Shown here: positions 1-64,000 of the stretch, piece after piece
Position numbering within the stretch: position 1 is the first letter of the stretch
Layout: each line of letters opens with the position of its first letter
Assembly (NCBI GenBank): GCA_023512475.1
Contig: JAILZL010000004.1
Location: 12,528-76,527 of the forward strand
Direction of reading: 5' to 3'
Source of the DNA: Syntrophobacterales bacterium
GTDB taxonomy: Bacteria > Desulfobacterota > Desulfobaccia > Desulfobaccales > 0-14-0-80-60-11
Length of the DNA: 64,000 nucleotides
Position numbers and translations under genes: made by a program
Notes under the pieces: generated by a model
What the model saw: the letters and a program-made list of their open reading frames with translations, nothing else
Database searches by the model: none
What the model was told of the DNA's origin: nothing

Positions 1-9
1 CATTACTCC

Positions 10-1215
10 GTGCCCCGCTACCTGCTGGGCCGCCTGGGGTCCTGGCTGAGACCCCGCCATTTCTTCCACCGGCTGGCGCCCCTGCGGCTGGAGGAGGTCC
101 CCTTCCAGCCCCCCTCCCGGCGGTGGGTCATCCTGAAAAGCCGGCTGTGCGGCATCTGCGGTTCCGATCTCAATCTGCTCAAGGCGGTGGAATCCTATCT
201 CCTGGAGCCCTATGCCTCCTTCCCCTGCATCCTGGGGCACGAAGTGGTGGCGGAGGTGGCGGAGGCGCCCCCGGGAAGCGGTTTTGCCCCCGGGGAGCGG
301 GTGGTCGTCAATCCCCTTCTCCCCTGCCGGGCCCGGGAACTGCCGCCCTGCGGGGCCTGTCGCCAGGGCCGGGAGAATCTCTGCGAGAACTTTACCCGGG
401 GAGCGCTGGCGCCCGGCCCCCTGATGGGCTTTCACCGGCAGGCCGGAGGGGGCATGGCGGAATATCTGGCCGCGCCGCCGGAGTCGTTGGTGCGCCTGCC
501 GGCGGAGCTCCCCGATGAGGCGGCGGTGCTGGCGGATTCCCTGGCCAGCGCCCTGCAGCCGGTCCTGGACCACTTCCCGACGGATTCCGACACCGTGGTC
601 ATCTATGGCGCCGGCATCATCGGCCAGCAGCTGCTGAGGGCGCTCCGGGCCCTGGGGAGTGCGGCCCGGGTGGTGATGGTGGCCCGCCATCCCTTCCAGG
701 GAGAGCTGGCCCGGGCGGGCGGCGCGGAGGTGGTCCTCCTGACCCCCTCCCGCCGGGAGCTGGGGGAGGCGGTGGGGGCCCGCTTTCTCCCCACCACCCT
801 GGGGGGCGGCAATCTGGAGGGCGGCGCCCAGCTGTTCTTCGATTGCGTGGGCAGCCGGGCTTCGCTGCAGGAGGGCGTGGTGGCCCTGCAGGCCCGGGGC
901 ACCTATGTGCTGGTGGGCACAGCCGGTCGGCTGGGCCCGGTGGACCTCTCCGCCCTCTGGTTCCGGGAACTTCGTCTGTGCGGCTCCGCCATGTATGGCC
1001 AGGGGATCTCCCGGGGGCGCCCGGTGCGCACTTATGAGCTGGCGGTGGAGCTCCTGGCGCGGCCTTCCTATCCCCGGGAGGGCCTTCTGACCCACACTTT
1101 CCCTTTGCAGGATTATGTCCGGGCCTTCCAGGCGGCCTTCGACAAACGCCGCCATCGCAGCGTCAAGGTGGCCCTGGATCTCCGCTCTCCCCGCGGCCCA
1201 GGAGGGAACGGCTGA
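10..1215 (+). CDS. Zn-dependent medium-chain dehydrogenase/reductase (threonine/sorbitol-dehydrogenase-like)
   Basis: 401-aa ORF. Catalytic-Zn motifs CGICGSD and GHEVVAEV. Structural-Zn loop CRARELPPCGACRQGRENLC (C-x7-C-x2-C-x7-C). Rossmann GAGIIGQ. The frame is open back to nt 1, so the true start may lie upstream of the window. Confidence 0.8.
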   Translation: MPRYLLGRLGSWLRPRHFFHRLAPLRLEEVPFQPPSRRWVILKSRLCGICGSDLNLLKAVESYLLEPYASFPCILGHEVVAEVAEAPPGSGFAPGERVVVNPLLPCRARELPPCGACRQGRENLCENFTRGALAPGPLMGFHRQAGGGMAEYLAAPPESLVRLPAELPDEAAVLADSLASALQPVLDHFPTDSDTVVIYGAGIIGQQLLRALRALGSAARVVMVARHPFQGELARAGGAEVVLLTPSRRELGEAVGARFLPTTLGGGNLEGGAQLFFDCVGSRASLQEGVVALQARGTYVLVGTAGRLGPVDLSALWFRELRLCGSAMYGQGISRGRPVRTYELAVELLARPSYPREGLLTHTFPLQDYVRAFQAAFDKRRHRSVKVALDLRSPRGPGGNG

Positions 1216-1377
1216 CCGGGGCGACGGGGACAAGAGGATGATCCGGAGGGAGGCGGCGGCGACCAATCCCTCCTCCCCTTTCAGCGTGAAAGTCTCAAGG
1301 TTGTAGTTGCCGCGGGCCGATAATTTTGTTACCTTGCACATGCATGGTGATGCAGATCCAGGTGTGACGATCCGGCT

Positions 1378-2649
1378 ATGAGTCATCCCGTTCTCACCGA
1401 CCGCTGCCGTCCATTCACGCAATACCTCGGCCTGGTCAAAGCCCTGGGCCTCTATCCCTATTTCCGGCCCCTCAGCCGCTCTTTCGGCCCGGAAGTGGAA
1501 GTCAACGGCCGGCGTCTGGTCATGATCGGCTCCAATGATTATCTGGGGTTCAGCCATGACCCCCGGGTGCAGGAGGCGGCGGCCGCGGCCCTGCGCCGCT
1601 GGGGCACCGGCCCCGGGGGCTCCCGCTTCCTGTGCGGCAACCTCACCCTACATGAAGAGCTGGAGGCCCGCCTCGCCGCCTTTGTGGGCAAAAGGCACGC
1701 CCTGGTGCATGCCACCGGTTTCAGCACCAACCTGGGGGCCATCTCCTGCCTCCTCACCGCCAAGGACCTGATCTTCTGCGACCGGGAGAACCACGCCAGC
1801 ATTTTTGAGGGCTGCCTGGCCTCCCGGGGCCGGCTGATCCCTTTTCAGCACAATGACGTCGCCGACGCGGCCCGCAAGATCGCCGGCGCCCGGGAGAAAA
1901 AACCGGCGGACAGCGTGATGATGCTCTTGACCGAGGGCGTGTTCAGCATGTCCGGGGATTTGGCGCCCCTGTCGGAGCTGGTGCGCCTCAAGGACGACCA
2001 CCCGGATCTGGTGCTGTATCTGGATGATGCCCACGGGCTGGGGGTCATGGGCCCCGGGGGGCGGGGCACCGCCATGCACTTCGGGGTCACCGGCCGGGTG
2101 GATTTCATCATGGGCACCTTCAGCAAAGCCCTGGCCTCGGTGGGCGGCTTCATTGCCGGCGATGACGACGACATCTTTGGCTATCTGAAACATCACTCCA
2201 AGACCTTGATCTTCTCCGCCGGCCTGCCGGCCTCCTGCGCCGCCGCCGTCCTGGCCTGCCTGGATCTCATCGCGCAGGAGCCGGAGCGGCTCGAGCGGCT
2301 GTGGGCCCTGACCCGGCGGGCCCACGCCGGGTATCAGGAGATCGGCCTGCTCACCGGGGACGGGCGCACCCCGGTGATTCCCATCGTCATCGGCGAAGAG
2401 GAGAAGGCGGCGCGGGTGGCCGCCGACCTCTTCGAGAAAGGGGTCTTTGCCCTGCCGGCGGTCTTTCCCGCGGTGCCCCGGGGCCGGGCGGTCATCCGCA
2501 CCGCCTTTATGAGTACCCACGAGGAGCAGCAGGTGGATTTTGTGCTGGAGGTGCTGAGCGGGATCGCCGAGCGCCATCGCATCCGGGCCACCGACCTGGC
2601 CGAGCAGGGGAGCGGGCCGATCCTGGCCCGGCAGCAGGCCCCTCTCTGA
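1378..2649 (+). CDS. PLP-dependent alpha-oxoamine synthase (serine-palmitoyltransferase-like; Kbl/BioF family)
   Basis: 423-aa ORF. Motifs GSNDYLGF, EGVFSMSGD, DDAHGLG and PLP-lysine GTFSKALASVGGF. The family is secure; the subfamily (SPT, Kbl or BioF) cannot be settled by eye. Confidence 0.8.
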   Translation: MSHPVLTDRCRPFTQYLGLVKALGLYPYFRPLSRSFGPEVEVNGRRLVMIGSNDYLGFSHDPRVQEAAAAALRRWGTGPGGSRFLCGNLTLHEELEARLAAFVGKRHALVHATGFSTNLGAISCLLTAKDLIFCDRENHASIFEGCLASRGRLIPFQHNDVADAARKIAGAREKKPADSVMMLLTEGVFSMSGDLAPLSELVRLKDDHPDLVLYLDDAHGLGVMGPGGRGTAMHFGVTGRVDFIMGTFSKALASVGGFIAGDDDDIFGYLKHHSKTLIFSAGLPASCAAAVLACLDLIAQEPERLERLWALTRRAHAGYQEIGLLTGDGRTPVIPIVIGEEEKAARVAADLFEKGVFALPAVFPAVPRGRAVIRTAFMSTHEEQQVDFVLEVLSGIAERHRIRATDLAEQGSGPILARQQAPL

Positions 2650-2751
2650 GGTCCATCACCCCTTGCGCCCCGCCAGGAGGCGCCGAAGTGCCTCGAGGCC
2701 CCAGAGCCCCCAAGGCCCCCATACCTGAGATGAGGAGTCGGTCTGCCACCG

Positions 2752-3924
2752 ATGCGTCTGGATGATCTCGTTCGCATCAGCGTGCGGCAGGTGTATCGCC
2801 ACCGCCGCCGCTACTGGGGGGTGATCCTGGCCATTGCCCTGGGCGTGGCCGGCTTTACCACCATCATCACCATCGGCCGGGACGTGAAGAGGAATTTCAA
2901 CCAGGACCTGGAGCTCATCGGCAGCGCCAATCTCATCCGCCTCTACTGGGATCTCCGCCCCGGCGAGAGCCCTGACTGGTTCCGGCCGGAGACGGTCAGC
3001 GCCCTGCGCCACACCCCCCAGGTCGTGGCGGTGAGTGAGTATACCCTGCGCCCGGCCGTGGTGGCCGCCGGAGGACTGCGACTGGAAATCACCGTCTGGG
3101 CGGTGGACCATTCTTTCTGGCAGCTGAAACAGTATCAGCCCGCCTATGGCCTGCTGTTTGGGGCGGACAGCGTCACCGACCGGCGGCGGGAGTGCGTTCT
3201 GGGCGCCGGGCTGGCGGCCAAACTTTTCGGGGACCGCAACCCCGTCGGCCAGACGGTGGACATCGACGCCGACCGCTATCAGGTGGTGGGGGTGATCCGC
3301 CTGGATGACTACAGCGTCTCCCAATCCCTCTTCCTGCCCCTGAGCACCGCCCGGGACCGGCTGAAAGGCGAAGTGCGGCCCGACCGGCTTTTGGTGCGCT
3401 GCGCTACCTGGGACGATGTGGAGGACGTGGCGGCGGCCATCCCCCGGGTGGTGGCCACAACGCAGTCCGCCCTCGGTCTCAATGTCTGGGTGGTCTGGGA
3501 TGCCCTGCGCCGGGTCAAGCGGGTGGCCTGGTGGATTGAGTTTTTCTTTTACCTGGCCAGCGGCGTGACCCTGCTGTTGGGAGGGGTGGGCATCTGGAAT
3601 GTGATGCTGGCGGCGGTTCAGTCCCGGACCCGGGAGATCGGCCTGAAAAAGGCCATGGGCGCGGAGGATCGGGATATCCTGGCCCAGTTCCTCACCGAGG
3701 CCCTGGTGCTGAGCGTGGGCGCCGCCCTTCTGGGGCTGGCCGCCGGGCGCCTGCTGGTGGCCGTGGCCAGCTACTGGCTGGGGCAGCGGCCCCAGGAGGA
3801 ACTCTTCATCGGCTGCCTGGGCCTCAGTCTGGCGGTGGCCTTCGCCATGGGGCTGGGGGCGGGGCTCTACCCTTCCCTGAAAGCCAGCCGCATGGAAGTG
3901 GTGGCGGCGACCCGCTATGAGTAG
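2752..3924 (+). CDS. ABC transporter permease, FtsX/MacB-type (DevC/LolC-like)
   Basis: 390 aa. N-terminal TM (WGVILAIALGVAGFTTIITI), then a large extracytoplasmic domain, then the FtsX motif REIGLKKAMGA followed by TM segments. Overlaps the downstream ATPase gene by 8 nt. Confidence 0.8.
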   Translation: MRLDDLVRISVRQVYRHRRRYWGVILAIALGVAGFTTIITIGRDVKRNFNQDLELIGSANLIRLYWDLRPGESPDWFRPETVSALRHTPQVVAVSEYTLRPAVVAAGGLRLEITVWAVDHSFWQLKQYQPAYGLLFGADSVTDRRRECVLGAGLAAKLFGDRNPVGQTVDIDADRYQVVGVIRLDDYSVSQSLFLPLSTARDRLKGEVRPDRLLVRCATWDDVEDVAAAIPRVVATTQSALGLNVWVVWDALRRVKRVAWWIEFFFYLASGVTLLLGGVGIWNVMLAAVQSRTREIGLKKAMGAEDRDILAQFLTEALVLSVGAALLGLAAGRLLVAVASYWLGQRPQEELFIGCLGLSLAVAFAMGLGAGLYPSLKASRMEVVAATRYE

Positions 3925-4648
3925 CCCCCGCAGCAACCCCGACGGCTCCCTCATCCAGGCCCGGCAGCTCACCATGGTGTATCCCAACGGCGCCGGGGAC
4001 ATCGAGGTGCTCAAAGGGGTGAGCCTCAGCCTCTTTCCCGGCGAGATGCTGGCCATCATGGGGCCCTCGGGGTCCGGCAAATCCACCCTGCTGTACATTC
4101 TGGGCCTGTTGCTCCGGCCCACGGGCGGCTCCTACTGGCTGGCGGGCCAGGACGTCCTGTCCTTGGACCGGGCCGGTCAGGCCCTCTGCCGCCGGGAACG
4201 CCTGGGGTTTGTGTTTCAGACCTGCGACCTCCTGGAAAATTCCACCGTGTATGAAAATCTGGAATTTCCCCTCATCTATGCCGGGGTGGCCCCCCGGGAG
4301 CGCCGGGAGCGGATCCTGACGGCCCTGGAGCAGGTCAATCTGGGGCATCGCCTCCGGCATGCCGCCAACCGGCTCTCAGGCGGGGAGCGCCAGCGGGTGG
4401 CGGTGGCCCGGGCGCTGGTGAACCGTCCCCTGGTCATTCTGGCGGATGAACCCACCGGGCAGCTGGATCACCGCCAGGGCCATCTGGTGATGGATCATTT
4501 TGAGGCCGTGGCCGCCGGAGGCACCGCGGTCATTGTGGTCACCCATGATCCCGACATCGCGGCCCGGTGCCACCGGGTCTGTCCCCTCCAGGACGGCCGG
4601 CTCGTGGTGGCCCCGAAGCACGCACAAGGATGGGCAGCGGATGCGTGA
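3917..4648 (+). CDS. ABC transporter ATP-binding protein (MacB/LolD/DevA-type)
   Basis: Walker A GPSGSGKST, ABC signature LSGGERQR, Walker B VILADEPTG. Confidence 0.9.
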   Translation: MSSPRSNPDGSLIQARQLTMVYPNGAGDIEVLKGVSLSLFPGEMLAIMGPSGSGKSTLLYILGLLLRPTGGSYWLAGQDVLSLDRAGQALCRRERLGFVFQTCDLLENSTVYENLEFPLIYAGVAPRERRERILTALEQVNLGHRLRHAANRLSGGERQRVAVARALVNRPLVILADEPTGQLDHRQGHLVMDHFEAVAAGGTAVIVVTHDPDIAARCHRVCPLQDGRLVVAPKHAQGWAADA

Positions 4649-5978
4649 CTCTTGGAACCGGCGGGGCGGCTGGCTGGGGCAAGGCCCGGCCCTTCTCCTC
4701 CTGGGGGTCATCGCGGGGGCGCTGGGGGTGGTGAGCGTCCTGGCATCGGCGGCGACCGGGGCGGCCGCCCGGGCCGATTTTGACACCTGCGTGTCCCTGG
4801 CCCTCCGGCATTCCCCTTATTTCAGCCGCAGTGCCCTGGAGATCGAAGTCCGGCGTCTGGATGAGAAGGACAGCAAGTCCGATTACCTGCCCACCATCAC
4901 GTTGAGAACCAAATTTTACCCTCACCAGCCCGAGCGGGCCGGGGCGGTCAATCAGCGGGACTACTCCCTGGATGTGGCCATCGAGTCCTACAACCCCCTG
5001 GTGGCCCACTACAGCCTGAAGATGCGCCAGCTCCTGACCCGCCTGGCGGTGCTGTCCCATCTCCGGGTCATTTCCGACGGCCTGCGGCAGATGGGGACCG
5101 CCTTTCTGGAACTGGAGGCCCTGTCCCGGCTGGCGGGAGTGCAGGAGCGCCTGCTGGAGGTGAGCCGCCGGCAGGAGACTTATGTCCGGCGGCTGGCGGA
5201 ATTGGGGGAGGCCACGCCTCTGGAGGTGCGGGTCGCCCTCCAGGAGGGCGAGGTGGTCAGGGGGGAGATGGCCCGGCTGCAGGCGGCCCAAACCCGCCTG
5301 AAGGCGCGGTTGCGGGATTTTGTGGGCCTCAAGGCGGAGGAACCCCGGGACTTCGACCTCGCCCAGGGTCGGCAGCAGGTGCTGAGGCCGGGGGAGCCCC
5401 GGGACTGGACCCGGCAGGAACCCCGCTCCCTGGAAGCCCGCATGGAGGCGATTAAAAAGGAGTTGCAGTCCTGGAACATCACCCTGGCGAAACTGCGGCT
5501 GCTGCCGGGTCTGACCGCTGCGGTGCAGACCCCGGATCCCGTGGCCGTAACCGGGGTCAGGGGCTATTTCGTCTCCGTGGGCCTCACCTGGCCGATCTTT
5601 GACGGCTTCAAGCGCCTGCGGGATATCTCCCGGCAAAAGACCCTGCTGGCCCAGGCGGAGGCGGAGGGCGCCGCCCAGGAGAGCGACTTCAGATCCCGCT
5701 GGCGGGAGGCGGTGGACAAACTCCAGGCCGCGGCCGCCACCCGGGAGCTGGCCCGCTCCCAGGTGGAGCTGGCCCGCATCAAGGAGCGCCAGGCGGAGCT
5801 CCGCTTTCAGGGCGGGGAGCCCCTCTCCCTGGCCCTGGCCGCCCAGCGCAGCCGCCTGGAGGCGGAGGCCCAGCTCATCGCCCGGGAACTGGAGCATGAC
5901 CAGGCCCTGCTGGAGGTGCGGGCCCTCGCCGGCGAGCTGGTGACCCCTTACGTGTCGGAAAAAAATTGGCTCCCCTGA
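4641..5978 (+). CDS. TolC-like outer membrane efflux protein (OMF)
   Basis: The ORF-track model starts at 4500, inside the ATPase gene. The in-frame ATG at 4641 overlaps the ATPase stop (ATGCGTGA) and precedes a hydrophobic signal (ALLLLGVIAGALGVVSVLASAA). Two-repeat, coiled-coil-rich OEP-like sequence. Confidence 0.7.
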   Translation: MRDSWNRRGGWLGQGPALLLLGVIAGALGVVSVLASAATGAAARADFDTCVSLALRHSPYFSRSALEIEVRRLDEKDSKSDYLPTITLRTKFYPHQPERAGAVNQRDYSLDVAIESYNPLVAHYSLKMRQLLTRLAVLSHLRVISDGLRQMGTAFLELEALSRLAGVQERLLEVSRRQETYVRRLAELGEATPLEVRVALQEGEVVRGEMARLQAAQTRLKARLRDFVGLKAEEPRDFDLAQGRQQVLRPGEPRDWTRQEPRSLEARMEAIKKELQSWNITLAKLRLLPGLTAAVQTPDPVAVTGVRGYFVSVGLTWPIFDGFKRLRDISRQKTLLAQAEAEGAAQESDFRSRWREAVDKLQAAAATRELARSQVELARIKERQAELRFQGGEPLSLALAAQRSRLEAEAQLIARELEHDQALLEVRALAGELVTPYVSEKNWLP

Positions 5979-6976
5979 CCACCCCTCATCTTGGCACAGG
6001 TGCGATGATGATGGCCGGCCGTGCTGACAAATCCGTCCTGACCCGGATCAGACGCCCCGATCTGCGCAGTTTTCTCACCGCCTGGCTGCTGATAACCCTG
6101 TTCCTGCCCGGGGCCTCCGTGTGGGCGGCCAGGGAGGCCGAGGTCCCGGCCCGGGAGCCGGGGGAGTTGCAGATCATCGGCAAACTCTCCTGCTCCCTGA
6201 AGCGGGTGGTTCTGCTGCCCTATGGAGCGGAAATCTCCGGGCTGGCCGTCACCCCCGGTCAGCCCGTGCAGACGGGGCAGGAACTGGCCCGGTATCGCCT
6301 CACCCCGGAGGCGGTGCAGGCCCTGCGCCGGCGGCTGATGCCCCCCCGGCTCCCGGAGCTGGAGGCCCAGTTGGCGCAGGTGGAAAAAGATTTGCGCGCC
6401 GCGGAGGCCCGCCGGCGCACCACCCAGAGCCTGGCGGCCGAGCAGCTCGCCTCCCGGCAGGGGCTGGCCGAAGCGGAGAACGCGGTGCTGTCCCTGCGCC
6501 GCAGCCGCAGCGCCCTGGCCCACGGCCTGAACGAAGAGCGGCGCCTCCTTCAGGAAGAGCGCCGGCTCCTGGCCCGGCAGCTGGGGGTGGCCCTCCCGGC
6601 CGCCGGAATCCCGAGGGAGGGCCGGCTTCTCGCCCCCATCTCCGGCCACGTCCTCTGGCTGCACCCGGACCTCCGGGTGGGGGCGGAACTGAAAGGGGGG
6701 GAGCCAGTCCTGCATCTCGGGGTCCTGGACCCCATGCTCCTGCGGGCCCGGGTGCATGAACGGGATTTTCCCTCCCTCAGCCCCGGGATGGAAGCCCGGG
6801 TGGCGGTGGAAACCCTGCCCCAGCGCACCTTCACCGCCCGGCTCTCCCGCCTCCCCTGGTCCTCTCCGGCGGGAGTGGAGGAGCCGGCCTATTTTGAGGC
6901 GGAGTTTCTCCTCCCCAACCCCGACCTGGTGCTGAAGGAAGGCCTCAAGGCCACTTTGCTCCTGAAGAGACCCTGA
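5966..6976 (+). CDS. HlyD-family periplasmic adaptor (membrane fusion protein)
   Basis: 336 aa. N-terminal TM (FLTAWLLITLFLPGASVWA), a long coiled-coil (LAQVEKDLRAAEARRRTTQSLAAEQL...), and a C-terminal beta-barrel-like region. The start could be the MMMAGR methionines near 6005. Confidence 0.7.
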   Translation: MAPLTTPHLGTGAMMMAGRADKSVLTRIRRPDLRSFLTAWLLITLFLPGASVWAAREAEVPAREPGELQIIGKLSCSLKRVVLLPYGAEISGLAVTPGQPVQTGQELARYRLTPEAVQALRRRLMPPRLPELEAQLAQVEKDLRAAEARRRTTQSLAAEQLASRQGLAEAENAVLSLRRSRSALAHGLNEERRLLQEERRLLARQLGVALPAAGIPREGRLLAPISGHVLWLHPDLRVGAELKGGEPVLHLGVLDPMLLRARVHERDFPSLSPGMEARVAVETLPQRTFTARLSRLPWSSPAGVEEPAYFEAEFLLPNPDLVLKEGLKATLLLKRP

Positions 6977-7470
6977 CCGCCGGAGGGGCCCTCCCCGGGC
7001 AGCCCTGCATAACCCGGTTCCTGGTTCCCGGGCCATCCTGCCCCGTCGGACCCGGCCTCCCGGATTCCCCGGGTTCGGAGCCCCCGCCGGGCTGAGGTAC
7101 GGGAAGATCAGGCCGCGGCGCCACCTCTTCAAGGCCTCGGCCCAGGTCTCCGGCCCAGCCCCGAGGGAACCTGACCCCAGGCGCCCCCTCCTCTCCTTCC
7201 CTGCCCCCGCCTTGCCGTTTCTGCCTTCCCCCGATGATCCAGGACTCCCGGGATGCCTGGAAACCTCAGGCTCGCGTCCCTGCCCCGGGCGGTATCAGCT
7301 GCGGCCCGGTGGCTCCGCCGACCTGCGGCCTGCACCCAGTCCGGGGCCTCCCCCTCCTTTGGCCATGGATCCTCCACTCACGGCCCACCCGGGCGCCGGC
7401 GCGGTCTTCATCCGCGCCCTGCCCGCCGCCACCCGGCTTGGGCCCCCCTGACCCTCTTCCCGGCTCCGGG

Positions 7471-7535
7471 GACTGGCCCCCTCCCCCCCGGCTTAGGTGA
7501 CTGGCCCCCTCCCCACGGCTCTGGCCCCCTGCCCC
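7471..7535 (+). repeat. C-rich direct repeats (gactggccccctcccc x2 plus a degenerate third copy)
   Basis: Perfect 16-mer at 7471-7486 and 7499-7514. Related ctggccccctgcccc at 7521-7535. They sit inside a non-coding spacer of about 650 nt that is strongly C-rich on the + strand. Confidence 0.8.
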
Positions 7536-7631
7536 TTCCCTTGCTCAGGCGGCTTGGCCACCTCTTAGGGCTTCGGCGCCCTGCCTGCCGCCCAGCCGGG
7601 CCTGCCCCCGGGACCGACGCCCCTGCCCCCC

Positions 7632-8615
7632 TCACCACCAGGAGCGGGGCAGGCGCACCCTCACCCGCATGCCGTAGACCAGCCGGTGGGGATTGGCCTG
7701 CTCTGCGGCGATTTCCGCCACCAAGGCCCGTTGCCGCCGCAGGTAGTAATCCTGATATTCCGGCGGCAGGGGTTCGGAAGCCGGATAGACCTTCTTGACC
7801 GTGCCCGGAGTGCGGCGGCCGTCGGCGAAGAGGATGGTGGTGGCCTGACCGGGATGGACCCGCTCCCGATCCTTTTCCGCCACGAAGGCTTTGACGAAGA
7901 GGTCATGCGGGTCCACCAGGGTGAGCACCGCCTGCCCCGCCTGCACCACCTCCCCGGGCTGGCGGTTGCGGCTGATGACCACGCCTTCCCGGGGGAGGCG
8001 CAGCTCCGTGACCACCCGGGCGGCGGGCTGCTGAAAGCGGTGGTACAGGTCGGCCAGAAGCTGCCGTTCCTTCTTGAGGACCGTCAGCCGCTGCTTCAGC
8101 CTCCCCACCTCGGCCTCGGCCTCCCGACACTCCAGGTCCAATTTTTTAACATCCCCGTATTTCAGGATTTTTTGCTCCAAAAGCTCCTGGGAGCGGCGCC
8201 GCTCCTGGGCCAGGGCCGCGGCCACCCCGCCCTTGAGACGTATCTCCCGGGCCGTCACCTCCGCGTCCCCGGCCAGGCGGGTCAGGGCCTCCTCAATGCG
8301 GAAGATCATCTCCGGCGGCCAGGTGTCGGCGAGGCGGCGGGTGACATCCACCCGGGCCACCACGGTGCCTGCCGGGACCGTATCCCCCACTTCCACCAGC
8401 ACCTGCTCCAGCCGGCCGGGCTCCTCGCACTGCACCAAAAACTCCCGGCCGTCCACCAGGGCCGGGAGGTCCAGGTAGAGGGCCCGGCGGCCCAGCCACT
8501 CGCCCAGGGCCAGCACCAGGCAGGCCAGCAAGGCCAGATACAGGAACTTACCCCAGGAGCGCCGGGGCGGCTCCGGCTCCCTTTTGTACAGGGGCGGCAA
8601 TGCCGGGGCTTTCAT
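7632..8615 (-). CDS. HlyD-family periplasmic adaptor, last gene of the EPS module
   Basis: 327 aa. N-terminal TM (FLYLALLACLVLALGEWL), a lipoyl-like hairpin (VEVGDTVPAGTVVARVD ... GEVVQAGQAVLTLVD) and a central coiled-coil. Confidence 0.8.
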   Translation of the reverse strand: MKAPALPPLYKREPEPPRRSWGKFLYLALLACLVLALGEWLGRRALYLDLPALVDGREFLVQCEEPGRLEQVLVEVGDTVPAGTVVARVDVTRRLADTWPPEMIFRIEEALTRLAGDAEVTAREIRLKGGVAAALAQERRRSQELLEQKILKYGDVKKLDLECREAEAEVGRLKQRLTVLKKERQLLADLYHRFQQPAARVVTELRLPREGVVISRNRQPGEVVQAGQAVLTLVDPHDLFVKAFVAEKDRERVHPGQATTILFADGRRTPGTVKKVYPASEPLPPEYQDYYLRRQRALVAEIAAEQANPHRLVYGMRVRVRLPRSWW

Positions 8616-8628
8616 GGTCTCTCCTCCC

Positions 8629-10725
8629 TCAGCGCCACTTTTTCACCTCCTCGTACTGAAACAGGGCAAAGCCGGCCGGGGGCGGCTTCAGCTGCCCCTG
8701 GAGGCGGGCCAGAAAAGCCCGGAGGGCCGCCTCGCCGGCAAAGTCCCGCACCTGCACCCCCACCCAGTAGGGTTTCCCGAGGCGGCTCAGCAGGGCGGTT
8801 TCCGCCGTCAGGGATGCCGCCAGGCGCTGCGGGTCGGTCTGTTCATAGGCCATAAACACCACCCCGTCAGCCTGGCGGAGGAGCTCCGGCCACATCTCCA
8901 CCCCTTCCTCCTCCAGCCATACCGGCACATCCAGCCACACCGGCAGTCCCGCCCCCTGGGATTGCACCAGCCTGAGGGTCTCCAGGAGGTAGCCGGCATA
9001 GGTGGCCCGCCGCTCCCGCCATTGGGGGAGCTGGTGGATCTCCAGGTCCAGATGCACGGCCCGGAAGCGGGCCTCCTCCGGCCCCCCGGCCTGGAACTCC
9101 CGCAGCCAGCGGAGATAACCGAGAAGATCGTCCCGGCGCGCCGGCAGGAGCCAGGTGGTTTCATCCAACAGGGCATGCACGGCCACCCCCTGGCGGTGCG
9201 CGGCCGCCAGGAATTCCCGCAGCCGGGGGGCAAATCCATTCCCCGGCGCGATCATGGCGCGATTCAGACAGAGATAGACCGCCGTCAGCCCCTTCTCCCG
9301 GGCCAGGGCGGGGAGCCGGCCCAGCTCTCCGGAGGTGATCAGGCGGTCGGGGTAATAGAGCCAGACGGCCAAAGGCGGGGAGGCCGCCGCAGCCGGGGAG
9401 GGCGGCGCCCCGGTCGCCGTCGGAACGGCGGTCAGGTCATCCGTGCCCACCGCCAGGAGCAGGGCGGCGTAAGCCCGTTCCCGCTCCGCCTCCCGGGCGG
9501 CCTCCTCCCGGGCCGCGGTCTCCGCCTGCACCCGGGCCGACAGCACCTCCAGGCCCGAGGCGGAGGCCAGGAGGGAAGGCTTCGCCGCCATGACCATTCT
9601 GGCCCGGAGCTGTTCTTCCGCCAGCCGGCGCTGGGTTTGGGCCACTCTCAGGCGCGCCTCCGCGGCCTGGTAGCGCTCCAGGGCCGCCGCCACCTCCCGC
9701 TCCACCTGAAGGGCCAGGGCCTCGCCCCGGGCCTCCTGGGCCGCCGCCTCGCTTTGGGAGCTCTCCCGGCGATGGCGCACCAGCTGCACCGCCTCCAAGG
9801 GGGCGGTGAACCGGGCCATGAGGAAGGCGCCGCTGCGGGTGCCGATGTCTTTGTATTGATCCACGTAGTAGCGGGCCTCCAGGTTGAGGTCGCACACCTG
9901 GGCCACCGCCCGCTCGCCGTTGATGCGGGCCTCCCGCACGCGCCAGGGCACTGCGGCGAGCTCCGGCCGGGAGTTTCGGGCCAGACGCACCAGTTCAGCG
10001 AAACCGGGCAGCCGGGGCCTTTCCGGGGTATGGGGAGCCAGCTGCACGGCGCCGGGGTCGAGGCCCAAAAGGGTGGCCAGGCGCTGGCGGCGGTTCTCCT
10101 GCACCCGGGCCGCCAGGGCCGCCTGCTCCCGGGCCTCCAGCCACTGGTGCTCCAGGGCCAGCACCTCAGCCGGGAGGACCTCCCGCTCTTTTTCCCCCCG
10201 GCGAGCCAGGCGGACGGCCTCTTCCAGGAGCGCGGCCGCGCTCCGATGCCGCCTCTTTTGCTCCTCTGCCTCCCAGTGCTCCAGATAAAGCTGCCGCACC
10301 TCGAAAAGCGCCTCCTGCAGCGCCCGCCGGCCCTCCGCCTCGGCCGCCTTGAGCTGGCAGGCGGCCCGTTCCACCTCCCCCGGCCCCGCCCCCAGGCGTT
10401 TCAGAACCGGCAGCACCACCCCGGCCTCGGCATGATGCTGGACGCTGCTGAAGCTCCGGTCCGTCTCGCTGAACACGGGATTGGTGTTGTAGTTGTAGCC
10501 GGCCTGGAATTCCGGGCCGAAGCGGTGCCGGGACTCGTCTTTCCGGCTGGCCAGGGAGCGGCACCGGAACTGTGCCTCTTTGACCAGGGGATGGCGGCTC
10601 GCCGCCAGGACCTCCAGATCCCGCAACGACAGCACCCCGGCAGGCGGGGCCGGCGCGGCCCCGGCCGGACTTGCCGACCCCCACCCGAGACTGATCGCCA
10701 CCAGCGCACACACGAGGATGCCCAT
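8629..10725 (-). CDS. TolC-like outer membrane factor fused to a C-terminal glycoside-hydrolase-like (alpha/beta-barrel-like) domain
   Basis: The ORF-track start at 10959 overlaps the upstream GT2 gene. The in-frame ATG at 10725 gives a signal peptide (MGILVCALVAISLGWGSASPAGA) 10 nt after the GT2 stop. Residues ~30-450 are OEP/TolC-like coiled-coil repeats. A Pro/Ala linker follows. The last ~240 aa show alternating strand/helix segments (AVYLCL, VAVHALL, AVHLDLE, VWLDVP, VVFMAYE, YWVGVQV). Confidence 0.65.
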   Translation of the reverse strand: MGILVCALVAISLGWGSASPAGAAPAPPAGVLSLRDLEVLAASRHPLVKEAQFRCRSLASRKDESRHRFGPEFQAGYNYNTNPVFSETDRSFSSVQHHAEAGVVLPVLKRLGAGPGEVERAACQLKAAEAEGRRALQEALFEVRQLYLEHWEAEEQKRRHRSAAALLEEAVRLARRGEKEREVLPAEVLALEHQWLEAREQAALAARVQENRRQRLATLLGLDPGAVQLAPHTPERPRLPGFAELVRLARNSRPELAAVPWRVREARINGERAVAQVCDLNLEARYYVDQYKDIGTRSGAFLMARFTAPLEAVQLVRHRRESSQSEAAAQEARGEALALQVEREVAAALERYQAAEARLRVAQTQRRLAEEQLRARMVMAAKPSLLASASGLEVLSARVQAETAAREEAAREAERERAYAALLLAVGTDDLTAVPTATGAPPSPAAAASPPLAVWLYYPDRLITSGELGRLPALAREKGLTAVYLCLNRAMIAPGNGFAPRLREFLAAAHRQGVAVHALLDETTWLLPARRDDLLGYLRWLREFQAGGPEEARFRAVHLDLEIHQLPQWRERRATYAGYLLETLRLVQSQGAGLPVWLDVPVWLEEEGVEMWPELLRQADGVVFMAYEQTDPQRLAASLTAETALLSRLGKPYWVGVQVRDFAGEAALRAFLARLQGQLKPPPAGFALFQYEEVKKWR

Positions 10726-10735
10726 GGGTCCGTCC

Positions 10736-12040
10736 TTACCAGTGAATGGTTCTTTTCCCCACCCACGGCGGGATGTAGCGCACCCGGTAGGTGTAGGTGA
10801 ACAGCCACTCCCCCACATGGGCCGCCAGCCGCACCGGACGCAGTAAAAAATTGTTGTACAGGGGGAACAAAGGCACATAGAGGAGCAGGGGGAGATCCAG
10901 GCGCCGGCGGTCGAAAAGGGCCCAGGCGGTGGCGAATTGGGCCAGGGAAAAGAGGACATAGACGAAATACACCGCCACCAGCACCACCAGGGTGGCCTCC
11001 CGAAAGAGGTAGTAGAGATAAAAGGGGTAGAGGACGAAGGCCAGGTTCTGCACCAGCTGGAAAAGGATCAGGTCAATGGCGCCCAGCAGGCTGCGGACGG
11101 AGAAGTTGGCGGCGCTCAGATCATAGAGATTGCGGTATTTCCTCAGCACCAGGCTGATGAGGGAGTTGTCCCAGCGCAGCCGCTGGCGGATGAGGCCCCG
11201 CACCGTGGCCGGAACCTCGGTGAGACAGAGGGTGCGGGGGGCGAAGGCGATGCGCCAGCCCTTTTCCCGGAGTTTGATGGTAATGTCCAGGTCTTCGCAG
11301 GTGTGCACGTCAAAGCCGCCCACCTGCGCCAGGGCCACCCGCCGCATGACCCCGAAGCCGCCCGAGACGATGAAGAGGGTGCCCCACCAGGCTTGGGCGA
11401 TGCGGCCCACCGAAATGGAGATGAGGTATTCCAGGTCCTGGAGGGCGGTGAGCACGCCGGCCTGGGCGTTTCGGGCCCGCAGGTTGCAGGACACCGCCCC
11501 CACCTGGGGATCGCAGAACTTTTTCAGGGCCTCCGCCACGGAGGTGCGGCTGAGGGAGCTGTCGGCGTCCAGGACCACCACGAACTCCCCCGAAGCAAAG
11601 TTGAGGGCCAGGTTCTGGGCCGAGGCCTTGCCGGTGCGCTGCTCATTGCGGAAGACCCGCACCCGGGGATCCTGATCCTGCCAGCGGCGGGCCACCTGTG
11701 AGGTGCCGTCGCGGGAGCCGTCGTCCACCACCAGGACCTCCAGCCAGGGATAGCTCTGGTCCAGCACGGAGGCCAGGGTCTGCCCCAGGTGGGCGGCTTC
11801 GTTGTGGGCGGGGATGATGACCGAGACCACCGCCTCCTCGGCCTGAAGCCGGGTCAGAAACGCCTCCTCCGCCGGATCCTGCCGCACCACCAGGCTCCGG
11901 AGCAGCACCGCCAGATCCGCCATCAGGTAGCGGCCGCAGTCGAAGAGCACAAAAGGCCAGAAGATGCTCCAGAACTGCCACCGGCTCAGGTGCATCAGGA
12001 AGCGCAGGGCGTCTTCCGCCAGAGAGAAAAGGAACTCCAT
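10736..12040 (-). CDS. Processive family-2 glycosyltransferase (PgaC/NodC/cellulose-synthase-like polysaccharide synthase)
   Basis: ATG at 12040 (MEFLFSLAEDAL...). The ORF-track start at 12178 adds an implausible Cys/Ser-rich leader. Motifs: VIIPAHNE, VVDDGSRDGT, LDADS (DxD), CEDLD, and QRLRW (QxxRW). TM segments flank the GT domain at both ends. Confidence 0.85.
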   Translation of the reverse strand: MEFLFSLAEDALRFLMHLSRWQFWSIFWPFVLFDCGRYLMADLAVLLRSLVVRQDPAEEAFLTRLQAEEAVVSVIIPAHNEAAHLGQTLASVLDQSYPWLEVLVVDDGSRDGTSQVARRWQDQDPRVRVFRNEQRTGKASAQNLALNFASGEFVVVLDADSSLSRTSVAEALKKFCDPQVGAVSCNLRARNAQAGVLTALQDLEYLISISVGRIAQAWWGTLFIVSGGFGVMRRVALAQVGGFDVHTCEDLDITIKLREKGWRIAFAPRTLCLTEVPATVRGLIRQRLRWDNSLISLVLRKYRNLYDLSAANFSVRSLLGAIDLILFQLVQNLAFVLYPFYLYYLFREATLVVLVAVYFVYVLFSLAQFATAWALFDRRRLDLPLLLYVPLFPLYNNFLLRPVRLAAHVGEWLFTYTYRVRYIPPWVGKRTIHW

Positions 12041-12452
12041 GTGGGGGCCCGCAGATTTTTTCCTGCATCGGCTTTTGGGACATGAACTCGAACAATTTTC
12101 GAAAAAACTTAAAGAAAATTTTGGGCACGGCCGGAATGGGGTGGAGCCGACGGCCGTTTTCTGAGGCGGGAGGGACAAAGAGGCGTGGCGGCTTTGCGGG
12201 GCCCTGCTTGGAGAGGCAAGGGAAAATCCTGCCCCAGCGCCGGCTGGGAGGACCTGCTCCGTGGCGGAGTGGTCATGCGGAGGCCGAGGCGGATGTGCCG
12301 TACAGTTCGGTCCGCCCGCCCGGGGCGGGGAGGTCAGGTGGTTTCCGACAAGCTACCGGGGAAAAACCCGGCCTTCCGGTTCCGGAAGGCGGCAGAAGCG
12401 GGTTTCCGGCCCCGGGGACGCCCCTCCTCCTGGCCCAGGAGCAGGACCGGGG

Positions 12453-13457
12453 TCAGTCGGCGGCGGGGCGCCGGCCGAAGCTGGCCACCGCGGCGGCGTC
12501 CTCCCGGAGCCAGTCCGCCACTTCCCGGACGATTAAGGACAGGCGGCGGCGGGGCGAAAAACCCAGGAGGCTCTGGATCTTGCTGATGTCCGGCACCCGA
12601 TGGTCCATATCCTCATAGCCGGCTCCGTAGACCTGCTCATAGGGGAGGAACACGATGGGGGAGGAGGAGCGGGTGATCTCTTTCACCACCTGGGCCAAAT
12701 GGGCGATACTCACCTCCTCCGTGCTGCCGATATTGAAGATCTCCCCCACCGCCCGGGGCTCGCCCGTCAGCTGGATCAGGACCTCCACCACCTCCGCCAC
12801 GTGGATGAAGCAGCGGGTCTGGCGGCCGCTGCCATGGACGGTGATGGGTTCCCCCCGAAGGGCCTGGGCCACGAACGTGGGCAGGACCATGCCGTAGCGC
12901 CCGGTCTGGCGGGGCCCCACGGTGTTGAAGAGGCGGGTGATGATGACCGGCAGGCGGCGTTCCCGGTGGTAGGCCAGGGCCAGGAATTCATCCGCCAGCT
13001 TGGAGCAGGCATAGCCCCAGCGGCTGAGATGGCTGGGGCCCAGCACCAGGTCGTCTTCCTCGGAGAACCTCTCCCGCCGGGATTTGCCATACACCTCGGA
13101 GGTGGAGGCCACCAGGATCAGGCGCTGGTAGCGGGCCGCCAGGGACAGCAGGACATGGGTGCCCAGGATGTTGGTCTCCAGGGTCTCCACCGGGTGATGC
13201 AGGATATGCCGCACCCCCACCGCGGCGGCCAGATGGAAGATGACGTCCGCTTCCCGGACGAGCTTCGCCATCAGCTCCTGATCCCGCACATCCCCGGTCA
13301 CCAAGGAGAAGCCCGGATGGGCGGCCAGACCGGCAATATTGGCATAGGAACCGGTGCTGAAATTATCCACGGCCAGCACCCGCCGGCCTTCGCGAAGCAG
13401 CCGGGCACACAGATGGGAACCGATAAAGCCGGCCCCGCCGGTCACCAGATAGACCAT
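12453..13457 (-). CDS. NAD-dependent sugar-nucleotide epimerase/dehydratase (extended SDR)
   Basis: [11 protein letters not shown] Rossmann motif and YACSKLADE (YxxxK). 334 aa. Confidence 0.85.
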
Positions 13458-13674
13458 CGGTAACCCCTTGTCGGTCGGAAGTATCTATTACACTCAAGCC
13501 GCCGGTCCTGACGGCAGGCCACCCCCCCCAAAGAATGCCTCGGCAGCACTGCCTTTGCCCTTAAATTTTGGGTCCGGCAAAGGGTAACCACCCCAGGCTT
13601 TTTCATCCCGGGACGCCGTGGCCCGGGAGGGCCGGAGGCTCCGCCCCCATGATGCCGCTCAGGGAGCTCCGGGT

Positions 13675-15111
13675 CTACGGACCGGTCAGCAGGGCGTGCT
13701 TCAGGGCCTCGGCCTCCCCGGAGCCGGGGAGCGGCAGGATCTGGCAGGAAAAATCCAGAGGAAAACTCAGGACCTCCCGGCTGCGCTGCACCAGGCGGTC
13801 CACCACGGTTTGGGCCTGAGCCGCTTCGGTTTCCGGCAGCAGGAGGAGAATCTCCCGGTGGGGGGAGACGGTCACCAGATCCGTCTGCCGGGTGTGGCTG
13901 CCGATGATCTCCTGGAGCTCCTTCACCAACAGCATTTTGCCCCCCACCCCCAGCTGGCCCTCCAGCTCCTCCAGGTTGCGGATGGCCAGGCGGATGAGGC
14001 TGGCCTGCCGGCGGTAGCGGTCGCAGCGCTTAAGCTCCAGGTCCAGGTAGGCCTGGAAGAAGGGGAAGGAGTAGATGTTCAGGAAATGATGCAGCACCTC
14101 CTCCAGGCCCAGGCGGGTGTGGAGGCCCAGGAGGGCGGCCTCGACCCCCTGCGGGGAGAGGGAAAAGCGCTGAATGGCCAGGGGGCGGGTGCGATCGGGG
14201 GGAAAGACGGCTCCGCAGCGGATGCACAGGCAGGACAGCTCCGGTTCCTGGAAGGTGCCGCCGCAGACCTCGCACAGGAGCACCTCCCCCGGCTTGGCGT
14301 AATCCACCCCGATGTGACGCAGTTCCTTGCTGCATTTGGGGCAGACATAGCGGTCCCGGCGCACGAACGCGGTCTGGGGGGCCACATGGCCGCAGCTGTA
14401 ATGCTGGATGGTGGGGGTGCGCCGCCACCGGGGGCTCTGGCAGCCGGGGCACACCTGCCGGCAGGCGAGCCGGAAATCCTCGCAGGTAGGGCACAAAGGC
14501 ACGTAATCCACCACCTCCGCCTCCAGCAGGCCTTCCCGGGCCAGACGGTTCATCTCCATCAGGCCCTGGCCCGGCGCCACCCTGAGGAGCGCATCCGCCC
14601 AGGCCAGCCGGTAGCCGTACGGGGAGGTCTCATCCCGCCCGGGCATCACCTGGGAGAGGTCCCGGGAATGGAGGAAGCGCAGCAGGGTGATCTCCCGGGC
14701 CGCCTTCTCGTCCAGCGCGGCGGAGATGGGGGGATAGCGCTCCAGGCAGGCCCGGATGGGGGTCAGGGCTTTCAGCGCCGCCCGGAACTCAAAGCCGGAG
14801 AGGGGCAGGGTGAGGAGATGATCGCACTCCGGCGGGGTCAGCCGGTGGGGGCTGCGGGGGAGCACCACAAGGACGGGGGTGAGGGCCCACCCCGGGGAGC
14901 GCCGCAGCGCCTCCAGACCGCGCCGGGCGCCGTTCTCCGCTGTGGCGGCGAAAATGAGGAGATCCACCGGAAAGGTCCGGTCCGGAACGCCTCCGGAGCT
15001 GCCCACCAGCTTCAGTTCGGCCACCCCCGAAAGTCCACCCAGGACCTCCTGGTAGAGATCGGCATTTTCCACGATGACATAAACACCATAAGAAAGCTTC
15101 TGAGATACCAT
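13675..15111 (-). CDS. Signalling protein: receiver-like N-domain + Cys-rich Zn-ribbon module (TackOD1-like?) + degenerate GGDEF domain with RxxD I-site
   Basis: 478 aa. Five CxxC pairs (C207/210, C221/224, C257/260, C280/283, C296/299). The C-terminal ~130 aa align to a GGDEF fold, but the GG(D/E)EF position reads PHREI. RQTD lies exactly 5 residues upstream of it. Confidence 0.6.
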   Translation of the reverse strand: MVSQKLSYGVYVIVENADLYQEVLGGLSGVAELKLVGSSGGVPDRTFPVDLLIFAATAENGARRGLEALRRSPGWALTPVLVVLPRSPHRLTPPECDHLLTLPLSGFEFRAALKALTPIRACLERYPPISAALDEKAAREITLLRFLHSRDLSQVMPGRDETSPYGYRLAWADALLRVAPGQGLMEMNRLAREGLLEAEVVDYVPLCPTCEDFRLACRQVCPGCQSPRWRRTPTIQHYSCGHVAPQTAFVRRDRYVCPKCSKELRHIGVDYAKPGEVLLCEVCGGTFQEPELSCLCIRCGAVFPPDRTRPLAIQRFSLSPQGVEAALLGLHTRLGLEEVLHHFLNIYSFPFFQAYLDLELKRCDRYRRQASLIRLAIRNLEELEGQLGVGGKMLLVKELQEIIGSHTRQTDLVTVSPHREILLLLPETEAAQAQTVVDRLVQRSREVLSFPLDFSCQILPLPGSGEAEALKHALLTGP

Positions 15112-15240
15112 GCCCCGACTCCTTCAGCCCCTGGGCTGCTTCTGTGTGTGCCCATCGGCCGTTTCGGAAAAAACCTTAGAAGATTTTTCACTTTCCTTGA
15201 AAAACCTGCCGTTCCCGGAGGGGGCCCCCTCCCCGGCCGG

Positions 15241-15269
15241 TTGACTCGGGGACGGGTTCAGGAAACAAT
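15241..15269 (+). promoter_or_regulatory. sigma70-like promoter placed for a leaderless HlyD/ABC-2 operon transcript
   Basis: TTGACT (15241-15246), 17-nt spacer, AACAAT (15264-15269). The ATG at 15276 begins 7 nt after the -10 element. Confidence 0.4.
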
Positions 15270-15275
15270 AGAGGC

Positions 15276-16304
15276 ATGCCTCCGGAAACCACCGCAGCTC
15301 AGGTCACCGGGAAAGTCCCGTGGCGACGGCGTATCCCCTTGGTGGTAGCCGCGGTCCTCCTGGTGGGGGGGAGCCTCTGGTGGTGGCAGCGCCACAGTCT
15401 CCCTCCCGAGGCGGCCCTGCGCCTCACCGGCCACATTGAGGCCACCGAAACCCATCTGGGCTTCAAGGTCCCCGGCCTCATCTCCGCCATCCATTTTCAG
15501 GAAGGGGAGGAAATCCGGGCCGGACAGCTGGTGGCGGAGCTGGATGACCGGGACCTGCGGCAGGAGCTGGCCGCGGCGGAGGCCCGGCTGGCCGCCGCCC
15601 AGGCCAATCTCGCCCGGCTGGAGGCGGGCTACCGCCCCCAGGAAGTCCGGGAGGCCCAGGCCGCCGTGGCCCAGGCCCGGGCGGATTACGACGACAAGGC
15701 CCGGGAATTCCGGCGCTTTCAGACCCTCTTTGCCCGCCGGGTGGTCTCGGCCCAGACCCGGGACCGGGCCGAAGCCGCCTTCCTCATGGCCCAGGAGGCC
15801 CTGAACCGGGCCAAGGAGCGCTACGATCTCCTCCGCAGCGGCTTCCGGAAGGAGGAGATTGAGCAGGCCCGGGCCGAGGCGCAGCAGGCCGAGGCGCAGC
15901 GGGATCTGGCCCGGACCAGGTGGGGTTACGCCCGCATCACCGCCCCGGTGACCGGCGTCGTCCTGGCCCGGCCGGCGGAACCCGGCCAGGTGGCCCAGGT
16001 GGGGGCCACCATTCTCACCCTGGGGGACCTGGATAACCTCTGGTTCGAAGGCTGGCTGCCGGAGACCCAGCTCGGGAAGGTGCGCTACGGCCAGAAGGCC
16101 CAGGTGACCACCGACTCCTATCCCGGCAAGGTCTACCCCGGCTGGATCTCCTACATCGCCAGCAAGGCCGAGTTCACCCCCAAGATGGTGGAAACCTTCA
16201 AGGAGCGGGTCACCCTGGTGTACCGCACCAAAATCCGGGTGGACAACCCCCACCATGAACTCAAACCCGGCATGCCCGCGGAGGCGGTGATCCTGCCGGA
16301 GTGA
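15276..16304 (+). CDS. HlyD-family efflux adaptor (YbhG-like)
   Basis: 342 aa. N-terminal TM (IPLVVAAVLLVGGSLWWW), a lipoyl hairpin, a coiled-coil (LAAAEARLAAAQANLARLEAG...) and a C-terminal beta-barrel. Confidence 0.8.
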   Translation: MPPETTAAQVTGKVPWRRRIPLVVAAVLLVGGSLWWWQRHSLPPEAALRLTGHIEATETHLGFKVPGLISAIHFQEGEEIRAGQLVAELDDRDLRQELAAAEARLAAAQANLARLEAGYRPQEVREAQAAVAQARADYDDKAREFRRFQTLFARRVVSAQTRDRAEAAFLMAQEALNRAKERYDLLRSGFRKEEIEQARAEAQQAEAQRDLARTRWGYARITAPVTGVVLARPAEPGQVAQVGATILTLGDLDNLWFEGWLPETQLGKVRYGQKAQVTTDSYPGKVYPGWISYIASKAEFTPKMVETFKERVTLVYRTKIRVDNPHHELKPGMPAEAVILPE

Positions 16305-16371
16305 GCCCGCCAGCCGGCTCTCCGGGGCTGAGCCGCAGGCCGGAGCCCGGGCGGGGCACTATCCCGGACCG

Positions 16372-17307
16372 ATGCAGCCCGTCATCGAAGTGGAAGGCCT
16401 GACCAAGGATTTCGGCCGTTTCCGGGCGGTGGACGGAGTCAGCTTCGCCGTCTCTCCGGGGGAGATCTTCGGGTTTCTGGGGCCCAACGGCGCCGGCAAA
16501 TCCACCACCATCCGCATGTTGCTGGGGTTGCTCCGGCCCAGCGGCGGCTCCGGGCGGGTGGCCGGGTATGACCTGGTCCGGGAGCAGAGCCGCATCAAGG
16601 CGAAGGTGGGGTACATGTCCCAGCGCTTCAGCCTTTATGAGGACCTCACTGCTGAGGAGAACCTGGAGTTTTTCGGCGGGGTCTACGGCCTGAGCCAGGG
16701 GCGCCTCAGGCAGCGCCTGGCGGAGGTGCTGGAGCTGGTGGGCCTGACGGACCGGCGCCGGGACCTGACCCGCACCCTGGCCCTGGGGCTGCGCCAGCGC
16801 CTGGCGTTGGCCTCCGCCATGCTGCATGAGCCGCCGCTGCTGTTTCTGGATGAGCCCACCAGCGGCGTGGATCCCGTGTCCCGGCGGACCTTCTGGGACC
16901 TGATCTACCGGCTGGCGGCCCAGGGGGTGACGGTCCTGGTCACCACCCATTACCTGGATGAGGCGGAGTTATGCGATCGGCTGGTGCTCATTTCCCAGGG
17001 CCGGCTCATCGCCCAGGGGACTCCCCGGGAGCTGAAGGCAAAAGTGACGCACCGCATCCTGGCGGTCTACCCCGACCGGCTGGCGGAGGCCTTAGCCGCC
17101 GCCCGCCAGATCCCCGAAGCCTCCGAGGTGGCGGTGTTCGGGGCCGGCCTGCACGTGGCCTTTCCCCCGGAAGTGCCGGGGGAGGCCCTCCTGACCCGGG
17201 CCCTGGCGGCCCGGGGTGTGAGCCTCCGGGAGCTCCGGCCGGTCTCCCCCACCCTGGAGGACGCCTTCATCACCCTCACCCGCCGGGCCTCCCAGGGGAC
17301 GGTATGA
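16372..17307 (+). CDS. ABC-2-type transporter ATP-binding protein
   Basis: Walker A GPNGAGKST, Q-loop MSQRF, Walker B LLFLDEPTSG. The signature region is degenerate (TLALGLRQRLAL). Confidence 0.85.
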   Translation: MQPVIEVEGLTKDFGRFRAVDGVSFAVSPGEIFGFLGPNGAGKSTTIRMLLGLLRPSGGSGRVAGYDLVREQSRIKAKVGYMSQRFSLYEDLTAEENLEFFGGVYGLSQGRLRQRLAEVLELVGLTDRRRDLTRTLALGLRQRLALASAMLHEPPLLFLDEPTSGVDPVSRRTFWDLIYRLAAQGVTVLVTTHYLDEAELCDRLVLISQGRLIAQGTPRELKAKVTHRILAVYPDRLAEALAAARQIPEASEVAVFGAGLHVAFPPEVPGEALLTRALAARGVSLRELRPVSPTLEDAFITLTRRASQGTV

Positions 17308-18437
17308 ACCTGAGGCGCACCTTCGCCGTCTTCCGCAAGGAGCTCATCCACATCCAGCGGGATCCCTCCAGCCTGGTGCAGGCCATTCTCCTGCCGGTGA
17401 TGCTCCTGTTGCTGTACGGCTATGCCCTCACCTTTGACATCACCGAGGTGCCGGTGGCGGTCTGGGACCGGGAGCAGAGCCGGGCCAGCCGCGAGCTGGT
17501 GCAGCGCTTCGGGTCCTCCCGCTACTTTACCCTGAGCCATCAGGTGACAAGCTCCGGGGAGATCGCCCGCCTGTTTGACCGGCGCCGCATCTGGCTGGCC
17601 CTGATTCTGCCCCCGGATTTCTCCCGCTACCTGAAGACCGAAGAACCTGCACCCCTGATGGCCATCGTGGACGGCACCGACGCCAACACCGCCAATGTCA
17701 TCCTGGGCTATGTCCAGGGGGTGGTGGCCGACTACAGCCGGGAGGTGGCCCAGGACCGCCTGCGGGCCCGGGGATTCACCCGACCCCTGGTGGAACTGAA
17801 AAGCGACGTGCGGGTGTGGTTCAATGAAGATCTGGAGAGCAAAAACTACATCGTTCCCGGACTGATTGTGGTCATCATGACCATGGTGGGGTCGCTCCTC
17901 ACCGCCCTCACCATCGTCCGGGAAGCGGAGCGGGGCAGCATGGAAGGCCTCATGGCCACCCCGCTGAAGAAATGGGAGCTCATCTTCGGGAAACTGGGGC
18001 CCTACTTTCTCATCGGCATGGTGGACATGTTCATTGCCCTGGGAATGGGGAAGTTTCTCTTTGAGGTGCCGTTGCGGGGCAGCGTGGCCCTCCTGATCGT
18101 GCTGTCCGCCCTGTTTCTGGTGGTGATGCTGGGGCAGGGCCTCCTCATTTCGGTCCTGTCCGTCAATCAGCTCCAGGCCTACCAGATGGCCACCCTGTTC
18201 ACCTTTCTGCCCGCCTTTCTGCTGTCGGGCTTTGTCTTTGCCATCAAGCAGATGCCGCTGCCCCTGCAGCTGGTGAGCTATCTGGTGCCCTCCCGCTATT
18301 TCGTCACCATCTCCAAGGGCATCTATCTCAAGGGCACCGGCCTTACCCTCCTGTGGGGCGAAGTGGTGCTGCTCCTGGCCTTTGCCGTCTTCTTTCTGGT
18401 GATGGCCCAACGCCGGCTGGTGAAAAAGATCCGCTGA
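17304..18437 (+). CDS. ABC-2 family permease
   Basis: The in-frame ATG at 17304 overlaps the ATPase stop (ATGA). MNLRRTFAVFRKELIHIQRDPSSL is a typical ABC-2 N-terminus. A C-terminal polytopic region follows. The ORF-track start at 16971 lies inside the ATPase gene. Confidence 0.85.
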   Translation: MNLRRTFAVFRKELIHIQRDPSSLVQAILLPVMLLLLYGYALTFDITEVPVAVWDREQSRASRELVQRFGSSRYFTLSHQVTSSGEIARLFDRRRIWLALILPPDFSRYLKTEEPAPLMAIVDGTDANTANVILGYVQGVVADYSREVAQDRLRARGFTRPLVELKSDVRVWFNEDLESKNYIVPGLIVVIMTMVGSLLTALTIVREAERGSMEGLMATPLKKWELIFGKLGPYFLIGMVDMFIALGMGKFLFEVPLRGSVALLIVLSALFLVVMLGQGLLISVLSVNQLQAYQMATLFTFLPAFLLSGFVFAIKQMPLPLQLVSYLVPSRYFVTISKGIYLKGTGLTLLWGEVVLLLAFAVFFLVMAQRRLVKKIR

Positions 18438-18470
18438 GGGCGGCCTCAAAGGGCCTTGAAGGGGGAGTGG

Positions 18471-19601
18471 ATGCTGCGGCGACTGCGACACATGGTGAAA
18501 AAGGAGCTCATCCAGGCGCTAAGGGACCCGCGTCTCAGGCTCTTCGTCATCCTGCCGCCCCTCATCCAGCTCATCATCTACGGCTATGCCATCAACTTCG
18601 ACCTGAAGCACATCGGCACCGGGGTGCTGGATCTGGATCTGAGCCGGGCCTCCCGGCAGTTGGTCAGCCGTTTTGCCGCCACGGAATACTTTTCCCTGGA
18701 TCAGGTCCTGAAGGAGCCGGGGGACATCAGCCGCCTCATGGACCGGAACCGGGTGACCCTGGTCCTGCGTTTCGCCCCGGATTTCGGCCGGGAACTGGCC
18801 GGCGGCCGTCCGGCCCGGCTGCAGCTCATCCTGGATGGCACCGATTCCAACAGCGCCCTGGTGGTGGCCCGCTACGCCGCCCAGGTGCTGGCGGACTACC
18901 AGGAGGAGCTGGCTGCGGCGCGCCTTGCAGCCCTGGGACTGCCGCCGGAGCTGGCCCGGCCCGTGAGGCTGGAGCCCCGGGCCTGGTTCAACGAGAACCT
19001 CATCAGCCGCTGGTCCTTTGTGCCGGGGGTCATCGCCATGGTGGTCATGCTGGTGAGCCTGATGCTCACCGCCCTGGCGGTGGTGCGGGAAAAGGAACTG
19101 GGCACCATGGAGCAGATCCTGGTGACGCCCTTGCGGCCGGTGGAATTTCTCCTGGGGAAGACCATCCCCTTTGTGCTCATCGCCCTGGCGGATGTGGTGC
19201 TGGTGACCCTGGTGGGGGTTTTCTGGTTCGAGGTGCCCTTCCGGGGCAGCGTGGCGGTCCTGTTTTTGGGGGTCCTCTGCTTTCTGTTCAATTCCGTGGG
19301 CCTGGGGCTGCTCATCTCCACCGTGTCCGCCACCCAGCAGCAGGCGATGATGGCGGGGACCTTCTTTTTCACCCCGGCCATTTTGCTGTCGGGGCTGGTC
19401 TTTCCGCTGCGCAACATGCCCGAGGCGGTGCAGTATCTCACCTATCTCAATCCCTTGCGCTATTTCATCATCATCATCCAGGACGTCTTTCTCAAGGGGG
19501 CGGGGCTCTCCGTCCTCTGGCCACAGATGCTGGGCCTGGGGCTTTTGGGTCTGTCCCTTTTGACGTTCAGCGTATTGCGCTCTCAGCGGTATCTGGGATA
19601 A
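18471..19601 (+). CDS. ABC-2 family permease (paralogue of the preceding gene)
   Basis: ATG at 18471 preceded by GGGGGAG. MLRRLRHMVKKELIQALRDPRL parallels the N-terminus of the upstream paralogue. Same length and TM pattern. Confidence 0.85.
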   Translation: MLRRLRHMVKKELIQALRDPRLRLFVILPPLIQLIIYGYAINFDLKHIGTGVLDLDLSRASRQLVSRFAATEYFSLDQVLKEPGDISRLMDRNRVTLVLRFAPDFGRELAGGRPARLQLILDGTDSNSALVVARYAAQVLADYQEELAAARLAALGLPPELARPVRLEPRAWFNENLISRWSFVPGVIAMVVMLVSLMLTALAVVREKELGTMEQILVTPLRPVEFLLGKTIPFVLIALADVVLVTLVGVFWFEVPFRGSVAVLFLGVLCFLFNSVGLGLLISTVSATQQQAMMAGTFFFTPAILLSGLVFPLRNMPEAVQYLTYLNPLRYFIIIIQDVFLKGAGLSVLWPQMLGLGLLGLSLLTFSVLRSQRYLG

Positions 19602-19847
19602 GCACTGGCCCTTGATTTAACTTTTCGTTAACAAATTAACCCCTTTTCCGCCCTAGCCCCAGCCGCCCCCTCCTTCTGTACCTGAAATCAGGCCGGAAAA
19701 ATCATCAGAGCGTGTATTGCCCCGATTCAACTTAAGGTGTCGATACTACGGAATACCTGGACAAAAAATTAACCAAAATCCTCTGTCCCTCTGCCCTTCT
19801 CCGGAAGAGCCAGAGGCCCTTCGCCCATGCCACCCCAAGGAGGAGCT

Positions 19848-21203
19848 ATGCCTGCACAACCACGCCTCTCTCCCGCCGCCTTGACCCTGGGTGCCCTGGC
19901 CGCCTTCCTGGCGGCCCTCCTCTGGACCGGCTTTTCCGGCCCCGCGGAGGCCGCCAAAGGCAGAAAACCCCGGCCCGGCAGCTCCGGCCACCACGGCGTC
20001 ACCACCTACCAGGGGAGCGCCACCTGCAAGCAGTGCCACAGCAACAAGGTCCAGGAGGTGCTGGACTCGGAGCACTACCGGTGGGCCGGAAAACTGGGAA
20101 AAATCAACGACTTCTGCATCTACCCCGACATCAACTGGCTGCAGCAGATCACCGTCGCGGCCCCCGACGGCACCAGCAAGACCACCGTCACCGGCTGCGC
20201 CTCCTGCCATGTGAGCTACGGGGAGTTCACCCCGCCGGCGGTGGGCGGCACCATGCCGGTGCAGGCCGACAACATTGACTGTCTCATCTGCCATTCCGAC
20301 GCCTACCGGCGGGTGGGCACCCTGGTAAACGGCAAGCCCGCCCTGGTCATCGACCCCAGCCTCAATCAGGCGGCGGTGCTGGCGGCCATCAAAAAGACCC
20401 CCTCCGCCCAGGCCTGCCTGAACTGCCATGCCCGGGCCGGGGGCGGCAACGCCATCAAGCAGGGGGACCTGGAGCTGGCCCAGGCCAACCCGCCCTATGA
20501 CCTGGATGTGCACCTGGCCACCACCGCGGTGGGCGGCGCCGGGTTGACCTGCGTCTCCTGTCACACGGTGAGCGCCCACAAGATCGCCGGCAAGGGCAAT
20601 GACCTGAGGGTGGCGGAAGGAAGCGGCATGAAGACCTGCACCACCTGCCACGGCACCGCCCCCCACGGCTCCGGCAATCTCAACAAGCACTACAGCCGGG
20701 ACAAGCAGCCCCTGGACTGCACCGTCTGCCACATCCCCACCTACGCCCGGGGGCTGGAGACGGAGACCCGCCGGGACTTCAGCGCCGCCGCGGAGTTCGA
20801 CCCCGGGGTGGGCCGCTGGGAGCCCCACCGCCTCCTGGAGGCGGACCTCACCCCGGTGTGGAGGACCTGGAACGGCACCTCGTTCTTCTATAACCTGGGC
20901 ACCGCCATCAGCGGCGATACCCTGACCCTGGCCGGCCCCAACCCCGGCACCCGCCTCTACCCCTTCAAGGTGCACACCGCCCGCATGGCGGTGGACCAGA
21001 ACCACCGGCTCATCCCCCTGAAATCCGCGCCCCTGTGGAGCCGGGGCGACCTGAACCTGGCCCGGGTCCAGGGGGAGCTGGAGGTCTTCGGGACCAACCT
21101 CACCTCGGTGCGCTATGTGGAGACCACCCGCTATTTCGGGCTGTATCACCAGGTGGCCCCCAAGGAGGCGGCCAAACAGGTGTGCGCCCGCTGCCACAAG
21201 TAA
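19848..21203 (+). CDS. Octaheme c-type cytochrome, secreted
   Basis: Eight CxxCH motifs (CKQCH, CASCH, CLICH, CLNCH, CVSCH, CTTCH, CTVCH, CARCH). Signal peptide ALTLGALAAFLAALLWTGFSGPAEA. ATG at 19848 is preceded by AAGGAGGA. Confidence 0.85.
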   Translation: MPAQPRLSPAALTLGALAAFLAALLWTGFSGPAEAAKGRKPRPGSSGHHGVTTYQGSATCKQCHSNKVQEVLDSEHYRWAGKLGKINDFCIYPDINWLQQITVAAPDGTSKTTVTGCASCHVSYGEFTPPAVGGTMPVQADNIDCLICHSDAYRRVGTLVNGKPALVIDPSLNQAAVLAAIKKTPSAQACLNCHARAGGGNAIKQGDLELAQANPPYDLDVHLATTAVGGAGLTCVSCHTVSAHKIAGKGNDLRVAEGSGMKTCTTCHGTAPHGSGNLNKHYSRDKQPLDCTVCHIPTYARGLETETRRDFSAAAEFDPGVGRWEPHRLLEADLTPVWRTWNGTSFFYNLGTAISGDTLTLAGPNPGTRLYPFKVHTARMAVDQNHRLIPLKSAPLWSRGDLNLARVQGELEVFGTNLTSVRYVETTRYFGLYHQVAPKEAAKQVCARCHK

Positions 21204-21224
21204 CCGCCGGCTTCGGAGCCTCAG

Positions 21225-21260
21225 ACCCCGGGAGGGCGGCTTCCTTCCGCCCCTCCCGGG
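21225..21260. terminator. GC-rich hairpin between convergent genes (possible bidirectional terminator)
   Basis: CCCCGGGAGGGCGG (21225-21238), loop cttcctt, CCGCCCCTCCCGGGG (21246-21260). This is a 14-bp stem with one bulged C. No clear U-tract follows. Confidence 0.35.
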
Positions 21261-21429
21261 GATTCAGCCTGTGCCGGACGCCCAGGGAGGGAGATTTTTC
21301 CTTCCTCCGGCTGAGGCGGGAAAAGAGGGGGGCCGGGGGAAAACTTCCCCGGATGGCAGGGTCTTGGATGAAGGGGGGAGTGTCCTTGGGGATGCTGAAT
21401 CCCCTGCCGCGTCCCCGCCTGCGCCGCCG

Positions 21430-22428
21430 TCAGCAGATGCGGGGCAGGAGCTCGCCGCTGGGGGGCTCCAGGAGCCGGGAGGTGCCCAGCTGGGTGCGCA
21501 GCACCACCCGGCCGGGAGGGCCCGGGAGCACCCGGCCGATGCGGGCGGCCTGCCCGCCGTAGGGGCTGGCCCGCATGATCTTCAGGGCCACCTCCGCCTC
21601 CGGGTCCGGCAGGCAGAGGAGCATCTTGCCTTCGTTGGCCACCTGCAGGGGGTCAAGCCCCAGGGCCTCGCAGGCCGCGGCCACCGCCGGGCTGAGGGGG
21701 ATGCAGCTTTCCTCCACCTCAATGGCCACCTGGGACTGCCGGGCCAGCTCGTTTAAGGCCGCCGCCACGCCCCCCCGGGTGGGGTCCCGCATGGCATGGA
21801 TGGCCACCCCGGCCGCCAGGAGCCCCAGTACCATGCCGGTCAAGGGGGCGGTGTCGCTTCGGAGCTCCACCCCTTCCAAAAGCCCCTCCCGGGCCAGCAT
21901 CACGGTGGCGCCGTGATCCCCCACGGTGCCGGAGATCAGCACGGCGTCCCCCGGCCTCAGGCTGCTCCCGGAAATCCCCGGGCTCAGGATCTCCCCCACC
22001 CCGGCGGTGGTGATGAAGACCTGGTCCGCGGCGCCCCGGGGCACCACCTTGGTGTCCCCGGTGACGATGCTGACCCCGGCCTCCCGGGCGGTGGCCGCCA
22101 TGGAGGCGGCGATGCGCCTCAGGGTCTCCAGCGGCAGCCCCTCCTCCAGGATGAAGGAGGCGGACAAGGCCAGCGGCCGGGCCCCCACGGTCAAAAGGTC
22201 GTTAACGGTTCCGGCCACCGCCAGGCGGCCGATGTCCCCCCCGGGAAAGAACAGGGGAGAGACCACGAAAGAGTCGGTGGTGAAGGCGATGCGGGAGGAC
22301 GGCAGGTGCAGGACGGCGCTGTCGTCCTCCTGCCGCTCCGCCGGCCCGTAGGCCGTCAGAAACACCCGGCGGATGAGTTCCCCCATCTCCCGGCCCCCGG
22401 CCCCGTGGCTGAGTAGGATCACCTCCAT
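21430..22428 (-). CDS. hypE: Hydrogenase maturation protein HypE
   Basis: ATG at 22428 (MEVILLSHGAGGREM...). AIR-synthase-like fold motifs. The C-terminus ends ...LLPRIC, the HypE PR(I/V)C carbamoyl/cyano-carrier cysteine. The ORF-track start at 22677 adds 83 unsupported residues. Confidence 0.9.
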   Translation of the reverse strand: MEVILLSHGAGGREMGELIRRVFLTAYGPAERQEDDSAVLHLPSSRIAFTTDSFVVSPLFFPGGDIGRLAVAGTVNDLLTVGARPLALSASFILEEGLPLETLRRIAASMAATAREAGVSIVTGDTKVVPRGAADQVFITTAGVGEILSPGISGSSLRPGDAVLISGTVGDHGATVMLAREGLLEGVELRSDTAPLTGMVLGLLAAGVAIHAMRDPTRGGVAAALNELARQSQVAIEVEESCIPLSPAVAAACEALGLDPLQVANEGKMLLCLPDPEAEVALKIMRASPYGGQAARIGRVLPGPPGRVVLRTQLGTSRLLEPPSGELLPRIC

Positions 22429-22737
22429 GGCCTCCCGCTCTGAGGCAGGGCCTGGGACCTCATGCCCTGCCCGCCCTCTCCTTTCTCCCCCCGGGGGGGT
22501 GAAGTCCGTGACCGCACCGTGATATATTGCATCCAGCTGGGGGAGGAGGAGGCCAGGGTCGGTGGCCCCGGCTCTCTCTTCCCCCTCTCCCCCGCGCCTG
22601 AGGAGGGGGACAGGGGAGCTGGCCGAGCGGGCAGGGAGAAAGGTTTCCCCGGCCCTCTCCGACGATTTTACCAGCAACGGGGGGCGCTGTCAGGAGGCGG
22701 GCCGCCGGCCCTGGAATTCACCTGTGGGAGGGAGCCT

Positions 22738-24084
22738 ATGCAGCCGGATTACGACACCCTGGTGCGCTGGGACCACGAGCATCTCTGGCACCCTTTCACC
22801 CAGATGAAAGGTTTCCGGGAGGAGGAGCTCCTCATCATCGAACGGGGCGAGGGGCCCTATCTTTTTGACCTGCAGGGCCGCCGCTATCTGGACGGGGTCT
22901 CCTCTTTGTGGTGCAATGTCCACGGCCACCGGCGGCACGAGCTGGACGTGGCCCTACGCCGGCAGCTCAACCAGATGGCCCACAGCACGCTTCTGGGGCT
23001 GGCCCACCCCACAGCCATCATGCTGGCCCGCCGCCTGGCGGAGATCGCGCCCGCGGGCCTCACCAAGGTTTTCTTTTCCGATAACGGCTCCACCGCGGTG
23101 GAGGCAGCCCTAAAGATCGCCTTCCAGTACTGGCGCCAGCGGGGCCGGCCGGAGAAGCACCGCTTCCTGAAGCTGGCCCAGGCCTATCACGGTGACACCC
23201 TGGGCGCGGTGTCCGTGGGGGGGATCCCCCTTTTCCATGAGATCTACCGGCCCCTGCTCTTCGAGACCCTGGAGGCGCCCACCACCTACTGCTACCGCTG
23301 TGCCCACCGGGAGCGCTGCGAGGAGCAGTGCCTCACCCGGCTCACGGAGCTGGTGGCCGCCCACCACCGGGAGCTGGCCGCGGTGATCCTGGAGCCGGTG
23401 ATGCAGGGGGCGGCGGGGATGATCGCCCAGCCGCCGGGGTATCTGGCGAAGGTGCGCCAGGTGACCCGGGAATACGGCGTGCTCCTCATCTGCGACGAGG
23501 TGGCCACCGGCTTCGGCCGCACCGGCCGCATGTTCGCCTGCGAGCATGAGGGGGTGAGCCCCGATCTCCTGTGCCTCTCCAAGGGCATCACCGGCGGCTA
23601 CCTGCCCCTGGCCGCCACTTTGGCCACCGACGAAATTTATGACGCCTTTCTGGGCGAGTTCCACGAGTTCAAGACCTTCTTCCACGGTCACACCTACACC
23701 GGCAACCCCCTGGCCGCGGCGGTGGCCCTGGCCAGTTTGGAGGTCTTTGAGAAGGACCGGGTCCTGGAGCACCTGGCGGCCAAGATCGAGCTTTTAGGCC
23801 GCTGTCTGCAGGAGATGGCGGAGGATCCCCATGTGGGGGAGGTGCGCCAGCGTGGCTTCATGGTGGGCATCGAGCTGGTGCAGGACAAGGCCACCCGGGA
23901 ACCCTTCCCGGTGGCCCGGCGCACCGGCCACCGGGTGATCCTGGCGGCCCGGAAACTGGGGGCCATCCTGCGGCCCCTGGGGGATGTCATCGTGCTCATG
24001 CCCCCCTTGTGTATCACCCCGGCCCAGCTGGAGGAGCTCTGCCGCCTCACCGCCGCCGCCATCGAGGAGGGCACCCGGCCGTAA
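22738..24084 (+). CDS. bioA: Adenosylmethionine-8-amino-7-oxononanoate aminotransferase
   Basis: ATG at 22738 ([24 protein letters not shown]). Motifs [15 protein letters not shown] and PLP-lysine region [12 protein letters not shown]. 448 aa. Confidence 0.9.
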
Positions 24085-24113
24085 CCGGGGGAAGTCCGCC
24101 GCCGTGGCCGGAT

Positions 24114-26558
24114 TTATGCCGCCGGCCTGTCGTCCCCCGCAAAACCTATCAGCACCCCGGCCGGGATCAAGGCGGCATAGCAGACGGCCCCGATCGCCAG
24201 GGTGAAACTGATGCCGTAGGCCAGCCCCACCACTGCGGCCATTCCGGCCGCCAGCACCCCCGCCGCGCCGTTGATCCCCCAGAACCAGGGGGTGGGACGG
24301 GGGTCCTGCCGCATCACCAGGCGCATGCCGCCGGGAAAGCCGCAGCCCATCAGGAGCCCCGCCGGGGTGATCACCCCCAGACACAGAAGCCCCCGCCACA
24401 AGAGGGGGGCACTTTCCACCCCCTGGAGCACCCCCGGCAGCCACAGGGGCAGGCTCCCCAGGTAAGCGGCGGTGAGGAGGGCCCAGAGGATCAGTCCCCC
24501 CGGCCGGGTCAGGGGCAGGGCCCCGGAAAGGAGGCTTCCCACCCCGGTGGTGAAGATCAGGCTGGCAAGCACCAGGCTGAGGCCATGGAAGGGGTGCCCC
24601 AAAAAGACCCCCAGGCGCTGAAAGAGGCCGATTTCCACCATCATGAAGCCCACCCCGAGGAGGAGGAAATACGCCGTGCCGCCGAAGACCAGCCGGGGGG
24701 ACACCTGGCGCACGGCCGGGCGCAAGGGCACAATGACGGTGCCCAGCACCAGGAGGAGGGAAATGAAAAGGATGAGGAGCAGGGTGAAGGCCGCCAGGAA
24801 ATTCCCGGCCAAAGCCCCCCGGGGGGAGATCTGTCTCAACAGGGCCGGCCAGTCGCCGGGGCGGTGAAAGGGCAGATGGTTGAAGAAAAAAGGGCGGTCA
24901 TCGGTGGGCGGCCGCACGTCCAAAAGGAAGGTGCGGGCCATCTCCTCCAGGGCCCGGGGGTCTTTGGCCGCCAGGATTCTCTGCCAGGCCGGGGAGGCCG
25001 GCGGCCGGTGGGGATGCACCAACAGGGTGTAATCATAGTCCGCCACCGCCTGCTCCAAGGCCGCGAGGTCCTCGGGTGACCACGGCGAGGCGGAGATCAG
25101 CAGGGTGGCCATCTTCCCGACGGCGGCGGCAAAGAGGTGGGACTGAGGCTCTGCCACACCCCGCTCCAGCAGGGTGGCCACCGCCAGACTGAGGAGGCGG
25201 CTGAATTCATCCACTTCTCCGGGATGATACCAGCGGCTGACGCTGAACACGCCCGCCGGAGTCAGGCGGGAGAGGAAGATACGCCACGCCTCCCGGGTAT
25301 AGAGGCCGTTTTCGCTCATGGTGAAGCCCCCGGCGGCGTTGGCCCGCTCATCCCCCGCCAGGCTCATCTGAATGATGTCAAAGGTCTCCGGATGGCGGAT
25401 GAACCAGTTACGGGCCTCTGCCGCCAGCAGGCGCACGGAGGGCAGGCCGGCCAGACCGGCAAAGCGGGAGAGCTCCGGGTGCCGGGTCACCAGGTCCACC
25501 ACGATGGGGTTGAGCTCCAGGCCGGTGATCTCCCGGCGGCCGAAGACCCAGGCCGACAGCACATCCCGGCCGCCCCCGGCCCCCACCACCGCCACCCGGG
25601 GCCGTCCCGGCAGGAAATACACCAGGTTCACCACATCATATTTGAGGAAGGCCACCTCCTCCTCCCGACCCCGGAAGCGATACATCTGGGTGTCCGCGAA
25701 CCCGTCCGTGCGCAGGATGCGATGGTCCACCCGAAGGCCCGGAGGGAGTTTCGGGGAGGGGCCCCAGAGCATGGGTTCCTCCCCTTCCACCCGCACCGCC
25801 GTGACCCGGGAAAAGTAGTTCCACCTCTCCACCACCAGGCGGAAAGGATTGCGGCGCTCCACCTCATCCTTGACCACCAGGGGCTGGAGCCCGTAGCCGG
25901 TGAGGCCGTTGACGGCGGCGAAGAAGGCCAAAAAGAGGAGCAACCGGCGGCTCCTCAGGAAAGCGGTTCCGGGAAGCAGCACCTCCGGCGGGCTCCCCAG
26001 CCCGGAGCCCGCAAAAAGGGCGCCGGCGGCCAGGGCCAGCACCGCCAGCCAGAGAACCGCCGAGGGGCCGTCCGTCAGGCTGAGAAGCCCGACCACGGCC
26101 AGGCAGCCCACCGCCGCGCCCACCATGTCCACGCCGTAGACCCGGCTGACGGGGAAGGGGCTCTGGGTCAGGGCCAGGCTCACTACGAGACCGGAAAAGA
26201 CATAAGGGAGAGCCAGAAATACAGCCAACAGCAGCCAGGCCAGCACGCAGGTCAGGGAGAGGGAGACGGTGAGGGGCAAAAGGAGTTGGCCCATCAGCGA
26301 GACCACCAGGCTCACCCCGAAGGCACTGCTGAAATAGGAGAGATAATAGGAGAGGGCCGGAGCCAAGCGGCTCTGATAATAATACACCCAGACCGCCCCC
26401 ACCGTTAGGCCGAACATGGCCATGCTGATGGCGAAAAATGCCAGATGGTACCACAGGATTACTGAGAGTATTCTGGTTTCCGTCAATTGGAACATTAAAG
26501 TGCAGGCAGTAATTAAAAATACTCCCAGATAAAAGCGCAAAGGTCCGTAAGAAAACAT
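24114..26558 (-). CDS. Polytopic membrane protein with a central spermidine-synthase-like (class I methyltransferase-fold) domain
   Basis: About 814 aa. Many TM segments on both sides of a soluble core containing VAVVGAGGGRDVLSAWVFGRREITGLELNPIVVDL (SpeE-type nucleotide-binding motif). ATG at 26558 is preceded by GAGGA. The ORF-track TTG at 26570 is an alternative start. Confidence 0.7.
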   Translation of the reverse strand: MFSYGPLRFYLGVFLITACTLMFQLTETRILSVILWYHLAFFAISMAMFGLTVGAVWVYYYQSRLAPALSYYLSYFSSAFGVSLVVSLMGQLLLPLTVSLSLTCVLAWLLLAVFLALPYVFSGLVVSLALTQSPFPVSRVYGVDMVGAAVGCLAVVGLLSLTDGPSAVLWLAVLALAAGALFAGSGLGSPPEVLLPGTAFLRSRRLLLFLAFFAAVNGLTGYGLQPLVVKDEVERRNPFRLVVERWNYFSRVTAVRVEGEEPMLWGPSPKLPPGLRVDHRILRTDGFADTQMYRFRGREEEVAFLKYDVVNLVYFLPGRPRVAVVGAGGGRDVLSAWVFGRREITGLELNPIVVDLVTRHPELSRFAGLAGLPSVRLLAAEARNWFIRHPETFDIIQMSLAGDERANAAGGFTMSENGLYTREAWRIFLSRLTPAGVFSVSRWYHPGEVDEFSRLLSLAVATLLERGVAEPQSHLFAAAVGKMATLLISASPWSPEDLAALEQAVADYDYTLLVHPHRPPASPAWQRILAAKDPRALEEMARTFLLDVRPPTDDRPFFFNHLPFHRPGDWPALLRQISPRGALAGNFLAAFTLLLILFISLLLVLGTVIVPLRPAVRQVSPRLVFGGTAYFLLLGVGFMMVEIGLFQRLGVFLGHPFHGLSLVLASLIFTTGVGSLLSGALPLTRPGGLILWALLTAAYLGSLPLWLPGVLQGVESAPLLWRGLLCLGVITPAGLLMGCGFPGGMRLVMRQDPRPTPWFWGINGAAGVLAAGMAAVVGLAYGISFTLAIGAVCYAALIPAGVLIGFAGDDRPAA

Positions 26559-26566
26559 GTATTTCC

Positions 26567-28125
26567 TCAATTATTTTTAATTTTTCTGACCAAAATCAAG
26601 GATTCGGAAAGATTTTCGTATGTATAGTCCGGTTGGCAGCGGATGCGATGATCAAACCAGGTGTAATTTTCATCACAGACATATAAAAACAGCTCGTTTT
26701 CCGTCAGAAAATCAGCATATGGCAGGACCCGGAACCGGGGGAAATGGCGTTTCAGGGCTGCCATGGCATGGTAATCATCCACCGCCGCCCGGTTGTTCCG
26801 GGGGTGCAGGGCCGCCTCCCAGTCCAGGAGAAAGTGACAGCGCTCCGGATGGGGGGAGTGGAAGGTGCACTCCAGGAATGCCACGGCTCCCGGGATCACC
26901 AGAGGCAAGGGGGGAAGGGGACGGTCCTCCTGGGCCAGGAGCGGGGGCTCAAAGGGGCGAAAGACCGCATAGCCCAGGGGCGCCGCCAGGAAGGCCGCCA
27001 GCATCAGGGAGAAGCCGCGCCGGGAGAGGGAGCTCCAATAGAAGCGGCGCCAGCCGGTGGGAGATGCTTCCGGCGCCGGTTCCGGAAAGAGAGCCTGGGC
27101 CAAGGCGCTGAGGATCACCGCCCACCCCAGGGTCCCGGGGAGGAAATACCGCTCCCAGAACACCGAGACCCAGACCCGGGACACCACCCAGGCAAGCACC
27201 GGGGGGAGACAGATGAGCAAGAAGGCCAGAATCGCCAGATCCGTGCGGGTTCCGGGGGCCGCCTCCCGGAATTCGGCCGGGTTCCCTTCTCCCTCTAACC
27301 GGGGTCGCCACCACCAGACCGCCAGCCAGAAAAGCAGGAGAAGGGTCACCGGCAGGGCATGCTCAAAGGAGAAGAGGAGATCCCGATAGCCGGGGACCGG
27401 AATCCAGGAGTGGGGGATGCCGCTCTGCCGGTGGCGGGCCAGGGGTCCCAGCCAGGGGAGGAAGGCCAGCCACCCCAGAAGAAGGGAGGTCACCACCCGG
27501 ACGGGAAAGACCCGCCGGCGGCCGTGGGCCACGAGGGTAGCCCCGAGGAAGATGCCGCTATAGAGAAAGCCGAAGTAGTGGGTGAGGACCAGGCCGGCAT
27601 GGACCAAGGTGTTCCCCATAAGGAGCCGGAAGGGCGCTTTCGGCCCTTGGGCCAAAAGACGTTCATAGCACCACAGGGCCAGGGCTGCCAGGGCCAAATA
27701 CAGCCCATAGGCCCGGGCTTCGGAGAGCTGCTGCAGGACCACCCAGGAAAGGCAGAAGGCCGCCAGCGTCCCCAGGGAGGCGGTGAAAAGGGAAAGGCCC
27801 GGCGCAGCACCCGCCAGGTGAGGAGCAGGGCTGCAATGATGCCCAGGCAGGAGATCAGCCGCAGAGAAAGGACCGACATGCCCAGAAGCCGGGTCCAGGC
27901 CCAGGCCAGGAGGTAATACAGGGGCGGGGAGTTGTCCACCTGGTCCGCCAGGGCCGCCAGCATCCTCCCGGGGGTGGGCAGGCTCATCAGCAGCCAGGTG
28001 AGGATCTCATCGCCCCAGAAGGGACTCCGGCAGGAGGAGATGAGGAAGGAAACAAGCAATGAGGCGGCAGCCGCGGCCGGTACCGCCCACTCAGGATTCT
28101 TCCGCCATAAGGAGAGCCGGATCAT
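26567..28125 (-). pseudogene. ArnT/PMT-like GT-C glycosyltransferase, reading frame broken once (about 27,780-27,805)
   Basis: The N-terminal part (ATG 28125: MIRLSLWRKNPEW...FWGDEILTWLL...DNSPPLYYLLAWAW...VLRRAF) is in one frame. The rest (...LFTASLGTLAAFCLSWVVLQQLSEARAYGLYL... to the stop at 26567) is in the -1 frame. The total span is 1559 nt (3n+2). The switch lies in the tract GGGCCTTTCCCTTTTCACC (minus strand). Confidence 0.55.
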
Positions 28126-29087
28126 GTCTGTCTGTGCCCCCTCATCCCCAGGATGGGCGAGGCCAGCAGGCGGAGGCGATACTTCCACCCCTGCAGGCGG
28201 CCGAGGAAGTCGTAGGCGCCGGTGAGCTTGCGCCGGAAGTCGGCCAGGCTGTCCTGCTGCACCACCAGGAGGCGGGGGATGAGAAAAGGTGACCCTGGCA
28301 GGCGGGGGCGGCCATAAATGGTGGTGAAGAGATAGCGGATCCCCCTTTCCCGGAGAGAGGGCAAGGCGGCCCGGGGCACCGAGGCGTAGCCGCCATACGG
28401 CAGGGCCACACACTCGGGCCGGACGCCGATTCCCGTGGCCAGGAGCCGGATCCCCGTCTCCACCTCGGCCAGCGCCGCGGCGGCCGGCAACCGCCCCAGA
28501 TCGGCGTGGGTGTGCCCGTGCAGGCCGAGGCCCACCCCGGCGGCGTGCAGCTCCCGCACCTCCCCCCAGGTGAGGGGCCGCCAGAGCTCCGGAAAGCGCC
28601 GGGCATGGGCCTGCCACGGCGCCGGGATCTCCCCCCCCGCCTCCTCCGGCAGGCCGAACCGGTAGCCGTGCCGGGCCATGAAGAGCATCTCCGGGCGCCC
28701 CACAAAGCCGGTGGTGAGGAAGAGGGTGAGCGTCATGCCGTATTTCCGGGCCAGGGGCCAGGCCACCTGATAAAAATCGGCATAGCCGTCATCGAAGGTG
28801 AGGAGCACCGCGCGAGGCGGCAGCGGCCCCAGGCCCCGGGCGGCGGCGATAAACTCCGGGAGGCTCAGGCTCCGGAAGCCCTCCCGGGCCAAAAGGGCCA
28901 TCTGGGCCTCAAACTGCTCCGGCAGGAGGGTGTACAGGGGCTCCTCGGGATCCTCCACCAACCCGGACAGGACCCGGTGATAACAGAGCACCGGGACAAA
29001 TCCCGCCTCCTGGCCCCGCCGCCGGCGGATGCCCCCCCAGAGCCGGGCCCCCAGACCGGCCAGCCTAAGAGCGAGCCGCCGGGTCAT
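28122..29087 (-). CDS. Polysaccharide deacetylase (NodB homology domain)
   Basis: LTFDDGYADFY (TFDD motif) and LHGHTHADL (HxxxH-type motif). Its stop overlaps the downstream ATG (ATGA at 28122-28125). The start at 29087 was chosen over 29228 to limit overlap with the upstream GT2. Confidence 0.8.
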   Translation of the reverse strand: MTRRLALRLAGLGARLWGGIRRRRGQEAGFVPVLCYHRVLSGLVEDPEEPLYTLLPEQFEAQMALLAREGFRSLSLPEFIAAARGLGPLPPRAVLLTFDDGYADFYQVAWPLARKYGMTLTLFLTTGFVGRPEMLFMARHGYRFGLPEEAGGEIPAPWQAHARRFPELWRPLTWGEVRELHAAGVGLGLHGHTHADLGRLPAAAALAEVETGIRLLATGIGVRPECVALPYGGYASVPRAALPSLRERGIRYLFTTIYGRPRLPGSPFLIPRLLVVQQDSLADFRRKLTGAYDFLGRLQGWKYRLRLLASPILGMRGHRQT

Positions 29088-29940
29088 GCCGTGCCGGAAG
29101 GAGGTCCCACAGCCGTCTGAGATGCCAGCGCCGCTGGAAGTCCCGGAACTCCGGGGCGTCATACTGCGGCTCCCCTGCCCGCCAGGCCTGGAGATAGCCC
29201 AGCCAGATCTCCACCCCGGCCTGGACATAGGGCCGGCTGGCCAGATGATACAGGCCGCTGGCCAGCACCCAGAGGGGGGAGGCCCCGGCGAAGTGCAGGG
29301 CCCGCCCGTGACGCCGCCAGCCGTGGGCCCGGGGCTTGAGATGCAGGGCCCGCAACTCCGGATCGGGGAAGGTCACCGCCTCCCAGCCCCGGCGCAGGGC
29401 CTGGAGGGAGTCGATGCCCTCCCAGCCCTCCCCCGGCGCCAGCCCCCCCAGTTCTTCAAAGCACTGCCGCCGCCAGCCCTTGAGGGCGCCGATCATGCCG
29501 AACTGCTGGCCCCGGATAGGGAAAAGCCGGCTCTCCTTAAAATCCCAGACCGTGCCGGTGGCCACCCCCAGCCGGGGCATCCGGGCGAATTTGGCCAGAA
29601 TGGCCTCATAGTAGTGGGGCCCCAAAAGAATATCCGCATCCAGGATGAAGAGAAAATCATAATCCGCCAGCCGGAGCCGGGAAAGGCCGAAGGTCAGGGC
29701 GGCCACCACGCCGGCGCCGGTGTCCCGCCCGCCTGAGGCCGGCCGCCGGAGAGGCCGGATCCAGGGATAACGCGTCGCCGCGGCCCGGGTCAGAAGCCAG
29801 GTGTCGTCGTCAGAGCCGTCATCCACGATGACCCACAGGGTGGGCCTAAGGGTCTGGCGGGCCACGGAGAGCAGGGTGTAGCCCAGATAAGCGGCTTCAT
29901 TGCGGGCCGCGGTGAGGACGGCGAACCGGGGCTCAGCCAT
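29065..29940 (-). CDS. Family-2 glycosyltransferase
   Basis: AVLTAARNEAAYLGYTLLSVARQT, VIVDDGSDDDT, and ILDADI (DxD). 291 aa. Confidence 0.8.
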   Translation of the reverse strand: MAEPRFAVLTAARNEAAYLGYTLLSVARQTLRPTLWVIVDDGSDDDTWLLTRAAATRYPWIRPLRRPASGGRDTGAGVVAALTFGLSRLRLADYDFLFILDADILLGPHYYEAILAKFARMPRLGVATGTVWDFKESRLFPIRGQQFGMIGALKGWRRQCFEELGGLAPGEGWEGIDSLQALRRGWEAVTFPDPELRALHLKPRAHGWRRHGRALHFAGASPLWVLASGLYHLASRPYVQAGVEIWLGYLQAWRAGEPQYDAPEFRDFQRRWHLRRLWDLLPARHDPAARS

Positions 29941-30970
29941 GGGGGGAGATCCCCAGAAACTTTCCCCGCAGACTCAGATGATCCTCACCCGGCTGGGGGA
30001 AGAAGATCCCCGCCTCCCGGATGAACCGGGTTTGGGGGAAGAGCCGGGGCAGGGCCCAGAAGAGGGCCCCCCGCCCCAGGCCCTGGGCGTACCACAGCCC
30101 CAGGCGACTCTCCAGTCCCAGGGTCCGGTCCCCGGCGAGCCAGGAGAAAAGCAGGCCGGGCAGATCCCGGAAGAGCACCACGGCCAGGCGCCGGGCCAGA
30201 GCCAGAAGCAGGCGGGGCCCGCCGCCAAACTTCAGAAGGAAGCCGGCATCCGCCACCCCCTGCATGAGATTGATGCGCCGCAGGGCGGCCTCCTGCCATC
30301 TGTGCGGGGGGAGCACATGACAGGTCAGGGCGTGAGGGGCATAGGCCAGAGACAGGCCCGCCCGCCTCACCCGCCAGAAGAAATCCGTGTCCTGATCCCG
30401 CCGCAGGAAGGCCGCAAAGCCCCCCAGCCGCCGGAGAAGGTCCCGGTGCAGCAAGACGTTGCCGCCGGTGAGCTCATCCGGGGAGGGGGAGGAAGAGACC
30501 CGGGGCGGGGTCTCCCCCAAAACCCGCCGGGCCCGGGGGCCTAGTCCCGCCTCCATCTCCGGGGGCAGGGCCACCACCACCCGGCCCCCCACCACCAAGG
30601 CCCCGGTCTCACGGGCGGTGCGCCACAGTTCGTGCAGCCATCCGGGAGCTGCCCGCTCATCGTCATCGAACAGGGCCACCCACTCCCCTTCGGCCAGCCT
30701 GATCCCTTGGTTGCGGGCGGCACTCATGCCCCGGTTTTCCTGGCGCACAGAGCGCACCGGCACCCCCCCCGCCTGGGCCTGGATGTCCGCCACCACCCGG
30801 GGAGTGTGATCGGTGGAGCCGTCATCGATGACCAGGATTTCATAGCGAAACTCCCCCCGGGTCTCCTGTTGGAGGAGGCTGGCCAGGGCCTGCCGGAGCA
30901 TCCCGGCCCGGTTGTAGGTCACCACCAGCACCGTCACGTCGGGCTCCGGAAGCGGGGAGGTCTTCGGCAT
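29933..30970 (-). CDS. Family-2 glycosyltransferase
   Basis: ATG at 30970 (MPKTSPLPEPDVTVLVVTYNRAGML...). Motifs VIDDGSTDHT and FDDDE. 345 aa. The ORF-track start at 31822 lies inside the flippase gene. Confidence 0.8.
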   Translation of the reverse strand: MPKTSPLPEPDVTVLVVTYNRAGMLRQALASLLQQETRGEFRYEILVIDDGSTDHTPRVVADIQAQAGGVPVRSVRQENRGMSAARNQGIRLAEGEWVALFDDDERAAPGWLHELWRTARETGALVVGGRVVVALPPEMEAGLGPRARRVLGETPPRVSSSPSPDELTGGNVLLHRDLLRRLGGFAAFLRRDQDTDFFWRVRRAGLSLAYAPHALTCHVLPPHRWQEAALRRINLMQGVADAGFLLKFGGGPRLLLALARRLAVVLFRDLPGLLFSWLAGDRTLGLESRLGLWYAQGLGRGALFWALPRLFPQTRFIREAGIFFPQPGEDHLSLRGKFLGISPHG

Positions 30971-30984
30971 GGGAGGATTCTCCC

Positions 30985-32316
30985 TCACAGGCGGACGGCA
31001 GTCAGCCGGGTATAACACCAGGTCTGGAGAATCAGAACCAACATACTGTTCACCAGCAGCCCCAGCGCCACCCCCAGCAATCCCAGGGAGTACACCAGCA
31101 GGAGGCCCAGGCTCAGGGTGGCCAGCAACCGGAGGAGATAGATGCGGCAGTTGAGATCCGACCGGCCCAGGGCCCAGATGCCGCAATCCACCGCCAGAGG
31201 CAGGGCCCCTATGAGGGCCTGGGCGCTCAGCAGGGCGACCAGCAGACCCTGTCCCGTATAGCGGGGACCGTAGAGGAGCTCCAGGAGGCGGCCGCCAAAG
31301 ATCATGAGCAGCAGACACAGGCTCCCCACCACCCCGCCCACAAAGGCGGTATTGGTCAGGACAAAGCGGCGCCGCTCCCGGGCCGAGCCGGTGGCAAAGA
31401 CCTGGGCCGCGGCCGGGGTGAGGAAGTTGCGGCTCCCCACTACCAGGGGATTGACCAGGGCCACGGTGCTCTGGCAGGCGGCCAGGAGACCCACCGCAGC
31501 AAGATCCCCCCAGAGGGCGAGAAACCAGGGGAAGGCGTAATTGCTGAGATTGAGGGACAGATTGCCTCCCAGAATCCACCGGCCGAAGGACCAGTGGCGT
31601 CCCAGGGCCTCCCGGACGGCCGCGGGGGAGAAGGCCAGGGAGCGCCGCACCCCCCAGAGCCAGCAGGCGCCTGCTGCCGCCCCGGCCCCGGCCAGAACCC
31701 AGAGGGCCCGGCGGGCGGACAGGACCCCCAGCCAGGCCAGCAGGGACAACCCCCCCAGTCTGACGAAGGCGGCCAGGAGATCCAGCCCCAGGGCCTTGCC
31801 CATCTGAAGAGCGGCAAAGCACATCCGGCGGCTGAATTCCTGGAGATAGATGAAGGTCCCGGCCACCAGCAGGGTGCCCAGAAAGGCCTCCAGACCCGGG
31901 GGCCCGCCCCGCCGGGTAAGGACCTGGACCGCCAGCCCCAAGGGCGGCAGGGCCAGGAGGGAGAGGCCCAGCTGCTGCACCAGGGCGCTGCCGGTATAGG
32001 CCGGGAGCTCTGGCGCCTCCGTCCGGGGGCGGAAATAGGTGTACGGGGACCAGATGAGCACCTCCTGGAACTCCATCACCAGCCCCGTGACCGTGAGCCC
32101 CAAAAGATAGAGGCCGAGCTCCTCCCGGCCGCAGATCCGGCCGAGGAGCAGGGCGGTGGCGAAGGAGGTGGCGGCCACCACGCCCTGGTCCAGGAGGGTG
32201 AGAACGCGGCCGGGCTCCCGGAAGGCCTCGGCGAGGGCGCGGACCCCGGCCCGGGCGGCGCTTTGCCCTGCGGGTGCATGTTCCGGATCCGCCCCCGGCA
32301 CCGTCCCCCTCCCCAT
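30985..32316 (-). CDS. Polysaccharide/oligosaccharide flippase (Wzx/MOP-family-like)
   Basis: 443 aa and almost entirely hydrophobic, with about 12 predicted TM segments. First gene of a glycosyltransferase operon. The call rests on composition and context only. Confidence 0.55.
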   Translation of the reverse strand: MGRGTVPGADPEHAPAGQSAARAGVRALAEAFREPGRVLTLLDQGVVAATSFATALLLGRICGREELGLYLLGLTVTGLVMEFQEVLIWSPYTYFRPRTEAPELPAYTGSALVQQLGLSLLALPPLGLAVQVLTRRGGPPGLEAFLGTLLVAGTFIYLQEFSRRMCFAALQMGKALGLDLLAAFVRLGGLSLLAWLGVLSARRALWVLAGAGAAAGACWLWGVRRSLAFSPAAVREALGRHWSFGRWILGGNLSLNLSNYAFPWFLALWGDLAAVGLLAACQSTVALVNPLVVGSRNFLTPAAAQVFATGSARERRRFVLTNTAFVGGVVGSLCLLLMIFGGRLLELLYGPRYTGQGLLVALLSAQALIGALPLAVDCGIWALGRSDLNCRIYLLRLLATLSLGLLLVYSLGLLGVALGLLVNSMLVLILQTWCYTRLTAVRL

Positions 32317-32392
32317 GAAACCGATGCTAAAGAATTACCGGATTCTCTTACCACAGATGAGGCCTCCGGGGCAATCACCCCCGGGAAAGGCC

Positions 32393-33127
32393 TCAGGCGG
32401 GCACGGTATGGAAGAACTCCGCCAGCTCCGGGTCGGCCAGGAGCTCGGGGCCGGAGCCGGCCTTCCGGAGGCGGCCCTGTTCCAGAAAACCGGCGGCCGC
32501 GGCCTCAGGAAGGAGCAGATGCGTCTCCAGCTGGCTGGCCACCACCAGGGTGAAGCCCCGGCTGCACAGGGTGAGGAAGACCTGCCGGAACCATTTCACG
32601 AACCGGGGGCTGAGCCCCAAAAAGGGCTCATCGAACAGGAGCACTTCGGCGCCACTCATCAGGCCCCGGCCCAGGGTGACCATGCGCTGCTGGCCGCCGC
32701 TCAGCACCCCGGCGGGGAGCTCCCGCCGCTCCGCCAGATCGGGGAAGAGGCGGTAGACCTCCTCCAGGCGCCGGGCCAGATCCTGCCGGCGCACATAGGC
32801 CCCGATCTCCAGGTTCTCCTGCACGCTCATCTCCGGGAAGACCTCCATGCCCTCGGGCACCAGGACCAGCCCCCGGGCCACCCGCTCCCACACGGGCAGA
32901 TGCTCGATGGGCTCGCCGTCCAGGAGGATGCGGCCCGCCGCCGGGGTCATTAGTCCGGCCACAGTGCGGAGCACCGTGCTTTTGCCGGCGCCGTTGGGGC
33001 CGGTGAGGAGGGTCAGGGCTGCCGGCGGCACCGAAAGGGACAGACCCTGCACGACCGGCCGCCCCCGCAAGGTGACGGTCAGGTCCTGAATCTCAAGCCG
33101 GGGGGCCTCAGGGGGCGGCGGACACAT
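32393..33127 (-). CDS. livF: Branched-chain amino-acid ABC transporter ATP-binding protein (LivF-like)
   Basis: Walker A GPNGAGKST, signature LSGGQQRM, Walker B LLFDEPFLGL. Confidence 0.85.
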   Translation of the reverse strand: MCPPPPEAPRLEIQDLTVTLRGRPVVQGLSLSVPPAALTLLTGPNGAGKSTVLRTVAGLMTPAAGRILLDGEPIEHLPVWERVARGLVLVPEGMEVFPEMSVQENLEIGAYVRRQDLARRLEEVYRLFPDLAERRELPAGVLSGGQQRMVTLGRGLMSGAEVLLFDEPFLGLSPRFVKWFRQVFLTLCSRGFTLVVASQLETHLLLPEAAAAGFLEQGRLRKAGSGPELLADPELAEFFHTVPA

Positions 33128-34904
33128 CCGAGTTCTCCTCCCGCTCCCCCAGGTAGGCGGCCCTAACCGCCGGGTGGCCCAGAACCTCCTCCGGCCGCCC
33201 CACCGCCAGCAACTCCCCCTGATCCAGGGCCGCCAACCGGTCCGAGACCCGGGCCGTCAGGGTGAGGAGGTGGTCGTTGAGCATGAGCGTCAGGCCCTGC
33301 CGCTTCAGGAGGCGGATGAGCCGGGCCGCCTGGATCACCTCCTGGGGCCCCAGCCCCGCGGCCATCTCATCCAGAAGAAGCACCCGGGGGCCGGTGGCCA
33401 GGGCCCGGGCCACCTCCAGGCGCTGCAGGTCGGCAAAGGGGAGCTCCCCCGCCGGCAGATGCGCCTGGGGGGTAAGGCCCACCAGTTCCAGCAGCTCCCG
33501 GGCCCGGGGCAGGGCCGCCTCCAGCCGGGGCACCCCGGGGCTCCCGAACATCAGCCCCATGGCCACATTCTCCAGCACCGTCATTTCCGGAAAGGGCTGG
33601 GGGATTTGCGAGGTGCGGGCCAGGCCCCGGTGCACGATGCGGTGCGCCGGCCAGCCGGTGATGTCGGTGCCGAAAAGGAGGATGCGGCCGGCGGTGGGCT
33701 TGAGCACCCCACTGATGAGATTGAACAGGGTGGTCTTGCCGGAGCCGTTGGGCCCCAGGACGGCCAGCACCTCCCCGGTCTGGACCGTCAGCTGGATCTC
33801 CTTCAGCACCAGGCGGCGGCCGAAGCGCTTGCTCACCCCCCGGATCTCCAGGCAGGGCGGGCCCCCGGGGGCCCCAGGGGGATCGGGGTCGGCAGGGGCT
33901 CCGGCCTCCCGTCCGCCCCCGGTGGAGGCGGTCTTTGGGCCCGGCTCCCCGCCCCCGGCCCCCCGGCGCTCCAGCCAGGCGGCCACCCCCCGGGGGAAAA
34001 AGAGGATGGCCAGAATCACCATCACGCCATAGACCGCCGCGTGCCCGGTGGGGAGCCAGGGGCGCAACAGCAGCTGGTCCACCGGATACAAAAGCAGGGC
34101 CCCCAGGGCCGGGCCCAGGAGGTGATAGCGTCCGCCGAAGATGCTGAACACCAACGGCAGGGCGGAGAGGTGCAGGGTGAAGACCAACGGCGGCTCCAGG
34201 ATGCCCAGGATATGGGCGTAGATGGCCCCCAACACCCCGGTGAGGGCGGCGCTCAGGAGCAACGCCAGGGAGCGGTGCCGCCACCCCGGCACCCCCACCA
34301 GGCCGGCGGCGGTCTCGTTTTCCCGGAGGGCCCGCCAGGCCCAGCCGAACCGGGAGGTCAAAGCCGCGTGGTGCACCAAGAGGCTCACGGCCAACAGCGC
34401 CAGGAGGAGGAAGTATTGCGCCCGGGTGTCGGTCCCCAGGGCCAGGGTCAGAGGTCCCAAGGGCACGCGGGGCAGAGGCGGAAGCCCCACCAGTCCCTGG
34501 GACCCCAGAGTGAGGGAGTTCCAGTTGTCGATGATGACCCGGGGGATCTCCACCGCCGCCAGGGTGGCCAGACCCAGATACACCCCCCGCAGACGGGCAA
34601 ACCCCAGGCACCACAGCCCGGCGTAGCACACCGCCACCCCCGCCCCCACCGGCACCGTCAGCGCCGGGGACCACCCCAGATGGTAACCCAGGAGGGCGGA
34701 ACCGTAGGCCCCCAGGCCGAAGAAGGCGCTGTGTCCCAGGGAGATGGCGCCGGTGAGGGCATAGAGATTCCAGGCCACCGCCAGGGCGCCGTAGAAGCAG
34801 GCCAGGCCCAGGACGGTCTCCCCCACCGGCCAGCGGCCCAAAAGGGGCCACCCGGCCAGCCCGGCCAGGAGAAAGACGGCGGCGGCCCGGGGCGAAAGGC
34901 GCAT
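33108..34904 (-). CDS. Fused LivM-type permease / LivG-type ATPase
   Basis: ATG at 34904, 2 nt after the livH stop. The N-terminal ~330 aa are polytopic (LGHSAFFGLGAYGSALL). A Gly/Pro-rich linker follows. The C-terminal part is an ABC ATPase (GPNGSGKTT, LPFADLQRLEVARAL, LLLDEMAAGL). Confidence 0.8.
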   Translation of the reverse strand: MRLSPRAAAVFLLAGLAGWPLLGRWPVGETVLGLACFYGALAVAWNLYALTGAISLGHSAFFGLGAYGSALLGYHLGWSPALTVPVGAGVAVCYAGLWCLGFARLRGVYLGLATLAAVEIPRVIIDNWNSLTLGSQGLVGLPPLPRVPLGPLTLALGTDTRAQYFLLLALLAVSLLVHHAALTSRFGWAWRALRENETAAGLVGVPGWRHRSLALLLSAALTGVLGAIYAHILGILEPPLVFTLHLSALPLVFSIFGGRYHLLGPALGALLLYPVDQLLLRPWLPTGHAAVYGVMVILAILFFPRGVAAWLERRGAGGGEPGPKTASTGGGREAGAPADPDPPGAPGGPPCLEIRGVSKRFGRRLVLKEIQLTVQTGEVLAVLGPNGSGKTTLFNLISGVLKPTAGRILLFGTDITGWPAHRIVHRGLARTSQIPQPFPEMTVLENVAMGLMFGSPGVPRLEAALPRARELLELVGLTPQAHLPAGELPFADLQRLEVARALATGPRVLLLDEMAAGLGPQEVIQAARLIRLLKRQGLTLMLNDHLLTLTARVSDRLAALDQGELLAVGRPEEVLGHPAVRAAYLGEREENSDVSAAP

Positions 34905-34906
34905 CC

Positions 34907-35773
34907 TCAGCCCTCCGTCCGGATCTTCAGCCCCTCCGGCCGGAGGATGAGGAGGAGCACCAGCAGCAGGGCGCTCACCAGCTCCCGCCAGTTGGCCCCC
35001 AGGGCCAGGGCCGCCCAGGATTCGGCCAGCCCCAGGAGCCAGCCCCCCAACAGCAGGGTGGGGATGCGGCCCACCCCGGCGAAAATGGTGAGGGTCACAG
35101 CGATAAGGGTGGCCTCCAGGCCGCCGGCGGGGTAGAGATACAAGGTCTGGCCATACAGGGGCCCGGCCAGGCCGATGAGCAGCCCCCCCACCGCAAAGGC
35201 CGAAGTCCGCATGCGCCCCAGATTGATGCCCACCAGCCGGGCGGCCTCCCGGTTCTGGATGGTGGCCCTCAGGGCCTTGCCGCTGAAGGTCCGGGTGAGC
35301 CACAGATGCACGATGCCGGTGGCCAGCAGGGAGAGCACCAGGAGGGTGACCTGGGTTTCGGTGAGGGCGAGCCCCAGGGCCGGAACCTGCATCAGGGCCG
35401 GGGCCGCCGGCTGGATGAGACGATAGTCCGCGGAAAAGGCGGAAAGCAGGGCCTGCTCCACCACCAGGGCCACCCCGAAGGTGACCACCAGGCTGTTCAT
35501 GGGGAAGGGTTCCCGCACCAGCTTCAGGAGCTGGGCCAGGGCCAGGGCAAAGACCGGCATCAGGGCCACCGTCAGGGGGAGGGTGGCCAGGGGGTGCACC
35601 TCGAGCCCCCGCCAGAGGAAATAGGCCAGATAACCGCTCAGGATGATGAGCTCCCCGTGGGCCAGATTGAAGGCGTGGGTGACCCCGAAGATCAGGGCGA
35701 AGCCCAGGGCCACCAGGGCGTAGAAGGAGCCCAGGGAGAAGCCACTCACCACCAGATGCATGCCCACCGACAT
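34907..35773 (-). CDS. livH: Branched-chain amino-acid ABC transporter permease (LivH-like)
   Basis: 288 aa, polytopic. N-terminus GFSLGSFYALVALGFALIFGV and motif FNLAHGE are typical of LivH. Confidence 0.85.
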   Translation of the reverse strand: MSVGMHLVVSGFSLGSFYALVALGFALIFGVTHAFNLAHGELIILSGYLAYFLWRGLEVHPLATLPLTVALMPVFALALAQLLKLVREPFPMNSLVVTFGVALVVEQALLSAFSADYRLIQPAAPALMQVPALGLALTETQVTLLVLSLLATGIVHLWLTRTFSGKALRATIQNREAARLVGINLGRMRTSAFAVGGLLIGLAGPLYGQTLYLYPAGGLEATLIAVTLTIFAGVGRIPTLLLGGWLLGLAESWAALALGANWRELVSALLLVLLLILRPEGLKIRTEG

Positions 35774-35878
35774 GGGGTCCTCAACACCTCGCAGGGGGAA
35801 GGTCAGGGCCCGCAGGGCCTCCCGGGTGCGGCCCGGTCCTCTTCCCGGGGCCGGGAGTGCCGCCCCAGGTGCGGGGGG

Positions 35879-37090
35879 TCATTTCCTCCCCGCCGGCAGC
35901 GGGACCATCACCCTGGCCTGGGCCCTCTCCGGCGGATAGACCGGCACCAGACGCCCGCCCTGGATCTGCACCACCACATGGTGATAATCCAGGGGGTCGC
36001 CGTGGGCGTCGAACCGCACCCGCCCCAGAGGCAGGGTGAGATCCAGGGTCCTCAGTTCCTTAACCACCTGCTCCCCGGTGGGGGCGGGAGACCGGGCCAG
36101 GGCCCGCTCCAGGGCGGTGAGGAGAACCCGGGCCGAGGCGTAGCCATGCATGGCCGTGGTGGTGGGGCTCTGCTGGAAGCGTGCCTCAAAGGCCGTGATG
36201 AAGGCCTGGGAGTCCTTTTCGGTGCCCGGCCAGGTGACCCCCGGCGTCCAGGCGCAGGTGCCCAGCACGCCTTCGCTGAGCTCCCCCAGCTCCGCGATGA
36301 AGCTGGGATAGGCGGCCCCCCAGGGCGCCAGCAAAGCCTGAAGCTGCAGCCGCTGCTCCCGCAGCTGGCGGGTCAGAAGCAGGTTGTCCGGATAAAACCC
36401 CCCGGAGATGAGCACCTCGCAGCCGGTCATCCGCACCTTGAGGAGGGCCATGGAGAAATCCGGGGCCCCGGGGCGGAATTTCTCCTTCACCGGGATGCGG
36501 ATGCCCTGGCGGGTGAGGCGCTCCTCCACCCCCTCGGCGAATTCCAGGGACCCGGGGGTGGCCATGTAGATGAGGGCCACCTGCTGGGGCCGCAGTACCT
36601 CCCCCACCAAGCGGCACACCGGGGAGAGGATGCCCTCCAGGTTGGAGATCCGGAAAAAGTAGGGGTTGTGACGCTTTCTGGTGAGGGCCGCCTGCAGGCT
36701 GGCGGAGGCCACATACGGCACCTGGTGTTTGGCCGCCATTTCGCTGATGGGCCCCACCAGAGTGTCCACATAGCCGCCCACCAGCCCCACCACCCTCTCC
36801 CGAGTGATGAGATCCTGGGCCTGATTAAGGGCGATCTCCGGCCGGCTCTGATCATCCCGGGAGAGGAGTTTCACCCGGCGCCCGGCGAGGCCGCCCCGGG
36901 CGTTGACCTCTTCCACCGCCAGGGCGATGCCCTGGTGGATCTCCAGCCCGTGTTTGGCCAAGGCGCCGGTGAGGGGATTGATCTCCCCCAGGGCCAGCTC
37001 CTGGACCGCGGCCTTGCCGGAACCGGCGCCGGCCAGCAGCAGCACCGCCGCCAGCCCTAACAGCCATCCGTGCCTCCCCCCCTGCCGCAT
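35879..37090 (-). CDS. ABC transporter substrate-binding protein (LivK/type-1 periplasmic binding fold)
   Basis: ATG at 37090 gives a signal peptide (GWLLGLAAVLLLAGAGSGKA). Followed by LGEINPLTGALAKHG, typical of Leu/Ile/Val-binding-protein-family SBPs. Confidence 0.75.
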   Translation of the reverse strand: MRQGGRHGWLLGLAAVLLLAGAGSGKAAVQELALGEINPLTGALAKHGLEIHQGIALAVEEVNARGGLAGRRVKLLSRDDQSRPEIALNQAQDLITRERVVGLVGGYVDTLVGPISEMAAKHQVPYVASASLQAALTRKRHNPYFFRISNLEGILSPVCRLVGEVLRPQQVALIYMATPGSLEFAEGVEERLTRQGIRIPVKEKFRPGAPDFSMALLKVRMTGCEVLISGGFYPDNLLLTRQLREQRLQLQALLAPWGAAYPSFIAELGELSEGVLGTCAWTPGVTWPGTEKDSQAFITAFEARFQQSPTTTAMHGYASARVLLTALERALARSPAPTGEQVVKELRTLDLTLPLGRVRFDAHGDPLDYHHVVVQIQGGRLVPVYPPERAQARVMVPLPAGRK

Positions 37091-37339
37091 GCCTCCATCC
37101 TTGCCAGCTATTTGGGAAAACCTGCACAATTTATTTACCCCTTTTTCCGCCCCGGTGCCAGGAATTTTCTCGGCAGCTTTTCACCATGGCTCTTAAAGAG
37201 GGCGCCAGGAGAAGAAATGTGGCTCCCGGGACGTGCCCCGGAGGGACCCGGGGAGGCCCTTTCTCCCAGGCCGGCAGCCTGATACAATGGCCGGAAAGCG
37301 GCCGGCGGAAGGCTGTTTTTCAGGCCGGGGAGCGAAGAG

Positions 37340-38368
37340 ATGGTGACATCGCGGGCCTTGTATTTTCTGGCGCCCTTTCAGGTGGGCCTGGTGGAGGAGG
37401 AGCTGGCCCCTCCGGGTCCCGGGCAGGTGGGCGTGGACACCCTGCTGTCCGCCCTCAGTCCCGGCACCGAGCTCCTCATCTATCGGGGCCGGGCGCCCCG
37501 GGGTCTGGCGGCGGATGTGTCCCTGCCCGCCTTGGCCGGCGCCACCTTGGAGTTCCCCCTGAAATACGGGTATGCCGCGGTGGGCCGGGTGGCGGCCTTG
37601 GGGCCGGGGGTGGACCCCGCCTGGGAGGGCCGCCTGGTCTTTGCCTTTCAGCCCCACGCCGAGCGCTTCGTGGCCGACCTCGCCTCTCTTCAGCCCCTGC
37701 CGCCGGGGGTGGCCCCCGAGGAGGCGGTCTTCCTGCCCAATCTGGAGACCGCCCTCACCCTGACCCTGGACGGCCGGCCCCTGATCGGCGAACGGGTGGT
37801 GGTCTTCGGCCAGGGCATCGTGGGGCTCCTGCTCACCACCCTGCTGGCCCGCTTCCCGCTGGAGATCCTGGTCACGGTGGATCCCTGCGCCAACCGCCGT
37901 CTGGCCTCGGAGACCGCCGGGGCCCACCTCAGCCTGGATCCGGCGGCCCCGGATGTCCGGGAGCGCCTGGCGGCTCTCCTCACCCGGGACGGCGCGGATC
38001 TGGCCTTTGAGGTCTCCGGCCGGCCGCAAGGCCTGAATGCGGCCCTGGAGTGCCTGGGCTTTCACGGCCGGGTGGTCATCGGCTCCTGGTATGGCGAGCA
38101 GGTGGCCCACCTGAACCTGGGGGGCGAGTTCCATCGCAGACGCCAGCAGCTGCTCAGCAGTCAGGTGAGCACCATCGCCCCGGAACTGAGCGGCCGCTTC
38201 AGCAAACCCCGGCTCCTGGCCCTGGCCTGGCGGCTCCTCCCGGAGCTGGGGCTGCGGCGCTTCATCACCCACCGTCTGCCGCTGGAGCAGGCCCAGGAGG
38301 CCTATCGCCTGCTGGACGAGCGGCCGGAAGAAGCCATCCAGGTGGTGTTCACCTACGGCGCGGCCTGA
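37340..38368 (+). CDS. Medium-chain dehydrogenase/reductase family protein lacking the catalytic Zn ligands
   Basis: 342 aa. GroES-like N-domain plus Rossmann motif VFGQGIVG. The usual Cys and GHE Zn ligands are replaced (SALSPGTE, YGYAAVGRV). Confidence 0.7.
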   Translation: MVTSRALYFLAPFQVGLVEEELAPPGPGQVGVDTLLSALSPGTELLIYRGRAPRGLAADVSLPALAGATLEFPLKYGYAAVGRVAALGPGVDPAWEGRLVFAFQPHAERFVADLASLQPLPPGVAPEEAVFLPNLETALTLTLDGRPLIGERVVVFGQGIVGLLLTTLLARFPLEILVTVDPCANRRLASETAGAHLSLDPAAPDVRERLAALLTRDGADLAFEVSGRPQGLNAALECLGFHGRVVIGSWYGEQVAHLNLGGEFHRRRQQLLSSQVSTIAPELSGRFSKPRLLALAWRLLPELGLRRFITHRLPLEQAQEAYRLLDERPEEAIQVVFTYGAA

Positions 38369-38488
38369 CCCGGGGTGCGGTGCGCGGTTTCAAGTTTTCC
38401 CTCCCCCCGGCCGATGGGCCGGTGGGGAATTCATCCGCGGCATTGTAGAGGACTTTTCGCCCGGAACACTTCTGCTGGCGGAGCAGCC

Positions 38489-39064
38489 ATGGAGCACTTT
38501 CTCAGCCCGGCCCTGTCCTGGCTGGCACATCCCGGCCGATTTCTCTTTCCCACCGCCCTCGCCCTGTGGATGGCAGTGGGGGATCTGCGCACCCGGCGCA
38601 TCCCCAACTACCTCACCTTGGGCACGGCCCTGGCGGGGCTGGCGGTGCGCCTCCTCACCGACGGCCTCCCCGGCCTGGCGGACGGCTTTTTGGGCTTGCT
38701 GGTGGGCTTCTGCCTGCTTTTCGGGTTTTACCTGGCGGGCGGCATGGGGGCCGGTGACGTCAAGGCCCTGGCCGCCCTGGGCACCTGGCTGGGTCTGAGA
38801 CTCACCCTGTTCCTCTTTCTGTACATGGCCCTGGCCGGCGGGGTGCTCACCCTGGTTTATCTCTGCTGGCGGGGTCTCCTCCTCGCCAAACTGAAACGCC
38901 TGGGAAGCTGGCTCCTGAGCTGGGTGCTCCTGCGCCCCCACGGCGGCGGCGCCGGCGCGGCCCCGGGCACCGGGCCTGAGGCCGCCACCGGAGAAGGGGT
39001 CCCGTACGGGGTGGCCCTGGCCCTGGGCATGGTCTTCCTGTGCTGGCAGGTCCTCAGCCGGTAG
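38489..39064 (+). CDS. A24-family prepilin peptidase (CpaA/TadV-like)
   Basis: ATG at 38489. Two catalytic-Asp contexts (AVGDLRTRRIPN and GGMGAGDVKALAALG). Polytopic, about 190 aa. Confidence 0.7.
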   Translation: MEHFLSPALSWLAHPGRFLFPTALALWMAVGDLRTRRIPNYLTLGTALAGLAVRLLTDGLPGLADGFLGLLVGFCLLFGFYLAGGMGAGDVKALAALGTWLGLRLTLFLFLYMALAGGVLTLVYLCWRGLLLAKLKRLGSWLLSWVLLRPHGGGAGAAPGTGPEAATGEGVPYGVALALGMVFLCWQVLSR

Positions 39065-39204
39065 CCCGCCGGCCCGCACCCCCCCACCCCTGACCCCGCT
39101 GCCTTTACGTCCCGGACTTGAGACCTCCGGGGTGGCGGGCGCCCTTGGCAGGTGGTGGAAAAAGGTTATTGGTGGAAGAGGCCAGAGGTCACAGACCCCC
39201 CCCC

Positions 39205-39310
39205 CGCACCCCTTACCCAACCCCATAAATGGTATGCGGCTTCACCCAACCAATAAAAGGCCGGCCTCATCCCCTCAGATTCCGGGGAGGGGTTTTTTCA
39301 AGCGCCTGTC
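39205..39310 (+). repeat. Intergenic repeat family, copy A (core plus 3' hairpin/T-tract extension)
   Basis: Core cccaaccccataaatggtatgcggcttcacccaaccaataaaaggccggcctcat (39216-39270). It is followed by CCCCTC-agattccggg-GAGGGG-TTTTTT (39271-39298). Aligns with copies at 45031-45110 and 45821-45925. Confidence 0.8.
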
Positions 39311-39492
39311 CGGCGCGATCCGGATTTTCCTTCTGTTTTTCCACCCTTGCCGCCGACGCGGCGTCGGAGTACAATGCCGGCAGGAGAGGCGGTCCGCTCC
39401 CGGGCCTGTGGGATCCGGGGGACAGGACCGAGTCATCCGCCATCAGGCCGCACGGGCCGCGGCCGCAATGCGGGCCGGAAAGGACAGCCGGT

Positions 39493-40503
39493 ATGCTCAT
39501 CGTCATGGACAAGGATGCCACCCCTGCCCAGATCGAGGCGGTGGTGGCCAAAATTCAAGGGTTGGGGTATGTGGCCCAACCCATCCCCGGGGGCGAGAGG
39601 GTGGCCATCGGCATCCTGCGCAATCCCGGTCCGGTGGATCCCGCCCTGTTTCTGGACATGCCCGGGGTCATTCAGGCCATCCCGGTCTCCAAGCCCTATA
39701 AGCTGGTGAGCCGGGAGATGAAGCGGGCCGACACCCTCATCACCTTTCCCAACGGCCTCACAATCGGCCGGGGACATTTTGTGCTCATTGCCGGCCCCTG
39801 CGCCGTCGAAAGCGAAACCCAGGCCCTGACCATCGCCCACGCCGTGAAGGCGGCCGGGGCGCAGTTCTTCCGGGGCGGCGCCTACAAACCCCGGACCTCC
39901 CCTTACAGCTACCAGGGTCTGGGGGAGCCGGGGCTGAAAATCCTGGCCAAAGTGCGGCAGGAGACGGGCCTCCTCATCGTCACCGAGGCGGTGGACACCG
40001 ACTCCCTGAAGCTGGTGGCGGAATACGCCGACGTGGTGCAGATCGGCGCCCGCAACATGCAGAACTTCTCCCTCCTGCGGCAGGCCGGGCAGGTGGGGAA
40101 ACCGGTGCTCCTGAAGCGGGGCCTGTACGCCACCCTCCAGGAGTGGCTCATGGCGGCGGAGTATCTCATGGCGGAGGGCAACTCCCAGGTGATCCTCTGC
40201 GAGCGGGGCATCCGGGGCATCGGCGAGCACGCCCGCAATCTCCTGGATCTGGCCACCATTCCGGCGGTGCGCCGGGAATCCCACCTCCCCATCCTGGTGG
40301 ATCCCAGCCATGCCGCCGGGCGCCGGGACCTGGTGGCGCCCCTGGCCCGGGCGGCGGTGGCCGCCGGCTGCGACGGCCTCATGGTGGAGGTGCATCATGA
40401 GCCGGAGAAGGCCCTGTCCGACGGCGCCCAGTCCCTTTATCCGGAGCAGTTCGCCGCCCTGACCCGGGACCTGGCGACCCTCAAGCCCGGAGGCTGGGCG
40501 TGA
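39493..40503 (+). CDS. aroF: 3-deoxy-7-phosphoheptulonate (DAHP) synthase, type I-beta with an N-terminal regulatory domain
   Basis: ATG at 39493 (MLIVMDKDATPAQIEAVVAKIQGLGY...). Motifs AGPCAVES, RGGAYKPRTSPYSYQGLG, DPSH. 336 aa. The ORF-track start at 39229 runs through the repeat element. Confidence 0.9.
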   Translation: MLIVMDKDATPAQIEAVVAKIQGLGYVAQPIPGGERVAIGILRNPGPVDPALFLDMPGVIQAIPVSKPYKLVSREMKRADTLITFPNGLTIGRGHFVLIAGPCAVESETQALTIAHAVKAAGAQFFRGGAYKPRTSPYSYQGLGEPGLKILAKVRQETGLLIVTEAVDTDSLKLVAEYADVVQIGARNMQNFSLLRQAGQVGKPVLLKRGLYATLQEWLMAAEYLMAEGNSQVILCERGIRGIGEHARNLLDLATIPAVRRESHLPILVDPSHAAGRRDLVAPLARAAVAAGCDGLMVEVHHEPEKALSDGAQSLYPEQFAALTRDLATLKPGGWA

Positions 40504-41576
40504 GGGAGCTCACCGTCGCCTTGCCGGGCCGGGAGAGCAGCTACCGGGTGCGGCTGGCCTGGGGCCTGCGCCACCGGCTGGCCGCGGAACTGGAGCCCCT
40601 CTCTCTCCCCCGGCGCCTCTTTGTGGTCACCGACCAGACGGTGGCCCGGCTGCATGCAGACCAGGTCCTGGCGGGGCTTAAGGCCGGAGGCTATGACCCC
40701 CATCTCCTCACTGTGCCGCCCGGCGAGAAGAGCAAAAGCTGGCGGCAGGTGACGGCCCTGACCCGGGAGCTTCTGGCCCGGGGCGCGGACCGGACCACCG
40801 CCCTGATGGCCCTGGGGGGCGGCGTGGTGGGGGACCTGACCGGCCTGGTGGCCTCCCTGTTCATGCGGGGCCTGCCCCTCATCCAGGTGCCCACCACCCT
40901 GCTGGCCATGGTGGATGCCAGCATCGGCGGCAAAACCGCCATCAATCTTCCGGAGGCCAAAAACCTCCTGGGCACCTTCCATCAACCCCGGCTGGTGGCC
41001 ATCGACCCGGAATTTCTCCAGACCCTGCCGCCCCGGGAGCGCCGCAACGGCCTGGCGGAGATCCTCAAGGCCGGCTTCATCCGGGAGGCGGAGCTCCTGA
41101 AGCGGGTGGAGAACCTGGGCCCCCGCCTGTTTCAGGACCGGGAGAGCCTTGCGGAGGTGATCTTCCGGGCGGCGGCCATCAAGGCCGGGATCGTGGCCGC
41201 GGATGAGCGGGAGGGGGATGTCCGGCGCCTCCTCAACTTCGGCCACACCCTGGGCCACGCCCTGGAGGCGGCCAGCCGGTATCGCCTGCCCCACGGCCAG
41301 GCGGTGGCCCACGGCATGATTGCGGCCCTTTGCCTCTCCCGGCGGCTGACCGGGCTGTCTGCCGGGGCCTGTGAGGCCGGCGTGCGCCTTATCCGGAACC
41401 TGGGTCTGGCCCGGCGGCCACCCGGAGTTCCCCCGGAGGCGGTGCTGGCCGCCCTGGGCCACGACAAGAAACGCCAAGCCGGGGAGCTGGTCTTCGTGCT
41501 CCTCCGGGACCTGGGCGCGGCGGAGATCGTCCGGGGGGTGCCTCTGGAGCTGGTGGCCGAGGTCGTACCCCGCTGA
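40500..41576 (+). CDS. aroB: 3-dehydroquinate synthase
   Basis: The GTG start overlaps the aroF stop (GTGA). Motifs GGGVVGDLTG, DASIGGKTAIN, NFGHTLGHALE. Confidence 0.9.
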   Translation: MRELTVALPGRESSYRVRLAWGLRHRLAAELEPLSLPRRLFVVTDQTVARLHADQVLAGLKAGGYDPHLLTVPPGEKSKSWRQVTALTRELLARGADRTTALMALGGGVVGDLTGLVASLFMRGLPLIQVPTTLLAMVDASIGGKTAINLPEAKNLLGTFHQPRLVAIDPEFLQTLPPRERRNGLAEILKAGFIREAELLKRVENLGPRLFQDRESLAEVIFRAAAIKAGIVAADEREGDVRRLLNFGHTLGHALEAASRYRLPHGQAVAHGMIAALCLSRRLTGLSAGACEAGVRLIRNLGLARRPPGVPPEAVLAALGHDKKRQAGELVFVLLRDLGAAEIVRGVPLELVAEVVPR

Positions 41577-41592
41577 AGGGGCCAGCCCCCGT

Positions 41593-42822
41593 CTATCTGA
41601 AGCCGATGGCCCCCGTGCCCAGAAGCAGGGCGGCGGCGGCCTTCAGCCCCAGGGGAAGGGCGGCTTCATCCGGATTGAAATCCGGCGCGTGCAGGGCCTG
41701 GCCCCGGGTGCCGGGGGTGCGCACCCCGAGGAAAAAATAAAAGGCTGGCACTTCCTGGGCAAAGTAGGCAAAATCCTCGCTGCCCATGGCCGGCTGGTGG
41801 GCGGTCACCCGCCGGGCCCCCAGGCACTCCTTCAGGATGCGGACCGCCCGCTCGGCCAGGCGGGCGTCATTTTTCAGGATGGGGTAGATGCCCTGGGTGG
41901 CGAGCTCCAGCCGGGCGCCGGTGGCCTTGGCCAGGCCTGCCAGGTGACGGCGGACCGCCGCCAGCACCCGCTCCCGCACCCCGGGGGAGAGAAAGCGCAG
42001 GCTGCCTTCCAACACCACCCTGTCCGCCAGGATATTGAAGCGGTTGCCGCCCGCGATGCGTCCGAAGGTGAGGACAAAGGGCTGCCGGGAGTCCACTTCC
42101 TGGGCGAGGGCGCTTTTCAGCAGCACCAGGGTCTGGGCCGCGGCCAGGATGGGGTCCACGCCTTTGTGCGGGGTGGCGCCGTGGGCCACCTGGCCCGTCA
42201 CTGTCAGGATGAGGTGTTCGGAGCCCGCCATCACCACCTCGGGGCAATAACGCACCTGGCCCACATCCAGGGTGGGGGCCACATGCAGGCCGAAGATGGC
42301 GTCCACCCGGGGATTGTCCAGCACCCCGGCCCGCACCATCCCCAGGGCGCCGCTGTCGGGCCCCTGCGGGGGGCCTTCCTCCGCCGGCTGGAAGAGGAAG
42401 CGGATCTCCCCGGACAGACGGTCCCGGAAGCGGCTGAGGAGGGCGGCCGCGCCCAGGGCGATGGCCAGGTGGAAGTCGTGGCCGCAGGCATGCATCACCC
42501 CGGCGTTCTTCGACCGCCAGGGCACCTCCAGCTCCTCGGTGAGGGGCAGGGCGTCCATGTCCGCCCGCCAGGCCACCGTGCGGCCGGGAGTGGCTCCCAT
42601 CAGCCGCCCCACCACCCCATGGCCGGCGATCCCGGTTTTCACCTCCAGTCCCAGTTTGGTGAGATATGCGGCCACCGCGGCGGCGGTGCGCCGCTCCTGG
42701 TGGGACAGTTCCGGATGCTGGTGGAAATGACGGCGCAGACGGGTGAGCTCTTCTGTAAGCCCCTCGGCAGCCTGGGCCGCCTCGGGCCACCACGGGGGCA
42801 CGATCATCTCTCTTTCCGGCAT
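41593..42822 (-). CDS. M20D-family amidohydrolase (N-acyl-amino-acid amidohydrolase-like)
   Basis: LRRHFHQHPELSHQE, MHACGHDFH, and GSEDFAYF motifs. 409 aa. Confidence 0.8.
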   Translation of the reverse strand: MPEREMIVPPWWPEAAQAAEGLTEELTRLRRHFHQHPELSHQERRTAAAVAAYLTKLGLEVKTGIAGHGVVGRLMGATPGRTVAWRADMDALPLTEELEVPWRSKNAGVMHACGHDFHLAIALGAAALLSRFRDRLSGEIRFLFQPAEEGPPQGPDSGALGMVRAGVLDNPRVDAIFGLHVAPTLDVGQVRYCPEVVMAGSEHLILTVTGQVAHGATPHKGVDPILAAAQTLVLLKSALAQEVDSRQPFVLTFGRIAGGNRFNILADRVVLEGSLRFLSPGVRERVLAAVRRHLAGLAKATGARLELATQGIYPILKNDARLAERAVRILKECLGARRVTAHQPAMGSEDFAYFAQEVPAFYFFLGVRTPGTRGQALHAPDFNPDEAALPLGLKAAAALLLGTGAIGFR

Positions 42823-42897
42823 GGCGTTTCCGGCCTCGGGCCGTCTGCCCGATAGCCTTCCCTCTCCTCTCTGGCGTAAAACGTCCCGGCCTGACCC

Positions 42898-43917
42898 TCA
42901 GGATCCCCGGCAGAGGACCTCGCCCCGCTCCCCCAGGGCCCCCGTGACGGTGAAACGCGGCCCCAAAAACTGCTCAATCACCCAGATATTGGTGAGAAGA
43001 TGGGAGGTCACCGCCTCGGTGGTGAAGCGGGAAGGCCCCCGGGCCGTGGCCAGGTAGAGCACCAGCTGGTCCGCGGCATGGCGGTCCAGGGCGGCGTGTT
43101 GCGCCTCGTAATGCAAGAAGGCGTCCACCGCCTCGTCGGCCACCTGCTCCGCGGGCTTGCCCCGGGCCCCCAGGGCGCTGAAGCCGGCCCCGGGCCCCCA
43201 GAGGAACACCAGGCTGCCCGGGTCCAGGCTGTCGGCGGCCACCTCCTCCACGAGCAACTCCGCGCCCAGGCGCTCCCGCAGGCGCGCGGCCTGACGCCGG
43301 CGCACGTGCTCCGGCAGCCGGCCGGCCGCGGACAGGGCCCGGAGTTCCGGGCGACGGGCGGGGGTCAGGAGCTCTACCGGGGTGAGGCAGGAGACGGGCT
43401 CCACCTCCAGGCGCACCCGCCCCCCGCCCCGAGGATAAAACCCCCAGTGCTCCAGAGTCAGACTCACCCGCGCCCCCAGGCGCTCCAGAAGGGGCACAAA
43501 GACATACTGGAGATAGTGCACCGGGGGGCTCCAGGGGACGTGGGTGCCGCCCTGGATGATCACCGTGCTCCGGCCGGGGGCAAAGAGGAGGGCCGGCAGC
43601 ACCGCCTGGGCCACCAGGCTCACTGAGCCGGCGCTCCCCATGGTTTCGGCCACATCAAAGACATACTGCCCGGCCCGCACCCGCCCGGGGATGAAGGTGA
43701 GATCCCGGCTGTTCAGCTCCGCCCCCCTCACTTCCGCTCCGGAAATGCGGGCCAGGGCGCGCACGGCGGTGAGATGCTGGGCCTTGAGGCCCGGCTTGGG
43801 CCGGCCGGCCCGGATATTCTCGATCCTGACCGCCTCCCCCACCAGGGCGGCCAGGGACAGGGAGGTCCGGACAATCTGTCCGCCTCCCTCGCCGTAAGAC
43901 CCGTCCAGGTGCAGCAT
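42898..43917 (-). CDS. rtcA: RNA 3'-terminal phosphate cyclase
   Basis: MLHLDGSYGEGGGQIVRTSLSLAAL N-terminus and RAGRPKPGLKAQHL (nucleotidylated-His region). 339 aa. Confidence 0.85.
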   Translation of the reverse strand: MLHLDGSYGEGGGQIVRTSLSLAALVGEAVRIENIRAGRPKPGLKAQHLTAVRALARISGAEVRGAELNSRDLTFIPGRVRAGQYVFDVAETMGSAGSVSLVAQAVLPALLFAPGRSTVIIQGGTHVPWSPPVHYLQYVFVPLLERLGARVSLTLEHWGFYPRGGGRVRLEVEPVSCLTPVELLTPARRPELRALSAAGRLPEHVRRRQAARLRERLGAELLVEEVAADSLDPGSLVFLWGPGAGFSALGARGKPAEQVADEAVDAFLHYEAQHAALDRHAADQLVLYLATARGPSRFTTEAVTSHLLTNIWVIEQFLGPRFTVTGALGERGEVLCRGS

Positions 43918-44010
43918 AGGTAGAGGAAACCCCCGCCGCCCCGACCCGGCCGCCTTTGCCGGCCTTTTTGGGGGGCCGGGCGTTTTCCGGTTAACGAACG
44001 GCTGCGGACC

Positions 44011-44223
44011 TCAATCTTCCAGGATGAAGATGACCTCCATTTTCACCCGGAAGGTGTTGATCTTGTCGTCTTTCACGGAGATGCGCTGCTCCACGATCCT
44101 GAGGCCGGTGATGTTGCGCAGGGTTTTGGTGGCCCGTTCAAAGCCCACCTTGACGGCGTCCTCGAAACTCTCCGGTGATTCGGCGATAATGTGGGTAACC
44201 CGGGCGACATTCTTGCTGGACAT
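44011..44223 (-). CDS. Dodecin-family flavin-binding protein
   Basis: ATG at 44223 preceded by AGGAGGGA. 70 aa. ...IAESPESFEDAVKVGFERATKTLRNITGLRIVEQ... matches the dodecin pattern. Confidence 0.75.
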   Translation of the reverse strand: MSSKNVARVTHIIAESPESFEDAVKVGFERATKTLRNITGLRIVEQRISVKDDKINTFRVKMEVIFILED

Positions 44224-44480
44224 GGCATCCCTCCTGGCTGGATTGTCGGCCTCAGGCGGCCTGGCGCCCGCCAAGGCTCATCTGTCCAATAACATAAGAC
44301 CCTCAGGGGGGGATGCAAGGAAAAAGCGGCCCCCGGGGGATTTTCCCCTGTTCTGGGGGGACTTTCACCCCGCGTCCCCAAGCCATCGGCCCCGGCCTCA
44401 TCTTTTTCCCCGCCGGGGACGATGTGAGTTTCATCACCCAAACCCGGCAGGACCGGTCGCGCCGGTCCCCAGGAGGACCT

Positions 44481-44903
44481 ATGGGAAAAAAGATCCGGGC
44501 CCACTTTCTGGCCATCTGTCTGCTGGCGCTGTGCGGGGCCACCGCGGCCACGGCCGGGCCGCCGCTGGACCCCCGGCTGACCCCGCAGTGGCACAACGTC
44601 ACCACCGTCACCGAGGTGGCCTACGCCCCTAATCTGCCGGTGGATGTCTTCCGCTATCAGGGGCGCTTTTACTGCTACGACGGCCGCTGGTATCAGAGCC
44701 AGGTCTGGGGCGGACCCTGGCGGGTGATTCCGGAGCCCCCCGCGGTTCTCCGGCAGGTGGACGCGGCGTATTTCAAAAAGGTGCCCCCGGGCTGGAGCCG
44801 GGGCCGCAAGGTGGGCTGGCAGGGGGGGTCCATGCCGCCGGGCCAGGCCAGGAAACAGCAGGGCGGTCTGCCTCCCGGGCAAGCCAAGAAGCGGGGCTTT
44901 TAG
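44481..44903 (+). CDS. Small secreted hypothetical protein with C-terminal PPGxxxK repeats
   Basis: ATG at 44481 preceded by AGGAGGA. Signal peptide FLAICLLALCGATAATA. C-terminal repeats VPPGWSRGRK / MPPGQARK / LPPGQAKK. Confidence 0.55.
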   Translation: MGKKIRAHFLAICLLALCGATAATAGPPLDPRLTPQWHNVTTVTEVAYAPNLPVDVFRYQGRFYCYDGRWYQSQVWGGPWRVIPEPPAVLRQVDAAYFKKVPPGWSRGRKVGWQGGSMPPGQARKQQGGLPPGQAKKRGF

Positions 44904-45030
44904 GGGAGTTTAAGGGAGCCGGGCACAGCGGCCAGGCCCAGCAGGAGCAGAGGATGGCCCCATGGACTCCTCTGAGCCCCTTCTTTTAGAGGTTATTTGG
45001 GGAAGGGGGCCAGTAATCACAGGCCCTTTG

Positions 45031-45110
45031 CCCCTCCCCCGACCCTCCTCCCCCAACCCCAGAAAGGGGATGTGGCTTCGCCCAACCGGCAAAGTCGGCC
45101 AACCTCCTCG
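45031..45110 (+). repeat. Intergenic repeat family, copy B (core only)
   Basis: cccaaccccagaaaggggatgtggcttcgcccaaccggcaaagtcggccaacctcct (45052-45108), preceded by a C-rich tract. It lacks the 3' hairpin/T-tract seen in copies A and C. Confidence 0.75.
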
Positions 45111-45189
45111 GGTGGCACAGGGGCACGGGTCCGGGCCGGCCGATCAGCCCCGTCATAGCCCGCCGGCCTTTTCCCGGCCCCGCCCCTCC

Positions 45190-45774
45190 TCAGCGGAAAA
45201 AAGGCAGGGAGACCAAAAGGAAGAAGCCGTTGACGGAAAAGGCCCCCCCTAAGATCGCGGTGGCGATGGCAAAGTAATACATGCGAGGGGATTGGGAAAT
45301 AATGGCGATGCTGGCCAGCACAATGGCGATCTGCAGCAGCACCTCGGCATAATCGAAGGACGGGTCCTTTTTCTGGTTCAGGTCCCGCTCCGCTTCAAAC
45401 TGCCGGGCATCTTTCTCGATCTCCTTTTTCTCCTGGTTGAAGCGTTGGGCCTCCTGGAGAAGGTGGGAGCGGGCCTCCTGGATTTTCTGCTGTCCCGAGG
45501 GGTTGCCGCCCGCGGGGCCGGCCGCCATGGCCTCCAGGAGAAACGCCTGGCTGCGATACAGGTGTTCCCGGATGACCTTGGCCTGGTAGTAGGCCCACAT
45601 GTTGGAGGCCTGCTGCTGCGCCAGAAGCATCTCTTTCATGGCGTTACTGCCACCCAGCGAGGTGATGGCCAGCAAGACCGCAAAGATGGCGGTGGTCAGG
45701 GCCACCCGCCGGGTGAAGGCATCCTTGCGGGCCTCCTCCAGCTCCTCCACTTCCGGCAATTCGATCTCAGCCAT
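45190..45774 (-). CDS. DUF4337-like membrane protein
   Basis: 194 aa. An N-terminal acidic segment, then a TM (VALTTAIFAVLLAITSLGG), then NMWAYYQAKVIREHLY, and C-terminal TM segments. Domain assignment is from memory of the family pattern. Confidence 0.55.
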   Translation of the reverse strand: MAEIELPEVEELEEARKDAFTRRVALTTAIFAVLLAITSLGGSNAMKEMLLAQQQASNMWAYYQAKVIREHLYRSQAFLLEAMAAGPAGGNPSGQQKIQEARSHLLQEAQRFNQEKKEIEKDARQFEAERDLNQKKDPSFDYAEVLLQIAIVLASIAIISQSPRMYYFAIATAILGGAFSVNGFFLLVSLPFFR

Positions 45775-45820
45775 ATGCTTCCCTATCAGATTGTTGACAA
45801 GGTTATTCGGGGATCACAAA

Positions 45821-45925
45821 CCTCTGCCCCCTCCCCCAACCCCTTAAATGGGATGTGGCTTCGCCCAACCGGCAAAAGCGGCCGGCCTCATTTCATCGGG
45901 GAGGAGTGTTTTTCAACCGCCTGCG
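45821..45925 (+). repeat. Intergenic repeat family, copy C (core plus 3' extension)
   Basis: cccaaccccttaaatgggatgtggcttcgcccaaccggcaaaagcggccggcctcat (45835-45891), then ttcatcggggaggagtgtttttcaaccgcctg. The latter parallels the copy-A extension (ggggaggggttttttcaagcgcctg). Confidence 0.8.
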
Positions 45926-46113
45926 TCCTCCTTTCCTTCGACGGTGATCCGGGCTCCATCGCTCAGGGCTCCGTCCAGGCCGATGACATGGCCCCATTCG
46001 TCCCGCACGGTCAGCCCCCGGCCGTCGGGAGGAAAACCGGCGGCCACCAACGCGTGGCGCACCCGCATGCCCGGGGCCAGCTCCACCGGTCGGTCGTTGA
46101 CATACACCCGCAT
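45913..46113 (-). CDS. Small beta-grasp (ThiS/MoaD-like) protein ending in Gly-Gly
   Basis: 66 aa: MRVYVNDRPVELAPGMRVRHALVAAG...LSDGARITVEGKEDAGG. The length, the (M)xVxVN start, the DG-x-hydrophobic strand and the C-terminal GG fit sulfur-carrier proteins. The Shine-Dalgarno sequence is weak. Confidence 0.4.
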   Translation of the reverse strand: MRVYVNDRPVELAPGMRVRHALVAAGFPPDGRGLTVRDEWGHVIGLDGALSDGARITVEGKEDAGG

Positions 46114-46258
46114 GGTCCTTCACCCTGACGTGGGTCAATTGCCCCGAAGAAATGGGCCACCCCCAACGGCGCCTCGGGCACCGGCGTTTTCCCTGACTGT
46201 TCCGGGCCGTTCCCAGGGGCGCCGGCGGGGCCGCAGCCTGCCGGAGGCCGCCACCGCG

Positions 46259-47794
46259 TCAGGGGAGAGCCCGGATGCGGCCTTCCACCGCCGCGGTCAC
46301 CGGGCTGTGGCGCTGAAAATGCTCCAGCACCACATCCCGGAGATAGGTGCCGGGGTCGTTGTAGGCCAGGGCGCCGCTCTTCAGCATGCCCCCGGTGCTG
46401 CTGAAGTCGGCTGCCGCGAGCACCTCCCCGAAGACGGTGTAGCCGTCGCCCCCGGCCGCCAGGAAATCATGGGTGGCCAGGACATACACCTTGGCCGCAT
46501 CCAGGGGCCGACCGCCCACCTCCACCTCCACGATCCGCTGGCCGGGGGGAGCCGAGGCCCGGTAGGTGAACCTCAGGCCCGCCACCTGGGGGAAGCGGCC
46601 CTGCCGCTCCGGCAGACCGGCCACCCCGTGCTCCAGGGCCCGGCGCACCTGCGCCCCGGTGAGGCGGAAGGCCACCAGATAGTTGTCAAAGGGGAGCGCG
46701 GTGTAGATCTGTTTGCGGGTCACCGGGCCCCTGGGGATGCCGGCCCTAAGGGTGCCGCCGTTGATCAGGGCGGCATCGGCCCCGGTTTTCTCCTTCAGGA
46801 TGTCCGTCACCAGGTTGCCCAGGGCGGTCTCCTGAATCCGGGCCTGCTCTGCGTCCAGATCCACCGCCGCCTCCCCCACCACCACGTTGAGCAGACTATC
46901 GACCCGTTTCTGGTATTTCTTGACCAGGGCCAGGATTTGGCCGTCGGCGGGGCCGAGGCCCGGACCGATGGGCACCAACCGTCCCCGGGCCGCCGCCACC
47001 CGGCCCCGGCGCACCGTGAGGTCCAGCACTCCCAGAAACTTCCCGTGTTCGTAGGCCTGGACGATTAAGGTGCCATTCACCCGCTCCGGCCGTTCCAGCC
47101 GGGTGTGGGAGTGGCCCCCCACGATGAGGTCAATGCCCGGTACCGCCTGGGCCAGCTTCCGGTCCTCGGCATACCCCAGATGGGACAAGACCACGACGAT
47201 GTCGGCCTCCTGCCGCAGCCGGGGGAGTTGCTCCCTGAGGGTGGCCGCCGGTGGGGCGAAGGTGAGCCCGGTCACATTCCGGGGATGGGTGGCGTGGGGG
47301 GTCTCCGGCGTCACCAGCCCCACCACGGCCACCCGCACGCCCCCCACCTCTTTCACTATAAAGGGCCTCAGGCCCGGCAGGCCCTGCACGTTGGCCCCCA
47401 GAACCGGAAAGGAAGCCTGACGGATGCGCTCCTGCAACACTTCCTGACCGAAATCGAATTCATGGTTGCCCACCACCATGGCGTCAAAGCCCATGGCGTT
47501 CATGAGTTCGATGACCGAAGCGCCCTGGAAGAGATTGGCCCAGTTGTCGCCCTGGATCATGTCCCCGGCAGCCAACAGCAGGCTGGGACGGCCGGCCCGG
47601 AACCGCTTCACCGCCCCGGCCAGGTAGGCGGCGCCGCCCTGCAGCTCCAGGCTGCCCACCGGCCGGTGGGGCTCGGCAAAACCGTGGAAATCATTGACAT
47701 GCAAGATCCGGATCTTCCCGTCCCCGGCCAGGAGCGGGCTCACCCCGACCAGCAGAATGGCCAGGGGAACGATCAGATATCGCAGGCTACGCAT
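46259..47794 (-). CDS. Bifunctional metallophosphatase / 5'-nucleotidase (UshA family), secreted
   Basis: ATG at 47794 gives a signal peptide (YLIVPLAILLVGVSPLLAG). Metallophosphoesterase motifs ILHVNDFHG, GDMIQGD, GNHEFD and GGHSH. C-terminal 5'-nucleotidase domain. Confidence 0.85.
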   Translation of the reverse strand: MRSLRYLIVPLAILLVGVSPLLAGDGKIRILHVNDFHGFAEPHRPVGSLELQGGAAYLAGAVKRFRAGRPSLLLAAGDMIQGDNWANLFQGASVIELMNAMGFDAMVVGNHEFDFGQEVLQERIRQASFPVLGANVQGLPGLRPFIVKEVGGVRVAVVGLVTPETPHATHPRNVTGLTFAPPAATLREQLPRLRQEADIVVVLSHLGYAEDRKLAQAVPGIDLIVGGHSHTRLERPERVNGTLIVQAYEHGKFLGVLDLTVRRGRVAAARGRLVPIGPGLGPADGQILALVKKYQKRVDSLLNVVVGEAAVDLDAEQARIQETALGNLVTDILKEKTGADAALINGGTLRAGIPRGPVTRKQIYTALPFDNYLVAFRLTGAQVRRALEHGVAGLPERQGRFPQVAGLRFTYRASAPPGQRIVEVEVGGRPLDAAKVYVLATHDFLAAGGDGYTVFGEVLAAADFSSTGGMLKSGALAYNDPGTYLRDVVLEHFQRHSPVTAAVEGRIRALP

Positions 47795-48222
47795 GCTGCA
47801 CCTCCGGGGGTCGGGACGGCGGCGGCAATGTGGCCCTGGGCCTCCCCTCGGCTTCAGGCTACCGGCCCCGCTTCTTCCTGTCAACGCCGGAGTGCCCTGG
47901 AAGGAATATTATGGGGGCCTGCACCTGATTGTGGGCGCAGGGTCCGGGGAGGGCGGACTCCTCCCCCTCCTTTCCCCCACCTTCTCCAAGGCTTTCCGGG
48001 GGGCCTCCCGCCGGTTAAGAGGGCGATTCCGGCCATCTTGTGCGGCTTTTTATGGTAAAAGAGGGCAGGAAAACCCACCTCCGCTCCCCGGGGAAACGGG
48101 GGCGGCACCACCTGCACCTCGAAGATGAATGAGAGACGCTCTCTCCCGACCCTGAAGGCACCGTGCGCCCGGCTTTCATCCGCCACCGGGCTTACGGCCG
48201 GCCTCCCGGCAGGAGGCGCCTG

Positions 48223-49626
48223 ATGTCCGCCGCGCCGCCCCCGGGCCATGGGGTGCTGGCCAAGTTCGGCGCCCTGCTTCTCTCCCGCTGGCTGAAGGAA
48301 GGCCTGCAGGCCCTGTTCCTCATTTATCTGGCCCGGGTGAGCGCCCCCCGGTTCGGGGAATTCGTGCTCGCCCTGGAACTGGGGGCCGTGGTCCTTTTGG
48401 CGGCGGAATTCGGCTTCAATGTGGCTCTGGTGCCCCACCTGGGCCGGAACCCCGAAGAAGCGAAGGCGGCCGTGAGCCGGATCTCCTGCCTCAAGGCGCT
48501 CCTTCTGGGACTGGTCTGGCTGGGGTTGGCAGGATTGGTCCGGTGGCAGGGCTATCCGCCGGAGCTTCAGCGGGTGGTCCTGCTCATTGCCGGCGGCGTG
48601 GGCCTGGAGGCGCTGGCCAGCACCTTCTTCACCTGGCTGCAGGTTCAGGGCAGGCAGGCGGCGGAGGGACGGCTGCGGGCGGCTGCCGCGGTGGTGGGTC
48701 TGGGCTATGCCTTCCTCACCCTGGCCGCGGGCGCCCCCAGCGTGGTGGTGGCGCTGTTCAAGATCTGGGAAAACCTGGTCAACCTGGCGGGGGTGCTTTG
48801 GCTTCTGGGGCGCACCCGCCCCTGGACCCTGCGCCGGCCGGCATGGGGGGATCTGTGGGCCACCTTCCGCCAGGGGATTCATTTCGGGCTCCTGGCGGTG
48901 TTGTCGGCCCTCCTGAGCCGGGTCAACCTGCTGTTTTTGCAGTCCTACGGCGGCAGCGCCCAGGTGGCCCAGTACGGCGCGGCCTGGCCCCTGGTGGACG
49001 GCCTGCATGCCATTATCTCGGGGCTGCTGCTGCAGAGCGTCCTTTATCCCCTCTTTGTCCGGCTCACCGCCGACGACCCGGGGGAGCTCTCCCGCCTGGC
49101 CCGGCATGCCGGCCACTGGCTGCTGGGCCTGTCCCTGATCATCGCCCTGGCCTTGGCCCTGGAAAAGGACCGCCTCATTCCCCTCATCTTCGGGCCCCAG
49201 TATCCGGAGGCGGTGGAGGTCCTGGGGATCCTGGTCTTTGCGGTGCCCATGGTTTTCCTCCAGAGCCTGGCGGGCTTTGCCTTGCTCAGCCTTCGACAGG
49301 AGCGGCTGCTGGTGGTCTTTTTCGGCGGCGGTCTCCTGTTTGCCCTGGCCTTTTGCAGCCTGACGGTACCCTGCTGGCCTCTGGCCGGCGCGGCCTGGGC
49401 CATGGTGTTCAGCCGCGGGCTGGTGACCGGGGCGGCGCTGTGGGCCATCCACCGGCGGCTGCCGCTCCTGTCCTGGCGGCCGGCCGTCCTGCTTCTCCTG
49501 GCGGCCGGGCTGGGCTGGGGGCTGTGCCGGGGCCTGAGCCCTTTCCTGCCCCGGGAGGCCGCCGAGCTTCTGGGGCTGGCCCCCCTGATGGCGGCCCTGT
49601 GGCGTCAGAGACTGGCCCGGGGATGA
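48223..49626 (+). CDS. Oligosaccharide flippase / polysaccharide biosynthesis membrane protein (MOP-family-like)
   Basis: ATG at 48223 preceded by AGGAGG. About 467 aa, polytopic throughout. The N-terminal pattern LSRWLKEGLQALFLIYLARVSAPRFGEF resembles Wzx/RfbX-type proteins. Confidence 0.55.
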   Translation: MSAAPPPGHGVLAKFGALLLSRWLKEGLQALFLIYLARVSAPRFGEFVLALELGAVVLLAAEFGFNVALVPHLGRNPEEAKAAVSRISCLKALLLGLVWLGLAGLVRWQGYPPELQRVVLLIAGGVGLEALASTFFTWLQVQGRQAAEGRLRAAAAVVGLGYAFLTLAAGAPSVVVALFKIWENLVNLAGVLWLLGRTRPWTLRRPAWGDLWATFRQGIHFGLLAVLSALLSRVNLLFLQSYGGSAQVAQYGAAWPLVDGLHAIISGLLLQSVLYPLFVRLTADDPGELSRLARHAGHWLLGLSLIIALALALEKDRLIPLIFGPQYPEAVEVLGILVFAVPMVFLQSLAGFALLSLRQERLLVVFFGGGLLFALAFCSLTVPCWPLAGAAWAMVFSRGLVTGAALWAIHRRLPLLSWRPAVLLLLAAGLGWGLCRGLSPFLPREAAELLGLAPLMAALWRQRLARG

Positions 49627-49665
49627 ACGGCGGGGTTTTTTTTTCCGGGGCAGCAAATTTTTTCC

Positions 49666-49694
49666 TTGACACCTTTCCGGCTCCTGATTATATA
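49666..49694 (+). promoter_or_regulatory. Near-consensus sigma70 promoter with no adjacent gene
   Basis: TTGACA (49666-49671), 17-nt spacer, TATATA (49689-49694), in an AT-rich patch just after the flippase stop. Confidence 0.5.
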
Positions 49695-49700
49695 TAATTC

Positions 49701-49772
49701 AAGTCAGGACCTTTATGGTTCTAACCCCCCCAAACGCCTCCGGTACCTCCCCCACCGGGGGCGTTTTCTTTT
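49701..49772 (+). ncRNA. Candidate small RNA (about 70 nt) bounded by the promoter and an intrinsic terminator
   Basis: The predicted TSS is near 49701. The 5' part is C-rich (ctaaccccccca). The terminator is ACGCCTCCGG (49734-49743) / CCGGGGGCGT (49755-49764), 10 bp with one G-U pair and loop tacctccccca, followed by TTTCTTTT. Confidence 0.35.
49734..49772 (+). terminator. Rho-independent terminator
   Basis: 10-bp GC-rich stem (one G-U pair), 11-nt loop, T-rich tail tttctttt. Confidence 0.55.
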
Positions 49773-50106
49773 CCGGCGGCCTTTTCCCCCGGCGGCGGCA
49801 CGCCCTGACCGGGCCCACATCCCGGCCCGGCCCCGGGCGCACGGCCCGGTCACGAGATTTTCCCGCCGGCGGCTTGCTTTTTTCTTTCACATCCGCTATA
49901 AAAGAAGCGTTCAGTCGCTTGGGGCGGCTGGCCCGATTTCACGGATACGAGGCATATTCACCGGGTGAGGAGGCGGCCCCCTCCCGGAAGCCGGGAGGCG
50001 GGATGCGCCTGCCACGATTCCAGGTACGCCGGCAGTTAGACACGTTTCACCATGCCCTGCACCCGCCGGGCTCCCTGACGGCCCCGCCTCTCACCGCCCG
50101 TCCTGT

Positions 50107-51216
50107 ATGGCACCCACGGCCCCCATCACATCGCTGATCCAGCCTCATCTGCTGCAGCTGAGTCCTTATCAGGCCGGTAAGCCCCTGGAGGAACTGGCCC
50201 GGGAGCTGGGTCTGACGGATGCCATCAAGCTGGCCTCCAACGAAAATCCCCTGGGCCCCTCCCCCAAGGCCGTGGCCGCCATTCAGGCGGAGCTGGCCCA
50301 CCTGCATCGGTATCCCGACAGCCATGTCTATTACCTCCGGGAGGAGCTCAGCCGCCACCTGGGAGTCAAGCCCGAGCAGCTCATCTTCGGCAATGGCTCC
50401 GACGAGATCCTCGACCTGCTGGTGCGGGCCGTGGTACCCCCTGGGGGCGAAGTGGTGAGCACCGCCCATTCCTTTCTGATGTACGGCCTCCTCACCCAGG
50501 CGGTGGGCGGGGTATTTCGGGCCGTGCCCCTGAAAGACCTGGCCGTGGACCTGGAGGCGGTGGCCGCGGCCATCACCCCCCGGACCCGGCTCGTGCTCCT
50601 GAACAATCCCAACAACCCCACCGGCACCGCCTTCTCCCGGAAGGACTGGGAGGCCTTTCTCGCCACCCTGCCGCCCACGGTGACGGTGGCGCTGGATGAG
50701 GCCTATATCGAATTTGCCGCGGACCCCGAGGTGGCCCAGGGGCTCCCCTACCTGGCCGAGGACCGGCCCCTGGTGGGCCTCCGGACCTTCTCCAAGGCCT
50801 ACGGCCTGGCGGGGCTGCGGGTGGGCTACGCCTATGGGCCCAGCGCCCTGATGGAGTGTCTCAACCGTCTGCGGCTGCCTTTCAATGTCAACCGTCTGGC
50901 CCAGGCCGGGGCCCGGGCGGCCCTGGGGGATACGGAGTTTCTGGCCCGCACCCGCGAGCTGGTGTGGGAGGGGCGGGAGTTTCTCACCCGGGAACTCACC
51001 CGCCTGGGGGTCACGGTGGTGCCCAGCCAGGCCAATTTCCTCCTGGTGGCCGTGGGCCGGCCGGGGCGCCAGGTCTATGAGGCCATGCTCCGGCAAGGGG
51101 TCATCATCCGGGCCATGGATGCCTATGGTTTTCCGGAGCATATCCGGGTGAATGTGGGCCTGCCGGAGGAGAACCAGCGCTTCCTGGCGGCCTTCCGCAC
51201 GGTCATGGGGTTGTAG
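50107..51216 (+). CDS. hisC: Histidinol-phosphate aminotransferase
   Basis: LASNENPLGPSPKA and PLP-lysine region RTFSKAYGLAGLRVGY. 369 aa. Confidence 0.9.
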   Translation: MAPTAPITSLIQPHLLQLSPYQAGKPLEELARELGLTDAIKLASNENPLGPSPKAVAAIQAELAHLHRYPDSHVYYLREELSRHLGVKPEQLIFGNGSDEILDLLVRAVVPPGGEVVSTAHSFLMYGLLTQAVGGVFRAVPLKDLAVDLEAVAAAITPRTRLVLLNNPNNPTGTAFSRKDWEAFLATLPPTVTVALDEAYIEFAADPEVAQGLPYLAEDRPLVGLRTFSKAYGLAGLRVGYAYGPSALMECLNRLRLPFNVNRLAQAGARAALGDTEFLARTRELVWEGREFLTRELTRLGVTVVPSQANFLLVAVGRPGRQVYEAMLRQGVIIRAMDAYGFPEHIRVNVGLPEENQRFLAAFRTVMGL

Positions 51217-51223
51217 CACGGCC

Positions 51224-51955
51224 GTGGGTCCGGCGCGCCTCATCACCATCGACGGTCCGGCCGGTGCCGGCAAGAGCACGACGGCCCGGGGACTGGCCCG
51301 GGCCCTGGGCTGGACGTATCTGGACAGCGGCGCCTTCTACCGCCTGGTGGCCTGGCAGACGGCCCGCCGGGGGATCAACCCGGAGGACGAGGCGGCGGTG
51401 GCCGCCCTGCTGCCGCAGCTGGCCCCGGAACCGGGGGCGGACGAGGAGGGCTTCTTCCTCCGCCTGGACGGCCGGAGGCTCTCCGGGGAGTTGCGCACTC
51501 CGGAGGTGAGCCGGGAGGCCTCCCGGGTGGCCCGGCTCCCGGCGGTGCGCCGCTGGGTGACGGAGAGGCTGCGGCAGCTGGCCCGGGGCCGCAGGGTGGT
51601 GGCCGAAGGCCGGGACCTGGGCACGGTGGTCTTTCCCGACGCCGACCTGAAGCTGTATCTGGATGCAGACCTGGCGGTCCGGGCGGCCCGCCGGCAGCAG
51701 GAACAGGCCGCCCTGGGCGCCGGGGGTGATCTCACGGCCACCCTGGAGGCCATCGCCGCCCGGGACGCCCAGGACCAGAACCGGACCGAAGCGCCTCTCC
51801 AGGTGCCGTCCGGCGCGGTGATCCTGGACACCTCCCGGCTGACCCCGGAGGAGGTGGTGGCCCGCTGCCTGCAGCTGGCCACCGAACGCCTGCATCTGGC
51901 CCCACCCGGGGGAGCCGGCATGGCTCCCCCCGGCCGGGGAGAAACCACCACCTGA
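51224..51955 (+). CDS. cmk: Cytidylate kinase
   Basis: In-frame GTG at 51224, just after the hisC stop. ITIDGPAGAGKSTTARGLARALGWTYLDSGAFYR. The ORF-track ATG at 51152 lies inside hisC. Confidence 0.9.
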   Translation: MGPARLITIDGPAGAGKSTTARGLARALGWTYLDSGAFYRLVAWQTARRGINPEDEAAVAALLPQLAPEPGADEEGFFLRLDGRRLSGELRTPEVSREASRVARLPAVRRWVTERLRQLARGRRVVAEGRDLGTVVFPDADLKLYLDADLAVRAARRQQEQAALGAGGDLTATLEAIAARDAQDQNRTEAPLQVPSGAVILDTSRLTPEEVVARCLQLATERLHLAPPGGAGMAPPGRGETTT

Positions 51956-52041
51956 GAGGCTGAACCCGGGAGCGGCACAGCCAAACCCGAGAATAAACAG
52001 AATCAGACACCTCAACACCTTGTGAAGGGGGAACCTTTTTC

Positions 52042-53910
52042 ATGATCGACCTGGACAACAAAGAAGAAACCCTGCACCACCCACCTGGAGACGTTGAGAT
52101 CCAGAATCAGCAAGACGAGCCCCGCGAACCGATGCTGCAGGCCGCTCCGGCCATCGAGGCCGGCCCGGCCCCGGAGCCCGCCGCCCCGGCGCCGGCCCCT
52201 GAAGCCCCGGCCGGGGGCGAGGAGGAGGAAGAGGTCACCATGTCGGAGCTCTACGAGGAGAGCCTCCGGCGGGTGCAGGAAGGCGAAGTGGTGCGCGGCC
52301 GCATCGTCTCCCTCACCAAAGACTACGTCATGGTGGACATCGGTTATAAGAGTGAGGGCCAGATTCCCATCTCCGAGTTCACTTCGCCGGACGGCGAGGT
52401 GACCGCCAAGGTGGGGGATCAGGTGGAGGCATTGCTGGAAAGCCGGGAAGATGAAGAAGGTCCCCTCATGCTGTCCAAGATCAAGGCTTCCCGCCTCAAG
52501 GTCTGGGAGGAAATCTCCTACGCCTACCACAACGAAGGCGTGGTGGAGGGCACCATCACCGCCAAGGTGAAGGGCGGCTTCTCCGTGGACCTGGGGGGCA
52601 TCACCGCCTTTCTGCCCGGCTCCCAGGTGGATCTGGTGCCGGTGCGGCACCCCGACAGCCTCATCGGGCAGAAATTCACCTTCCACGTCCTCAAGTTCAA
52701 CCGCAAGCGCCGGAATGTGGTGCTCTCCCGCCGCACCCTGCTGGAGAAGGCCAAAAACGAAGCCAAGGCCACCCTGCTCGCCACCCTGGAGGAAGGCAAG
52801 GTGGTGGAAGGGGTGGTGAAAAACATCACCGATTACGGCATCTTCGTGGACCTGGGGGGGCTGGACGGCCTTTTGCACGTCACCGATCTCTCCTACGGCC
52901 GCATCCGCCATCCCGGAGACCTGTTCAAGGTGGGCGACACCATCACCGTCAAGGTGCTGAGCTTTGACAAGGACAAGGAGCGCATCTCCCTGGGACTGAA
53001 GCAGCTCCACCCCGATCCCTGGACCATGGTGCAGGAGCGCTACCCCATCGGCGCCGTGGTCACCGGCAAGGTGGTGAGCCTCACCGATTACGGGGCCTTC
53101 GTGGAGCTGGAGCCCGGGGTGGAGGGCCTCATCCACATCTCGGAGATGTCCTGGACCCGCAAGATCCGCCACCCCTCCCAGATCCTCAGCGCCGGGGATG
53201 TGGTGGAGGTGAAGATCCTGGAGGTGGAGCCCCAGCGCAAGCGCATCTCCCTGAGCCTGCGCCAGGTGGAGCCCAACCCCTGGGAGGTCATCGGGGACAA
53301 ATACCCCGTGGGGTCGGTCATCGAGGGCAAGATCAAAAACATCACCGACTTCGGCATCTTCATCGGCATTGACGAAGGCATCGACGGCCTGGTGCACATC
53401 TCCGACATCTCCTGGACCAAGCGCTTCAAACACCCCTCCGAGATCTTCAAGAAGGGCCAGACGGTGCAGGCCAAGGTGCTGGCCATCGACAAGGAGAACG
53501 AGCGCTTCTCCCTGAGCATCAAGGAGCTGAACCCCAACCCGTGGGAGACCATCGACCAGCGCTACCCGGTGGGCGCGGTGGTCTCCGGCCCCATCACCAA
53601 TATCACCGACTTCGGGCTCTTTGTGGAGATCGAGGAAGGGATCGAGGGCCTGGTGCACATCTCCGAATACAGCCGGGACAAGGAGAAGACCGCCTCCCTG
53701 AAGGTGGGGGAGGTGATCCGGGCCAAGGTCATCCACTGTTCCCCTCAGGAGCGGCGCATTGGGTTGTCCATCCGCCGGCTGGAGACCGAAGAGGAGCAGC
53801 GCACCTACCGGGATTACCTCAAGGGCTCCCAGGAAGCCACCACCTCCTTGGGGGACCTGCTGCGGGAATCCCTGGGGGACAGCGAATCCCGCAAAAACGG
53901 CCCGAAATGA
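52042..53910 (+). CDS. rpsA: 30S ribosomal protein S1
   Basis: Six S1 (OB-fold) repeats with recurring G-x-V-x-G-x-V / DYGAFV/DFGIFV / GLVHISE motifs. The alternative start at ATG 52240 (MSELYEESL) would remove a 66-aa acidic/Pro-Ala N-terminal extension. Confidence 0.95.
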   Translation: MIDLDNKEETLHHPPGDVEIQNQQDEPREPMLQAAPAIEAGPAPEPAAPAPAPEAPAGGEEEEEVTMSELYEESLRRVQEGEVVRGRIVSLTKDYVMVDIGYKSEGQIPISEFTSPDGEVTAKVGDQVEALLESREDEEGPLMLSKIKASRLKVWEEISYAYHNEGVVEGTITAKVKGGFSVDLGGITAFLPGSQVDLVPVRHPDSLIGQKFTFHVLKFNRKRRNVVLSRRTLLEKAKNEAKATLLATLEEGKVVEGVVKNITDYGIFVDLGGLDGLLHVTDLSYGRIRHPGDLFKVGDTITVKVLSFDKDKERISLGLKQLHPDPWTMVQERYPIGAVVTGKVVSLTDYGAFVELEPGVEGLIHISEMSWTRKIRHPSQILSAGDVVEVKILEVEPQRKRISLSLRQVEPNPWEVIGDKYPVGSVIEGKIKNITDFGIFIGIDEGIDGLVHISDISWTKRFKHPSEIFKKGQTVQAKVLAIDKENERFSLSIKELNPNPWETIDQRYPVGAVVSGPITNITDFGLFVEIEEGIEGLVHISEYSRDKEKTASLKVGEVIRAKVIHCSPQERRIGLSIRRLETEEEQRTYRDYLKGSQEATTSLGDLLRESLGDSESRKNGPK

Positions 53911-54098
53911 AGGACCTGAAAGGCAGGGGGGACTCAAGTTTGACCCTGGTCCGGTCCGATAAGGAGACAGGGCGTCAGGAGGGGGAGGCTTCGGCGTCTC
54001 CGGGCCGCCTCCTCGCCGGCCGGCAGTTTCCCGGGAGGGGGGCACCGCCTCCCCTGGGCCGGCCATGGCCCCTCAGCCGCGGAAGGTGACGGCCCATC

Positions 54099-54995
54099 AT
54101 GAGACGCCACCCCATCCTCACCTCTTTTCTCATCCTGGCCTTCATTCTCCTCTTTTTCGTGGGCCTTTCGGCGTTGACCCTGAAGTGGGCGGGCAAGGAG
54201 GGTCTCTTCGCCAAGGCCCCCAAGGTGGGGGTGGTGGAGGTTACCGGCCTCATTACCCAGTCCCAGCCCACCCTGAAGGAACTGCGCCGCTTCCAGGAGG
54301 ATGACCGCATCAAGGCCATCCTGGTGCGCATCAATTCCCCGGGCGGCGCGGTGGGCCCCTCCCAGGAGATCATGCGGGAGATCCTGAAGGTCCGGAAGAA
54401 AAAGAAGGTGGTGGCCTCCCTGGAATCCCTGGCGGCCTCGGGGGGCTACTACGTGGCCTGCGCCGCGGATGTCATCATGGCCAATCCGGGCACCGCGGTG
54501 GGGAGCATCGGCGTCATCATGAAGCTGGCCAACGTGGAGCAGCTCACCAAAAAGCTGGGGGTGGATTTTTACTCCCTCAAGGCCGGGGAACTCAAGGATC
54601 TGGGCTCCCCCTTCCGGCCCATGACCCCCGAGGAGCGGGAAGCCCTGCAAAGCCTGCTGGACAACATTCACCAGCAGTTCATCCAGGACGTGGCCACCAA
54701 CCGCAAGATCCCCCGGGAAAAGATGGCCACCCTGGCCACCGGCACGGTCTTCACCGGGGAGCAGGCCAAAAATCTGGGGCTGGTGGATGAGCTGGGGAAC
54801 TTCGAGGACGCCCTGGAGCTGGCCGGACGCCTGGGCGGCATCAGCGGCAAGGTGGAGGCGGCCTACCCCCCCAAAAAGCGCCCCTCTCTCCTCAGCCTGA
54901 TCCTGGGCAGCGACACCGAAAGCAACCTGCACGCCCTGGCGGAATTCCTCTCCCCCTACCCGGAACCGGCCTTCCTGCCGCCCTGGTTCCGGTAG
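54099..54995 (+). CDS. sppA: Signal peptide peptidase SppA (36K type)
   Basis: N-terminal TM. Motifs INSPGGAVGPSQEI, ASGGYYVACAAD, and GSIGVIM. Confidence 0.85.
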   Translation: MRRHPILTSFLILAFILLFFVGLSALTLKWAGKEGLFAKAPKVGVVEVTGLITQSQPTLKELRRFQEDDRIKAILVRINSPGGAVGPSQEIMREILKVRKKKKVVASLESLAASGGYYVACAADVIMANPGTAVGSIGVIMKLANVEQLTKKLGVDFYSLKAGELKDLGSPFRPMTPEEREALQSLLDNIHQQFIQDVATNRKIPREKMATLATGTVFTGEQAKNLGLVDELGNFEDALELAGRLGGISGKVEAAYPPKKRPSLLSLILGSDTESNLHALAEFLSPYPEPAFLPPWFR

Positions 54996-55057
54996 GCCCG
55001 GGGAAGGCGGAGGGCGCGGTTTCCACAAGGCCCTAAGGGGTTTGTCCGGGGGCCCAC

Positions 55058-55223
55058 ACGGGTTCTGAGGAGGGACCGGCGCGAGGAAGGCGCAGGCGTT
55101 CCGGTTTCCGGGGATCCGCCCAGGATCCCCCGGGGCCCCTACAGGTGATCCGGAGGGGCTGGCGCGAGGAAGGCGCAGGCGCCCATCCGGGGGAGCCGGC
55201 TTCCCGGGCCCCAGGACGACAGT
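55058..55223 (+). repeat. Degenerate ~83-nt tandem duplication containing a perfect 21-nt direct repeat
   Basis: ggcgcgaggaaggcgcaggcg at 55078-55098 and 55161-55181, with flanks partly alignable. Unit 1 also carries the perfect palindrome GGGGATCC-gccca-GGATCCCC. Confidence 0.7.
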
Positions 55224-55501
55224 CTCTTTCCTAAGGCGCTCTCACTCCTGCGGATGCGGGGTTTGGGGGTCGGTCCGTGGCCCCGAGGCCGGCATGCCTC
55301 TCTCCCAGGCGCCCTCTTGTCCGGTTGCGGGCTCCGCGTAAATCCTCTGCCGTCCCCTGGCTGTGCAAAGTCGTTTCCGGCCCTCTCCTCCCCCACCGTC
55401 ACCGCCCCGGCAGTCTGGGCCTGTCCTTCCGGCCACCCTTGGGAAACTGCGCCCTCCGGTCGGCCTCCCCATCCCCCGTTGCGGCCCCTTCGGCTTCCGC
55501 T

Positions 55502-56128
55502 TCAGGCGAACATGCTCACATCCCCCTGACCCACCCGGATGACCTCCGGTACGTCGTCGATGAGGGAGATGACGCTGGAAGGCCGGGGCGGAATGATGCC
55601 GGCATCGATGACCAGGTCCAGGTGGCCTTTGAACAGCTCCGCCACGGAAATGGGGTCGCTCTCCGCCAGACTGCCCGCCAGGTTGGCGCCGGTGGAGATG
55701 ATGGGGTGCCCCAGCATCTGCACCAGGGCCAGACAGATGGGGTGGTTGGGCACCCGGATGCCCACGGTGTTGCGCCGGGTCTGCAGGATCTTGGGCACCT
55801 GCCGGGAGGCCTCCAGGATGAAGGTGTAGGGGCCGGGGAGCAGGCGCTTCATGGTCTTGTAGGCATAATTGCCCACCCGGGCGTATTCGCTGATGTTTTT
55901 CAGGTCGGCGCAGATGAAGCTGAAGGGTTTGCTCAGCGGCCGGCGCTTGATCTGGTACAGCCGGGAAATGCCCTTGAGATTGTAGAGGTCGCAGCCCAGG
56001 GCATACCCGGTGTCCGTGGGGTAGCCGATGAGGCCGCCGGCCAGAAGGGTGTCCACCACCTGGCGGAGCAGCCTTTCCTGGGGATTGTCCGGATTGATCT
56101 TCAGGATGGGGGGGAGCTTTGCCTTCAT
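55502..56128 (-). CDS. tsaC: L-threonylcarbamoyladenylate synthase (TsaC/YrdC family)
   Basis: 208 aa. YPTDTGYALGCD, KRRPLSKPFSFI, PGPYTFIL, and IRVPNHP motifs of the YrdC domain. Confidence 0.85.
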   Translation of the reverse strand: MKAKLPPILKINPDNPQERLLRQVVDTLLAGGLIGYPTDTGYALGCDLYNLKGISRLYQIKRRPLSKPFSFICADLKNISEYARVGNYAYKTMKRLLPGPYTFILEASRQVPKILQTRRNTVGIRVPNHPICLALVQMLGHPIISTGANLAGSLAESDPISVAELFKGHLDLVIDAGIIPPRPSSVISLIDDVPEVIRVGQGDVSMFA

Positions 56129-56277
56129 GGCCCTGCCCTCCGGTCAGGTGAGGATGTAAAGGAACGATCGGGGGGCCCGGTCCGCCCTGGCCGGGAAGGC
56201 GCGGCCCCCGGACCGAGGCGCCGCGGGCCCCTCCGGGCGCCGGACGCCCCCTTACGCCGTCTTATGCGATCCCGCCC

Positions 56278-57696
56278 TTAACGGCCGCGTTTTTTGGGCC
56301 TGGGTGAAGACTTGCGTCTCTCCGGGGGGGCGGCCGCGGGGGCCGCCGCCTTCACCGCCAGCATGGTCTGCACCTGATCCTTGTGCCATTTGGGATCCCA
56401 CCATTCCAGGGGATCCACAAACTCCCCGTGCACCAGGACGGAATAGTGCAGGTGGTCCCCGCCGGCCAGGCCCGTGGCCCCGGTGAGCCCCAGGCGGGCG
56501 CCTTTCTCCACCCGCTCGCCCAGCTGCACGTCCATGCGGCTCAGGTGGCTGTACATGGAGAAGATGCCCAGGCCATGGTCCAGGACCACAGTGTTGCCGT
56601 AGATCCCCAGGGGCTCCGCCAGCACCACCACGCCCGGGGCGGTGGCGGGCACCGGGCTGCGCTCCAGGGAGGCCAGGTCCTCCCCCAGATGGGTCTGGTG
56701 GTCCACCGCCTTGCCCTGATAGATATAAGTGCGCTTGTCGCCGAAGCGGGCCATGGGCTTGCCCAGATAGCGCTGAAAGGCCCCGGACCACAACGGCTCA
56801 GGGTGGCTGTGCCGGCAGAGCTCTTTCAGCTTCTCATGGTTGGCCCGGCGCATTTCCCGGTTCACCGTCAGGAAGGCCTCCAGGGGATCGGGGTGCTGCA
56901 CCTGAAAGGTGGCGGCCACCTGGCGCAGGAAGGACTCGGAGAGATTCATATTGTCATGGCGCCACTTGCGGGGCTTCAGGGTCAGGGGTACCGGCCGTTT
57001 CACCTCCTCCCCCACCGCCGGGCGGGCCACCAGCTCCACCGTGAAGGGCACCGCCGGCTCCAGGGGGATGGGAAAGAAGGCCACATACTCCCCTTTCTCC
57101 CCCTGGGGCAGGGGATACCCGGGGGACAGGCGGCCGTTCACCCTAACGCCGCTTGCCGCCACCTCTTTGTTGAGGCGATAGCGCATCACTCCGGTGCCGC
57201 CGAAATGCAGCAGGTGATTGACCCCCTCCAAGGAGAGGTGCACGGGCACCAGGTCAATGACCACCTCCCGGCGGAAGGAGGCGGTGCGGCCCTGAAAGAA
57301 CCCCCGCCAGGAGCGGTCCCGGGCCGTGGCGGTGAGGGTGGCCGGGCCCTCCGCAAAACCCAGCTCGGCTGGCGCCACCGTCACGGAGATCTCCGCCTCC
57401 TGGCCCGCCTCCCCGCCCGGCGGAAAGGTCTGGGTCAGGAGCACCTTTTCCTGCCCTCCCTGGGTCAGGGTCACCCGCACCTCCCGCAAGCCGCTGGAGG
57501 CATCGGCAGCCTTGAGGACAAAGGTGGTGCGCCGGCCCAGAACTGCCAGCCCCTCGGGGCTCTTCAGGACGGGATCCTCCACATCCAGGGCGCTCAGGCC
57601 CCACCAGAGGAACAGGCCCACCCCGGCCAGGGGTATGAGCCACAAGACATACCCTGCCTTCTTATACATAGACCATGTGCGTTTGCGTTTTCCCAT
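56278..57696 (-). CDS. M23-family peptidoglycan metalloendopeptidase
   Basis: N-terminal TM (GYVLWLIPLAGVGLFLWW). C-terminal LytM domain with HLGEDL (HxxxD) and GDHLHY (HxH). Confidence 0.85.
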   Translation of the reverse strand: MGKRKRTWSMYKKAGYVLWLIPLAGVGLFLWWGLSALDVEDPVLKSPEGLAVLGRRTTFVLKAADASSGLREVRVTLTQGGQEKVLLTQTFPPGGEAGQEAEISVTVAPAELGFAEGPATLTATARDRSWRGFFQGRTASFRREVVIDLVPVHLSLEGVNHLLHFGGTGVMRYRLNKEVAASGVRVNGRLSPGYPLPQGEKGEYVAFFPIPLEPAVPFTVELVARPAVGEEVKRPVPLTLKPRKWRHDNMNLSESFLRQVAATFQVQHPDPLEAFLTVNREMRRANHEKLKELCRHSHPEPLWSGAFQRYLGKPMARFGDKRTYIYQGKAVDHQTHLGEDLASLERSPVPATAPGVVVLAEPLGIYGNTVVLDHGLGIFSMYSHLSRMDVQLGERVEKGARLGLTGATGLAGGDHLHYSVLVHGEFVDPLEWWDPKWHKDQVQTMLAVKAAAPAAAPPERRKSSPRPKKRGR

Positions 57697-57970
57697 GGGA
57701 GTGACGGAAGGGCAAGAAGTAACTGCGGCACCTCCCCCGCCTCATGGTAGCAGAGGTTCCCGGAGCTGGCAAGAGCGCCCGCCGGGCCGCCGCCGCACCG
57801 GGGGATTACGCCCCAGGAAATTCCCCGGTTCAGGATGATTTTTTTGCTCGTGTGGATTAAAAATAATGTAAAATAAAGCTCTTATTGTTGAGTTGGGCGG
57901 ACGCCCCCTGGAGGGGCGGCACAACGGCCCCGTCATCAGGGAACACCGCTCCGGAAGGAGGACTGCCCAA

Positions 57971-60184
57971 GTGGCCAAAGAGCAGACCGAAGTCACCCTG
58001 GCGGTGGGCGGCCTGCACTGCGCCGCCTGCGTCGCCCGGGTGGGCAAGGCCTTAAGTGCCGTACCCGGGGTGGACAAGGCCCAGGTCAATCTGGCCACCC
58101 GCCAGGCCAAGGTGGTTTACGATCCCCGTCAGGCCAGCGTGGAGGATCTGAAAAGGGCGGTGCTGGACGCCGGCTACCAGGTGGAGCAGGTCTTCCGGGG
58201 GCCCGCCCGGGCCCCGGCCGCGCCGGAGACGGAGGTGCGCACCTTCCGCCTGCGCTTTCTCACCGCCTTGGGGCTCAGCCTGCCGGTGATGGCGGCGGCC
58301 ATGCTGCCGGGGAGCTTCGCCGCTTTAGGGCTTTCTCCCCAGCAGAATCACTTCCTGCAGTTCCTTTTCACTACTCCGGTGCTGTTTGGCTGCGGCTGGC
58401 CCTTTTTCCGGGGGGCCCTGAAGGCCGCCCGGCATCTGGCCGCCAACATGGACAGCCTGGTGGCCCTGGGGACCACCGCCGCCTATGCCTATTCCACCTG
58501 GGTCACCTTCCTCCCCGGGCAGGTGGCGGCCCTGGGCCAGGAAGCGGTGGTCTATTTCGACACCACGGTGATGATCATCACCGTCATCCTCCTGGGGCGC
58601 TGGCTGGAGGCCCTCTCCCGGGGCCGGGCCGGGGAGGCCATCCGGCGCCTCTTCGCCTTGGCGCCGCCTCAAGCCACGGTGCTGCGGGACGGCCAGGAGG
58701 TCCAGGTGCCCCTGGAGGAGGTGCAGGTGGGGGACCTGGTGGTGGTGCGGCCCGGGGAGCGCCTGCCGGTGGACGGGGTGGTGGTGGAGGGCACCAGCAG
58801 CGTGGATGAATCCATGCTCACCGGGGAGAGCCTGCCGGTGACCAAGGAACCCGGCCATGAGGTCTGGGGGGCCACCCTCAACCAGCAGGGCCACCTGATC
58901 TACCGGGTCACCCGGGTGGGGGAGGACACGGTCCTGGCCCAGATCATCCGCCTGGTGAGCGAAGCCCAGAGCAGCAAGGCCCCCATCGAGCGCCTGGCGG
59001 ACCGGGTCTCCGGTATCTTTGTGCCGGTGGTCATGGGGGTCGCCGGGCTCACCTTCCTGGGCTGGTTCTATCTGGCTCCCCAGGCGGCCCTGGCCCCGGC
59101 CCTCATCCATGCCGTGGCGGTCCTCATCATCGCCTGCCCCTGCGCCCTGGGGCTGGCCACCCCCACCGCGGTGATGGTGGGCACCGGCCGGGGCGCGGAG
59201 CTGGGCATCCTCATCCGGGGCGGCGAACCCCTGGAGCGGGCCCACCGCCTCACCACCGTCATCTTTGACAAGACCGGCACCCTCACCCTGGGCAAGCCCC
59301 GCATCACCGACGTCTGGGCCTGGGAAGGCTGGAAGGAGGTCCAGGTGCTGGCGTATGCCGCGGCCCTGGAGGAGAAATCGGAACACCCCCTGGCCCAGGC
59401 GGTGGTCACGGCCGCCCGCCAGAAGAAGCTGAAGCTCCCGGAGGTGTCCGAGTTCCAGGCCGTCCCGGGCCTGGGGGTCAAGGCCCGCATCGACGGCCGG
59501 GAGGTGCTCCTGGGGAACCTCACCTTCATGAAGCGGGCCGGCGTCCCCCACGCCGATCTGGCCCACTACCAGGAGCAGCTGGCCGCCGAGGGCAAGACCA
59601 CCATTTTTTTGGCGGTGGACGGGGCCGCCCAGGGACTGCTGGCCGCCATGGATACGGTCAAACCCTTCGCCCGGGAGGTGGTGCAGACCTTGCGGGAGAT
59701 GGGCCTGAGCATCCGGCTGCTCTCCGGCGACACCCAGGCCGCGGCCCAGGCGGTGGCGGGGATGGTGGGCATCCGCAAGGTCATGGCCAATGTGCTACCG
59801 GCGGAAAAGAGCCGGGCGGTGGCCGAGCTGCAGGCGGCGGGCGAGGTGGTGGCCATGGTGGGGGACGGCATCAACGATGCCCCGGCCCTGGCCCAGGCGG
59901 ATGTGGGCATTGCCCTGGGCACCGGCGCGGACGTCGCCCTGGAGGCCGCGGACCTCACCCTCATCCGGGACGATCTCCGGCTCATCCCCCAAGCCCTGCG
60001 CCTGGCCCGGGTGATGATGCGCATCATCCGGCAAAATCTCTTCTGGGCCTTCTGCTACAATGTGGTGGCCATCCCGGCCGCGGCCCTGGGCTATCTCTCC
60101 CCGGCTCTGGCCGCCGCCGCCATGGGCCTGAGCTCCGTGAGCGTGGTAAGCAACAGCCTGCGCCTGCGGCGCTTCGGGAAATAG
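57971..60184 (+). CDS. copA: Cu(I)-translocating P1B-type ATPase
   Basis: GTG at 57971, 9 nt after GGAGG. N-terminal HMA motif [12 protein letters not shown], membrane CPC ([12 protein letters not shown]), DKTGTLT, SEHPLA, and GDGINDAP. The ORF-track TTG at 57893 is an alternative start. Confidence 0.9.
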
Positions 60185-60306
60185 CCCTCACCTCAGGAAC
60201 CGGGGAAGGGGTGCGGCGAGGGTAAGGGGCTCCGACCGCCGGCCTCCTCCCCCAGGGCGCCGCCCGGACTGTCTTGGGGCGCCTGACCTCCCGGCCCCGG
60301 CGGACA

Positions 60307-60335
60307 TTGACTCCCCCGGGGCCTTCCCGTACAAT
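60307..60335 (+). promoter_or_regulatory. Near-consensus sigma70 promoter placed for a leaderless transcript
   Basis: TTGACT (60307-60312), 17-nt spacer, TACAAT (60330-60335). The ATG at 60342 begins 7 nt after the -10 element, and no Shine-Dalgarno sequence is present. Confidence 0.45.
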
Positions 60336-60341
60336 GTCCCT

Positions 60342-61415
60342 ATGGCGGTGAGACCTGCGGCCCGGGTGTTGCTGTGGGGGGTGCTCCTGGGGATGGCCTT
60401 TTGGAGGCCGGCCGTCGGGGCGGCCACCGCTCCCCCGCCGGCCTTGCGCCCCCATCTGGTGGATCCCACCGCGGCTCCTGCCGTGGCCCGCCTGCTCCCC
60501 CAGCTCCATCTGCGGTATGACCCCGGGCTGACCCCGGGTGAGCGGGATCGGGAGTTTCTGGCCCAGCTGAGATACTCCAAAGACCGCCTGGAGGTGGGGC
60601 GGCTGGTGGACCTGCGCCACCAGAGCCTCCACCTTCTCAACGCCCACGGCTCCCGGGAGCCCTCCTGGGAGTATCTCCGGCGGCGCTCCTGGCCCCAGGG
60701 CGGCCGGGTGGGGGTGACCTTAAGCGTGCCGGTGTGGGTGCCCTCCCAGGCCCGCCGGGTGCCCACCTACGCGGGCTTTGAAAAACGGTGGGAGACGGTG
60801 GCCCAGACCCTGCCCCGGCCCTCGGGTTTCGTCTGGTTCGCCCCGGAGATGCGCGACATCAACGACAAAGCCCGCTACCGGGCCGAACGGATTCATTTTG
60901 AGGTGAACAGCCGCTTCGCCCCTCTGGCGGCGCTGCTGTTGGAGTATATCTTCCGGGAAGGCTGGTATGAGCCGGACAGGCGGGTGCCGCTCCTGGTGGT
61001 GCGGGGGGGCGAGGACACCTACGCCGCCCCGGCCTATGGCGGCCCGGTGACCGCCCAGGTGCTGAGCTTTCCCGATGAGGAGGGCACCTCCCTGGCCGCC
61101 CGGGTGGTGACGGTATCCCTGCCCCACCTGGCCGCCCTATACCATGGCCGCCACGCCCAGGCCTCCAACCACCGCCTGGGGCTGGCTCTGGACCTGAATG
61201 ATTTCAACTACCCCGGGGTCATGGACGGCCCCCCCAACCCCATCAGCCGGGCCCTGCGGCAGTTCGACCGGGACGCCATGCACCGGCTGGACGCCCGGCA
61301 CCTCCCCGCCTGGGTCTATCGGGCCGCCAAGTGGGTGGGGCTACGCCTGCCCCAGGAGTGGACCTATGTCGGCTACCACACCGACTGGGCCCACCTGGAT
61401 GTGGGCACCAAATGA
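60342..61415 (+). CDS. Secreted hypothetical protein with a C-terminal LAS/M15-peptidase-like Zn motif
   Basis: Signal peptide (VLLWGVLLGMAFWRPAVGAA). SNHRLGLALDL (HxxGxAxD-type) and WAHLDV near the C-terminus resemble D-Ala-D-Ala carboxypeptidase (VanY/M15) signatures. Weak, motif-level only. Confidence 0.4.
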   Translation: MAVRPAARVLLWGVLLGMAFWRPAVGAATAPPPALRPHLVDPTAAPAVARLLPQLHLRYDPGLTPGERDREFLAQLRYSKDRLEVGRLVDLRHQSLHLLNAHGSREPSWEYLRRRSWPQGGRVGVTLSVPVWVPSQARRVPTYAGFEKRWETVAQTLPRPSGFVWFAPEMRDINDKARYRAERIHFEVNSRFAPLAALLLEYIFREGWYEPDRRVPLLVVRGGEDTYAAPAYGGPVTAQVLSFPDEEGTSLAARVVTVSLPHLAALYHGRHAQASNHRLGLALDLNDFNYPGVMDGPPNPISRALRQFDRDAMHRLDARHLPAWVYRAAKWVGLRLPQEWTYVGYHTDWAHLDVGTK

Positions 61416-61499
61416 CCTGCCCCCCACAGGTGCGCCGAGGCGGCCCGAAAGAAGAGATCACGGCCGGCGGCGTGAGCCGCTCTCCTTTTCCCTGCCCCC

Positions 61500-64000
61500 A
61501 TGCTGACCGAGTTTGTCCATCACCTCCGGGAGTCTGAGGATCTGCGGGATATCCTGGTGTATTACCGCTACGAGGAGCCCCGGCCGGTGCAGTATTACGC
61601 CGGTGAGGCGGGGTTGCCCCCGGAGCTCTGGCAGGCCCTGCGCCGGCTGGGGATCGAGCGCCTCTACCGCCACCAGGGGGAGGCCCTGGAGGCGGTGGCC
61701 CGGGGGGAACACGTGCTGGTGGCCACCCCCACCGCCAGCGGCAAGACCCTGATTTACAACCTGCCGGTGGTGGCGGACTTCCTGGCCGATCCCCAGGGGC
61801 ATGCGCTGTATCTCTTCCCCCTCAAGGCCTTGGAGCAGGACCAGCTTAAGGCCCTCAGGGAGCTGGAGGCGGCCCTGCCCCGGCCCGGTCTCAGCGCCGC
61901 CATCTTTGACGGGGACACCCCTCCGGCGGCGCGCCAGGCCCTCAAGGCCAAGCCGCCCCGGGTGCTCATCAGCAATCCCGACATGCTGCACCTGGGGCTT
62001 TTGCCCTTCCACGACGCCTGGGCCGGATTTTTCCGGGGGCTGAAATATGTGGTCATTGACGAGGTGCACACCTACCGGGGCATCCTGGGCAGCCACATGG
62101 CCCAGGTCCTGCGGCGCCTTAGGCGGCTCTGCGCCCATTACGGGGTCCAACCCCGCTTTCTCATGTTTTCCGCCACCATCAACGAGCCAGGAGACTTCAT
62201 CCGGCAGCTCACCGGGCTCCAGGTGCGGGTCATCACGGAGAGCGGCGCCCCCCAGTCCGGCCGGCACTTCCTGTTTCTCAACCCGCCGGAGGGGGCCGCG
62301 GCCACCGCCGCCCGCCTCTTCGCCCAAGCCATCCGCCGCAATCTGGCCACCATCTGTTTCACCCAGGGCCGCAAGCTCACCGAGCTCATCCACCTGTGGG
62401 CCCTGCGCCAGGTGCCGGAGCTGCGGCGCTACATCAGCTCCTACCGGGCGGGCTTTCTCCCCGAGGAGCGCCGGGAGATCGAGGGCCGGCTGGCCAGCGG
62501 CAGGCTCCGGGGGGTGATCTCCACCAGCGCCCTGGAGATGGGCATTGACATCGGCGGACTGGACGTCTGCCTCCTGGTGGGCTACCCCGGCACCATGGTC
62601 ACCGCCCTGCAGCGCATCGGCCGGGTGGGGCGCCAGGGCCGGGACTGCCTGGTGGTGCTGGTGGCCCAGCCCGACGCCCTGGACCAGTACTTCATGAAAT
62701 ATCCGGAGCAGTTCTTCGCCCGGCCCCTGGAGTGCGCCGTGGTGGACCCCGACAACCCGGTGGTGGTGGCGGCCCACCTGCCCTGCGCCGCCCAGGAGCT
62801 GCCCTTGCACCGGGAGCGGGAGGTCCACTTCGATCTTGCCGCCCATGCCCCCGAGGTGGAAAAACTCCTTCATCAGGGCCGTCTTTTGGCCACCCTGGAC
62901 GGCCGCACCCTGCTCGCCCGGGAGCGCTTCCCCCACAAACAGGTGAATATCCGGGGGGTAGGCGAGAGCTTCGCCATCTTCCAGCGGGGCAGGAAGCGGC
63001 CCATCGGCCATGTGGACGGGCATCGCGCCTTAAGGGAGTGCCACCCCGGCGCCATCTATCTCCACAAGGCCCACACCTTTGCGGTGGAGGACCTGGATCT
63101 GCAGCGCCGCAACGTCCATGTCTCCCCGGTGGAGCCCCACTACTACACCCGCATCCAGACGGACAAGGACACCGAAATCCTGGAGGTGAAGGAGAGCCGG
63201 CAGGTGGCGGGCTTTCTGGCCCACACCGGCCGTCTCAAGGTGACGGAGCGCTTCCTGGCCTACGAGAAGCGGCGCCTGCCGGGCCAGGAGCTTCTGGGGG
63301 TGGTGCCCCTGGAGCTGCCGCCCCAGGTCTTTGAGACCGTGGGCGTCTGGCTGGAGATCCCCGACCCGGTCAAGGCCGCGGTCAGCGCCCAGGGCCTCCA
63401 CTTCATGGGGGGCATCCACGCCCTGGAGCACGCCCTCATCAGCATGTTCCCCCTCTTTGCCCTGGCGGACCGCTACGACATCGGCGGCATCGCCCACCCG
63501 GCGCACCCCCAGGTGGGGCGGGCGGCCGTGTTCATCTACGACGGCTATCCCGGCGGCGTGGGCCTGGCGGCCCGGGCCTTCCGCATCCTGGAGGAGCTCC
63601 TGAGGCGCACCCGGGAGATGATCAACGACTGCCCCTGCGAGGAAGGCTGTCCCTCCTGCATCCACTCCCCCAAATGCGGCTCCGGCAACAAACCCCTGGA
63701 CAAACAGGCGGCCTATGAGATCGCCTCCCTGCTCCTGGGAGAGGAGCCCCGGATGGAGCCTCCCGCCCCCCTGGCGGCCGAGCCCCCGGCCCCCGCCCCG
63801 GTGACGGCGGCCCCGGAGGAGACCCTCCCCTGGCTGGCCCGGCGCCGGGTGGGCTTCCTGGACCTGGAGACCTGCTGCTCCGCCGAGGAGGTGGGCGGCT
63901 GGGAGCGCTGCCACCATATGGGCGTCTCCCTGGCCGTCCTGGTGGAGACCGCGCCTGAGCGCCTCCGCGTGTATCGGGAAGGAGACCTGGAGCGCCTCTG
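61500..64000 (+). CDS. DEAD/DEAH-box helicase with C-terminal DUF1998/MZB Cys cluster (MrfA/YprA-like), open at the window end and continuing into an exonuclease-like segment
   Basis: My own translation from ATG 61500: MLTEFVHHLRESEDL...HQGEALEAVARGEHVLVATPTASGKTLIYNLPV (Walker A), VVIDEVHTYRG (DEVH), GRVGRQG (motif VI), CPCEEGCPSCIHSPKCGSGNKPLDK (4-Cys). A Pro/Ala linker and ...VGFLDLETCCSAEEVGGW... then follow, with no stop before nt 64000. This ORF is absent from the ORF track because it is open-ended. Confidence 0.85.
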   Translation, partial: MLTEFVHHLRESEDLRDILVYYRYEEPRPVQYYAGEAGLPPELWQALRRLGIERLYRHQGEALEAVARGEHVLVATPTASGKTLIYNLPVVADFLADPQGHALYLFPLKALEQDQLKALRELEAALPRPGLSAAIFDGDTPPAARQALKAKPPRVLISNPDMLHLGLLPFHDAWAGFFRGLKYVVIDEVHTYRGILGSHMAQVLRRLRRLCAHYGVQPRFLMFSATINEPGDFIRQLTGLQVRVITESGAPQSGRHFLFLNPPEGAAATAARLFAQAIRRNLATICFTQGRKLTELIHLWALRQVPELRRYISSYRAGFLPEERREIEGRLASGRLRGVISTSALEMGIDIGGLDVCLLVGYPGTMVTALQRIGRVGRQGRDCLVVLVAQPDALDQYFMKYPEQFFARPLECAVVDPDNPVVVAAHLPCAAQELPLHREREVHFDLAAHAPEVEKLLHQGRLLATLDGRTLLARERFPHKQVNIRGVGESFAIFQRGRKRPIGHVDGHRALRECHPGAIYLHKAHTFAVEDLDLQRRNVHVSPVEPHYYTRIQTDKDTEILEVKESRQVAGFLAHTGRLKVTERFLAYEKRRLPGQELLGVVPLELPPQVFETVGVWLEIPDPVKAAVSAQGLHFMGGIHALEHALISMFPLFALADRYDIGGIAHPAHPQVGRAAVFIYDGYPGGVGLAARAFRILEELLRRTREMINDCPCEEGCPSCIHSPKCGSGNKPLDKQAAYEIASLLLGEEPRMEPPAPLAAEPPAPAPVTAAPEETLPWLARRRVGFLDLETCCSAEEVGGWERCHHMGVSLAVLVETAPERLRVYREGDLERL

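Follow-up and report, generated by a model that had tools for sequence, protein, structure and literature searches.

A putative c-di-GMP-responsive polysaccharide synthase module with a dedicated TolC-like channel and a tethered hydrolase-like domain in a Syntrophobacterales bacterium

The mxdABCD genes of Shewanella oneidensis are required for three-dimensional biofilm formation (PMC3691769), and MxdA, which has a degenerate GGDEF domain, binds c-di-GMP (PMC7666153, PMC3409153). In Sinorhizobium, production of the mixed-linkage β-glucan by the BgsBA system depends genetically on TolC, and a tripartite complex has been proposed; the authors of that 2026 study also allowed for an indirect role of TolC (PMC13438883). 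A precedent for cellulose export in cyanobacteria, invoked in an earlier note on the locus described here, does exist in the form of the Xcs system. According to a 2025 review, the Xcs model lacks validation, since the genes for synthase and adaptor do not lie together with that for TolC, which is outside the operon (PMC12430437).

In this work, we analysed a window of 64,000 nucleotides (the whole stretch of DNA under study) from a Syntrophobacterales bacterium, in which five genes follow each other on the minus strand at positions 7632-15111:

7632..8615, minus strand: HlyD-family periplasmic adaptor (membrane fusion protein), 327 aa, assigned by Pfam and NCBIfam
8629-10725, minus strand: fusion of a TolC-like outer-membrane factor with a glycoside hydrolase-like domain (OMF~GH fusion), 698 aa counted from MGILVC, assigned by Pfam OEP
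10736..12040, minus strand: membrane-embedded, processive-type GT2 synthase, 434 aa counted from MEFLF, assigned by Pfam
12453..13457, minus strand: extended SDR nucleotide-sugar enzyme, UDP-glucuronate-decarboxylase-like, 334 aa
13675..15111, minus strand: cytoplasmic regulator with REC-like, TackOD1 and degenerate GGDEF domains, 478 aa

Translation and Pfam matches bore out this row of genes and the domains that the earlier note had read in them. The gaps of 10-14 nt claimed for the synthase, OMF and adaptor genes measure 10 nt (GT2 to OMF) and 13 nt (OMF to HlyD), and the adaptor shares a tightly spaced unit with the synthase, the OMF gene lying between the two. The regulator and SDR genes are separated by 217 nt, and the SDR and GT2 genes by 412 nt. 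The reported absence of the usual export partners was also confirmed within the cluster, where a domain search of its genes found no homologue of BcsB/BcsC, PgaA/PgaB or Wza/Wzc. Moreover, neither the five genes nor any related module includes an ABC, RND or MFS transporter gene, which sets the unit apart from type I secretion systems and tripartite efflux pumps. Plus-strand efflux genes, converging and diverging, border the cluster. Domain matches at these E-values, and a gene set that recurs on unrelated contigs, are far from anything that chance would produce.

The regulator matches the Pfam domain TackOD1 (PF18551) at an E of 7e-45, with 153 bits against a cut-off of 32, and GGDEF weakly (E 4e-5); no transmembrane (TM) segment was predicted in it. 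Foldseek searches with its AF2 model (pLDDT 87.9) retrieved GGDEF domains at TMt 0.65-0.70, PleD and WspR being the top matches. The following parts were delimited:

14737..15090, minus strand: REC-like (flavodoxin-like) domain, residues ~8-125, with an alternating β-α pattern in the AF2 model
14161..14709, minus strand: TackOD1 domain (PF18551) with multiple CxxC zinc-ribbon motifs, residues 135-317
13732..14079, minus strand: degenerate GGDEF-like domain, residues ~345-460, with the GGDEF motif replaced by PHREI
13879..13890, minus strand: I-site RQTD (RxxD; translation checked), residues 408-411, lying five residues ahead of the lost GGDEF motif

The make-up previously given for this protein (REC-like, zinc ribbon, degenerate GGDEF) was retained, and its defining domain could be newly named as TackOD1. 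No match of Pfam Response_reg to the N-terminus was found even at E<=1, and the phospho-acceptor position, an Asp in 89 of 121 homologues, is occupied by Ala55 in the window. The N-terminal domain is a pseudo-receiver in this lineage, given that the acceptor Asp is missing. The Cys and His columns of TackOD1 (CxxC, HxxC) are invariant across the 121 homologues, as are R408 and D411 of the I-site (121/121). At the position of the GGDEF signature, which reads PHREI in the window, the family consensus is NE[ST][ILV]F. With its GGDEF fold, its invariant RxxD and the loss of the active-site motif, the regulator bears out the proposal of a putative c-di-GMP receptor; binding would occur through the I-site.

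The GT2 protein (Pfam Glycos_transf_2, E 3.7e-37) has the D/DxD/TED/QxxRW signature of processive membrane GT2 synthases, in the form of DDGS106, DAD158, TCED247-250 and QRLRW286, and hydrophobic segments on both sides of the catalytic domain (~17-50, 318-342, 349-367 and 380-400). Its alignment with BcsA covers residues 45-387, membrane segments included. Because of these motifs, this alignment and a best NCBIfam match to PgaC/IcaA (PgaC_IcaA), we place it, as the earlier note did, in the class of processive membrane synthases; its product would be a polymer. The PgaC/IcaA match reaches 195 bits, below the cut-off of 422, and no partners of that system occur in the cluster, which is thus not a PgaABCD system for PNAG. 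The second-best NCBIfam match, NodC, is also below its cut-off with 121 bits, and CelA/BcsA reach 45-69 bits where the cut-offs stand at 699-992. A PilZ domain, and with it a c-di-GMP site of the BcsA kind, was not found in the GT2. The best PDB match is 6yv7, a minimal archaeal membrane GT2, and Chitin_synth_2 is matched by the window GT2 and by some relatives. In three archaeal lineages (L005, L006 and L008), relatives of this GT2 adjoin TackOD1 proteins.

The OMF~GH fusion begins with a signal-peptide-like N-terminus and matches Pfam OEP in two stretches (E 6e-19). Its parts are:

9394..10725, minus strand: TolC-like OMF part, residues 1 to ~444, with the signal peptide and, at its end, a Pro/Ala-rich linker
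8629..9393, minus strand: C-terminal (β/α)8 GH-like domain from the AF2 model, residues ~445-698, predicted to be periplasmic
9040..9054, minus strand: HLDLE motif at the end of β4 (translation checked), with a candidate catalytic Asp/Glu pair

The C-terminal domain, modelled by AF2 as a (β/α)8 barrel with a pLDDT of 90.8, resembles GH18, GH164, GH20, Cwp19 and TM1410 structures in Foldseek searches (TM 0.5-0.63), the top match being the peptidoglycan hydrolase Cwp19. The window domain alone gave no Pfam match and no PDB sequence match, and its best structural TM is only ~0.6. The family profile matches PDB 10yv_A at an E of 6e-39 and, weakly (E 0.03), GH18 chitotriosidases, with HLDLE and MAY aligned to GH18 motifs. 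Within HLDLE, which aligns to GH18 DxDxE, residues H558, D560 and E562 are invariant in the A7 alignment. Among 67 long fusion homologues, 57 contain OEP, six match Pfam GH18 and three carry SPOR domains; hhalign ties the divergent order-B N-termini to the OMF part with a probability of 96%. Standalone homologues of the C-terminal domain sit among carbohydrate-catabolic genes (sulfatase, rhamnosidase, dockerin/CBM). On the evidence of the model, the fusion partner that the earlier note left unnamed is a GH18-like TIM barrel with HxDxE and MAY motifs. The barrel belongs to a GH-like family that is sizeable and uncharacterised, PDB 10yv being its one solved member. The adaptor (HlyD_3, E 2.6e-17; HlyD_D23, E 2.8e-12) has a single N-terminal TM segment at residues 24-42, and its gene always lies beside the OMF fusion gene in related loci.

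The SDR (Pfam Epimerase/GDP_Man_Dehyd, E ~1e-55; motifs STSEVYG and YACSK) had been taken for an epimerase. This label has to be changed, as the protein is UXS/ArnA-like and closest to UDP-glucuronate decarboxylases; human UXS1 heads its PDB matches (E 2.8e-53), ahead of ArnA and PelX. Outside the lineage of the window, L001 and L003, the SDR is absent from the module, and on these gene contents it is a lineage-specific accessory gene that does not belong to the conserved core. Two features occupy the spacer between the SDR and GT2 genes:

12361..12390, minus strand: terminator-like hairpin with a T-tail, downstream of the SDR gene, eight pairs of which six are G-C
12041..12130, minus strand: AT-rich element (~90 nt) immediately preceding the GT2 start and conserved in the alignment with L001

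The hairpin is not present in the homologous L001 spacer, and the AT-rich element, which had no Rfam match, may act as promoter or operator for the unit of GT2, OMF and HlyD. The 412-nt gap, the hairpin and the conserved AT-rich element make a single five-gene transcript doubtful, and the last three genes probably have their own promoter.

Regulator, GT2, OMF~GH fusion and HlyD adaptor make up a module that is widespread and deeply diverged. It was found in about 26 of the 41 metagenome loci retrieved with the OMF fusion as query, as well as in cultured or named genomes (Guyparkeria, Thiodiazotropha, Desulfobacter and Desulfolithobacter), and module genes overlap in relatives. Two gene orders, T-G-O-H and O-H-T-G, were observed, and the four genes stay linked down to 20-30% identity, a result in favour of the co-conservation on which the earlier note had let its reading stand or fall. 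The partners lie beside nearly every long fusion gene with readable flanks. The exceptions are L098, a short contig with the regulator and no GT2 match, and L117, L120 and L121, each with one partner under the detection threshold. A divergent copy of all five genes (43-59% identity) is present in L003, while in L002 the GT2 was deleted and the remaining genes were kept. Plesiomonas, Photobacterium and Phyllobacterium have a three-gene form without the OMF. The neighbouring pumps keep their synteny in L001 and L002; L003 and every distant module locus lack them.

The interpretation of the earlier note was supported, each of its points and each of its refuting conditions examined here turning out in its favour. 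Based on these data, we consider it probable that the locus encodes a c-di-GMP-responsive, synthase-dependent exopolysaccharide system, whose envelope part is a membrane fusion protein with a dedicated TolC-like channel instead of a porin of the BcsC/PgaA/AlgE type. In such a system, c-di-GMP would bind the RxxD I-site that the cytoplasmic TackOD1 protein carries in its degenerate GGDEF domain, and the zinc-ribbon TackOD1 domain, to judge from gene neighbourhood an ancient partner of this GT2 clade, would contact and activate the synthase. The GT2 would then polymerise a β-linked glycan, probably containing N-acetylhexosamine, and translocate it through its own membrane helices. The adaptor, anchored by its one TM helix, may couple the synthase to the trimeric OMF, a role suggested by the lack of any other inner-membrane transporter and by the strict co-occurrence of these genes, and we infer that the polymer leaves the cell through the OMF. 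Tethered by the Pro/Ala linker to the periplasmic C-terminus of the OMF, the GH18-like barrel might trim the polymer or clear the periplasm of it, as BcsZ, PelA, PgaB, AlgL and XcsC do in other systems. The UXS-like SDR could supply a modified sugar nucleotide in this lineage only. Some points count against this mechanism, namely the loss of the GT2 in L002, the three-gene variants without an OMF, the PgaC and NodC scores under their cut-offs, and the window barrel's lack of Pfam and PDB sequence matches together with its modest structural TM. Additionally, a hydrolase placed outside a sealed adaptor/OMF conduit would miss the exported chain.

Alternatively, the barrel may not act on the polymer at all; it could bind or remodel peptidoglycan so as to open the sacculus locally or to fix the channel in it. 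The Cwp19 match and the SPOR domains of three of the 67 long homologues fit this idea, and GH18-like chemistry suits β-1,4-linked N-acetyl sugars, the peptidoglycan backbone included. Nevertheless, TolC-based machines do not normally depend on a peptidoglycan hydrolase of their own, the standalone homologues keep company with sulfatase, rhamnosidase and dockerin/CBM genes, and the barrel is strictly accompanied by a GT2 from the clade of GlcNAc-polymer synthases, so that we find this explanation unlikely. We are somewhat more sceptical of a GT2 making short oligosaccharides (NodC-like chito-oligomers) or a glycolipid, to be expelled by adaptor and OMF as a signal or surface molecule. The small size of the enzyme (434 aa), NodC as its second NCBIfam match, 6yv7 as its best PDB match and the Chitin_synth_2 matches in the window and relatives would agree with a short product. 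However, the module has no separate inner-membrane exporter, unlike NodIJ, and QRLRW with a predicted C-terminal TM bundle fits channel-forming synthases, as does the alignment with BcsA over residues 45-387. A putative c-di-GMP receptor and a tethered hydrolase are hallmarks of biofilm polymers, and the mxd genes are needed for biofilm architecture in Shewanella (PMC3691769).

The regulator might also be an active diguanylate cyclase, as its homologues are often labelled in databases, or a DNA-binding protein, since the PriA-like arrangement of the zinc ribbon noted by Galperin could bind nucleic acid (PMC5847659). Cyclase activity is made unlikely by the loss of the GG(D/E)EF signature (PHREI; NE[ST][ILV]F in the family), against an invariant RxxD; MxdA, with its degenerate GGDEF domain, binds c-di-GMP (PMC7666153, PMC3409153), and the strict adjacency to the GT2, archaea included, points to a partnership at the protein level. 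Either function in place of a synthase-acting receptor is therefore very unlikely. Finally, adaptor and OMF could serve an ordinary pump, for tripartite efflux or type I secretion, with its inner-membrane transporter encoded elsewhere, the GT2 being adjacent by accident. A candidate partner is at hand in the divergent ABC-2 system at 15276-19601 (HlyD/ABC-2), which has no OMF of its own; three systems containing a membrane fusion protein lie side by side in the window, and the synteny is shared by L001 and L002. Yet these pumps are missing from L003 and the distant loci, where the four module genes remain together in two orders, no copy of the module contains a transporter gene, and a sugar-hydrolase domain fused to the OMF would make no sense in a drug or protein pump. 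We thus regard an ordinary pump as highly improbable and retain the exopolysaccharide system as our preferred reading.

Direct export of polysaccharides by TolC-type channels is debated, and to our knowledge no system has yielded a direct demonstration that a polysaccharide passes through a TolC tunnel. In the present module, the genes for synthase, channel and adaptor adjoin one another with gaps of 10-13 nt, and distant lineages have inherited them together; at the genomic level, we take the recurring gene set as strong evidence for the ability of TolC-type channels to export biofilm polysaccharides. With three genes contiguous and co-inherited and a hydrolase domain on the channel itself, the question becomes testable in a compact four-gene cassette, which is present in cultured strains such as Guyparkeria hydrothermalis. 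The gene neighbourhoods also offer a concrete hypothesis for TackOD1, that of a partner and regulator of the GT2 synthase. A wider reading is possible, and we hold it only tentatively: the window may belong to an unrecognised and phylogenetically broad class of synthase-dependent exopolysaccharide machines, of which Mxd would be the sole, partly understood studied member. In this class, TackOD1 would be a synthase-controlling output domain from TACK archaea to bacteria, paired with REC or standalone in the former and fused to an I-site c-di-GMP sensor in the latter, and the β-barrel/TPR porin would have given way to a TolC-like channel of the system's own, with a GH18-like hydrolase tethered to it. 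If so, a function would be given to TackOD1, a domain whose function has been called "obscure", and the module would be the first operon-encoded case of TolC-type tunnels as direct polysaccharide exporters.

The known systems share different parts with the window. PelD, in which binding of c-di-GMP to the RxxD I-site of a degenerate GGDEF domain turns polysaccharide production on, resembles the window regulator in this domain and site, but it is a membrane GAF-GGDEF protein whereas the regulator is soluble, with REC-like and TackOD1 domains; the export parts PelB and PelC are unrelated to those of the window. PgaABCD/IcaADBC comes closest in its GT2 (PgaC/IcaA) and has c-di-GMP-dependent activation and a periplasmic TIM-barrel hydrolase that acts on the polymer (the PgaB C-terminal domain), both of which are putative in the window. 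Unlike it, our cluster lacks PgaD, a CE4-GH153 PgaB and the β-barrel/TPR porin PgaA, and its GT2 stays at 195 bits where 422 are required.

At the level of gene content, the window agrees with systems of the Bgs and Xcs types in an HlyD-like adaptor encoded beside the synthase and in a TolC-family channel. BgsBA has in common with the window a membrane GT2, an HlyD-like adaptor, a TolC-type channel and c-di-GMP control, the latter presumed in the window (PMC13438883). In contrast to the window, the BcsA-like glucan synthase BgsA is itself the protein that binds c-di-GMP, the channel is a housekeeping TolC encoded elsewhere, and neither a hydrolase fusion nor a TackOD1 receptor is present. The cyanobacterial XcsA-XcsB-TolC system with XcsC likewise combines a GT2, an HlyD-like adaptor, a TolC-like channel and a glycoside hydrolase (PMC12430437), but XcsA is a PilZ-bearing cellulose synthase, and the hydrolase, an endoglucanase from another family, is a protein by itself.

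Mxd, which the earlier note omitted, was matched by description and domain content. It differs from the window in gene order, in the lack of the SDR and in MxdD being annotated as "hypothetical", and neither a TackOD1 domain in MxdA nor a TolC-like/GH fusion is described in the Mxd literature that we examined. It shares with the window a degenerate-GGDEF protein (MxdA), a GT2 in the membrane (MxdB) and an adaptor resembling those of efflux pumps (MxdC), and family members in Plesiomonas and Photobacterium have the order regulator-GT2-HlyD exactly as in mxdABC. Judged by these descriptions, Shewanella MxdABCD is a closer studied analogue of the locus than the cyanobacterial system.

The minus strand between 7632 and 15111 carries five genes in a row, as the earlier note had claimed. 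In a domain HMM scan all five proteins matched the expected families (HlyD_3, OEP, GT2, SDR and TackOD1/GGDEF). These genes and the two exporters that flank them are as follows.

2734-6976, plus strand: MacB-type pump (permease, ATPase, its own outer-membrane factor, HlyD adaptor), converging on the module
7632-8615, minus strand: HlyD-family adaptor, 327 aa; HlyD_3, E 2.6e-17; single N-terminal TM segment
8629-10725, minus strand: outer-membrane factor (OMF) fusion, 698 aa; OEP in two stretches, E 6e-19; signal-peptide-like N-terminus
10736-12040, minus strand: GT2, 434 aa; E 3.7e-37; motifs DDGS, DAD, TCED and QRLRW; hydrophobic segments flanking the catalytic domain
12453-13457, minus strand: extended SDR, 334 aa; Epimerase/GDP_Man_Dehyd, E ~1e-55
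13675-15111, minus strand: regulator, 478 aa; TackOD1, E 7e-45; weak GGDEF
15276-19601, plus strand: HlyD/ABC-2 exporter without an OMF gene, diverging from the module

The short gaps, previously put at 10-14 nt, measure 10 nt between GT2 and the OMF fusion and 13 nt between the fusion and the adaptor, in a window with a G+C content of ~69%. We found no homologues of BcsB/C, PgaA/B/D or Wza/Wzc in the cluster, in agreement with the earlier note. Long plus-strand shadow ORFs (e.g., 7686-8855, 8584-10800 and 13618-15348) were rejected for want of domain support, and longer versions of the GT2 and OMF ORFs with upstream TTG or ATG starts were set aside because the called homologues begin at MEFLF and MGILV.

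The two flanking exporters give the cluster sharp edges. Their synteny with the module is kept only in the closest related loci, L001 and L002, and a linkage of the module to the MacB-like and ABC-2 pumps was rejected on this ground. Between the converging adaptor genes lies a gene-free spacer of 655 nt (6977-7631), C-rich on the plus strand, which showed no tRNA and, in the part scanned (from 7000), no Rfam match. Beside the ABC-2 exporter, positions 19827-21203 encode a multihaem c-type cytochrome with MtrC/MtrF-like and cytochrome c7 domains, and a homologous gene occurs in L001. On the minus strand at 24114-32316 lies a second glycan-related cluster. It encodes a CE4 polysaccharide deacetylase (Pfam E 3e-17; 28122-29228), two soluble GT2s and three membrane proteins, of which one is polytopic and 818 aa long and another is flippase-like. 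Between 24 and 36 kb the AT skew is strongly positive (0.23-0.35).

GT2, the OMF fusion and the adaptor probably form a transcription unit of their own, and a single transcript of all five genes is therefore unlikely. The spacer between the SDR and GT2 genes is 412 nt long and contains a terminator-like hairpin at 12371-12390. Immediately upstream of the GT2 start, a ~90-nt AT-rich stretch (12041-12130; AAAATTTTCTTTAAGTTTTTTCGAAAATTG...) conserved with L001 is a candidate promoter or operator. Neither a c-di-GMP riboswitch nor any other RNA gave an Rfam match at E<=1 in the regulator-SDR (217 nt) and SDR-GT2 (412 nt) spacers.

The nearest NCBIfam models of GT2 are PgaC/IcaA (195 bits) and NodC (121 bits), both scoring under the equivalog cut-offs; the protein also matches Chitin_synth_2, and its alignment to BcsA spans residues 45-387. 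Its sequence makes it a probable, if small, channel-forming synthase. An exact-sequence look-up with the window GT2 gave no matches. The nearest named relatives make GlcNAc polymers which, together with the GH18-like hydrolase described below, suggests that the product may be an N-acetylhexosamine polymer. The SDR had been called an epimerase, but this is not the best reading, since its best match is human UDP-glucuronate decarboxylase (E 2.8e-53), with the PelX epimerase lower (E ~1e-38), and since its STSEVYG and YACSK motifs are those of the decarboxylases. Module copies outside the window lineage have no SDR. In Nocardiopsis species and an Omnitrophica MAG (loci L033, L063, L077-L079 and L082), homologues of the UXS-like SDR (~50% identity) sit 2-3 kb away from distant homologues of GT2, a hint that SDR and GT2 genes have paired repeatedly beyond the module too.

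The C-terminal domain of the OMF fusion follows a Pro/Ala-rich linker and covers residues ~445-698. Used alone as a sequence query it had no match in Pfam or PDB, and only a structure model and a family profile gave information. AlphaFold2 returned a confident (β/α)8 barrel (pLDDT 90.8, 11-sequence alignment), whose Foldseek neighbours were mainly glycoside hydrolases and a few unrelated TIM-barrel enzymes, the list including Cwp19, GH164, GH18 chitinase, GH20, TM1410/GH191 and dispersin. TM-scores reached just 0.5-0.63, so none of these neighbours is closely related. An exhaustive HMMER search collected 742 cluster representatives at E<=1e-3, among them standalone proteins of ~290 aa and proteins of ~700 aa; OEP was present in 57 of the 67 long homologues and a weak Pfam GH18 match in six of them. 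Family motifs are HxDxE ending β4, DxP on β5 and MAY on β6. The best PDB match of the family profile was 10yv_A ("Putative GH97 from Cellulomonas fimi"; E 6e-39), followed by GH18 chitotriosidases (E 0.03), in whose alignments FAGIHLDIE stands opposite FDGLDLDWE and MAY opposite MAYD. Sulfatase, GH106 and dockerin/CBM genes neighbour the standalone homologues. From these data we assign to the OMF a glycoside-hydrolase-like domain, probably a distant relative of GH18. TolC-type proteins have their C-terminus in the periplasm, and the domain is thus predicted to be periplasmic.

The regulator model (pLDDT 87.9, AF2, 121-sequence alignment) shows a flavodoxin/REC-like N-terminus followed by a TackOD1 zinc-ribbon and a GGDEF-like C-terminus. 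This last domain superposes on GGDEF domains with TMt 0.65-0.70 and rmsd 3.2-3.6 Å, PleD and WspR ranking at the top. In place of the GGDEF signature the window protein has PHREI and the family NE[ST][ILV]F, while the RxxD I-site, the putative c-di-GMP site five residues upstream of the signature position, is invariant in all 121 homologues. The I-site receptor PelD presents the same pattern of a lost signature and a retained RxxD. Pfam REC did not match the regulator. The phospho-acceptor column holds Ala in the window protein (A55), Ala or Gly in its lineage and Asp in 89 of the 121 homologues. CheY3-P has been reported to bind MxdA of Shewanella (PMC7666153), which makes the REC-like domain worth study. 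The one paper that describes TackOD1 calls it an output domain of archaea, with a function that "remains obscure" (PMC5847659).

A survey of gene order in other genomes revealed that regulator, GT2, OMF fusion and adaptor recur together. The full fusion protein retrieved just eight close homologues, all with identical synteny, and a search with its C-terminal domain reached L003, a divergent copy (43-59% identical) with five genes in the order SDR-regulator-GT2-fusion-adaptor. The fusion gene of L003 (9201-10510) is broken by a frameshift at residue 256 and called as proteins of 237 and 439 aa. With a diverse fusion alignment as query, a metagenome scan yielded 41 loci, ~26 of them with the module and the rest standalone barrels. 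Two orders were found, regulator-GT2-fusion-adaptor and fusion-adaptor-regulator-GT2, and for the second of these hhalign relates the divergent fusion N-termini to OMF (prob 96%). Where the flanks of a long fusion gene could be read, the partners were nearly always present, the exceptions being L098 (a short contig with no GT2 match) and L117, L120 and L121 (one partner under the detection threshold). In L002 (4334-4917; 60-65% identical), one deletion fuses SDR residue ~195 to OMF residue 88, removing GT2 and leaving the regulator, a truncated fusion gene and the adaptor; the locus reflects module decay or an assembly error.

The regulator profile matched more than 256 clusters, and the four-gene operon was found in Guyparkeria hydrothermalis, Desulfolithobacter, Thiodiazotropha and Desulfobacter. 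A three-gene form that lacks the fusion, regulator-GT2-HlyD, occurs on replicons of Plesiomonas, Photobacterium and Phyllobacterium from the plasmid collection. The module is widespread, and the sources annotate its proteins solely as hypothetical or with generic names. A GTDB scan with the GT2 alignment used two peptide patterns overly specific to the window subfamily; it returned only distant GT2s, missed the bacterial genomes bearing the module and was useful only for archaeal TackOD1 adjacency. Its top GT2 relatives were archaeal, and in three of the four best a TackOD1 protein adjoins GT2 (L005 11177-12145, L006 8767-9777 and L008 14-943; Terraquivivens, Brockarchaeota and Thermoproteota). 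We therefore read GT2 and TackOD1 as an ancient pair. The archaeal TackOD1 proteins have no GGDEF-like domain, their ~130-aa C-terminal domains being unrelated to it; the adaptor, often the OMF fusion, and the putative c-di-GMP-sensing domain would be additions by diderm bacteria.

In the mechanism we propose, c-di-GMP would bind the I-site of the regulator, and the TackOD1 protein would then activate GT2, presumably by direct contact. GT2 would make a glycan polymer and pass it through the inner membrane, the adaptor would link GT2 to an OMF trimer serving as the outer route, and the tethered hydrolase would trim the polymer or remove it from the periplasm. The defining features of Pga, Bcs and Pel systems, and those of an efflux pump, were looked for and found wanting in the module, and these assignments were rejected. 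The interpretation of the earlier note, export of a synthase product by way of an adaptor and a TolC-type channel, holds on the domain identities, motifs, folds and co-occurrence established here, with ligand binding, contacts between the proteins, the passage through the OMF and the chemistry of the polymer as predicted elements.

Such a route is of a known kind. Proposed models of two other systems combine GT2, a HlyD-like adaptor and TolC in the same way. For BgsBA there is a genetic requirement for tolC, possibly through an indirect role (PMC13438883). In cyanobacteria the parts are XcsAB and TolC, along with the endoglucanase XcsC, and a 2025 review regards this model as unvalidated since its genes are not encoded together (PMC12430437). 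Shewanella MxdABCD comprises a degenerate GGDEF protein that binds c-di-GMP (MxdA), a membrane GT2 (MxdB), an efflux-pump-like MxdC and MxdD of unknown role (PMC3691769, PMC7666153, PMC3409153). No domain detail on MxdA or MxdD was found in the literature searched, the original 2006 and 2011 mxd reports being outside our reach, and no Shewanella-record names appear among the 120 regulator homologues listed. The match of these parts to the module is one of published description, and membership of the Mxd family is a strong lead drawn from this analogy. Compared with these systems, the module is new in having an OMF of its own, joined to a GH18-like hydrolase, and a putative receptor that combines TackOD1 with an I-site.

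Follow-up and report, generated by a model that had tools for sequence, protein, structure and literature searches.

Cyanobacterial cellulose and rhizobial mixed-linkage glucan are two polysaccharides for which export through a tripartite GT2-HlyD-TolC assembly has been put forward (PMC12430437, PMC13438883). The model has so far been built on genetics in cyanobacteria and rhizobia, in which the duct is a housekeeping TolC encoded elsewhere, and reviewers state that direct validation is lacking (PMC12430437). In the Pga and Pel systems, the contacts of PgaB and PelA with their outer-membrane porins are non-covalent (PMC5933820). Here we describe a locus in a 64,000-nucleotide stretch of Syntrophobacterales DNA (hereafter the window), in which a TolC-type outer-membrane factor (OMF) continues into a glycosidase-type domain and is encoded next to a GT2 synthase and a HlyD-family adaptor. 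A preliminary description of the same DNA did not recognise this architecture as a described one, and our literature searches for a duct-glycosidase fusion and for PNAG-plus-HlyD systems likewise found no description.

Architecture and neighbourhood of the fusion gene

The fusion gene (8629..10725, minus strand) encodes a protein of 698 aa that corresponds to NCBI MCL6620997.1, labelled in the database as 'TolC family protein [Syntrophobacterales bacterium]'. Its ATG at 10725 is preceded by AAGGA, and the TAA of the upstream GT2 gene lies 10 nt before it. Residues 1-23 (MGILVCALVAISLGWGSASPAGA; 10657..10725, minus strand) were read by eye as a putative Sec signal peptide, and the start of the protein is conserved in the related proteins of L001 and P0001. 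Residues 24-430 (9436..10656, minus strand) form a complete TolC-type OMF with two OEP repeats. Pfam OEP (PF02321) gives two matches (E=6e-19, 69 bits against a cut-off of 22), and in a profile made from 29 full-length fusions, positions ~27-439 pair end to end with E. coli TolC (10-422/19-444, E~1e-13). The same profile also matches MtrE, OprM, OprN, VceC, and CmeC. Because no eligible homologues covered the OMF half, the full-length AF2 model is uninformative about this part and about the placement of the C-terminal domain; of the trimeric 12-strand β-barrel plus long α-barrel typical of OMFs, it shows long helices with low pLDDT and no strands, and it is unreliable there.

The OMF is followed by a flexible Pro/Ala-rich linker (residues 431-451; 9373..9435, minus strand), which contains GAPPSPAAAASPP at residues 438-450 and ends …TATGAPPSPAAAASPPL. 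Residues 430-446 have pLDDT values below 50 in the full-length AF2 model, and the linker, at 52% identity between the window and L001, is the least conserved segment of the protein. The remaining residues 452-698 (8632..9372, minus strand) constitute the barrel domain described below. The single ORF, the OEP/TolC-type N-terminal part, and the Pro/Ala-rich linker, which is disordered in the model, all stand as given in the preliminary description. The ORF, however, lies on the minus strand, and the 699 aa given there are 698 aa plus the stop codon.

Relatives with this fusion occur in another MAG (L001, 79% identity) and as P0001 (70% identity). The preliminary description had left the occurrence of the fusion elsewhere to a database search, and among the best 150 representative clusters, 65 have the OMF-barrel fusion. 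The window, L001, L003, L004, and many metagenome contigs of independent projects all carry it as one unbroken ORF. Between the window and L001, dN/dS is 0.25 in the OMF part and 0.31 in the barrel, indicating that both halves are under purifying selection. The architecture is widespread in databases and not rare, being common in environmental bacteria, under a label that reads simply 'TolC family protein'. In one locus (L002), the fusion gene is split into ORFs of 237 aa and 439 aa. An apparent alternative fusion of the domain with the adaptor (P0020) was rejected, since it is probably due to a frameshift that reads through into the adaptor gene downstream.

The gene upstream of the fusion (10736..12040, minus strand) encodes a processive GT2 synthase of the PgaC/IcaA/NodC-like type (434 aa from MEFLFSL), as judged by Pfam, NCBIfam, and its motifs. 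The protein has DDG, DAD, CED, and QRLRW motifs and TM helices at both the N- and C-terminus. It matches NCBIfam PgaC_IcaA with an E-value of 2.3e-57, below the curated cut-off, with NodC next closest, and shares 30% identity with E. coli PgaC over 361 aa (E=3e-41). On the other side, a cognate HlyD-family periplasmic adaptor (MFP, 327 aa; 7632..8615, minus strand; Pfam HlyD_3 at 2.6e-17 and HlyD_D23) starts 13 nt downstream of the fusion gene. An SDR-type NDP-sugar epimerase/dehydratase (334 aa; 12453..13457, minus strand) is also adjacent in L002 and L013. A protein of 478 aa (13675..15111, minus strand) combines a Cys-rich TackOD1 domain with a degenerate GGDEF domain (Pfam E-values of 7e-45 and 4e-5, respectively). 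Its active site reads PHREI, the RxxD motif of the inhibitory site is kept (RQTD), and all 12 homologues that could be aligned have RxxD as well. We designate it as a putative c-di-GMP receptor of the module.

An MFP gene follows every gene for the OMF-domain fusion in the window, in L001-L004, and in the metagenome loci with enough flank. The GT2, OMF, and MFP genes are contiguous in the window, and they are linked in 12 further loci where the flank was long enough. Counting the window, 13 loci have the full TackOD1-GT2-OMF·domain-MFP set, which comes in two gene orders; L001 ends before the TackOD1 position. The EPS-system setting suggested previously is thus supported by the location of the fusion gene between a processive GT2 and a HlyD adaptor, an arrangement kept across many lineages. 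The window also holds a second, conventional OMF without the barrel domain (4500-5978, plus strand). No Rfam or tRNA features were found in the 64-kb window.

The C-terminal barrel and its relation to GH18

The C-terminal domain of the window protein has no match in Pfam or NCBIfam profile searches, NCBIfam has no model for the fusion protein, and a phmmer search of the whole protein against the PDB gave nothing useful. In the AF2 model of residues 450-698 (pLDDT 94.6, pTM 0.91), eight strand/helix units form a (β/α)8 barrel. The best Foldseek matches are glycosidases (Cwp19, GH5, GH18, dispersin, GH164, PelA, and PslG), among which dispersin, PelA, and PslG are biofilm-polysaccharide hydrolases. 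The top match is Cwp19, a cell-wall protein of C. difficile, the best TM-score (0.68-0.69) belongs to the GH18 chitinase 6k7z, and PelA is matched at 17% identity. The preliminary description had proposed a TIM-barrel glycosidase-like fold for residues ~450-699, and the predicted structure is in line with it, being an ordered barrel with glycosidase neighbours and a family-level signal that is best for GH18.

A word-index homology search with the domain alone returned zero matches, and searches with the family alignment returned stand-alone proteins, mostly from Paenibacillus, and no fusions. The family was revealed only by an exhaustive search, in which 710 representative clusters match at E<=1e-3. 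The Paenibacillus 'hypothetical proteins' match the family at E~1e-70. One member (P0029) carries an extra C-terminal SPOR domain, which was seen once.

The family profile also matches the whole domain of PDB entry 10yv (275 aa, E=8.6e-33), deposited as 'Putative GH97 from Cellulomonas fimi'. By sequence, 10yv is a true member of the barrel family and the closest solved relative of the window domain. It differs from the window domain in being a stand-alone, actinobacterial protein that lacks the conserved H, M, and Y described below and has Q, V, and F instead, so mechanism may differ within the family. It was the depositors who assigned the GH97 label, and the part of the sequence that is readable from the alignment gives no Pfam match. 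No paper on this C. fimi structure was found. The barrel constitutes an uncurated family of at least 710 clusters, with a structure that is solved but apparently unpublished, and it might in time be recognised as a CAZy family of its own and be considered as a candidate enzyme for biofilm dispersal.

Pfam GH18 is matched by 11 of 54 family members, all below threshold (best 2.6e-6), and this is the best Pfam signal of the family; one of the 54 matches EndoS_TIM, and no other family was matched more than twice. The precomputed GH18 matches of relatives are only faint or weak. In the alignment of the family profile, HLDxEP and MAY fall onto the catalytic DLDWEY and MAYD of chitotriosidase. The segment H558-L-D560-L-E562 (9040..9054, minus strand), which aligns with DLDWE of GH18, lies at the C-terminal end of β4 (strand at domain residues 108-110 in the AF2 model) and holds a putative catalytic D-x-E. 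The positions of D560 and E562 are invariant in 54 sequences. M625-A-Y627 (8845..8853, minus strand), located after β6, aligns with the MxY(D) motif of GH18. M625 and Y627 are invariant or nearly so in members that are ~25% identical, and the next Asp is not conserved. The two motifs singled out in the preliminary description (HLDLE and FMAYE) proved to be the most conserved positions of the family. Only the D560-x-E562 part of the GH18 DxxDxDxE motif is kept, with H558 at the position of the second Asp. An hhalign comparison of the family with the single E. coli ChiA (GH18) sequence was not significant, nor was one with E. coli PgaB 310-672 (GH153; probability 1.4% over 27 columns). Taken at the level of profiles and motifs, the barrel is a remote relative of GH18.

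Proposed role of the barrel and alternatives

We consider it probable that the fusion is the outer-membrane part of a dedicated tripartite synthase-dependent EPS system, with the usual periplasmic glycosidase carried covalently on the exit duct. The inner-membrane PgaC/NodC-like GT2 would polymerise and translocate a β-linked sugar, probably based on an N-acetylhexosamine such as N-acetylglucosamine, the HlyD-type adaptor would bridge the synthase to the TolC-type duct, and the duct would take the polymer across the outer membrane. The Pro/Ala linker would tie the GH18-like glycosidase to the periplasmic C-terminus of the duct, with three copies per trimer. Tethered in this manner, it would take the role of the separate BcsZ, PslG, PelA, AlgL, and XcsC proteins and of the PgaB C-domain. 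We infer that in the periplasm it would cut the polymer of its own system, either clearing or releasing mis-routed or stalled chains or setting the chain length. D560, E562, and Y627 are the candidate cleavage residues, plausibly acting by the substrate-assisted retaining mechanism known from GH18. Control of synthesis by c-di-GMP would probably run through the TackOD1/degenerate-GGDEF protein.

In published TolC structures, the C-terminus of the OMF emerges outside the α-barrel near the equatorial belt. Therefore, the enzyme would be tethered beside the duct and not inside it. This counts against the proposed role, because an enzyme outside the α-barrel cannot reach a polymer inside a sealed duct. 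The fusion holds the putative enzyme and the outer-membrane exporter together at a fixed 1:1 ratio, and it bears on why synthase-dependent systems need a hydrolase and where the hydrolase acts. In favour of the proposed role, stand-alone copies of the domain are encoded in operons with the same GT2 type, GlmS-, GlmU-, and GlmM-like genes, and a UDP-sugar dehydrogenase; against it, no polysaccharide context was found near the Paenibacillus homologues. Also against it are the negative Pfam and NCBIfam searches with the window's own barrel, the sub-threshold GH18 signals, the non-significant ChiA and PgaB comparisons, the partial DxxDxDxE, and the divergent residues of 10yv.

Alternatively, the barrel might be a peptidoglycan-active enzyme (N-acetylglucosaminidase or lytic) that opens the sacculus locally for assembly of the trans-envelope machine, like the dedicated lytic enzymes of other secretion systems. 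A GH18-like D-x-E/Y site would fit peptidoglycan, which is a β-1,4 HexNAc polymer, and cortex peptidoglycan is the substrate of some members of GH18, such as Bacillus SleL/YaaH. The C-terminus of the OMF is close to the level of the sacculus, Cwp19 at the top of the Foldseek list is a cell-wall protein, and secreted stand-alone copies occur in Gram-positives without polysaccharide context. The SPOR domain of P0029 points in the same direction, but it is a single case. We nevertheless regard this role as unlikely. To our knowledge, the canonical tripartite pumps AcrAB-TolC, HlyBD-TolC, and MacAB-TolC need no dedicated peptidoglycan hydrolase, the conventional OMF of the window lacks the barrel, and the operonic stand-alone copies accompany the same synthase type and UDP-GlcNAc supply genes, not cell-wall genes.

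The location beside the duct would also suit a non-catalytic, lectin-like polysaccharide-binding module that captures the nascent chain and guides or retains it at the duct or anchors the finished polymer to the cell, and non-catalytic lectins do exist among GH18-like proteins. However, even very divergent members show little or no variation at the putative acid/base pair D-x-E and at the Tyr, and the Glu, which GH18-type lectins typically lose, is kept here, which makes a purely binding role quite improbable. P0020 and the split L002 gene do look like artefacts. For the fusion itself, a read-through of two adjacent genes by misassembly, misannotation, or gene decay is effectively refuted, because independent assemblies carry the intact ORF, 65 representative clusters have the same architecture, and both halves are under purifying selection.

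Returning to a glycosidase built into the exit duct, we tentatively propose a broader reading, which may well be correct but which we hold less firmly than the role outlined above. The barrel would be a new glycoside-hydrolase family, remotely related to GH18. The fusion, the TackOD1/degenerate-GGDEF protein, the PgaC-like synthase, and the HlyD adaptor would jointly represent a widespread and so far unrecognised class of tripartite secretion machines under c-di-GMP control. Their product would be a chitin- or PNAG-like matrix polymer, made in lineages that are anaerobic and environmental (Syntrophobacterales, anammox Planctomycetota relatives, and probably others). The synthase, the adaptor, and the dedicated duct stand side by side in many lineages, which is strong genomic support for the tripartite model, and the compact four-gene module offers itself for reconstitution.

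Comparison with described systems

The N-terminal part resembles the TolC/OMF family (PF02321) in its two OEP repeats, the end-to-end alignment with the TolC core, and the adjoining HlyD-type adaptor. Unlike other members, the fusion has an extra enzyme-like domain of ~250 aa at the C-terminus behind the Pro/Ala linker, and its duct appears to be dedicated to a GT2 synthase and not to an ABC, RND, or MFS pump. The barrel shares with GH18 chitinases and endo-β-N-acetylglucosaminidases (PF00704) the (β/α)8 fold, the D-x-E that ends β4, and the M-x-Y after β6, whereas it is smaller (247 aa), remains below the Pfam threshold, and lacks the full DxxDxDxE.

Similarities to the PgaABCD (PNAG) and Pel systems are the related synthase (30% identity to PgaC) and a TIM-barrel hydrolase held at the exporter. 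In those systems, the porins PgaA and PelB receive the PgaB C-domain (GH153) and PelA (GH166) on their TPR domains (PMC5933820). In contrast, the exporter in the window is predicted to be an α-barrel/β-barrel OMF with an MFP and not a TPR-porin, and the putative hydrolase domain is covalently attached. The fusion cluster also differs from Pga in having no CE4 deacetylase and no PgaD.

The module is similar to XcsA-XcsB-TolC (cyanobacterial cellulose) and BgsA-BgsB-TolC (rhizobial mixed-linkage β-glucan) in combining a GT2, a HlyD-like adaptor, and a TolC-type duct; those systems are subject to c-di-GMP control (PMC12430437, PMC13438883), which is predicted for the module of the window. The endoglucanase XcsC is a system-associated glycosidase of XcsA-XcsB-TolC, as the barrel would be in the fusion cluster. 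In the Xcs and Bgs systems, however, any hydrolase known is a separate protein, a glucan is made, and a housekeeping TolC encoded elsewhere serves as the duct. The synthase of the window is instead PgaC/NodC-like, and the predicted regulator is the TackOD1/degenerate-GGDEF protein, compared with PilZ or a C-terminal domain of the synthase in Xcs and Bgs. The duct is encoded within the operon and is covalently joined to the putative glycosidase.

Architecture and distribution of the fusion protein

The fusion gene is one ORF of 698 codons plus a stop on the minus strand (8629–10725), which confirms the continuity claimed in the preliminary description. The plus-strand frame at the same coordinates is also open, but its product is of low complexity, as is typical of antisense in 68–73% GC DNA. 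The start ATG at 10725 is preceded by AAGGA and lies 10 nt downstream of the TAA that ends the preceding gene. The short hydrophobic N-terminus is also present in the orthologue at locus L001, from a different MAG (79% identity, residues 1–697), and in the homologous protein P0001 (70% identity). Between the window and L001, dN/dS is 0.25 over the outer-membrane factor (OMF) portion and 0.31 over the barrel.

Two OEP repeats are detected by Pfam in the N-terminal part (E=6e-19). In a profile built from 29 full-length fusion proteins, positions ~27–439 align along their whole length with TolC 10–422 of E. coli (E~1e-13), and further matches are MtrE, OprM, OprN, VceC, and CmeC. As previously proposed, the N-terminal part is of the OEP/TolC type and is, judging from its sequence, a complete exit duct. 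Because the profile covers TolC 10–422 end to end, the extra domain starts at the end of the structured TolC core. The expected Pro/Ala-rich linker GAPPSPAAAASPP was found at residues 438–450, and residues 430–446 have pLDDT <50 in the full-length AlphaFold2 model. The OMF half of this model consists of long helices with low confidence, and the homologues used left it uncovered. With reference to published TolC structures, we assume that the domain attaches to the outer face of the α-barrel, at about the level of the equatorial belt. In an OMF trimer, three such domains would then be tethered next to the channel and none inside it.

The OMF-barrel fusion is real and common. In an exhaustive search, 710 representative clusters matched the domain at E≤1e-3, and architectures were counted, with Pfam checks, in the best 150 of them. 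The same fusion, which the preliminary description had suggested searching for, accounts for 65 (~700 aa or ~780–820 aa), whereas 79 are stand-alone proteins (~300 aa, hydrophobic N-terminus) and five are tandem domain-domain proteins. One apparent chimera of the domain with a periplasmic adaptor (MFP), P0020, was rejected as a probable frameshift read-through, in which the truncated barrel runs on into the adaptor encoded next. At locus L002 (7276–9320), the fusion gene falls into two ORFs (237 and 439 aa). Both look like assembly frameshifts, possibly pseudogenes, and not alternative architectures. One lineage that could be named, Ca. Hypogeohydataceae, related to anammox Planctomycetota, has a fused copy and also a stand-alone one. 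The metagenomic protein P0029 (702 aa, N-terminally cut), annotated at source as 'cell division protein FtsN', is an OMF-barrel fusion extended at its C-terminus by a SPOR (peptidoglycan-binding) domain.

The C-terminal barrel and its relation to GH18

Residues ~450–698 of the window protein have no match in Pfam or NCBIfam. Given 49 aligned eligible relatives as input, AlphaFold2 modeled them as a clean eight-fold β/α barrel (pLDDT 94.6, pTM 0.91). Foldseek against the PDB gave distant matches only (E≥3e-6, identity ≤17%). Nearly all are barrels of the glycosidase kind: Cwp19 (top), GH5 mannanase, GH18 chitinase 6k7z (best TM-score, 0.68–0.69), dispersin, GH164, O-GlcNAcase, PelA, and PslG. 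The predicted fold thus bears out the glycosidase-like TIM barrel originally suggested.

Asp111 and Glu113 (Asp560 and Glu562 in the full protein) are invariant in 54 fused and stand-alone members sharing ~25% identity. His109, Asp150, Pro152, Met176, Tyr178, and three Trp residues are invariant or nearly so, and the window protein has every one of them. In the model, the D-x-E motif lies at the end of β4 and M-A-Y directly follows β6. In the family profile, the two motifs align with the catalytic DLDWEY and MAYD of human chitotriosidase (E~0.2).

In scans against Pfam, the window domain itself matched no family, and 11 of the 54 members matched GH18 (best 2.6e-6). One matched the EndoS barrel, and any family besides GH18 was matched at most twice. 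The 703-aa fusions in one planctomycete have faint or weak GH18 matches in precomputed records. Because every GH18 score of the family is below threshold, only the D-x-E portion of the GH18 motif DxxDxDxE is retained, and single ChiA and PgaB sequences gave no significant hhalign match to the family profile, membership in GH18 is not established. The domain appears to be a TIM barrel of the glycosidase type, with GH18 as a relative, and it probably founds a new GH18-related family. Among solved structures, its nearest relative is PDB 10yv ("Putative GH97 from Cellulomonas fimi", 275 aa, E=8.6e-33 to the family profile), for which a literature search found no publication. Because the portion of its sequence readable from the alignment has no Pfam match whatever, the GH97 label is without support here and may be a misnomer.

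The gene module and its neighbors

In minus-strand order, the cluster comprises genes for a TackOD1/GGDEF protein (13675–15111), an SDR sugar epimerase/dehydratase (12453–13457), a GT2 synthase (10736–12040, directly upstream of the fusion gene), the fusion, and an HlyD adaptor (7632–8615). Synteny was surveyed with profiles of the window module proteins at L001–L004 and 80 metagenome loci. An adaptor gene comes after every OMF-domain gene with enough flank, and the full TackOD1-GT2-OMF·domain-MFP set occurs, in two gene orders, at 13 loci including the window; the L001 sequence ends before the TackOD1 position. A terminator-like hairpin, GCCTTCCGGAACCGGAAGGC with a T-run (12371–12390, minus strand), matches by consensus only and lies between the SDR and GT2 genes; the GT2, fusion, and MFP genes may therefore be transcribed apart from the other two.

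The GGDEF motif of the TackOD1 protein is degenerate (PHREI), with an RxxD motif (RQTD) exactly five residues upstream. RxxD is present in 12/12 alignable homologues from syntenic loci, and the active-site motif varies freely. The protein looks like a candidate PelD-type c-di-GMP receptor. The sole paper found to mention TackOD1 calls its function obscure; if the protein is such a receptor, the domain would be tied, in bacteria, to polysaccharide synthesis.

Motifs of processive GT2 enzymes (DDG, DAD, CED, and QRLRW) occur in the synthase, and transmembrane helices flank them. Its best curated match is PgaC/IcaA (2.3e-57, below the equivalog cut-off), followed by NodC, and E. coli PgaC shares 30% identity over 361 residues. 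The same synthase type lies within 8 kb of a stand-alone barrel at five loci. At the three inspected closely (L048 2305–8795, L052 423–9791, and L020 3863–10465), stand-alone and tandem barrels are co-directional with a PgaC-like GT2, a response regulator, a UDP-sugar dehydrogenase, and GlmS-like (GATase + SIS), GlmU-like (NTP_transferase + Hexapep), and GlmM-like (PGM_PMM I–IV) genes, and neither an OMF nor an MFP gene is close by. The arrangement suggests the same synthase-hydrolase pair, packaged differently. GH18 chemistry requires a 2-acetamido group. From the extra UDP-GlcNAc supply genes, the PgaC/NodC-like synthase, and the GH18-like active site, we infer that the cluster's polymer is probably N-acetylhexosamine-based.

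A second, conventional tripartite set (2752–6976, plus strand) converges on the operon of the fusion gene. It comprises a MacB-like permease (2752–3924), an ORF that is probably its ATPase (3917–4648), an ordinary OEP-family OMF with no extra domain (4500–5978), to be taken as the fusion's internal control, and an HlyD-like ORF (5966–6976). The ~650 bp between the convergent operons (6977–7631, ~72% GC) contain no convincing ORF and no Rfam match; the frames there are spurious and Gly/Arg/Pro-rich. Divergent from the TackOD1 gene are plus-strand transporter genes without their own OMF (15276–19615): an HlyD adaptor (15276–16304), which scores well against the module's adaptor profile and may itself be in it, an ABC ATPase (16372–17307), and an ABC-2 permease (16971–18437). 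A multihaem c-type cytochrome with Cytochrome_C7 and MtrC/MtrF-like domains lies nearby (19827–21203, plus strand), and at L003, the homologous planctomycete locus, a multihaem cytochrome is likewise a neighbor.

Proposed function and comparison with known systems

We favor, with some reserve, a tripartite synthase-dependent exopolysaccharide machine whose exit duct covalently carries the usual periplasmic glycosidase. Because the enzyme would be tethered outside the channel, periplasmic chains are its likely substrate: it would cleave those mis-routed, stalled, or awaiting release, and would not touch chains already within the sealed conduit. An unlikely reading is that the barrel is a peptidoglycan-active enzyme helping the machine across the sacculus, as the top fold match to Cwp19 and the SPOR domain added to one family member might suggest; it is countered by the gene neighborhoods of the stand-alone copies and by the window's conventional OMF, which lacks this extra domain. 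Slightly less likely is a non-catalytic binding or guide module, given that the Asp, Glu, and Tyr are invariant or nearly so. That the fusion is an artefact is barely conceivable.

No description of an OMF-glycosidase fusion, which the preliminary description did not recognise as described, or of the four-gene module was found in the searchable literature, and the identical NCBI entry MCL6620997.1 is labelled solely "TolC family protein [Syntrophobacterales bacterium]". The components and general logic (OMF, adaptor, processive GT2, accessory glycosidase, c-di-GMP control) are already known, so the proposed exopolysaccharide machine is not a categorically new system. Published parallels are XcsA-XcsB-TolC with the XcsC endoglucanase, and BgsA-BgsB-TolC (PMC12430437, PMC13438883). 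A further parallel is offered by PgaB and PelA, which dock non-covalently on TPR domains of the cognate porins (PMC5933820); in the window fusion, the putative glycosidase is attached covalently to the duct.

What the first reader, a model, noticed from the sequence alone, without database searches (positions are those of the whole stretch)
13675..15111. Receiver-like / five-CxxC / degenerate-GGDEF protein that keeps the RxxD I-site: probable c-di-GMP receptor
- The N-terminal ~120 aa have a CheY-like strand/helix pattern (VYVIVEN..., DLLIFAAT, PVLVVL) without a clear acidic pocket.
- Residues 207-299 carry five CxxC pairs: CPTC, CPGC, CPKC, CEVC, CIRC. This is enough for two or more zinc ribbons and is reminiscent of the TackOD1 output domain.
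- The C-terminal domain aligns to GGDEF. The active-site motif reads PHREI, so it is expected to be inactive.
- RQTD sits exactly five residues upstream of that position, where the inhibitory-site RxxD lies in active cyclases.
- Degenerate GGDEF domains with an intact I-site (PelD, PopA) are established c-di-GMP receptors, and PelD controls an EPS synthase.
- The combination with a Cys-rich metal module, and the position at the head of the EPS module, is unusual.
Basis: partly seen in the sequence, partly recalled or inferred. Interest (0 to 1): 0.65.

Follow-up and report, generated by a model that had tools for sequence, protein, structure and literature searches.

The report
Probable c-di-GMP sensor of polysaccharide synthase
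This gene encodes a three-part protein (a dead receiver domain, a triple zinc-finger "TackOD1" module and a dead cyclase domain that keeps its c-di-GMP pocket) that in hundreds of bacterial species sits next to the same sugar-polymerising enzyme, so it is most likely the signal-sensing subunit of a widespread, unstudied slime-secretion machine.

Summary
ORF 13675-15111 (-) encodes 478 aa in three parts:
- a receiver-like domain without a phospho-acceptor (A55);
- a full TackOD1 domain (Pfam E 7e-45, with 5 CxxC plus one HxxC);
- a catalytically dead, C-terminally shortened GGDEF fold, with PHREI in place of GGDEF and RQTD at the I-site.

It belongs to a large uncharacterised family: about 1300 clusters at 50% identity and at least 581 species. 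None of 175 representatives has GG[DE]EF. The 12 metal ligands are 94-100% conserved.

In the GGDEF-like part, the conserved residues include the c-di-GMP I-site set: R408 90%, D411 97%, R439 81%. R408 and R439 are kept or lost together. They are intact in Proteobacteria, Desulfobacterota, Calditrichota and others, and mostly lost in Bacteroidota and Balneolaeota.

The gene adjoins or lies near a PgaC-like GT2 synthase in 80 of 84 loci. A HlyD-like adaptor and a ~665-aa OEP-like protein usually accompany them. Variants with a true receiver and no GGDEF, or with no receiver, keep the TackOD1-GT2 pair.

Best reading: a c-di-GMP-sensing regulatory subunit, with TackOD1 as the synthase-coupling module. 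Ligand binding and protein contact are inferred, not shown. It is a new variant of the PelD/PssE/BcsE kind.

The parts
13675..15111 (-). Gene for the 478-aa pseudo-receiver / TackOD1 / degenerate-GGDEF protein (identical to MAG Syntrophobacterales K6T55_02765)
14737..15090 (-). Residues 8-125: receiver-like domain with no phospho-acceptor (A55, codon 14947-14949) and no conserved Lys
14161..14709 (-). Residues 135-317: TackOD1 domain, made of a helical N-terminal subdomain plus zinc ribbons
14215..14493 (-). Residues 207-299: twelve predicted metal ligands (C207, C210, C221, C224, H237, C240, C257, C260, C280, C283, C296, C299), enough for three tetrahedral sites. C217 and C294 are not conserved
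13678..14106 (-). Residues 336-478: GGDEF-like fold. It is catalytically dead and ends after strand 4 and helix 4
13879..13890 (-). RQTD (R408-D411), the I-site RxxD motif
13849..13863 (-). PHREI (417-421), in place of GG(D/E)EF
13795..13797 (-). R439, the third I-site arginine (31 residues after R408, same spacing as PleD R359 to R390). It co-varies with R408
14026..14028 (-). R362, at the position of PleD R313 (secondary I-site) by my recollection of the PleD sequence. It is kept even where the I-site is lost, so it is probably structural
15112..15275 (.). 164-bp AT-richer divergent intergenic region, the presumed promoter region. No Rfam riboswitch was found
12453..13457 (-). NAD-dependent sugar-nucleotide epimerase/dehydratase. 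It is a clade-specific insertion between the sensor gene and the synthase
12371..12390 (-). Terminator-like hairpin (8 pairs followed by a T run) after the epimerase gene
10736..12040 (-). 434-aa membrane GT2 synthase, PgaC/NodC/BcsA-like, with DxD, CEDLD and QRLRW motifs. The true start is M47 of the listed ORF
8629..10725 (-). About 698-aa secreted protein: signal peptide, OEP/TolC-like half, and a conserved C-terminal domain of about 230 aa with unknown function
7632..8615 (-). 327-aa HlyD-type membrane-fusion (adaptor) protein with an N-terminal membrane anchor

Best explanation
The protein is the cytoplasmic signal-sensing subunit of a synthase-dependent exopolysaccharide secretion system.

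The system consists of a PgaC-like GT2 synthase, a HlyD-like periplasmic adaptor, and an OEP-like outer-membrane protein with an extra C-terminal domain. In this clade a sugar-nucleotide epimerase/dehydratase is added.

Proposed mechanism:
- An intercalated c-di-GMP dimer binds the retained inhibitory site of the dead GGDEF domain (R408, D411, R439).
- The change passes through the rigid, metal-stabilised TackOD1 module, which is the part that couples to the synthase. This switches polymerisation on.
- The N-terminal receiver is a non-phosphorylatable remnant that probably serves packing or dimerisation.

Shown by computation: the domain identities, loss of catalytic residues, conservation and co-variation of the I-site residues, and the invariant TackOD1-GT2 gene pairing.

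Inferred only: c-di-GMP binding, metal identity, direct contact with the GT2, and the sign of regulation.
For: Domains:
- TackOD1 scores E 7e-45.
- The GGDEF fold is supported by a profile hit to DgcR (E 2e-15) and Foldseek TM 0.65-0.70.
- The CheY-like N-terminus is supported.

Dead active site:
- No GG[DE]EF occurs in 175 family representatives.
- The positions I map to the metal-binding Asp residues (A376, R378) are unconserved.

I-site:
- R408 is 90% conserved, D411 97% and R439 81%. They are among the best-conserved residues of the GGDEF-like part.
- They align on the RxxD that is mutated in the DgcR I-site mutant structure.
- R408 and R439 are kept or lost together: 48/10/2/24 in loci and 141/17/1/16 in representatives.
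- All three residues are intact in Gamma 16/16, Delta 6/6, Calditrichota, KSB1, Caldisericota and Aquificota.
- In Bacteroidota R439 survives in 1/27 and R408 in 10/27. In Balneolaeota R408 survives in 1/7.
- The first Bacteroidetes genomes surveyed had no diguanylate cyclases (PMC1183210).

Linkage:
- The GT2 directly follows the gene in 79 of 84 loci and lies one gene away in L005. Called gene ends are 1-nt overlap to 3-nt gaps.
- The adaptor and OEP-like genes flank the pair in either of two orders.
- Variants REC-TackOD1 (no GGDEF) and TackOD1-GGDEF* (no REC) keep the same GT2 neighbour. This includes a two-gene actinobacterial version.

Precedents: PssE, PelD and BcsE are degenerate-GGDEF I-site receptors that activate EPS synthases (PMC4125290; PMC8461298).
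Against: - No binding, metal or interaction data exist for any family member. Only one paper in the held library discusses the domain, and it calls its function obscure.
- D411 and R362 stay conserved where the arginines are lost, so part of the 'I-site' conservation is structural.
- The co-variation statistics are not corrected for phylogeny.
- The c-di-GMP content of the I-site-less genomes was not checked.
- The GGDEF domain is truncated.
- In this window the GT2 is separated from the sensor gene by 217 bp, an epimerase gene and a terminator-like hairpin, so co-transcription is not assured.
- Two of 84 loci have the gene without a nearby GT2.
- No diguanylate cyclase is encoded in the 64-kb window.
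Confidence: 0.58

Rival explanations
1. The protein is a c-di-GMP-responsive transcription factor. TackOD1 (a helical subdomain plus zinc ribbons) binds DNA and controls transcription of the adjacent polysaccharide genes instead of touching the synthase.
For: - TackOD1 was defined as an output domain of response regulators, and zinc ribbons often bind nucleic acids. Galperin compares the Cys arrangement to the PriA insert.
- The helical N-terminal subdomain gives weak Foldseek matches to the MarR-type regulator ZitR (prob 0.25-0.33) and to MCM.
- A 164-bp divergent intergenic region lies upstream.
- In this window the GT2 sits behind a terminator-like hairpin, so regulation at a distance is conceivable.
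Against: - No Foldseek PDB hit reaches E 0.001.
- Pfam scans of 23 members find only zinc-ribbon families and no HTH family.
- The strict, often overlapping TackOD1-to-GT2 gene order is preserved through operon rearrangements and in the two-gene actinobacterial form. This is more typical of subunits of one complex.
- Known I-site GGDEF receptors of EPS systems act post-translationally.
Confidence: 0.15
2. The protein is a ligand-independent structural subunit. It is an obligatory scaffold or co-polymerase of the synthase, and its RxxD and receiver features are evolutionary relics with no signalling role in this organism.
For: - Bacteroidota, Balneolaeota and Planctomycetia members keep the whole protein and its GT2 partner without R408/R439. 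The core function therefore does not need the I-site.
- D411 and R362 conservation is independent of the arginines.
- The receiver is clearly dead here (A55).
Against: - In the window's own lineage and most other phyla, R408, D411 and R439 are all retained, although every catalytic residue has drifted.
- The joint loss and retention of R408 and R439 is hard to explain without a shared ligand.
Confidence: 0.12
3. The protein is a redox or metal sensor. The twelve Cys/His ligands bind iron or a redox-labile metal, so the TackOD1 module itself senses redox state or metal availability and gates the synthase. The GGDEF remnant is secondary.
For: - Twelve ligands are 86-100% conserved (H237 86%, replaced by Cys in a further 14%).
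- Rubredoxin-like and HypA-like weak Pfam matches occur in many members.
- The host is an anaerobe-type Syntrophobacterales MAG with multihaem cytochromes nearby.
Against: - The pattern (CxxC knuckles in ribbon hairpins, very high AF2 confidence, pLDDT 94) is typical of structural zinc.
- The same ligand set is kept in aerobes and anaerobes across more than ten phyla.
- There is no direct evidence for iron.
Confidence: 0.07
4. The protein is an active diguanylate cyclase that supplies c-di-GMP locally to the synthase.
For: A Pfam GGDEF hit just above threshold and NCBIfam weak hits to cyclases.
Against: - PHREI replaces GGDEF.
- The positions I map to the metal-binding Asp residues are A376 and R378.
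- The C-terminal third of the domain is missing.
- None of 175 relatives has GG[DE]EF.
Confidence: 0.01

Closest known systems
PelD (Pseudomonas aeruginosa Pel system)
   Same: - It has a degenerate GGDEF domain that binds dimeric c-di-GMP through RxxD plus a downstream Arg (R367, D370, R402).
- It is a dedicated post-translational activator encoded in the polysaccharide operon (PMC8461298).
   Different: - PelD has four transmembrane helices and a GAF domain, with no TackOD1 and no receiver.
- Its glycosyltransferase is a soluble GT4 (PelF), not a membrane GT2.
- No sequence match to PelD was seen in the PDB profile search.
PssE (Listeria) and YdaK (Bacillus subtilis)
   Same: - Both are degenerate-GGDEF I-site receptors encoded next to a PgaC/BcsA-like GT2 and required for c-di-GMP-induced polysaccharide.
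- PssE has RxxD five residues upstream of a degenerate motif and binds two c-di-GMP molecules with Kd 0.8 uM (PMC4125290).
- YdaK details are from my own knowledge and PMC9800504.
   Different: - Those are membrane-anchored proteins (transmembrane region plus GGDEF*) of monoderm bacteria.
- They have no zinc module, no receiver, and no adaptor or outer-membrane partners.
BcsE (enterobacterial cellulose system)
   Same: - It is a soluble multi-domain c-di-GMP binder of a synthase-dependent system whose C-terminal part is a degenerate GGDEF keeping the I-site (PMC8461298).
- By my knowledge of Zouhir et al. 2020 it also contains a degenerate receiver, giving the same REC*/GGDEF* logic.
   Different: - BcsE has no TackOD1 domain.
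- In BcsE the REC* and GGDEF* domains are contiguous (the GIL domain) and follow a RecA-like N-domain.
- No GIL or BcsE family hit was found here.
- BcsA also has its own PilZ domain, whereas this GT2 shows no c-di-GMP-binding domain.
PleD / WspR / DgcR (REC-GGDEF cyclases) and PopA
   Same: - They are the best whole-protein structural matches (Foldseek E about 3e-8).
- The order is the same: receiver first, GGDEF last.
- I-site geometry is the same (RxxD plus Arg at +31).
- PopA is the degenerate, I-site-only relative (own knowledge).
   Different: - A 200-residue TackOD1 module is inserted between the two domains.
- The receiver lacks its Asp.
- The GGDEF is dead and truncated.
- The partner is a polysaccharide synthase, not a cell-cycle protease adaptor.
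Archaeal REC-TackOD1 response regulators (arCOG06883)
   Same: - The TackOD1 domain is the same, with 5 CxxC plus HxxC (11 Cys), placed after a receiver (PMC5847659).
- Bacterial REC-TackOD1 proteins with a complete receiver also exist (P0188).
   Different: - The archaeal proteins lack GGDEF.
- They are reported in type IV pilus loci, not next to a GT2. I did not examine archaeal loci.
- The receiver in the window protein is not phosphorylatable.
Tripartite synthase-adaptor-TolC polysaccharide exporters (rhizobial BgsBA plus TolC; cyanobacterial Tll0007 with a HlyD-like protein and TolC)
   Same: - At system level, a processive GT2 works with a HlyD-type membrane-fusion protein and a TolC-type channel.
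- The system is activated by c-di-GMP (PMC5567048, PMC13438883, PMC12430437).
   Different: - In those systems c-di-GMP binds the synthase itself (the BgsA C-terminus, or a PilZ domain in Tll0007). Here the synthase is only 434 aa and the predicted sensor is a separate protein.
- The outer component carries an extra unknown domain of about 230 aa.

Membership tests
TackOD1 (Pfam PF18551) | Match to the family model above the curated cut-off over its full length | tested here: met
   153.3 bits against a cut-off of 32, profile positions 5-187 of 188
TackOD1 (Pfam PF18551) | Eleven conserved Cys arranged as five CxxC and one HxxC (Galperin 2018) | tested here: met
   CxxC at 207, 221, 257, 280 and 296 and HYSC at 237. 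Conservation is 94-100% for the Cys and 86% for H237, with Cys replacing it in a further 14%, across 175 relatives. The definition is quoted
TackOD1 (Pfam PF18551) | Metal (zinc) binding | not testable with these tools
   Only inferred from the ligand pattern and zinc-ribbon family matches
Response-regulator receiver (PF00072) | CheY-like fold | tested here: met
   AF2 topology, family profile against CheY at E 0.004-0.03, and alignment to true-REC members P0020 and P0135
Response-regulator receiver (PF00072) | Phospho-acceptor Asp, acidic pair, and conserved Thr/Ser and Lys | tested here: not met
   A55 sits at the acceptor position. There is no conserved Lys and no Pfam REC hit
Diguanylate cyclase (active GGDEF, PF00990) | GGDEF-domain fold | tested here: met
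   Pfam 23.9 bits against a cut-off of 23.8, profile against DgcR at E 2e-15, and Foldseek TM 0.65-0.70. The last third of the domain is absent
Diguanylate cyclase (active GGDEF, PF00990) | GG(D/E)EF active-site motif and metal- and GTP-binding residues | tested here: not met
   PHREI replaces the motif. A376 and R378 sit at the positions I map to the metal-binding Asp residues. None of 175 relatives has GG[DE]EF
Degenerate-GGDEF I-site c-di-GMP receptors (PelD / PopA / PssE / BcsE type) | RxxD five residues upstream of the (degenerate) signature motif | tested here: met
   RQTD 408-411 precedes PHREI 417-421 and aligns on the RKSD of DgcR that is mutated in 6zxc. R is 90% and D 97% conserved
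Degenerate-GGDEF I-site c-di-GMP receptors (PelD / PopA / PssE / BcsE type) | Additional downstream Arg completing the site (PleD R390, PelD R402) | tested here: met
   R439 lies at +31, is 81% conserved and co-varies with R408
Degenerate-GGDEF I-site c-di-GMP receptors (PelD / PopA / PssE / BcsE type) | Measured, I-site-dependent c-di-GMP binding | not testable with these tools
   Needs DRaCALA or ITC on wild type and R408A/D411A/R439A
PelD family proper | Transmembrane helices plus GAF plus GGDEF* architecture, in a pel operon with PelE/F/G | tested here: not met
   No transmembrane segment, no GAF hit, and the neighbours are a GT2, a HlyD-like and an OEP-like protein
BcsE / GIL domain | Match to the GIL (DUF2819) model, in a bcs operon | tested here: not met
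   No such family appears among Pfam or NCBIfam hits at E up to 10
Synthase-dependent EPS system (processive GT2 core) | Neighbouring membrane GT2 with D, DxD, (T)ED and QxxRW motifs, related to PgaC/BcsA/NodC | tested here: met
   PgaC_IcaA 195 bits (below the equivalog cut-off of 422), NodC, and BcsA at E 1e-18 over residues 45-387. The VLDADS, CEDLD and QRLRW motifs can be read

The most novel reading that the evidence does not exclude
TackOD1, so far a domain of 'obscure' function, may be the dedicated coupling module of a previously unrecognised polysaccharide secretion system found across many phyla.
- The system comprises a PgaC-like GT2, a HlyD-like adaptor and an OEP-like protein with an unknown extra domain.
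- One conserved zinc module would relay interchangeable inputs directly to the synthase.
- The inputs are c-di-GMP through a dead GGDEF in most phyla, and phosphorylation through a true receiver in some Balneolaeota and Bacteroidota.
Probability: 0.45. Interest if true: 0.75.

Novelty: new variant of a known kind. Interest (0 to 1): 0.62.

Why it matters
- It would give the first functional context for the TackOD1 domain.
- It would add a fifth architecture to the small set of degenerate-GGDEF receptors that switch polysaccharide synthases on (PelD, PssE/YdaK, BcsE).
- It flags an uncharacterised four-gene exopolysaccharide system present in at least 581 species from more than ten phyla. These include cultured marine Gammaproteobacteria and Bacteroidota in which it could be tested.
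- The I-site is intact in most phyla and lost in Bacteroidota and Balneolaeota, and some relatives are receiver-only. This offers a ready-made comparative test of how one output module is rewired between second-messenger and phosphorylation inputs.

Tried and rejected
- **Pfam scan of 23 TackOD1 segments.** It found only zinc-ribbon families and no HTH family.
- **PDB sequence search with the family profile.** It found no solved relative of the TackOD1 part.
- **Rfam scan of 7000-16500.** It found no riboswitch or other RNA family.
- **Six-frame motif search of the window for GG[DE]EF, HD-GYP and PilZ signatures.** It found nothing credible.
- **C-terminal domain of the OEP-like protein.** No Pfam or PDB match was found.
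- **Literature.** Searches for TackOD1, PF18551 and combinations of degenerate GGDEF, zinc ribbon and glycosyltransferase found no characterisation of this family. The Römling et al. 2013 review was not held.
- **Active cyclase reading.** Rejected because the motif and metal ligands are absent in the whole family.
- **The long antisense ORF 13618-15348 (+).** I treat it as a high-GC artefact.
- **Reciprocal pattern between a restored receiver Asp and a lost I-site.** Position 55 did not show a clean one.
Full report
**The gene.** The ORF at 13675-15111 on the minus strand encodes 478 aa. It starts at an ATG preceded by GAAGGAG. The protein is identical to a hypothetical protein of a Syntrophobacterales MAG (K6T55_02765). 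A 576-aa ORF on the opposite strand covers the same DNA. Given 66-69% G+C, I take it to be an artefact.

**Domain identities.**
- Pfam gives a full-length TackOD1 match: E 7.2e-45, residues 135-317.
- Pfam gives a GGDEF match that only just passes: 23.9 against 23.8 bits, profile positions 14-111 of 161.
- The Cys pattern is CPTC207, CPGC221, HYSC237, CPKC257, CEVC280 and CIRC296. This is the five CxxC plus one HxxC (11 Cys) that Galperin et al. used to define TackOD1. They call its function obscure (PMC5847659).
- An AlphaFold2 model built on 30 homologues is confident (pLDDT 87.6, pTM 0.75). It shows three domains: an alternating strand/helix domain (8-125), TackOD1 (135-330, blocks mostly above 90), and a GGDEF-like domain that stops after strand 4 and helix 4.
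- Foldseek against the PDB ranks the REC-GGDEF cyclases PleD, WspR and DgcR first (E about 3e-8). Isolated GGDEF domains superpose at TM 0.65-0.70.
- A profile of the family hits DgcR at E 2e-15 and CheY at E 0.004-0.03 over residues 12-118.
- In the DgcR alignment the family's R..D columns lie on RKSD, the two residues replaced in the deposited I-site mutant (AKSA). PHREI lies on GGEEF.
It omits only the HxxC.

**The enzyme is dead and the receiver is dead.**
- The positions I map to the metal-binding aspartates of strand 1 are A376 and R378 here, and they are unconserved in the family.
- None of 175 relatives has GG[DE]EF.
- The tail after R439 is about 40-46 residues. A complete domain has about 65, by my knowledge of PleD.
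- Alignment to family members with a Pfam-positive receiver (P0020, P0135) puts A55 at the phospho-acceptor position and no lysine at the K position.

**The family.**
- A HMMER profile search of 1.84 billion cluster representatives found 1303 clusters at E 1e-30 or better.
- The best 150 are mostly 440-500 aa and match over most of their length.
- A scan of species-representative genomes with one peptide motif found at least 581 carriers.
- The carriers span Desulfobacterota, Gamma-, Beta- and Alphaproteobacteria, Calditrichota, KSB1, Caldisericota, Aquificota, Omnitrophota, Planctomycetota, Acidobacteriota, WOR-3, Bacteroidota and Balneolaeota, and include cultured strains.

**What is conserved.**
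- In a 175-sequence alignment the twelve ligands C207, C210, C221, C224, H237 (Cys in 14%), C240, C257, C260, C280, C283, C296 and C299 are 86-100% conserved. C217 and C294 are not. Twelve ligands fit three tetrahedral metal sites.
- In the GGDEF-like part only F352, R365, R408 and D411 reach 85%. R439 (81%) and R362 (77%) follow.
- R408, D411 and R439 have the spacing of the PleD primary I-site (R359, D362, R390; established knowledge). It is also the spacing seen in the c-di-GMP-bound 3ign sequence shown.

**A natural experiment on the I-site.** I split 83 loci by taxon.
- All three residues are present in every Gamma- (16/16) and Deltaproteobacterial (6/6) member, and in Calditrichota, KSB1, Caldisericota, Aquificota, Beta, Alpha, Omnitrophota, Brocadiales and WOR-3.
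- Bacteroidota keep R408 in 10/27 and R439 in 1/27.
- Balneolaeota keep R408 in 1/7 and R439 in 3/7.
- Planctomycetia have W and K at the two positions.
- D411 (25/27) and R362 (27/27) persist in Bacteroidota, so those two are probably structural.
- R408 and R439 go together: 48 both, 10 R408 only, 2 R439 only and 24 neither in loci. In representatives the counts are 141, 17, 1 and 16. Fisher p is about 1e-11, not corrected for phylogeny.
- The first Bacteroidetes genomes surveyed had no diguanylate cyclases (PMC1183210).
- Retention where c-di-GMP signalling is common, and joint loss in Bacteroidota and Balneolaeota, is what a ligand site predicts and a purely structural motif does not.
- I could not count cyclases in the specific genomes.

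**Gene neighbourhood.**
- In the window the minus-strand order is: sensor gene, epimerase/dehydratase (12453-13457), GT2 (10736-12040), a ~698-aa OEP-like protein (8629-10725), and a 327-aa HlyD-like adaptor (7632-8615).
- The GT2 is closest to PgaC/IcaA (195 bits, below the equivalog cut-off), NodC and BcsA. It carries VLDADS, CEDLD and QRLRW. It has no c-di-GMP-binding domain.
- All four proteins are homologous between this window, other deltaproteobacterial MAGs and Crocinitomix.
- HMMs of the four proteins were run on six-frame ORFs of 84 loci. The GT2 lies directly after the sensor gene, on the same strand, in 79.
- In L005 the GT2 start is at the contig end after an inserted gene, as in the window. 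Two loci are cut by contig ends. Two (L022, L064) truly lack it.
- Called gene ends are a 1-nt overlap to a 3-nt gap.
- The large protein and the adaptor sit either just before the pair or just after it.
- The 74%-identical relative P0005 has the same order as the window, epimerase included.

**Architectural variants.** A search with the TackOD1 segment alone found shorter relatives.
- TackOD1-GGDEF* without a receiver: P0249, P0182 and P0198, all with RxxD and a degenerate motif.
- REC-TackOD1 without GGDEF: P0188 of Fodinibius saliphilus has a complete receiver. P0229 of Sphingobacterium olei has the same layout.
- All three loci examined have the same ~433-441-aa GT2 immediately downstream.
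- The actinobacterial locus has only this pair and no adaptor or OEP-like gene, as expected for a single-membrane cell. Sensor kinases lie a few genes upstream in the receiver-type loci.
- The constant unit is therefore TackOD1 plus GT2. The flanking domains are exchangeable inputs.

**Mechanism proposed.**
- TackOD1 is the module that couples to the synthase.
- In the window protein the input is c-di-GMP bound at R408/D411/R439 of the dead GGDEF domain.
- The receiver remnant serves packing or dimerisation.
- This matches how PssE, PelD and BcsE work (PMC4125290; PMC8461298). A direct regulator-to-glycosyltransferase contact has a recent precedent in Myxococcus (PMC12802240).
- At system level the GT2-adaptor-TolC-type layout resembles BgsBA/TolC and the cyanobacterial Tll0007 system, where the synthase itself binds c-di-GMP.
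- Binding, metal identity, contact and the sign of regulation are all inferred.

**Rivals.**
- DNA-binding regulator. This is the main alternative, because TackOD1 was defined as a response-regulator output and zinc ribbons often bind nucleic acids. However, the TackOD1-only model (pLDDT 94) has no PDB neighbour at E 0.001 or better. No HTH family appears in Pfam scans. The tight gene pairing also favours a complex.
- Ligand-independent scaffold. This fits the I-site-less lineages but not this one.
- Redox or iron sensing by the Cys cluster. This cannot be excluded without metal analysis.
- Active cyclase. This is excluded by the sequence.

**Caveats for this window.**
- The sensor gene and the GT2 are separated by 217 bp, the epimerase gene and a terminator-like hairpin at 12390-12371. 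They may be separate transcripts.
- No riboswitch was found.
- No cyclase is encoded within the 64 kb.

**Novelty and verdict.**
- Only one paper in the held library discusses the domain, and none characterises the bacterial family or the cassette.
- The kind of protein (a degenerate-GGDEF I-site receptor for a polysaccharide synthase) is known.
- The architecture, the role implied for TackOD1, and the breadth of the associated four-gene system are new.

Noticed in passing
window 8629-9402 (-), C-terminal ~230 aa of the OEP-like protein; also L001 3386-5383 and L004 6924-8957: The outer component of the cassette has a signal peptide and a TolC/OEP-like half. It also has a conserved extra domain (motifs such as HLDLE..QLP.W and VVFMAYEQ) with no Pfam or PDB match. 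It might be a periplasmic polymer-processing domain, but that is a guess.
   Followed up: partly
window 12371-12390 (-) and 12453-13457 (-): A strong terminator-like hairpin follows the epimerase gene, which is inserted between the sensor gene and the GT2. The insertion is shared by the 74%-identical relative (L088), whereas most other phyla have the two genes abutting.
   Followed up: partly
L085 6001-7005 (Fodinibius saliphilus) and L086 6001-6996 (Sphingobacterium olei): These REC-TackOD1 proteins lack any GGDEF domain. One has a complete phospho-acceptor receiver. Both sit directly upstream of the same GT2, with large PAS-domain histidine kinases a few genes upstream. This looks like a phosphorylation-controlled version of the system.
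   Followed up: partly
L087 6001-8422 (Actinobacteria MAG): This is a two-gene version, TackOD1-GGDEF* plus GT2, without adaptor or OEP-like genes. That is consistent with a single-membrane envelope.
   Followed up: partly
L022 335-1822 and L064 7798-9255: Two loci carry the TackOD1 gene with no GT2 within the fetched DNA. Downstream genes are a GH57 amylase and CysRS in one, and isopropylmalate/isocitrate dehydrogenase in the other. This is unexplained.
   Followed up: partly
window 2752-6976 (+) and 15276-19615 (+): Two further envelope-spanning transporter sets flank the cassette. One is a MacB-type permease with ABC ATPase, OEP and HlyD. The other is a divergent HlyD with ABC ATPase and two ABC-2 permeases. 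The second set is syntenic in the relative L088.
   Followed up: no
window 19827-21203 (+): A multihaem c-type cytochrome (Cytochrome_C7, MtrC/MtrF-like domain hits) lies next to the ABC-2 transporter genes. It is also conserved in L088.
   Followed up: no
window 13618-15348 (+): A 576-aa ORF on the opposite strand spans the whole gene. I take it to be a high-G+C artefact, and did not test it.
   Followed up: no
P0276: A 163-aa TackOD1 fragment is labelled Salmonella enterica but lies on a 488-nt contig. It is probably assembly contamination rather than a real enterobacterial member.
   Followed up: no
P0161 and P0135: Some family members keep a full-length GGDEF domain (Pfam 85 and 54 bits, profile positions 3-160) and a true receiver, yet still lack GG[DE]EF. 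They look like intermediates between a REC-TackOD1-GGDEF ancestor and the reduced form in the window.
   Followed up: partly
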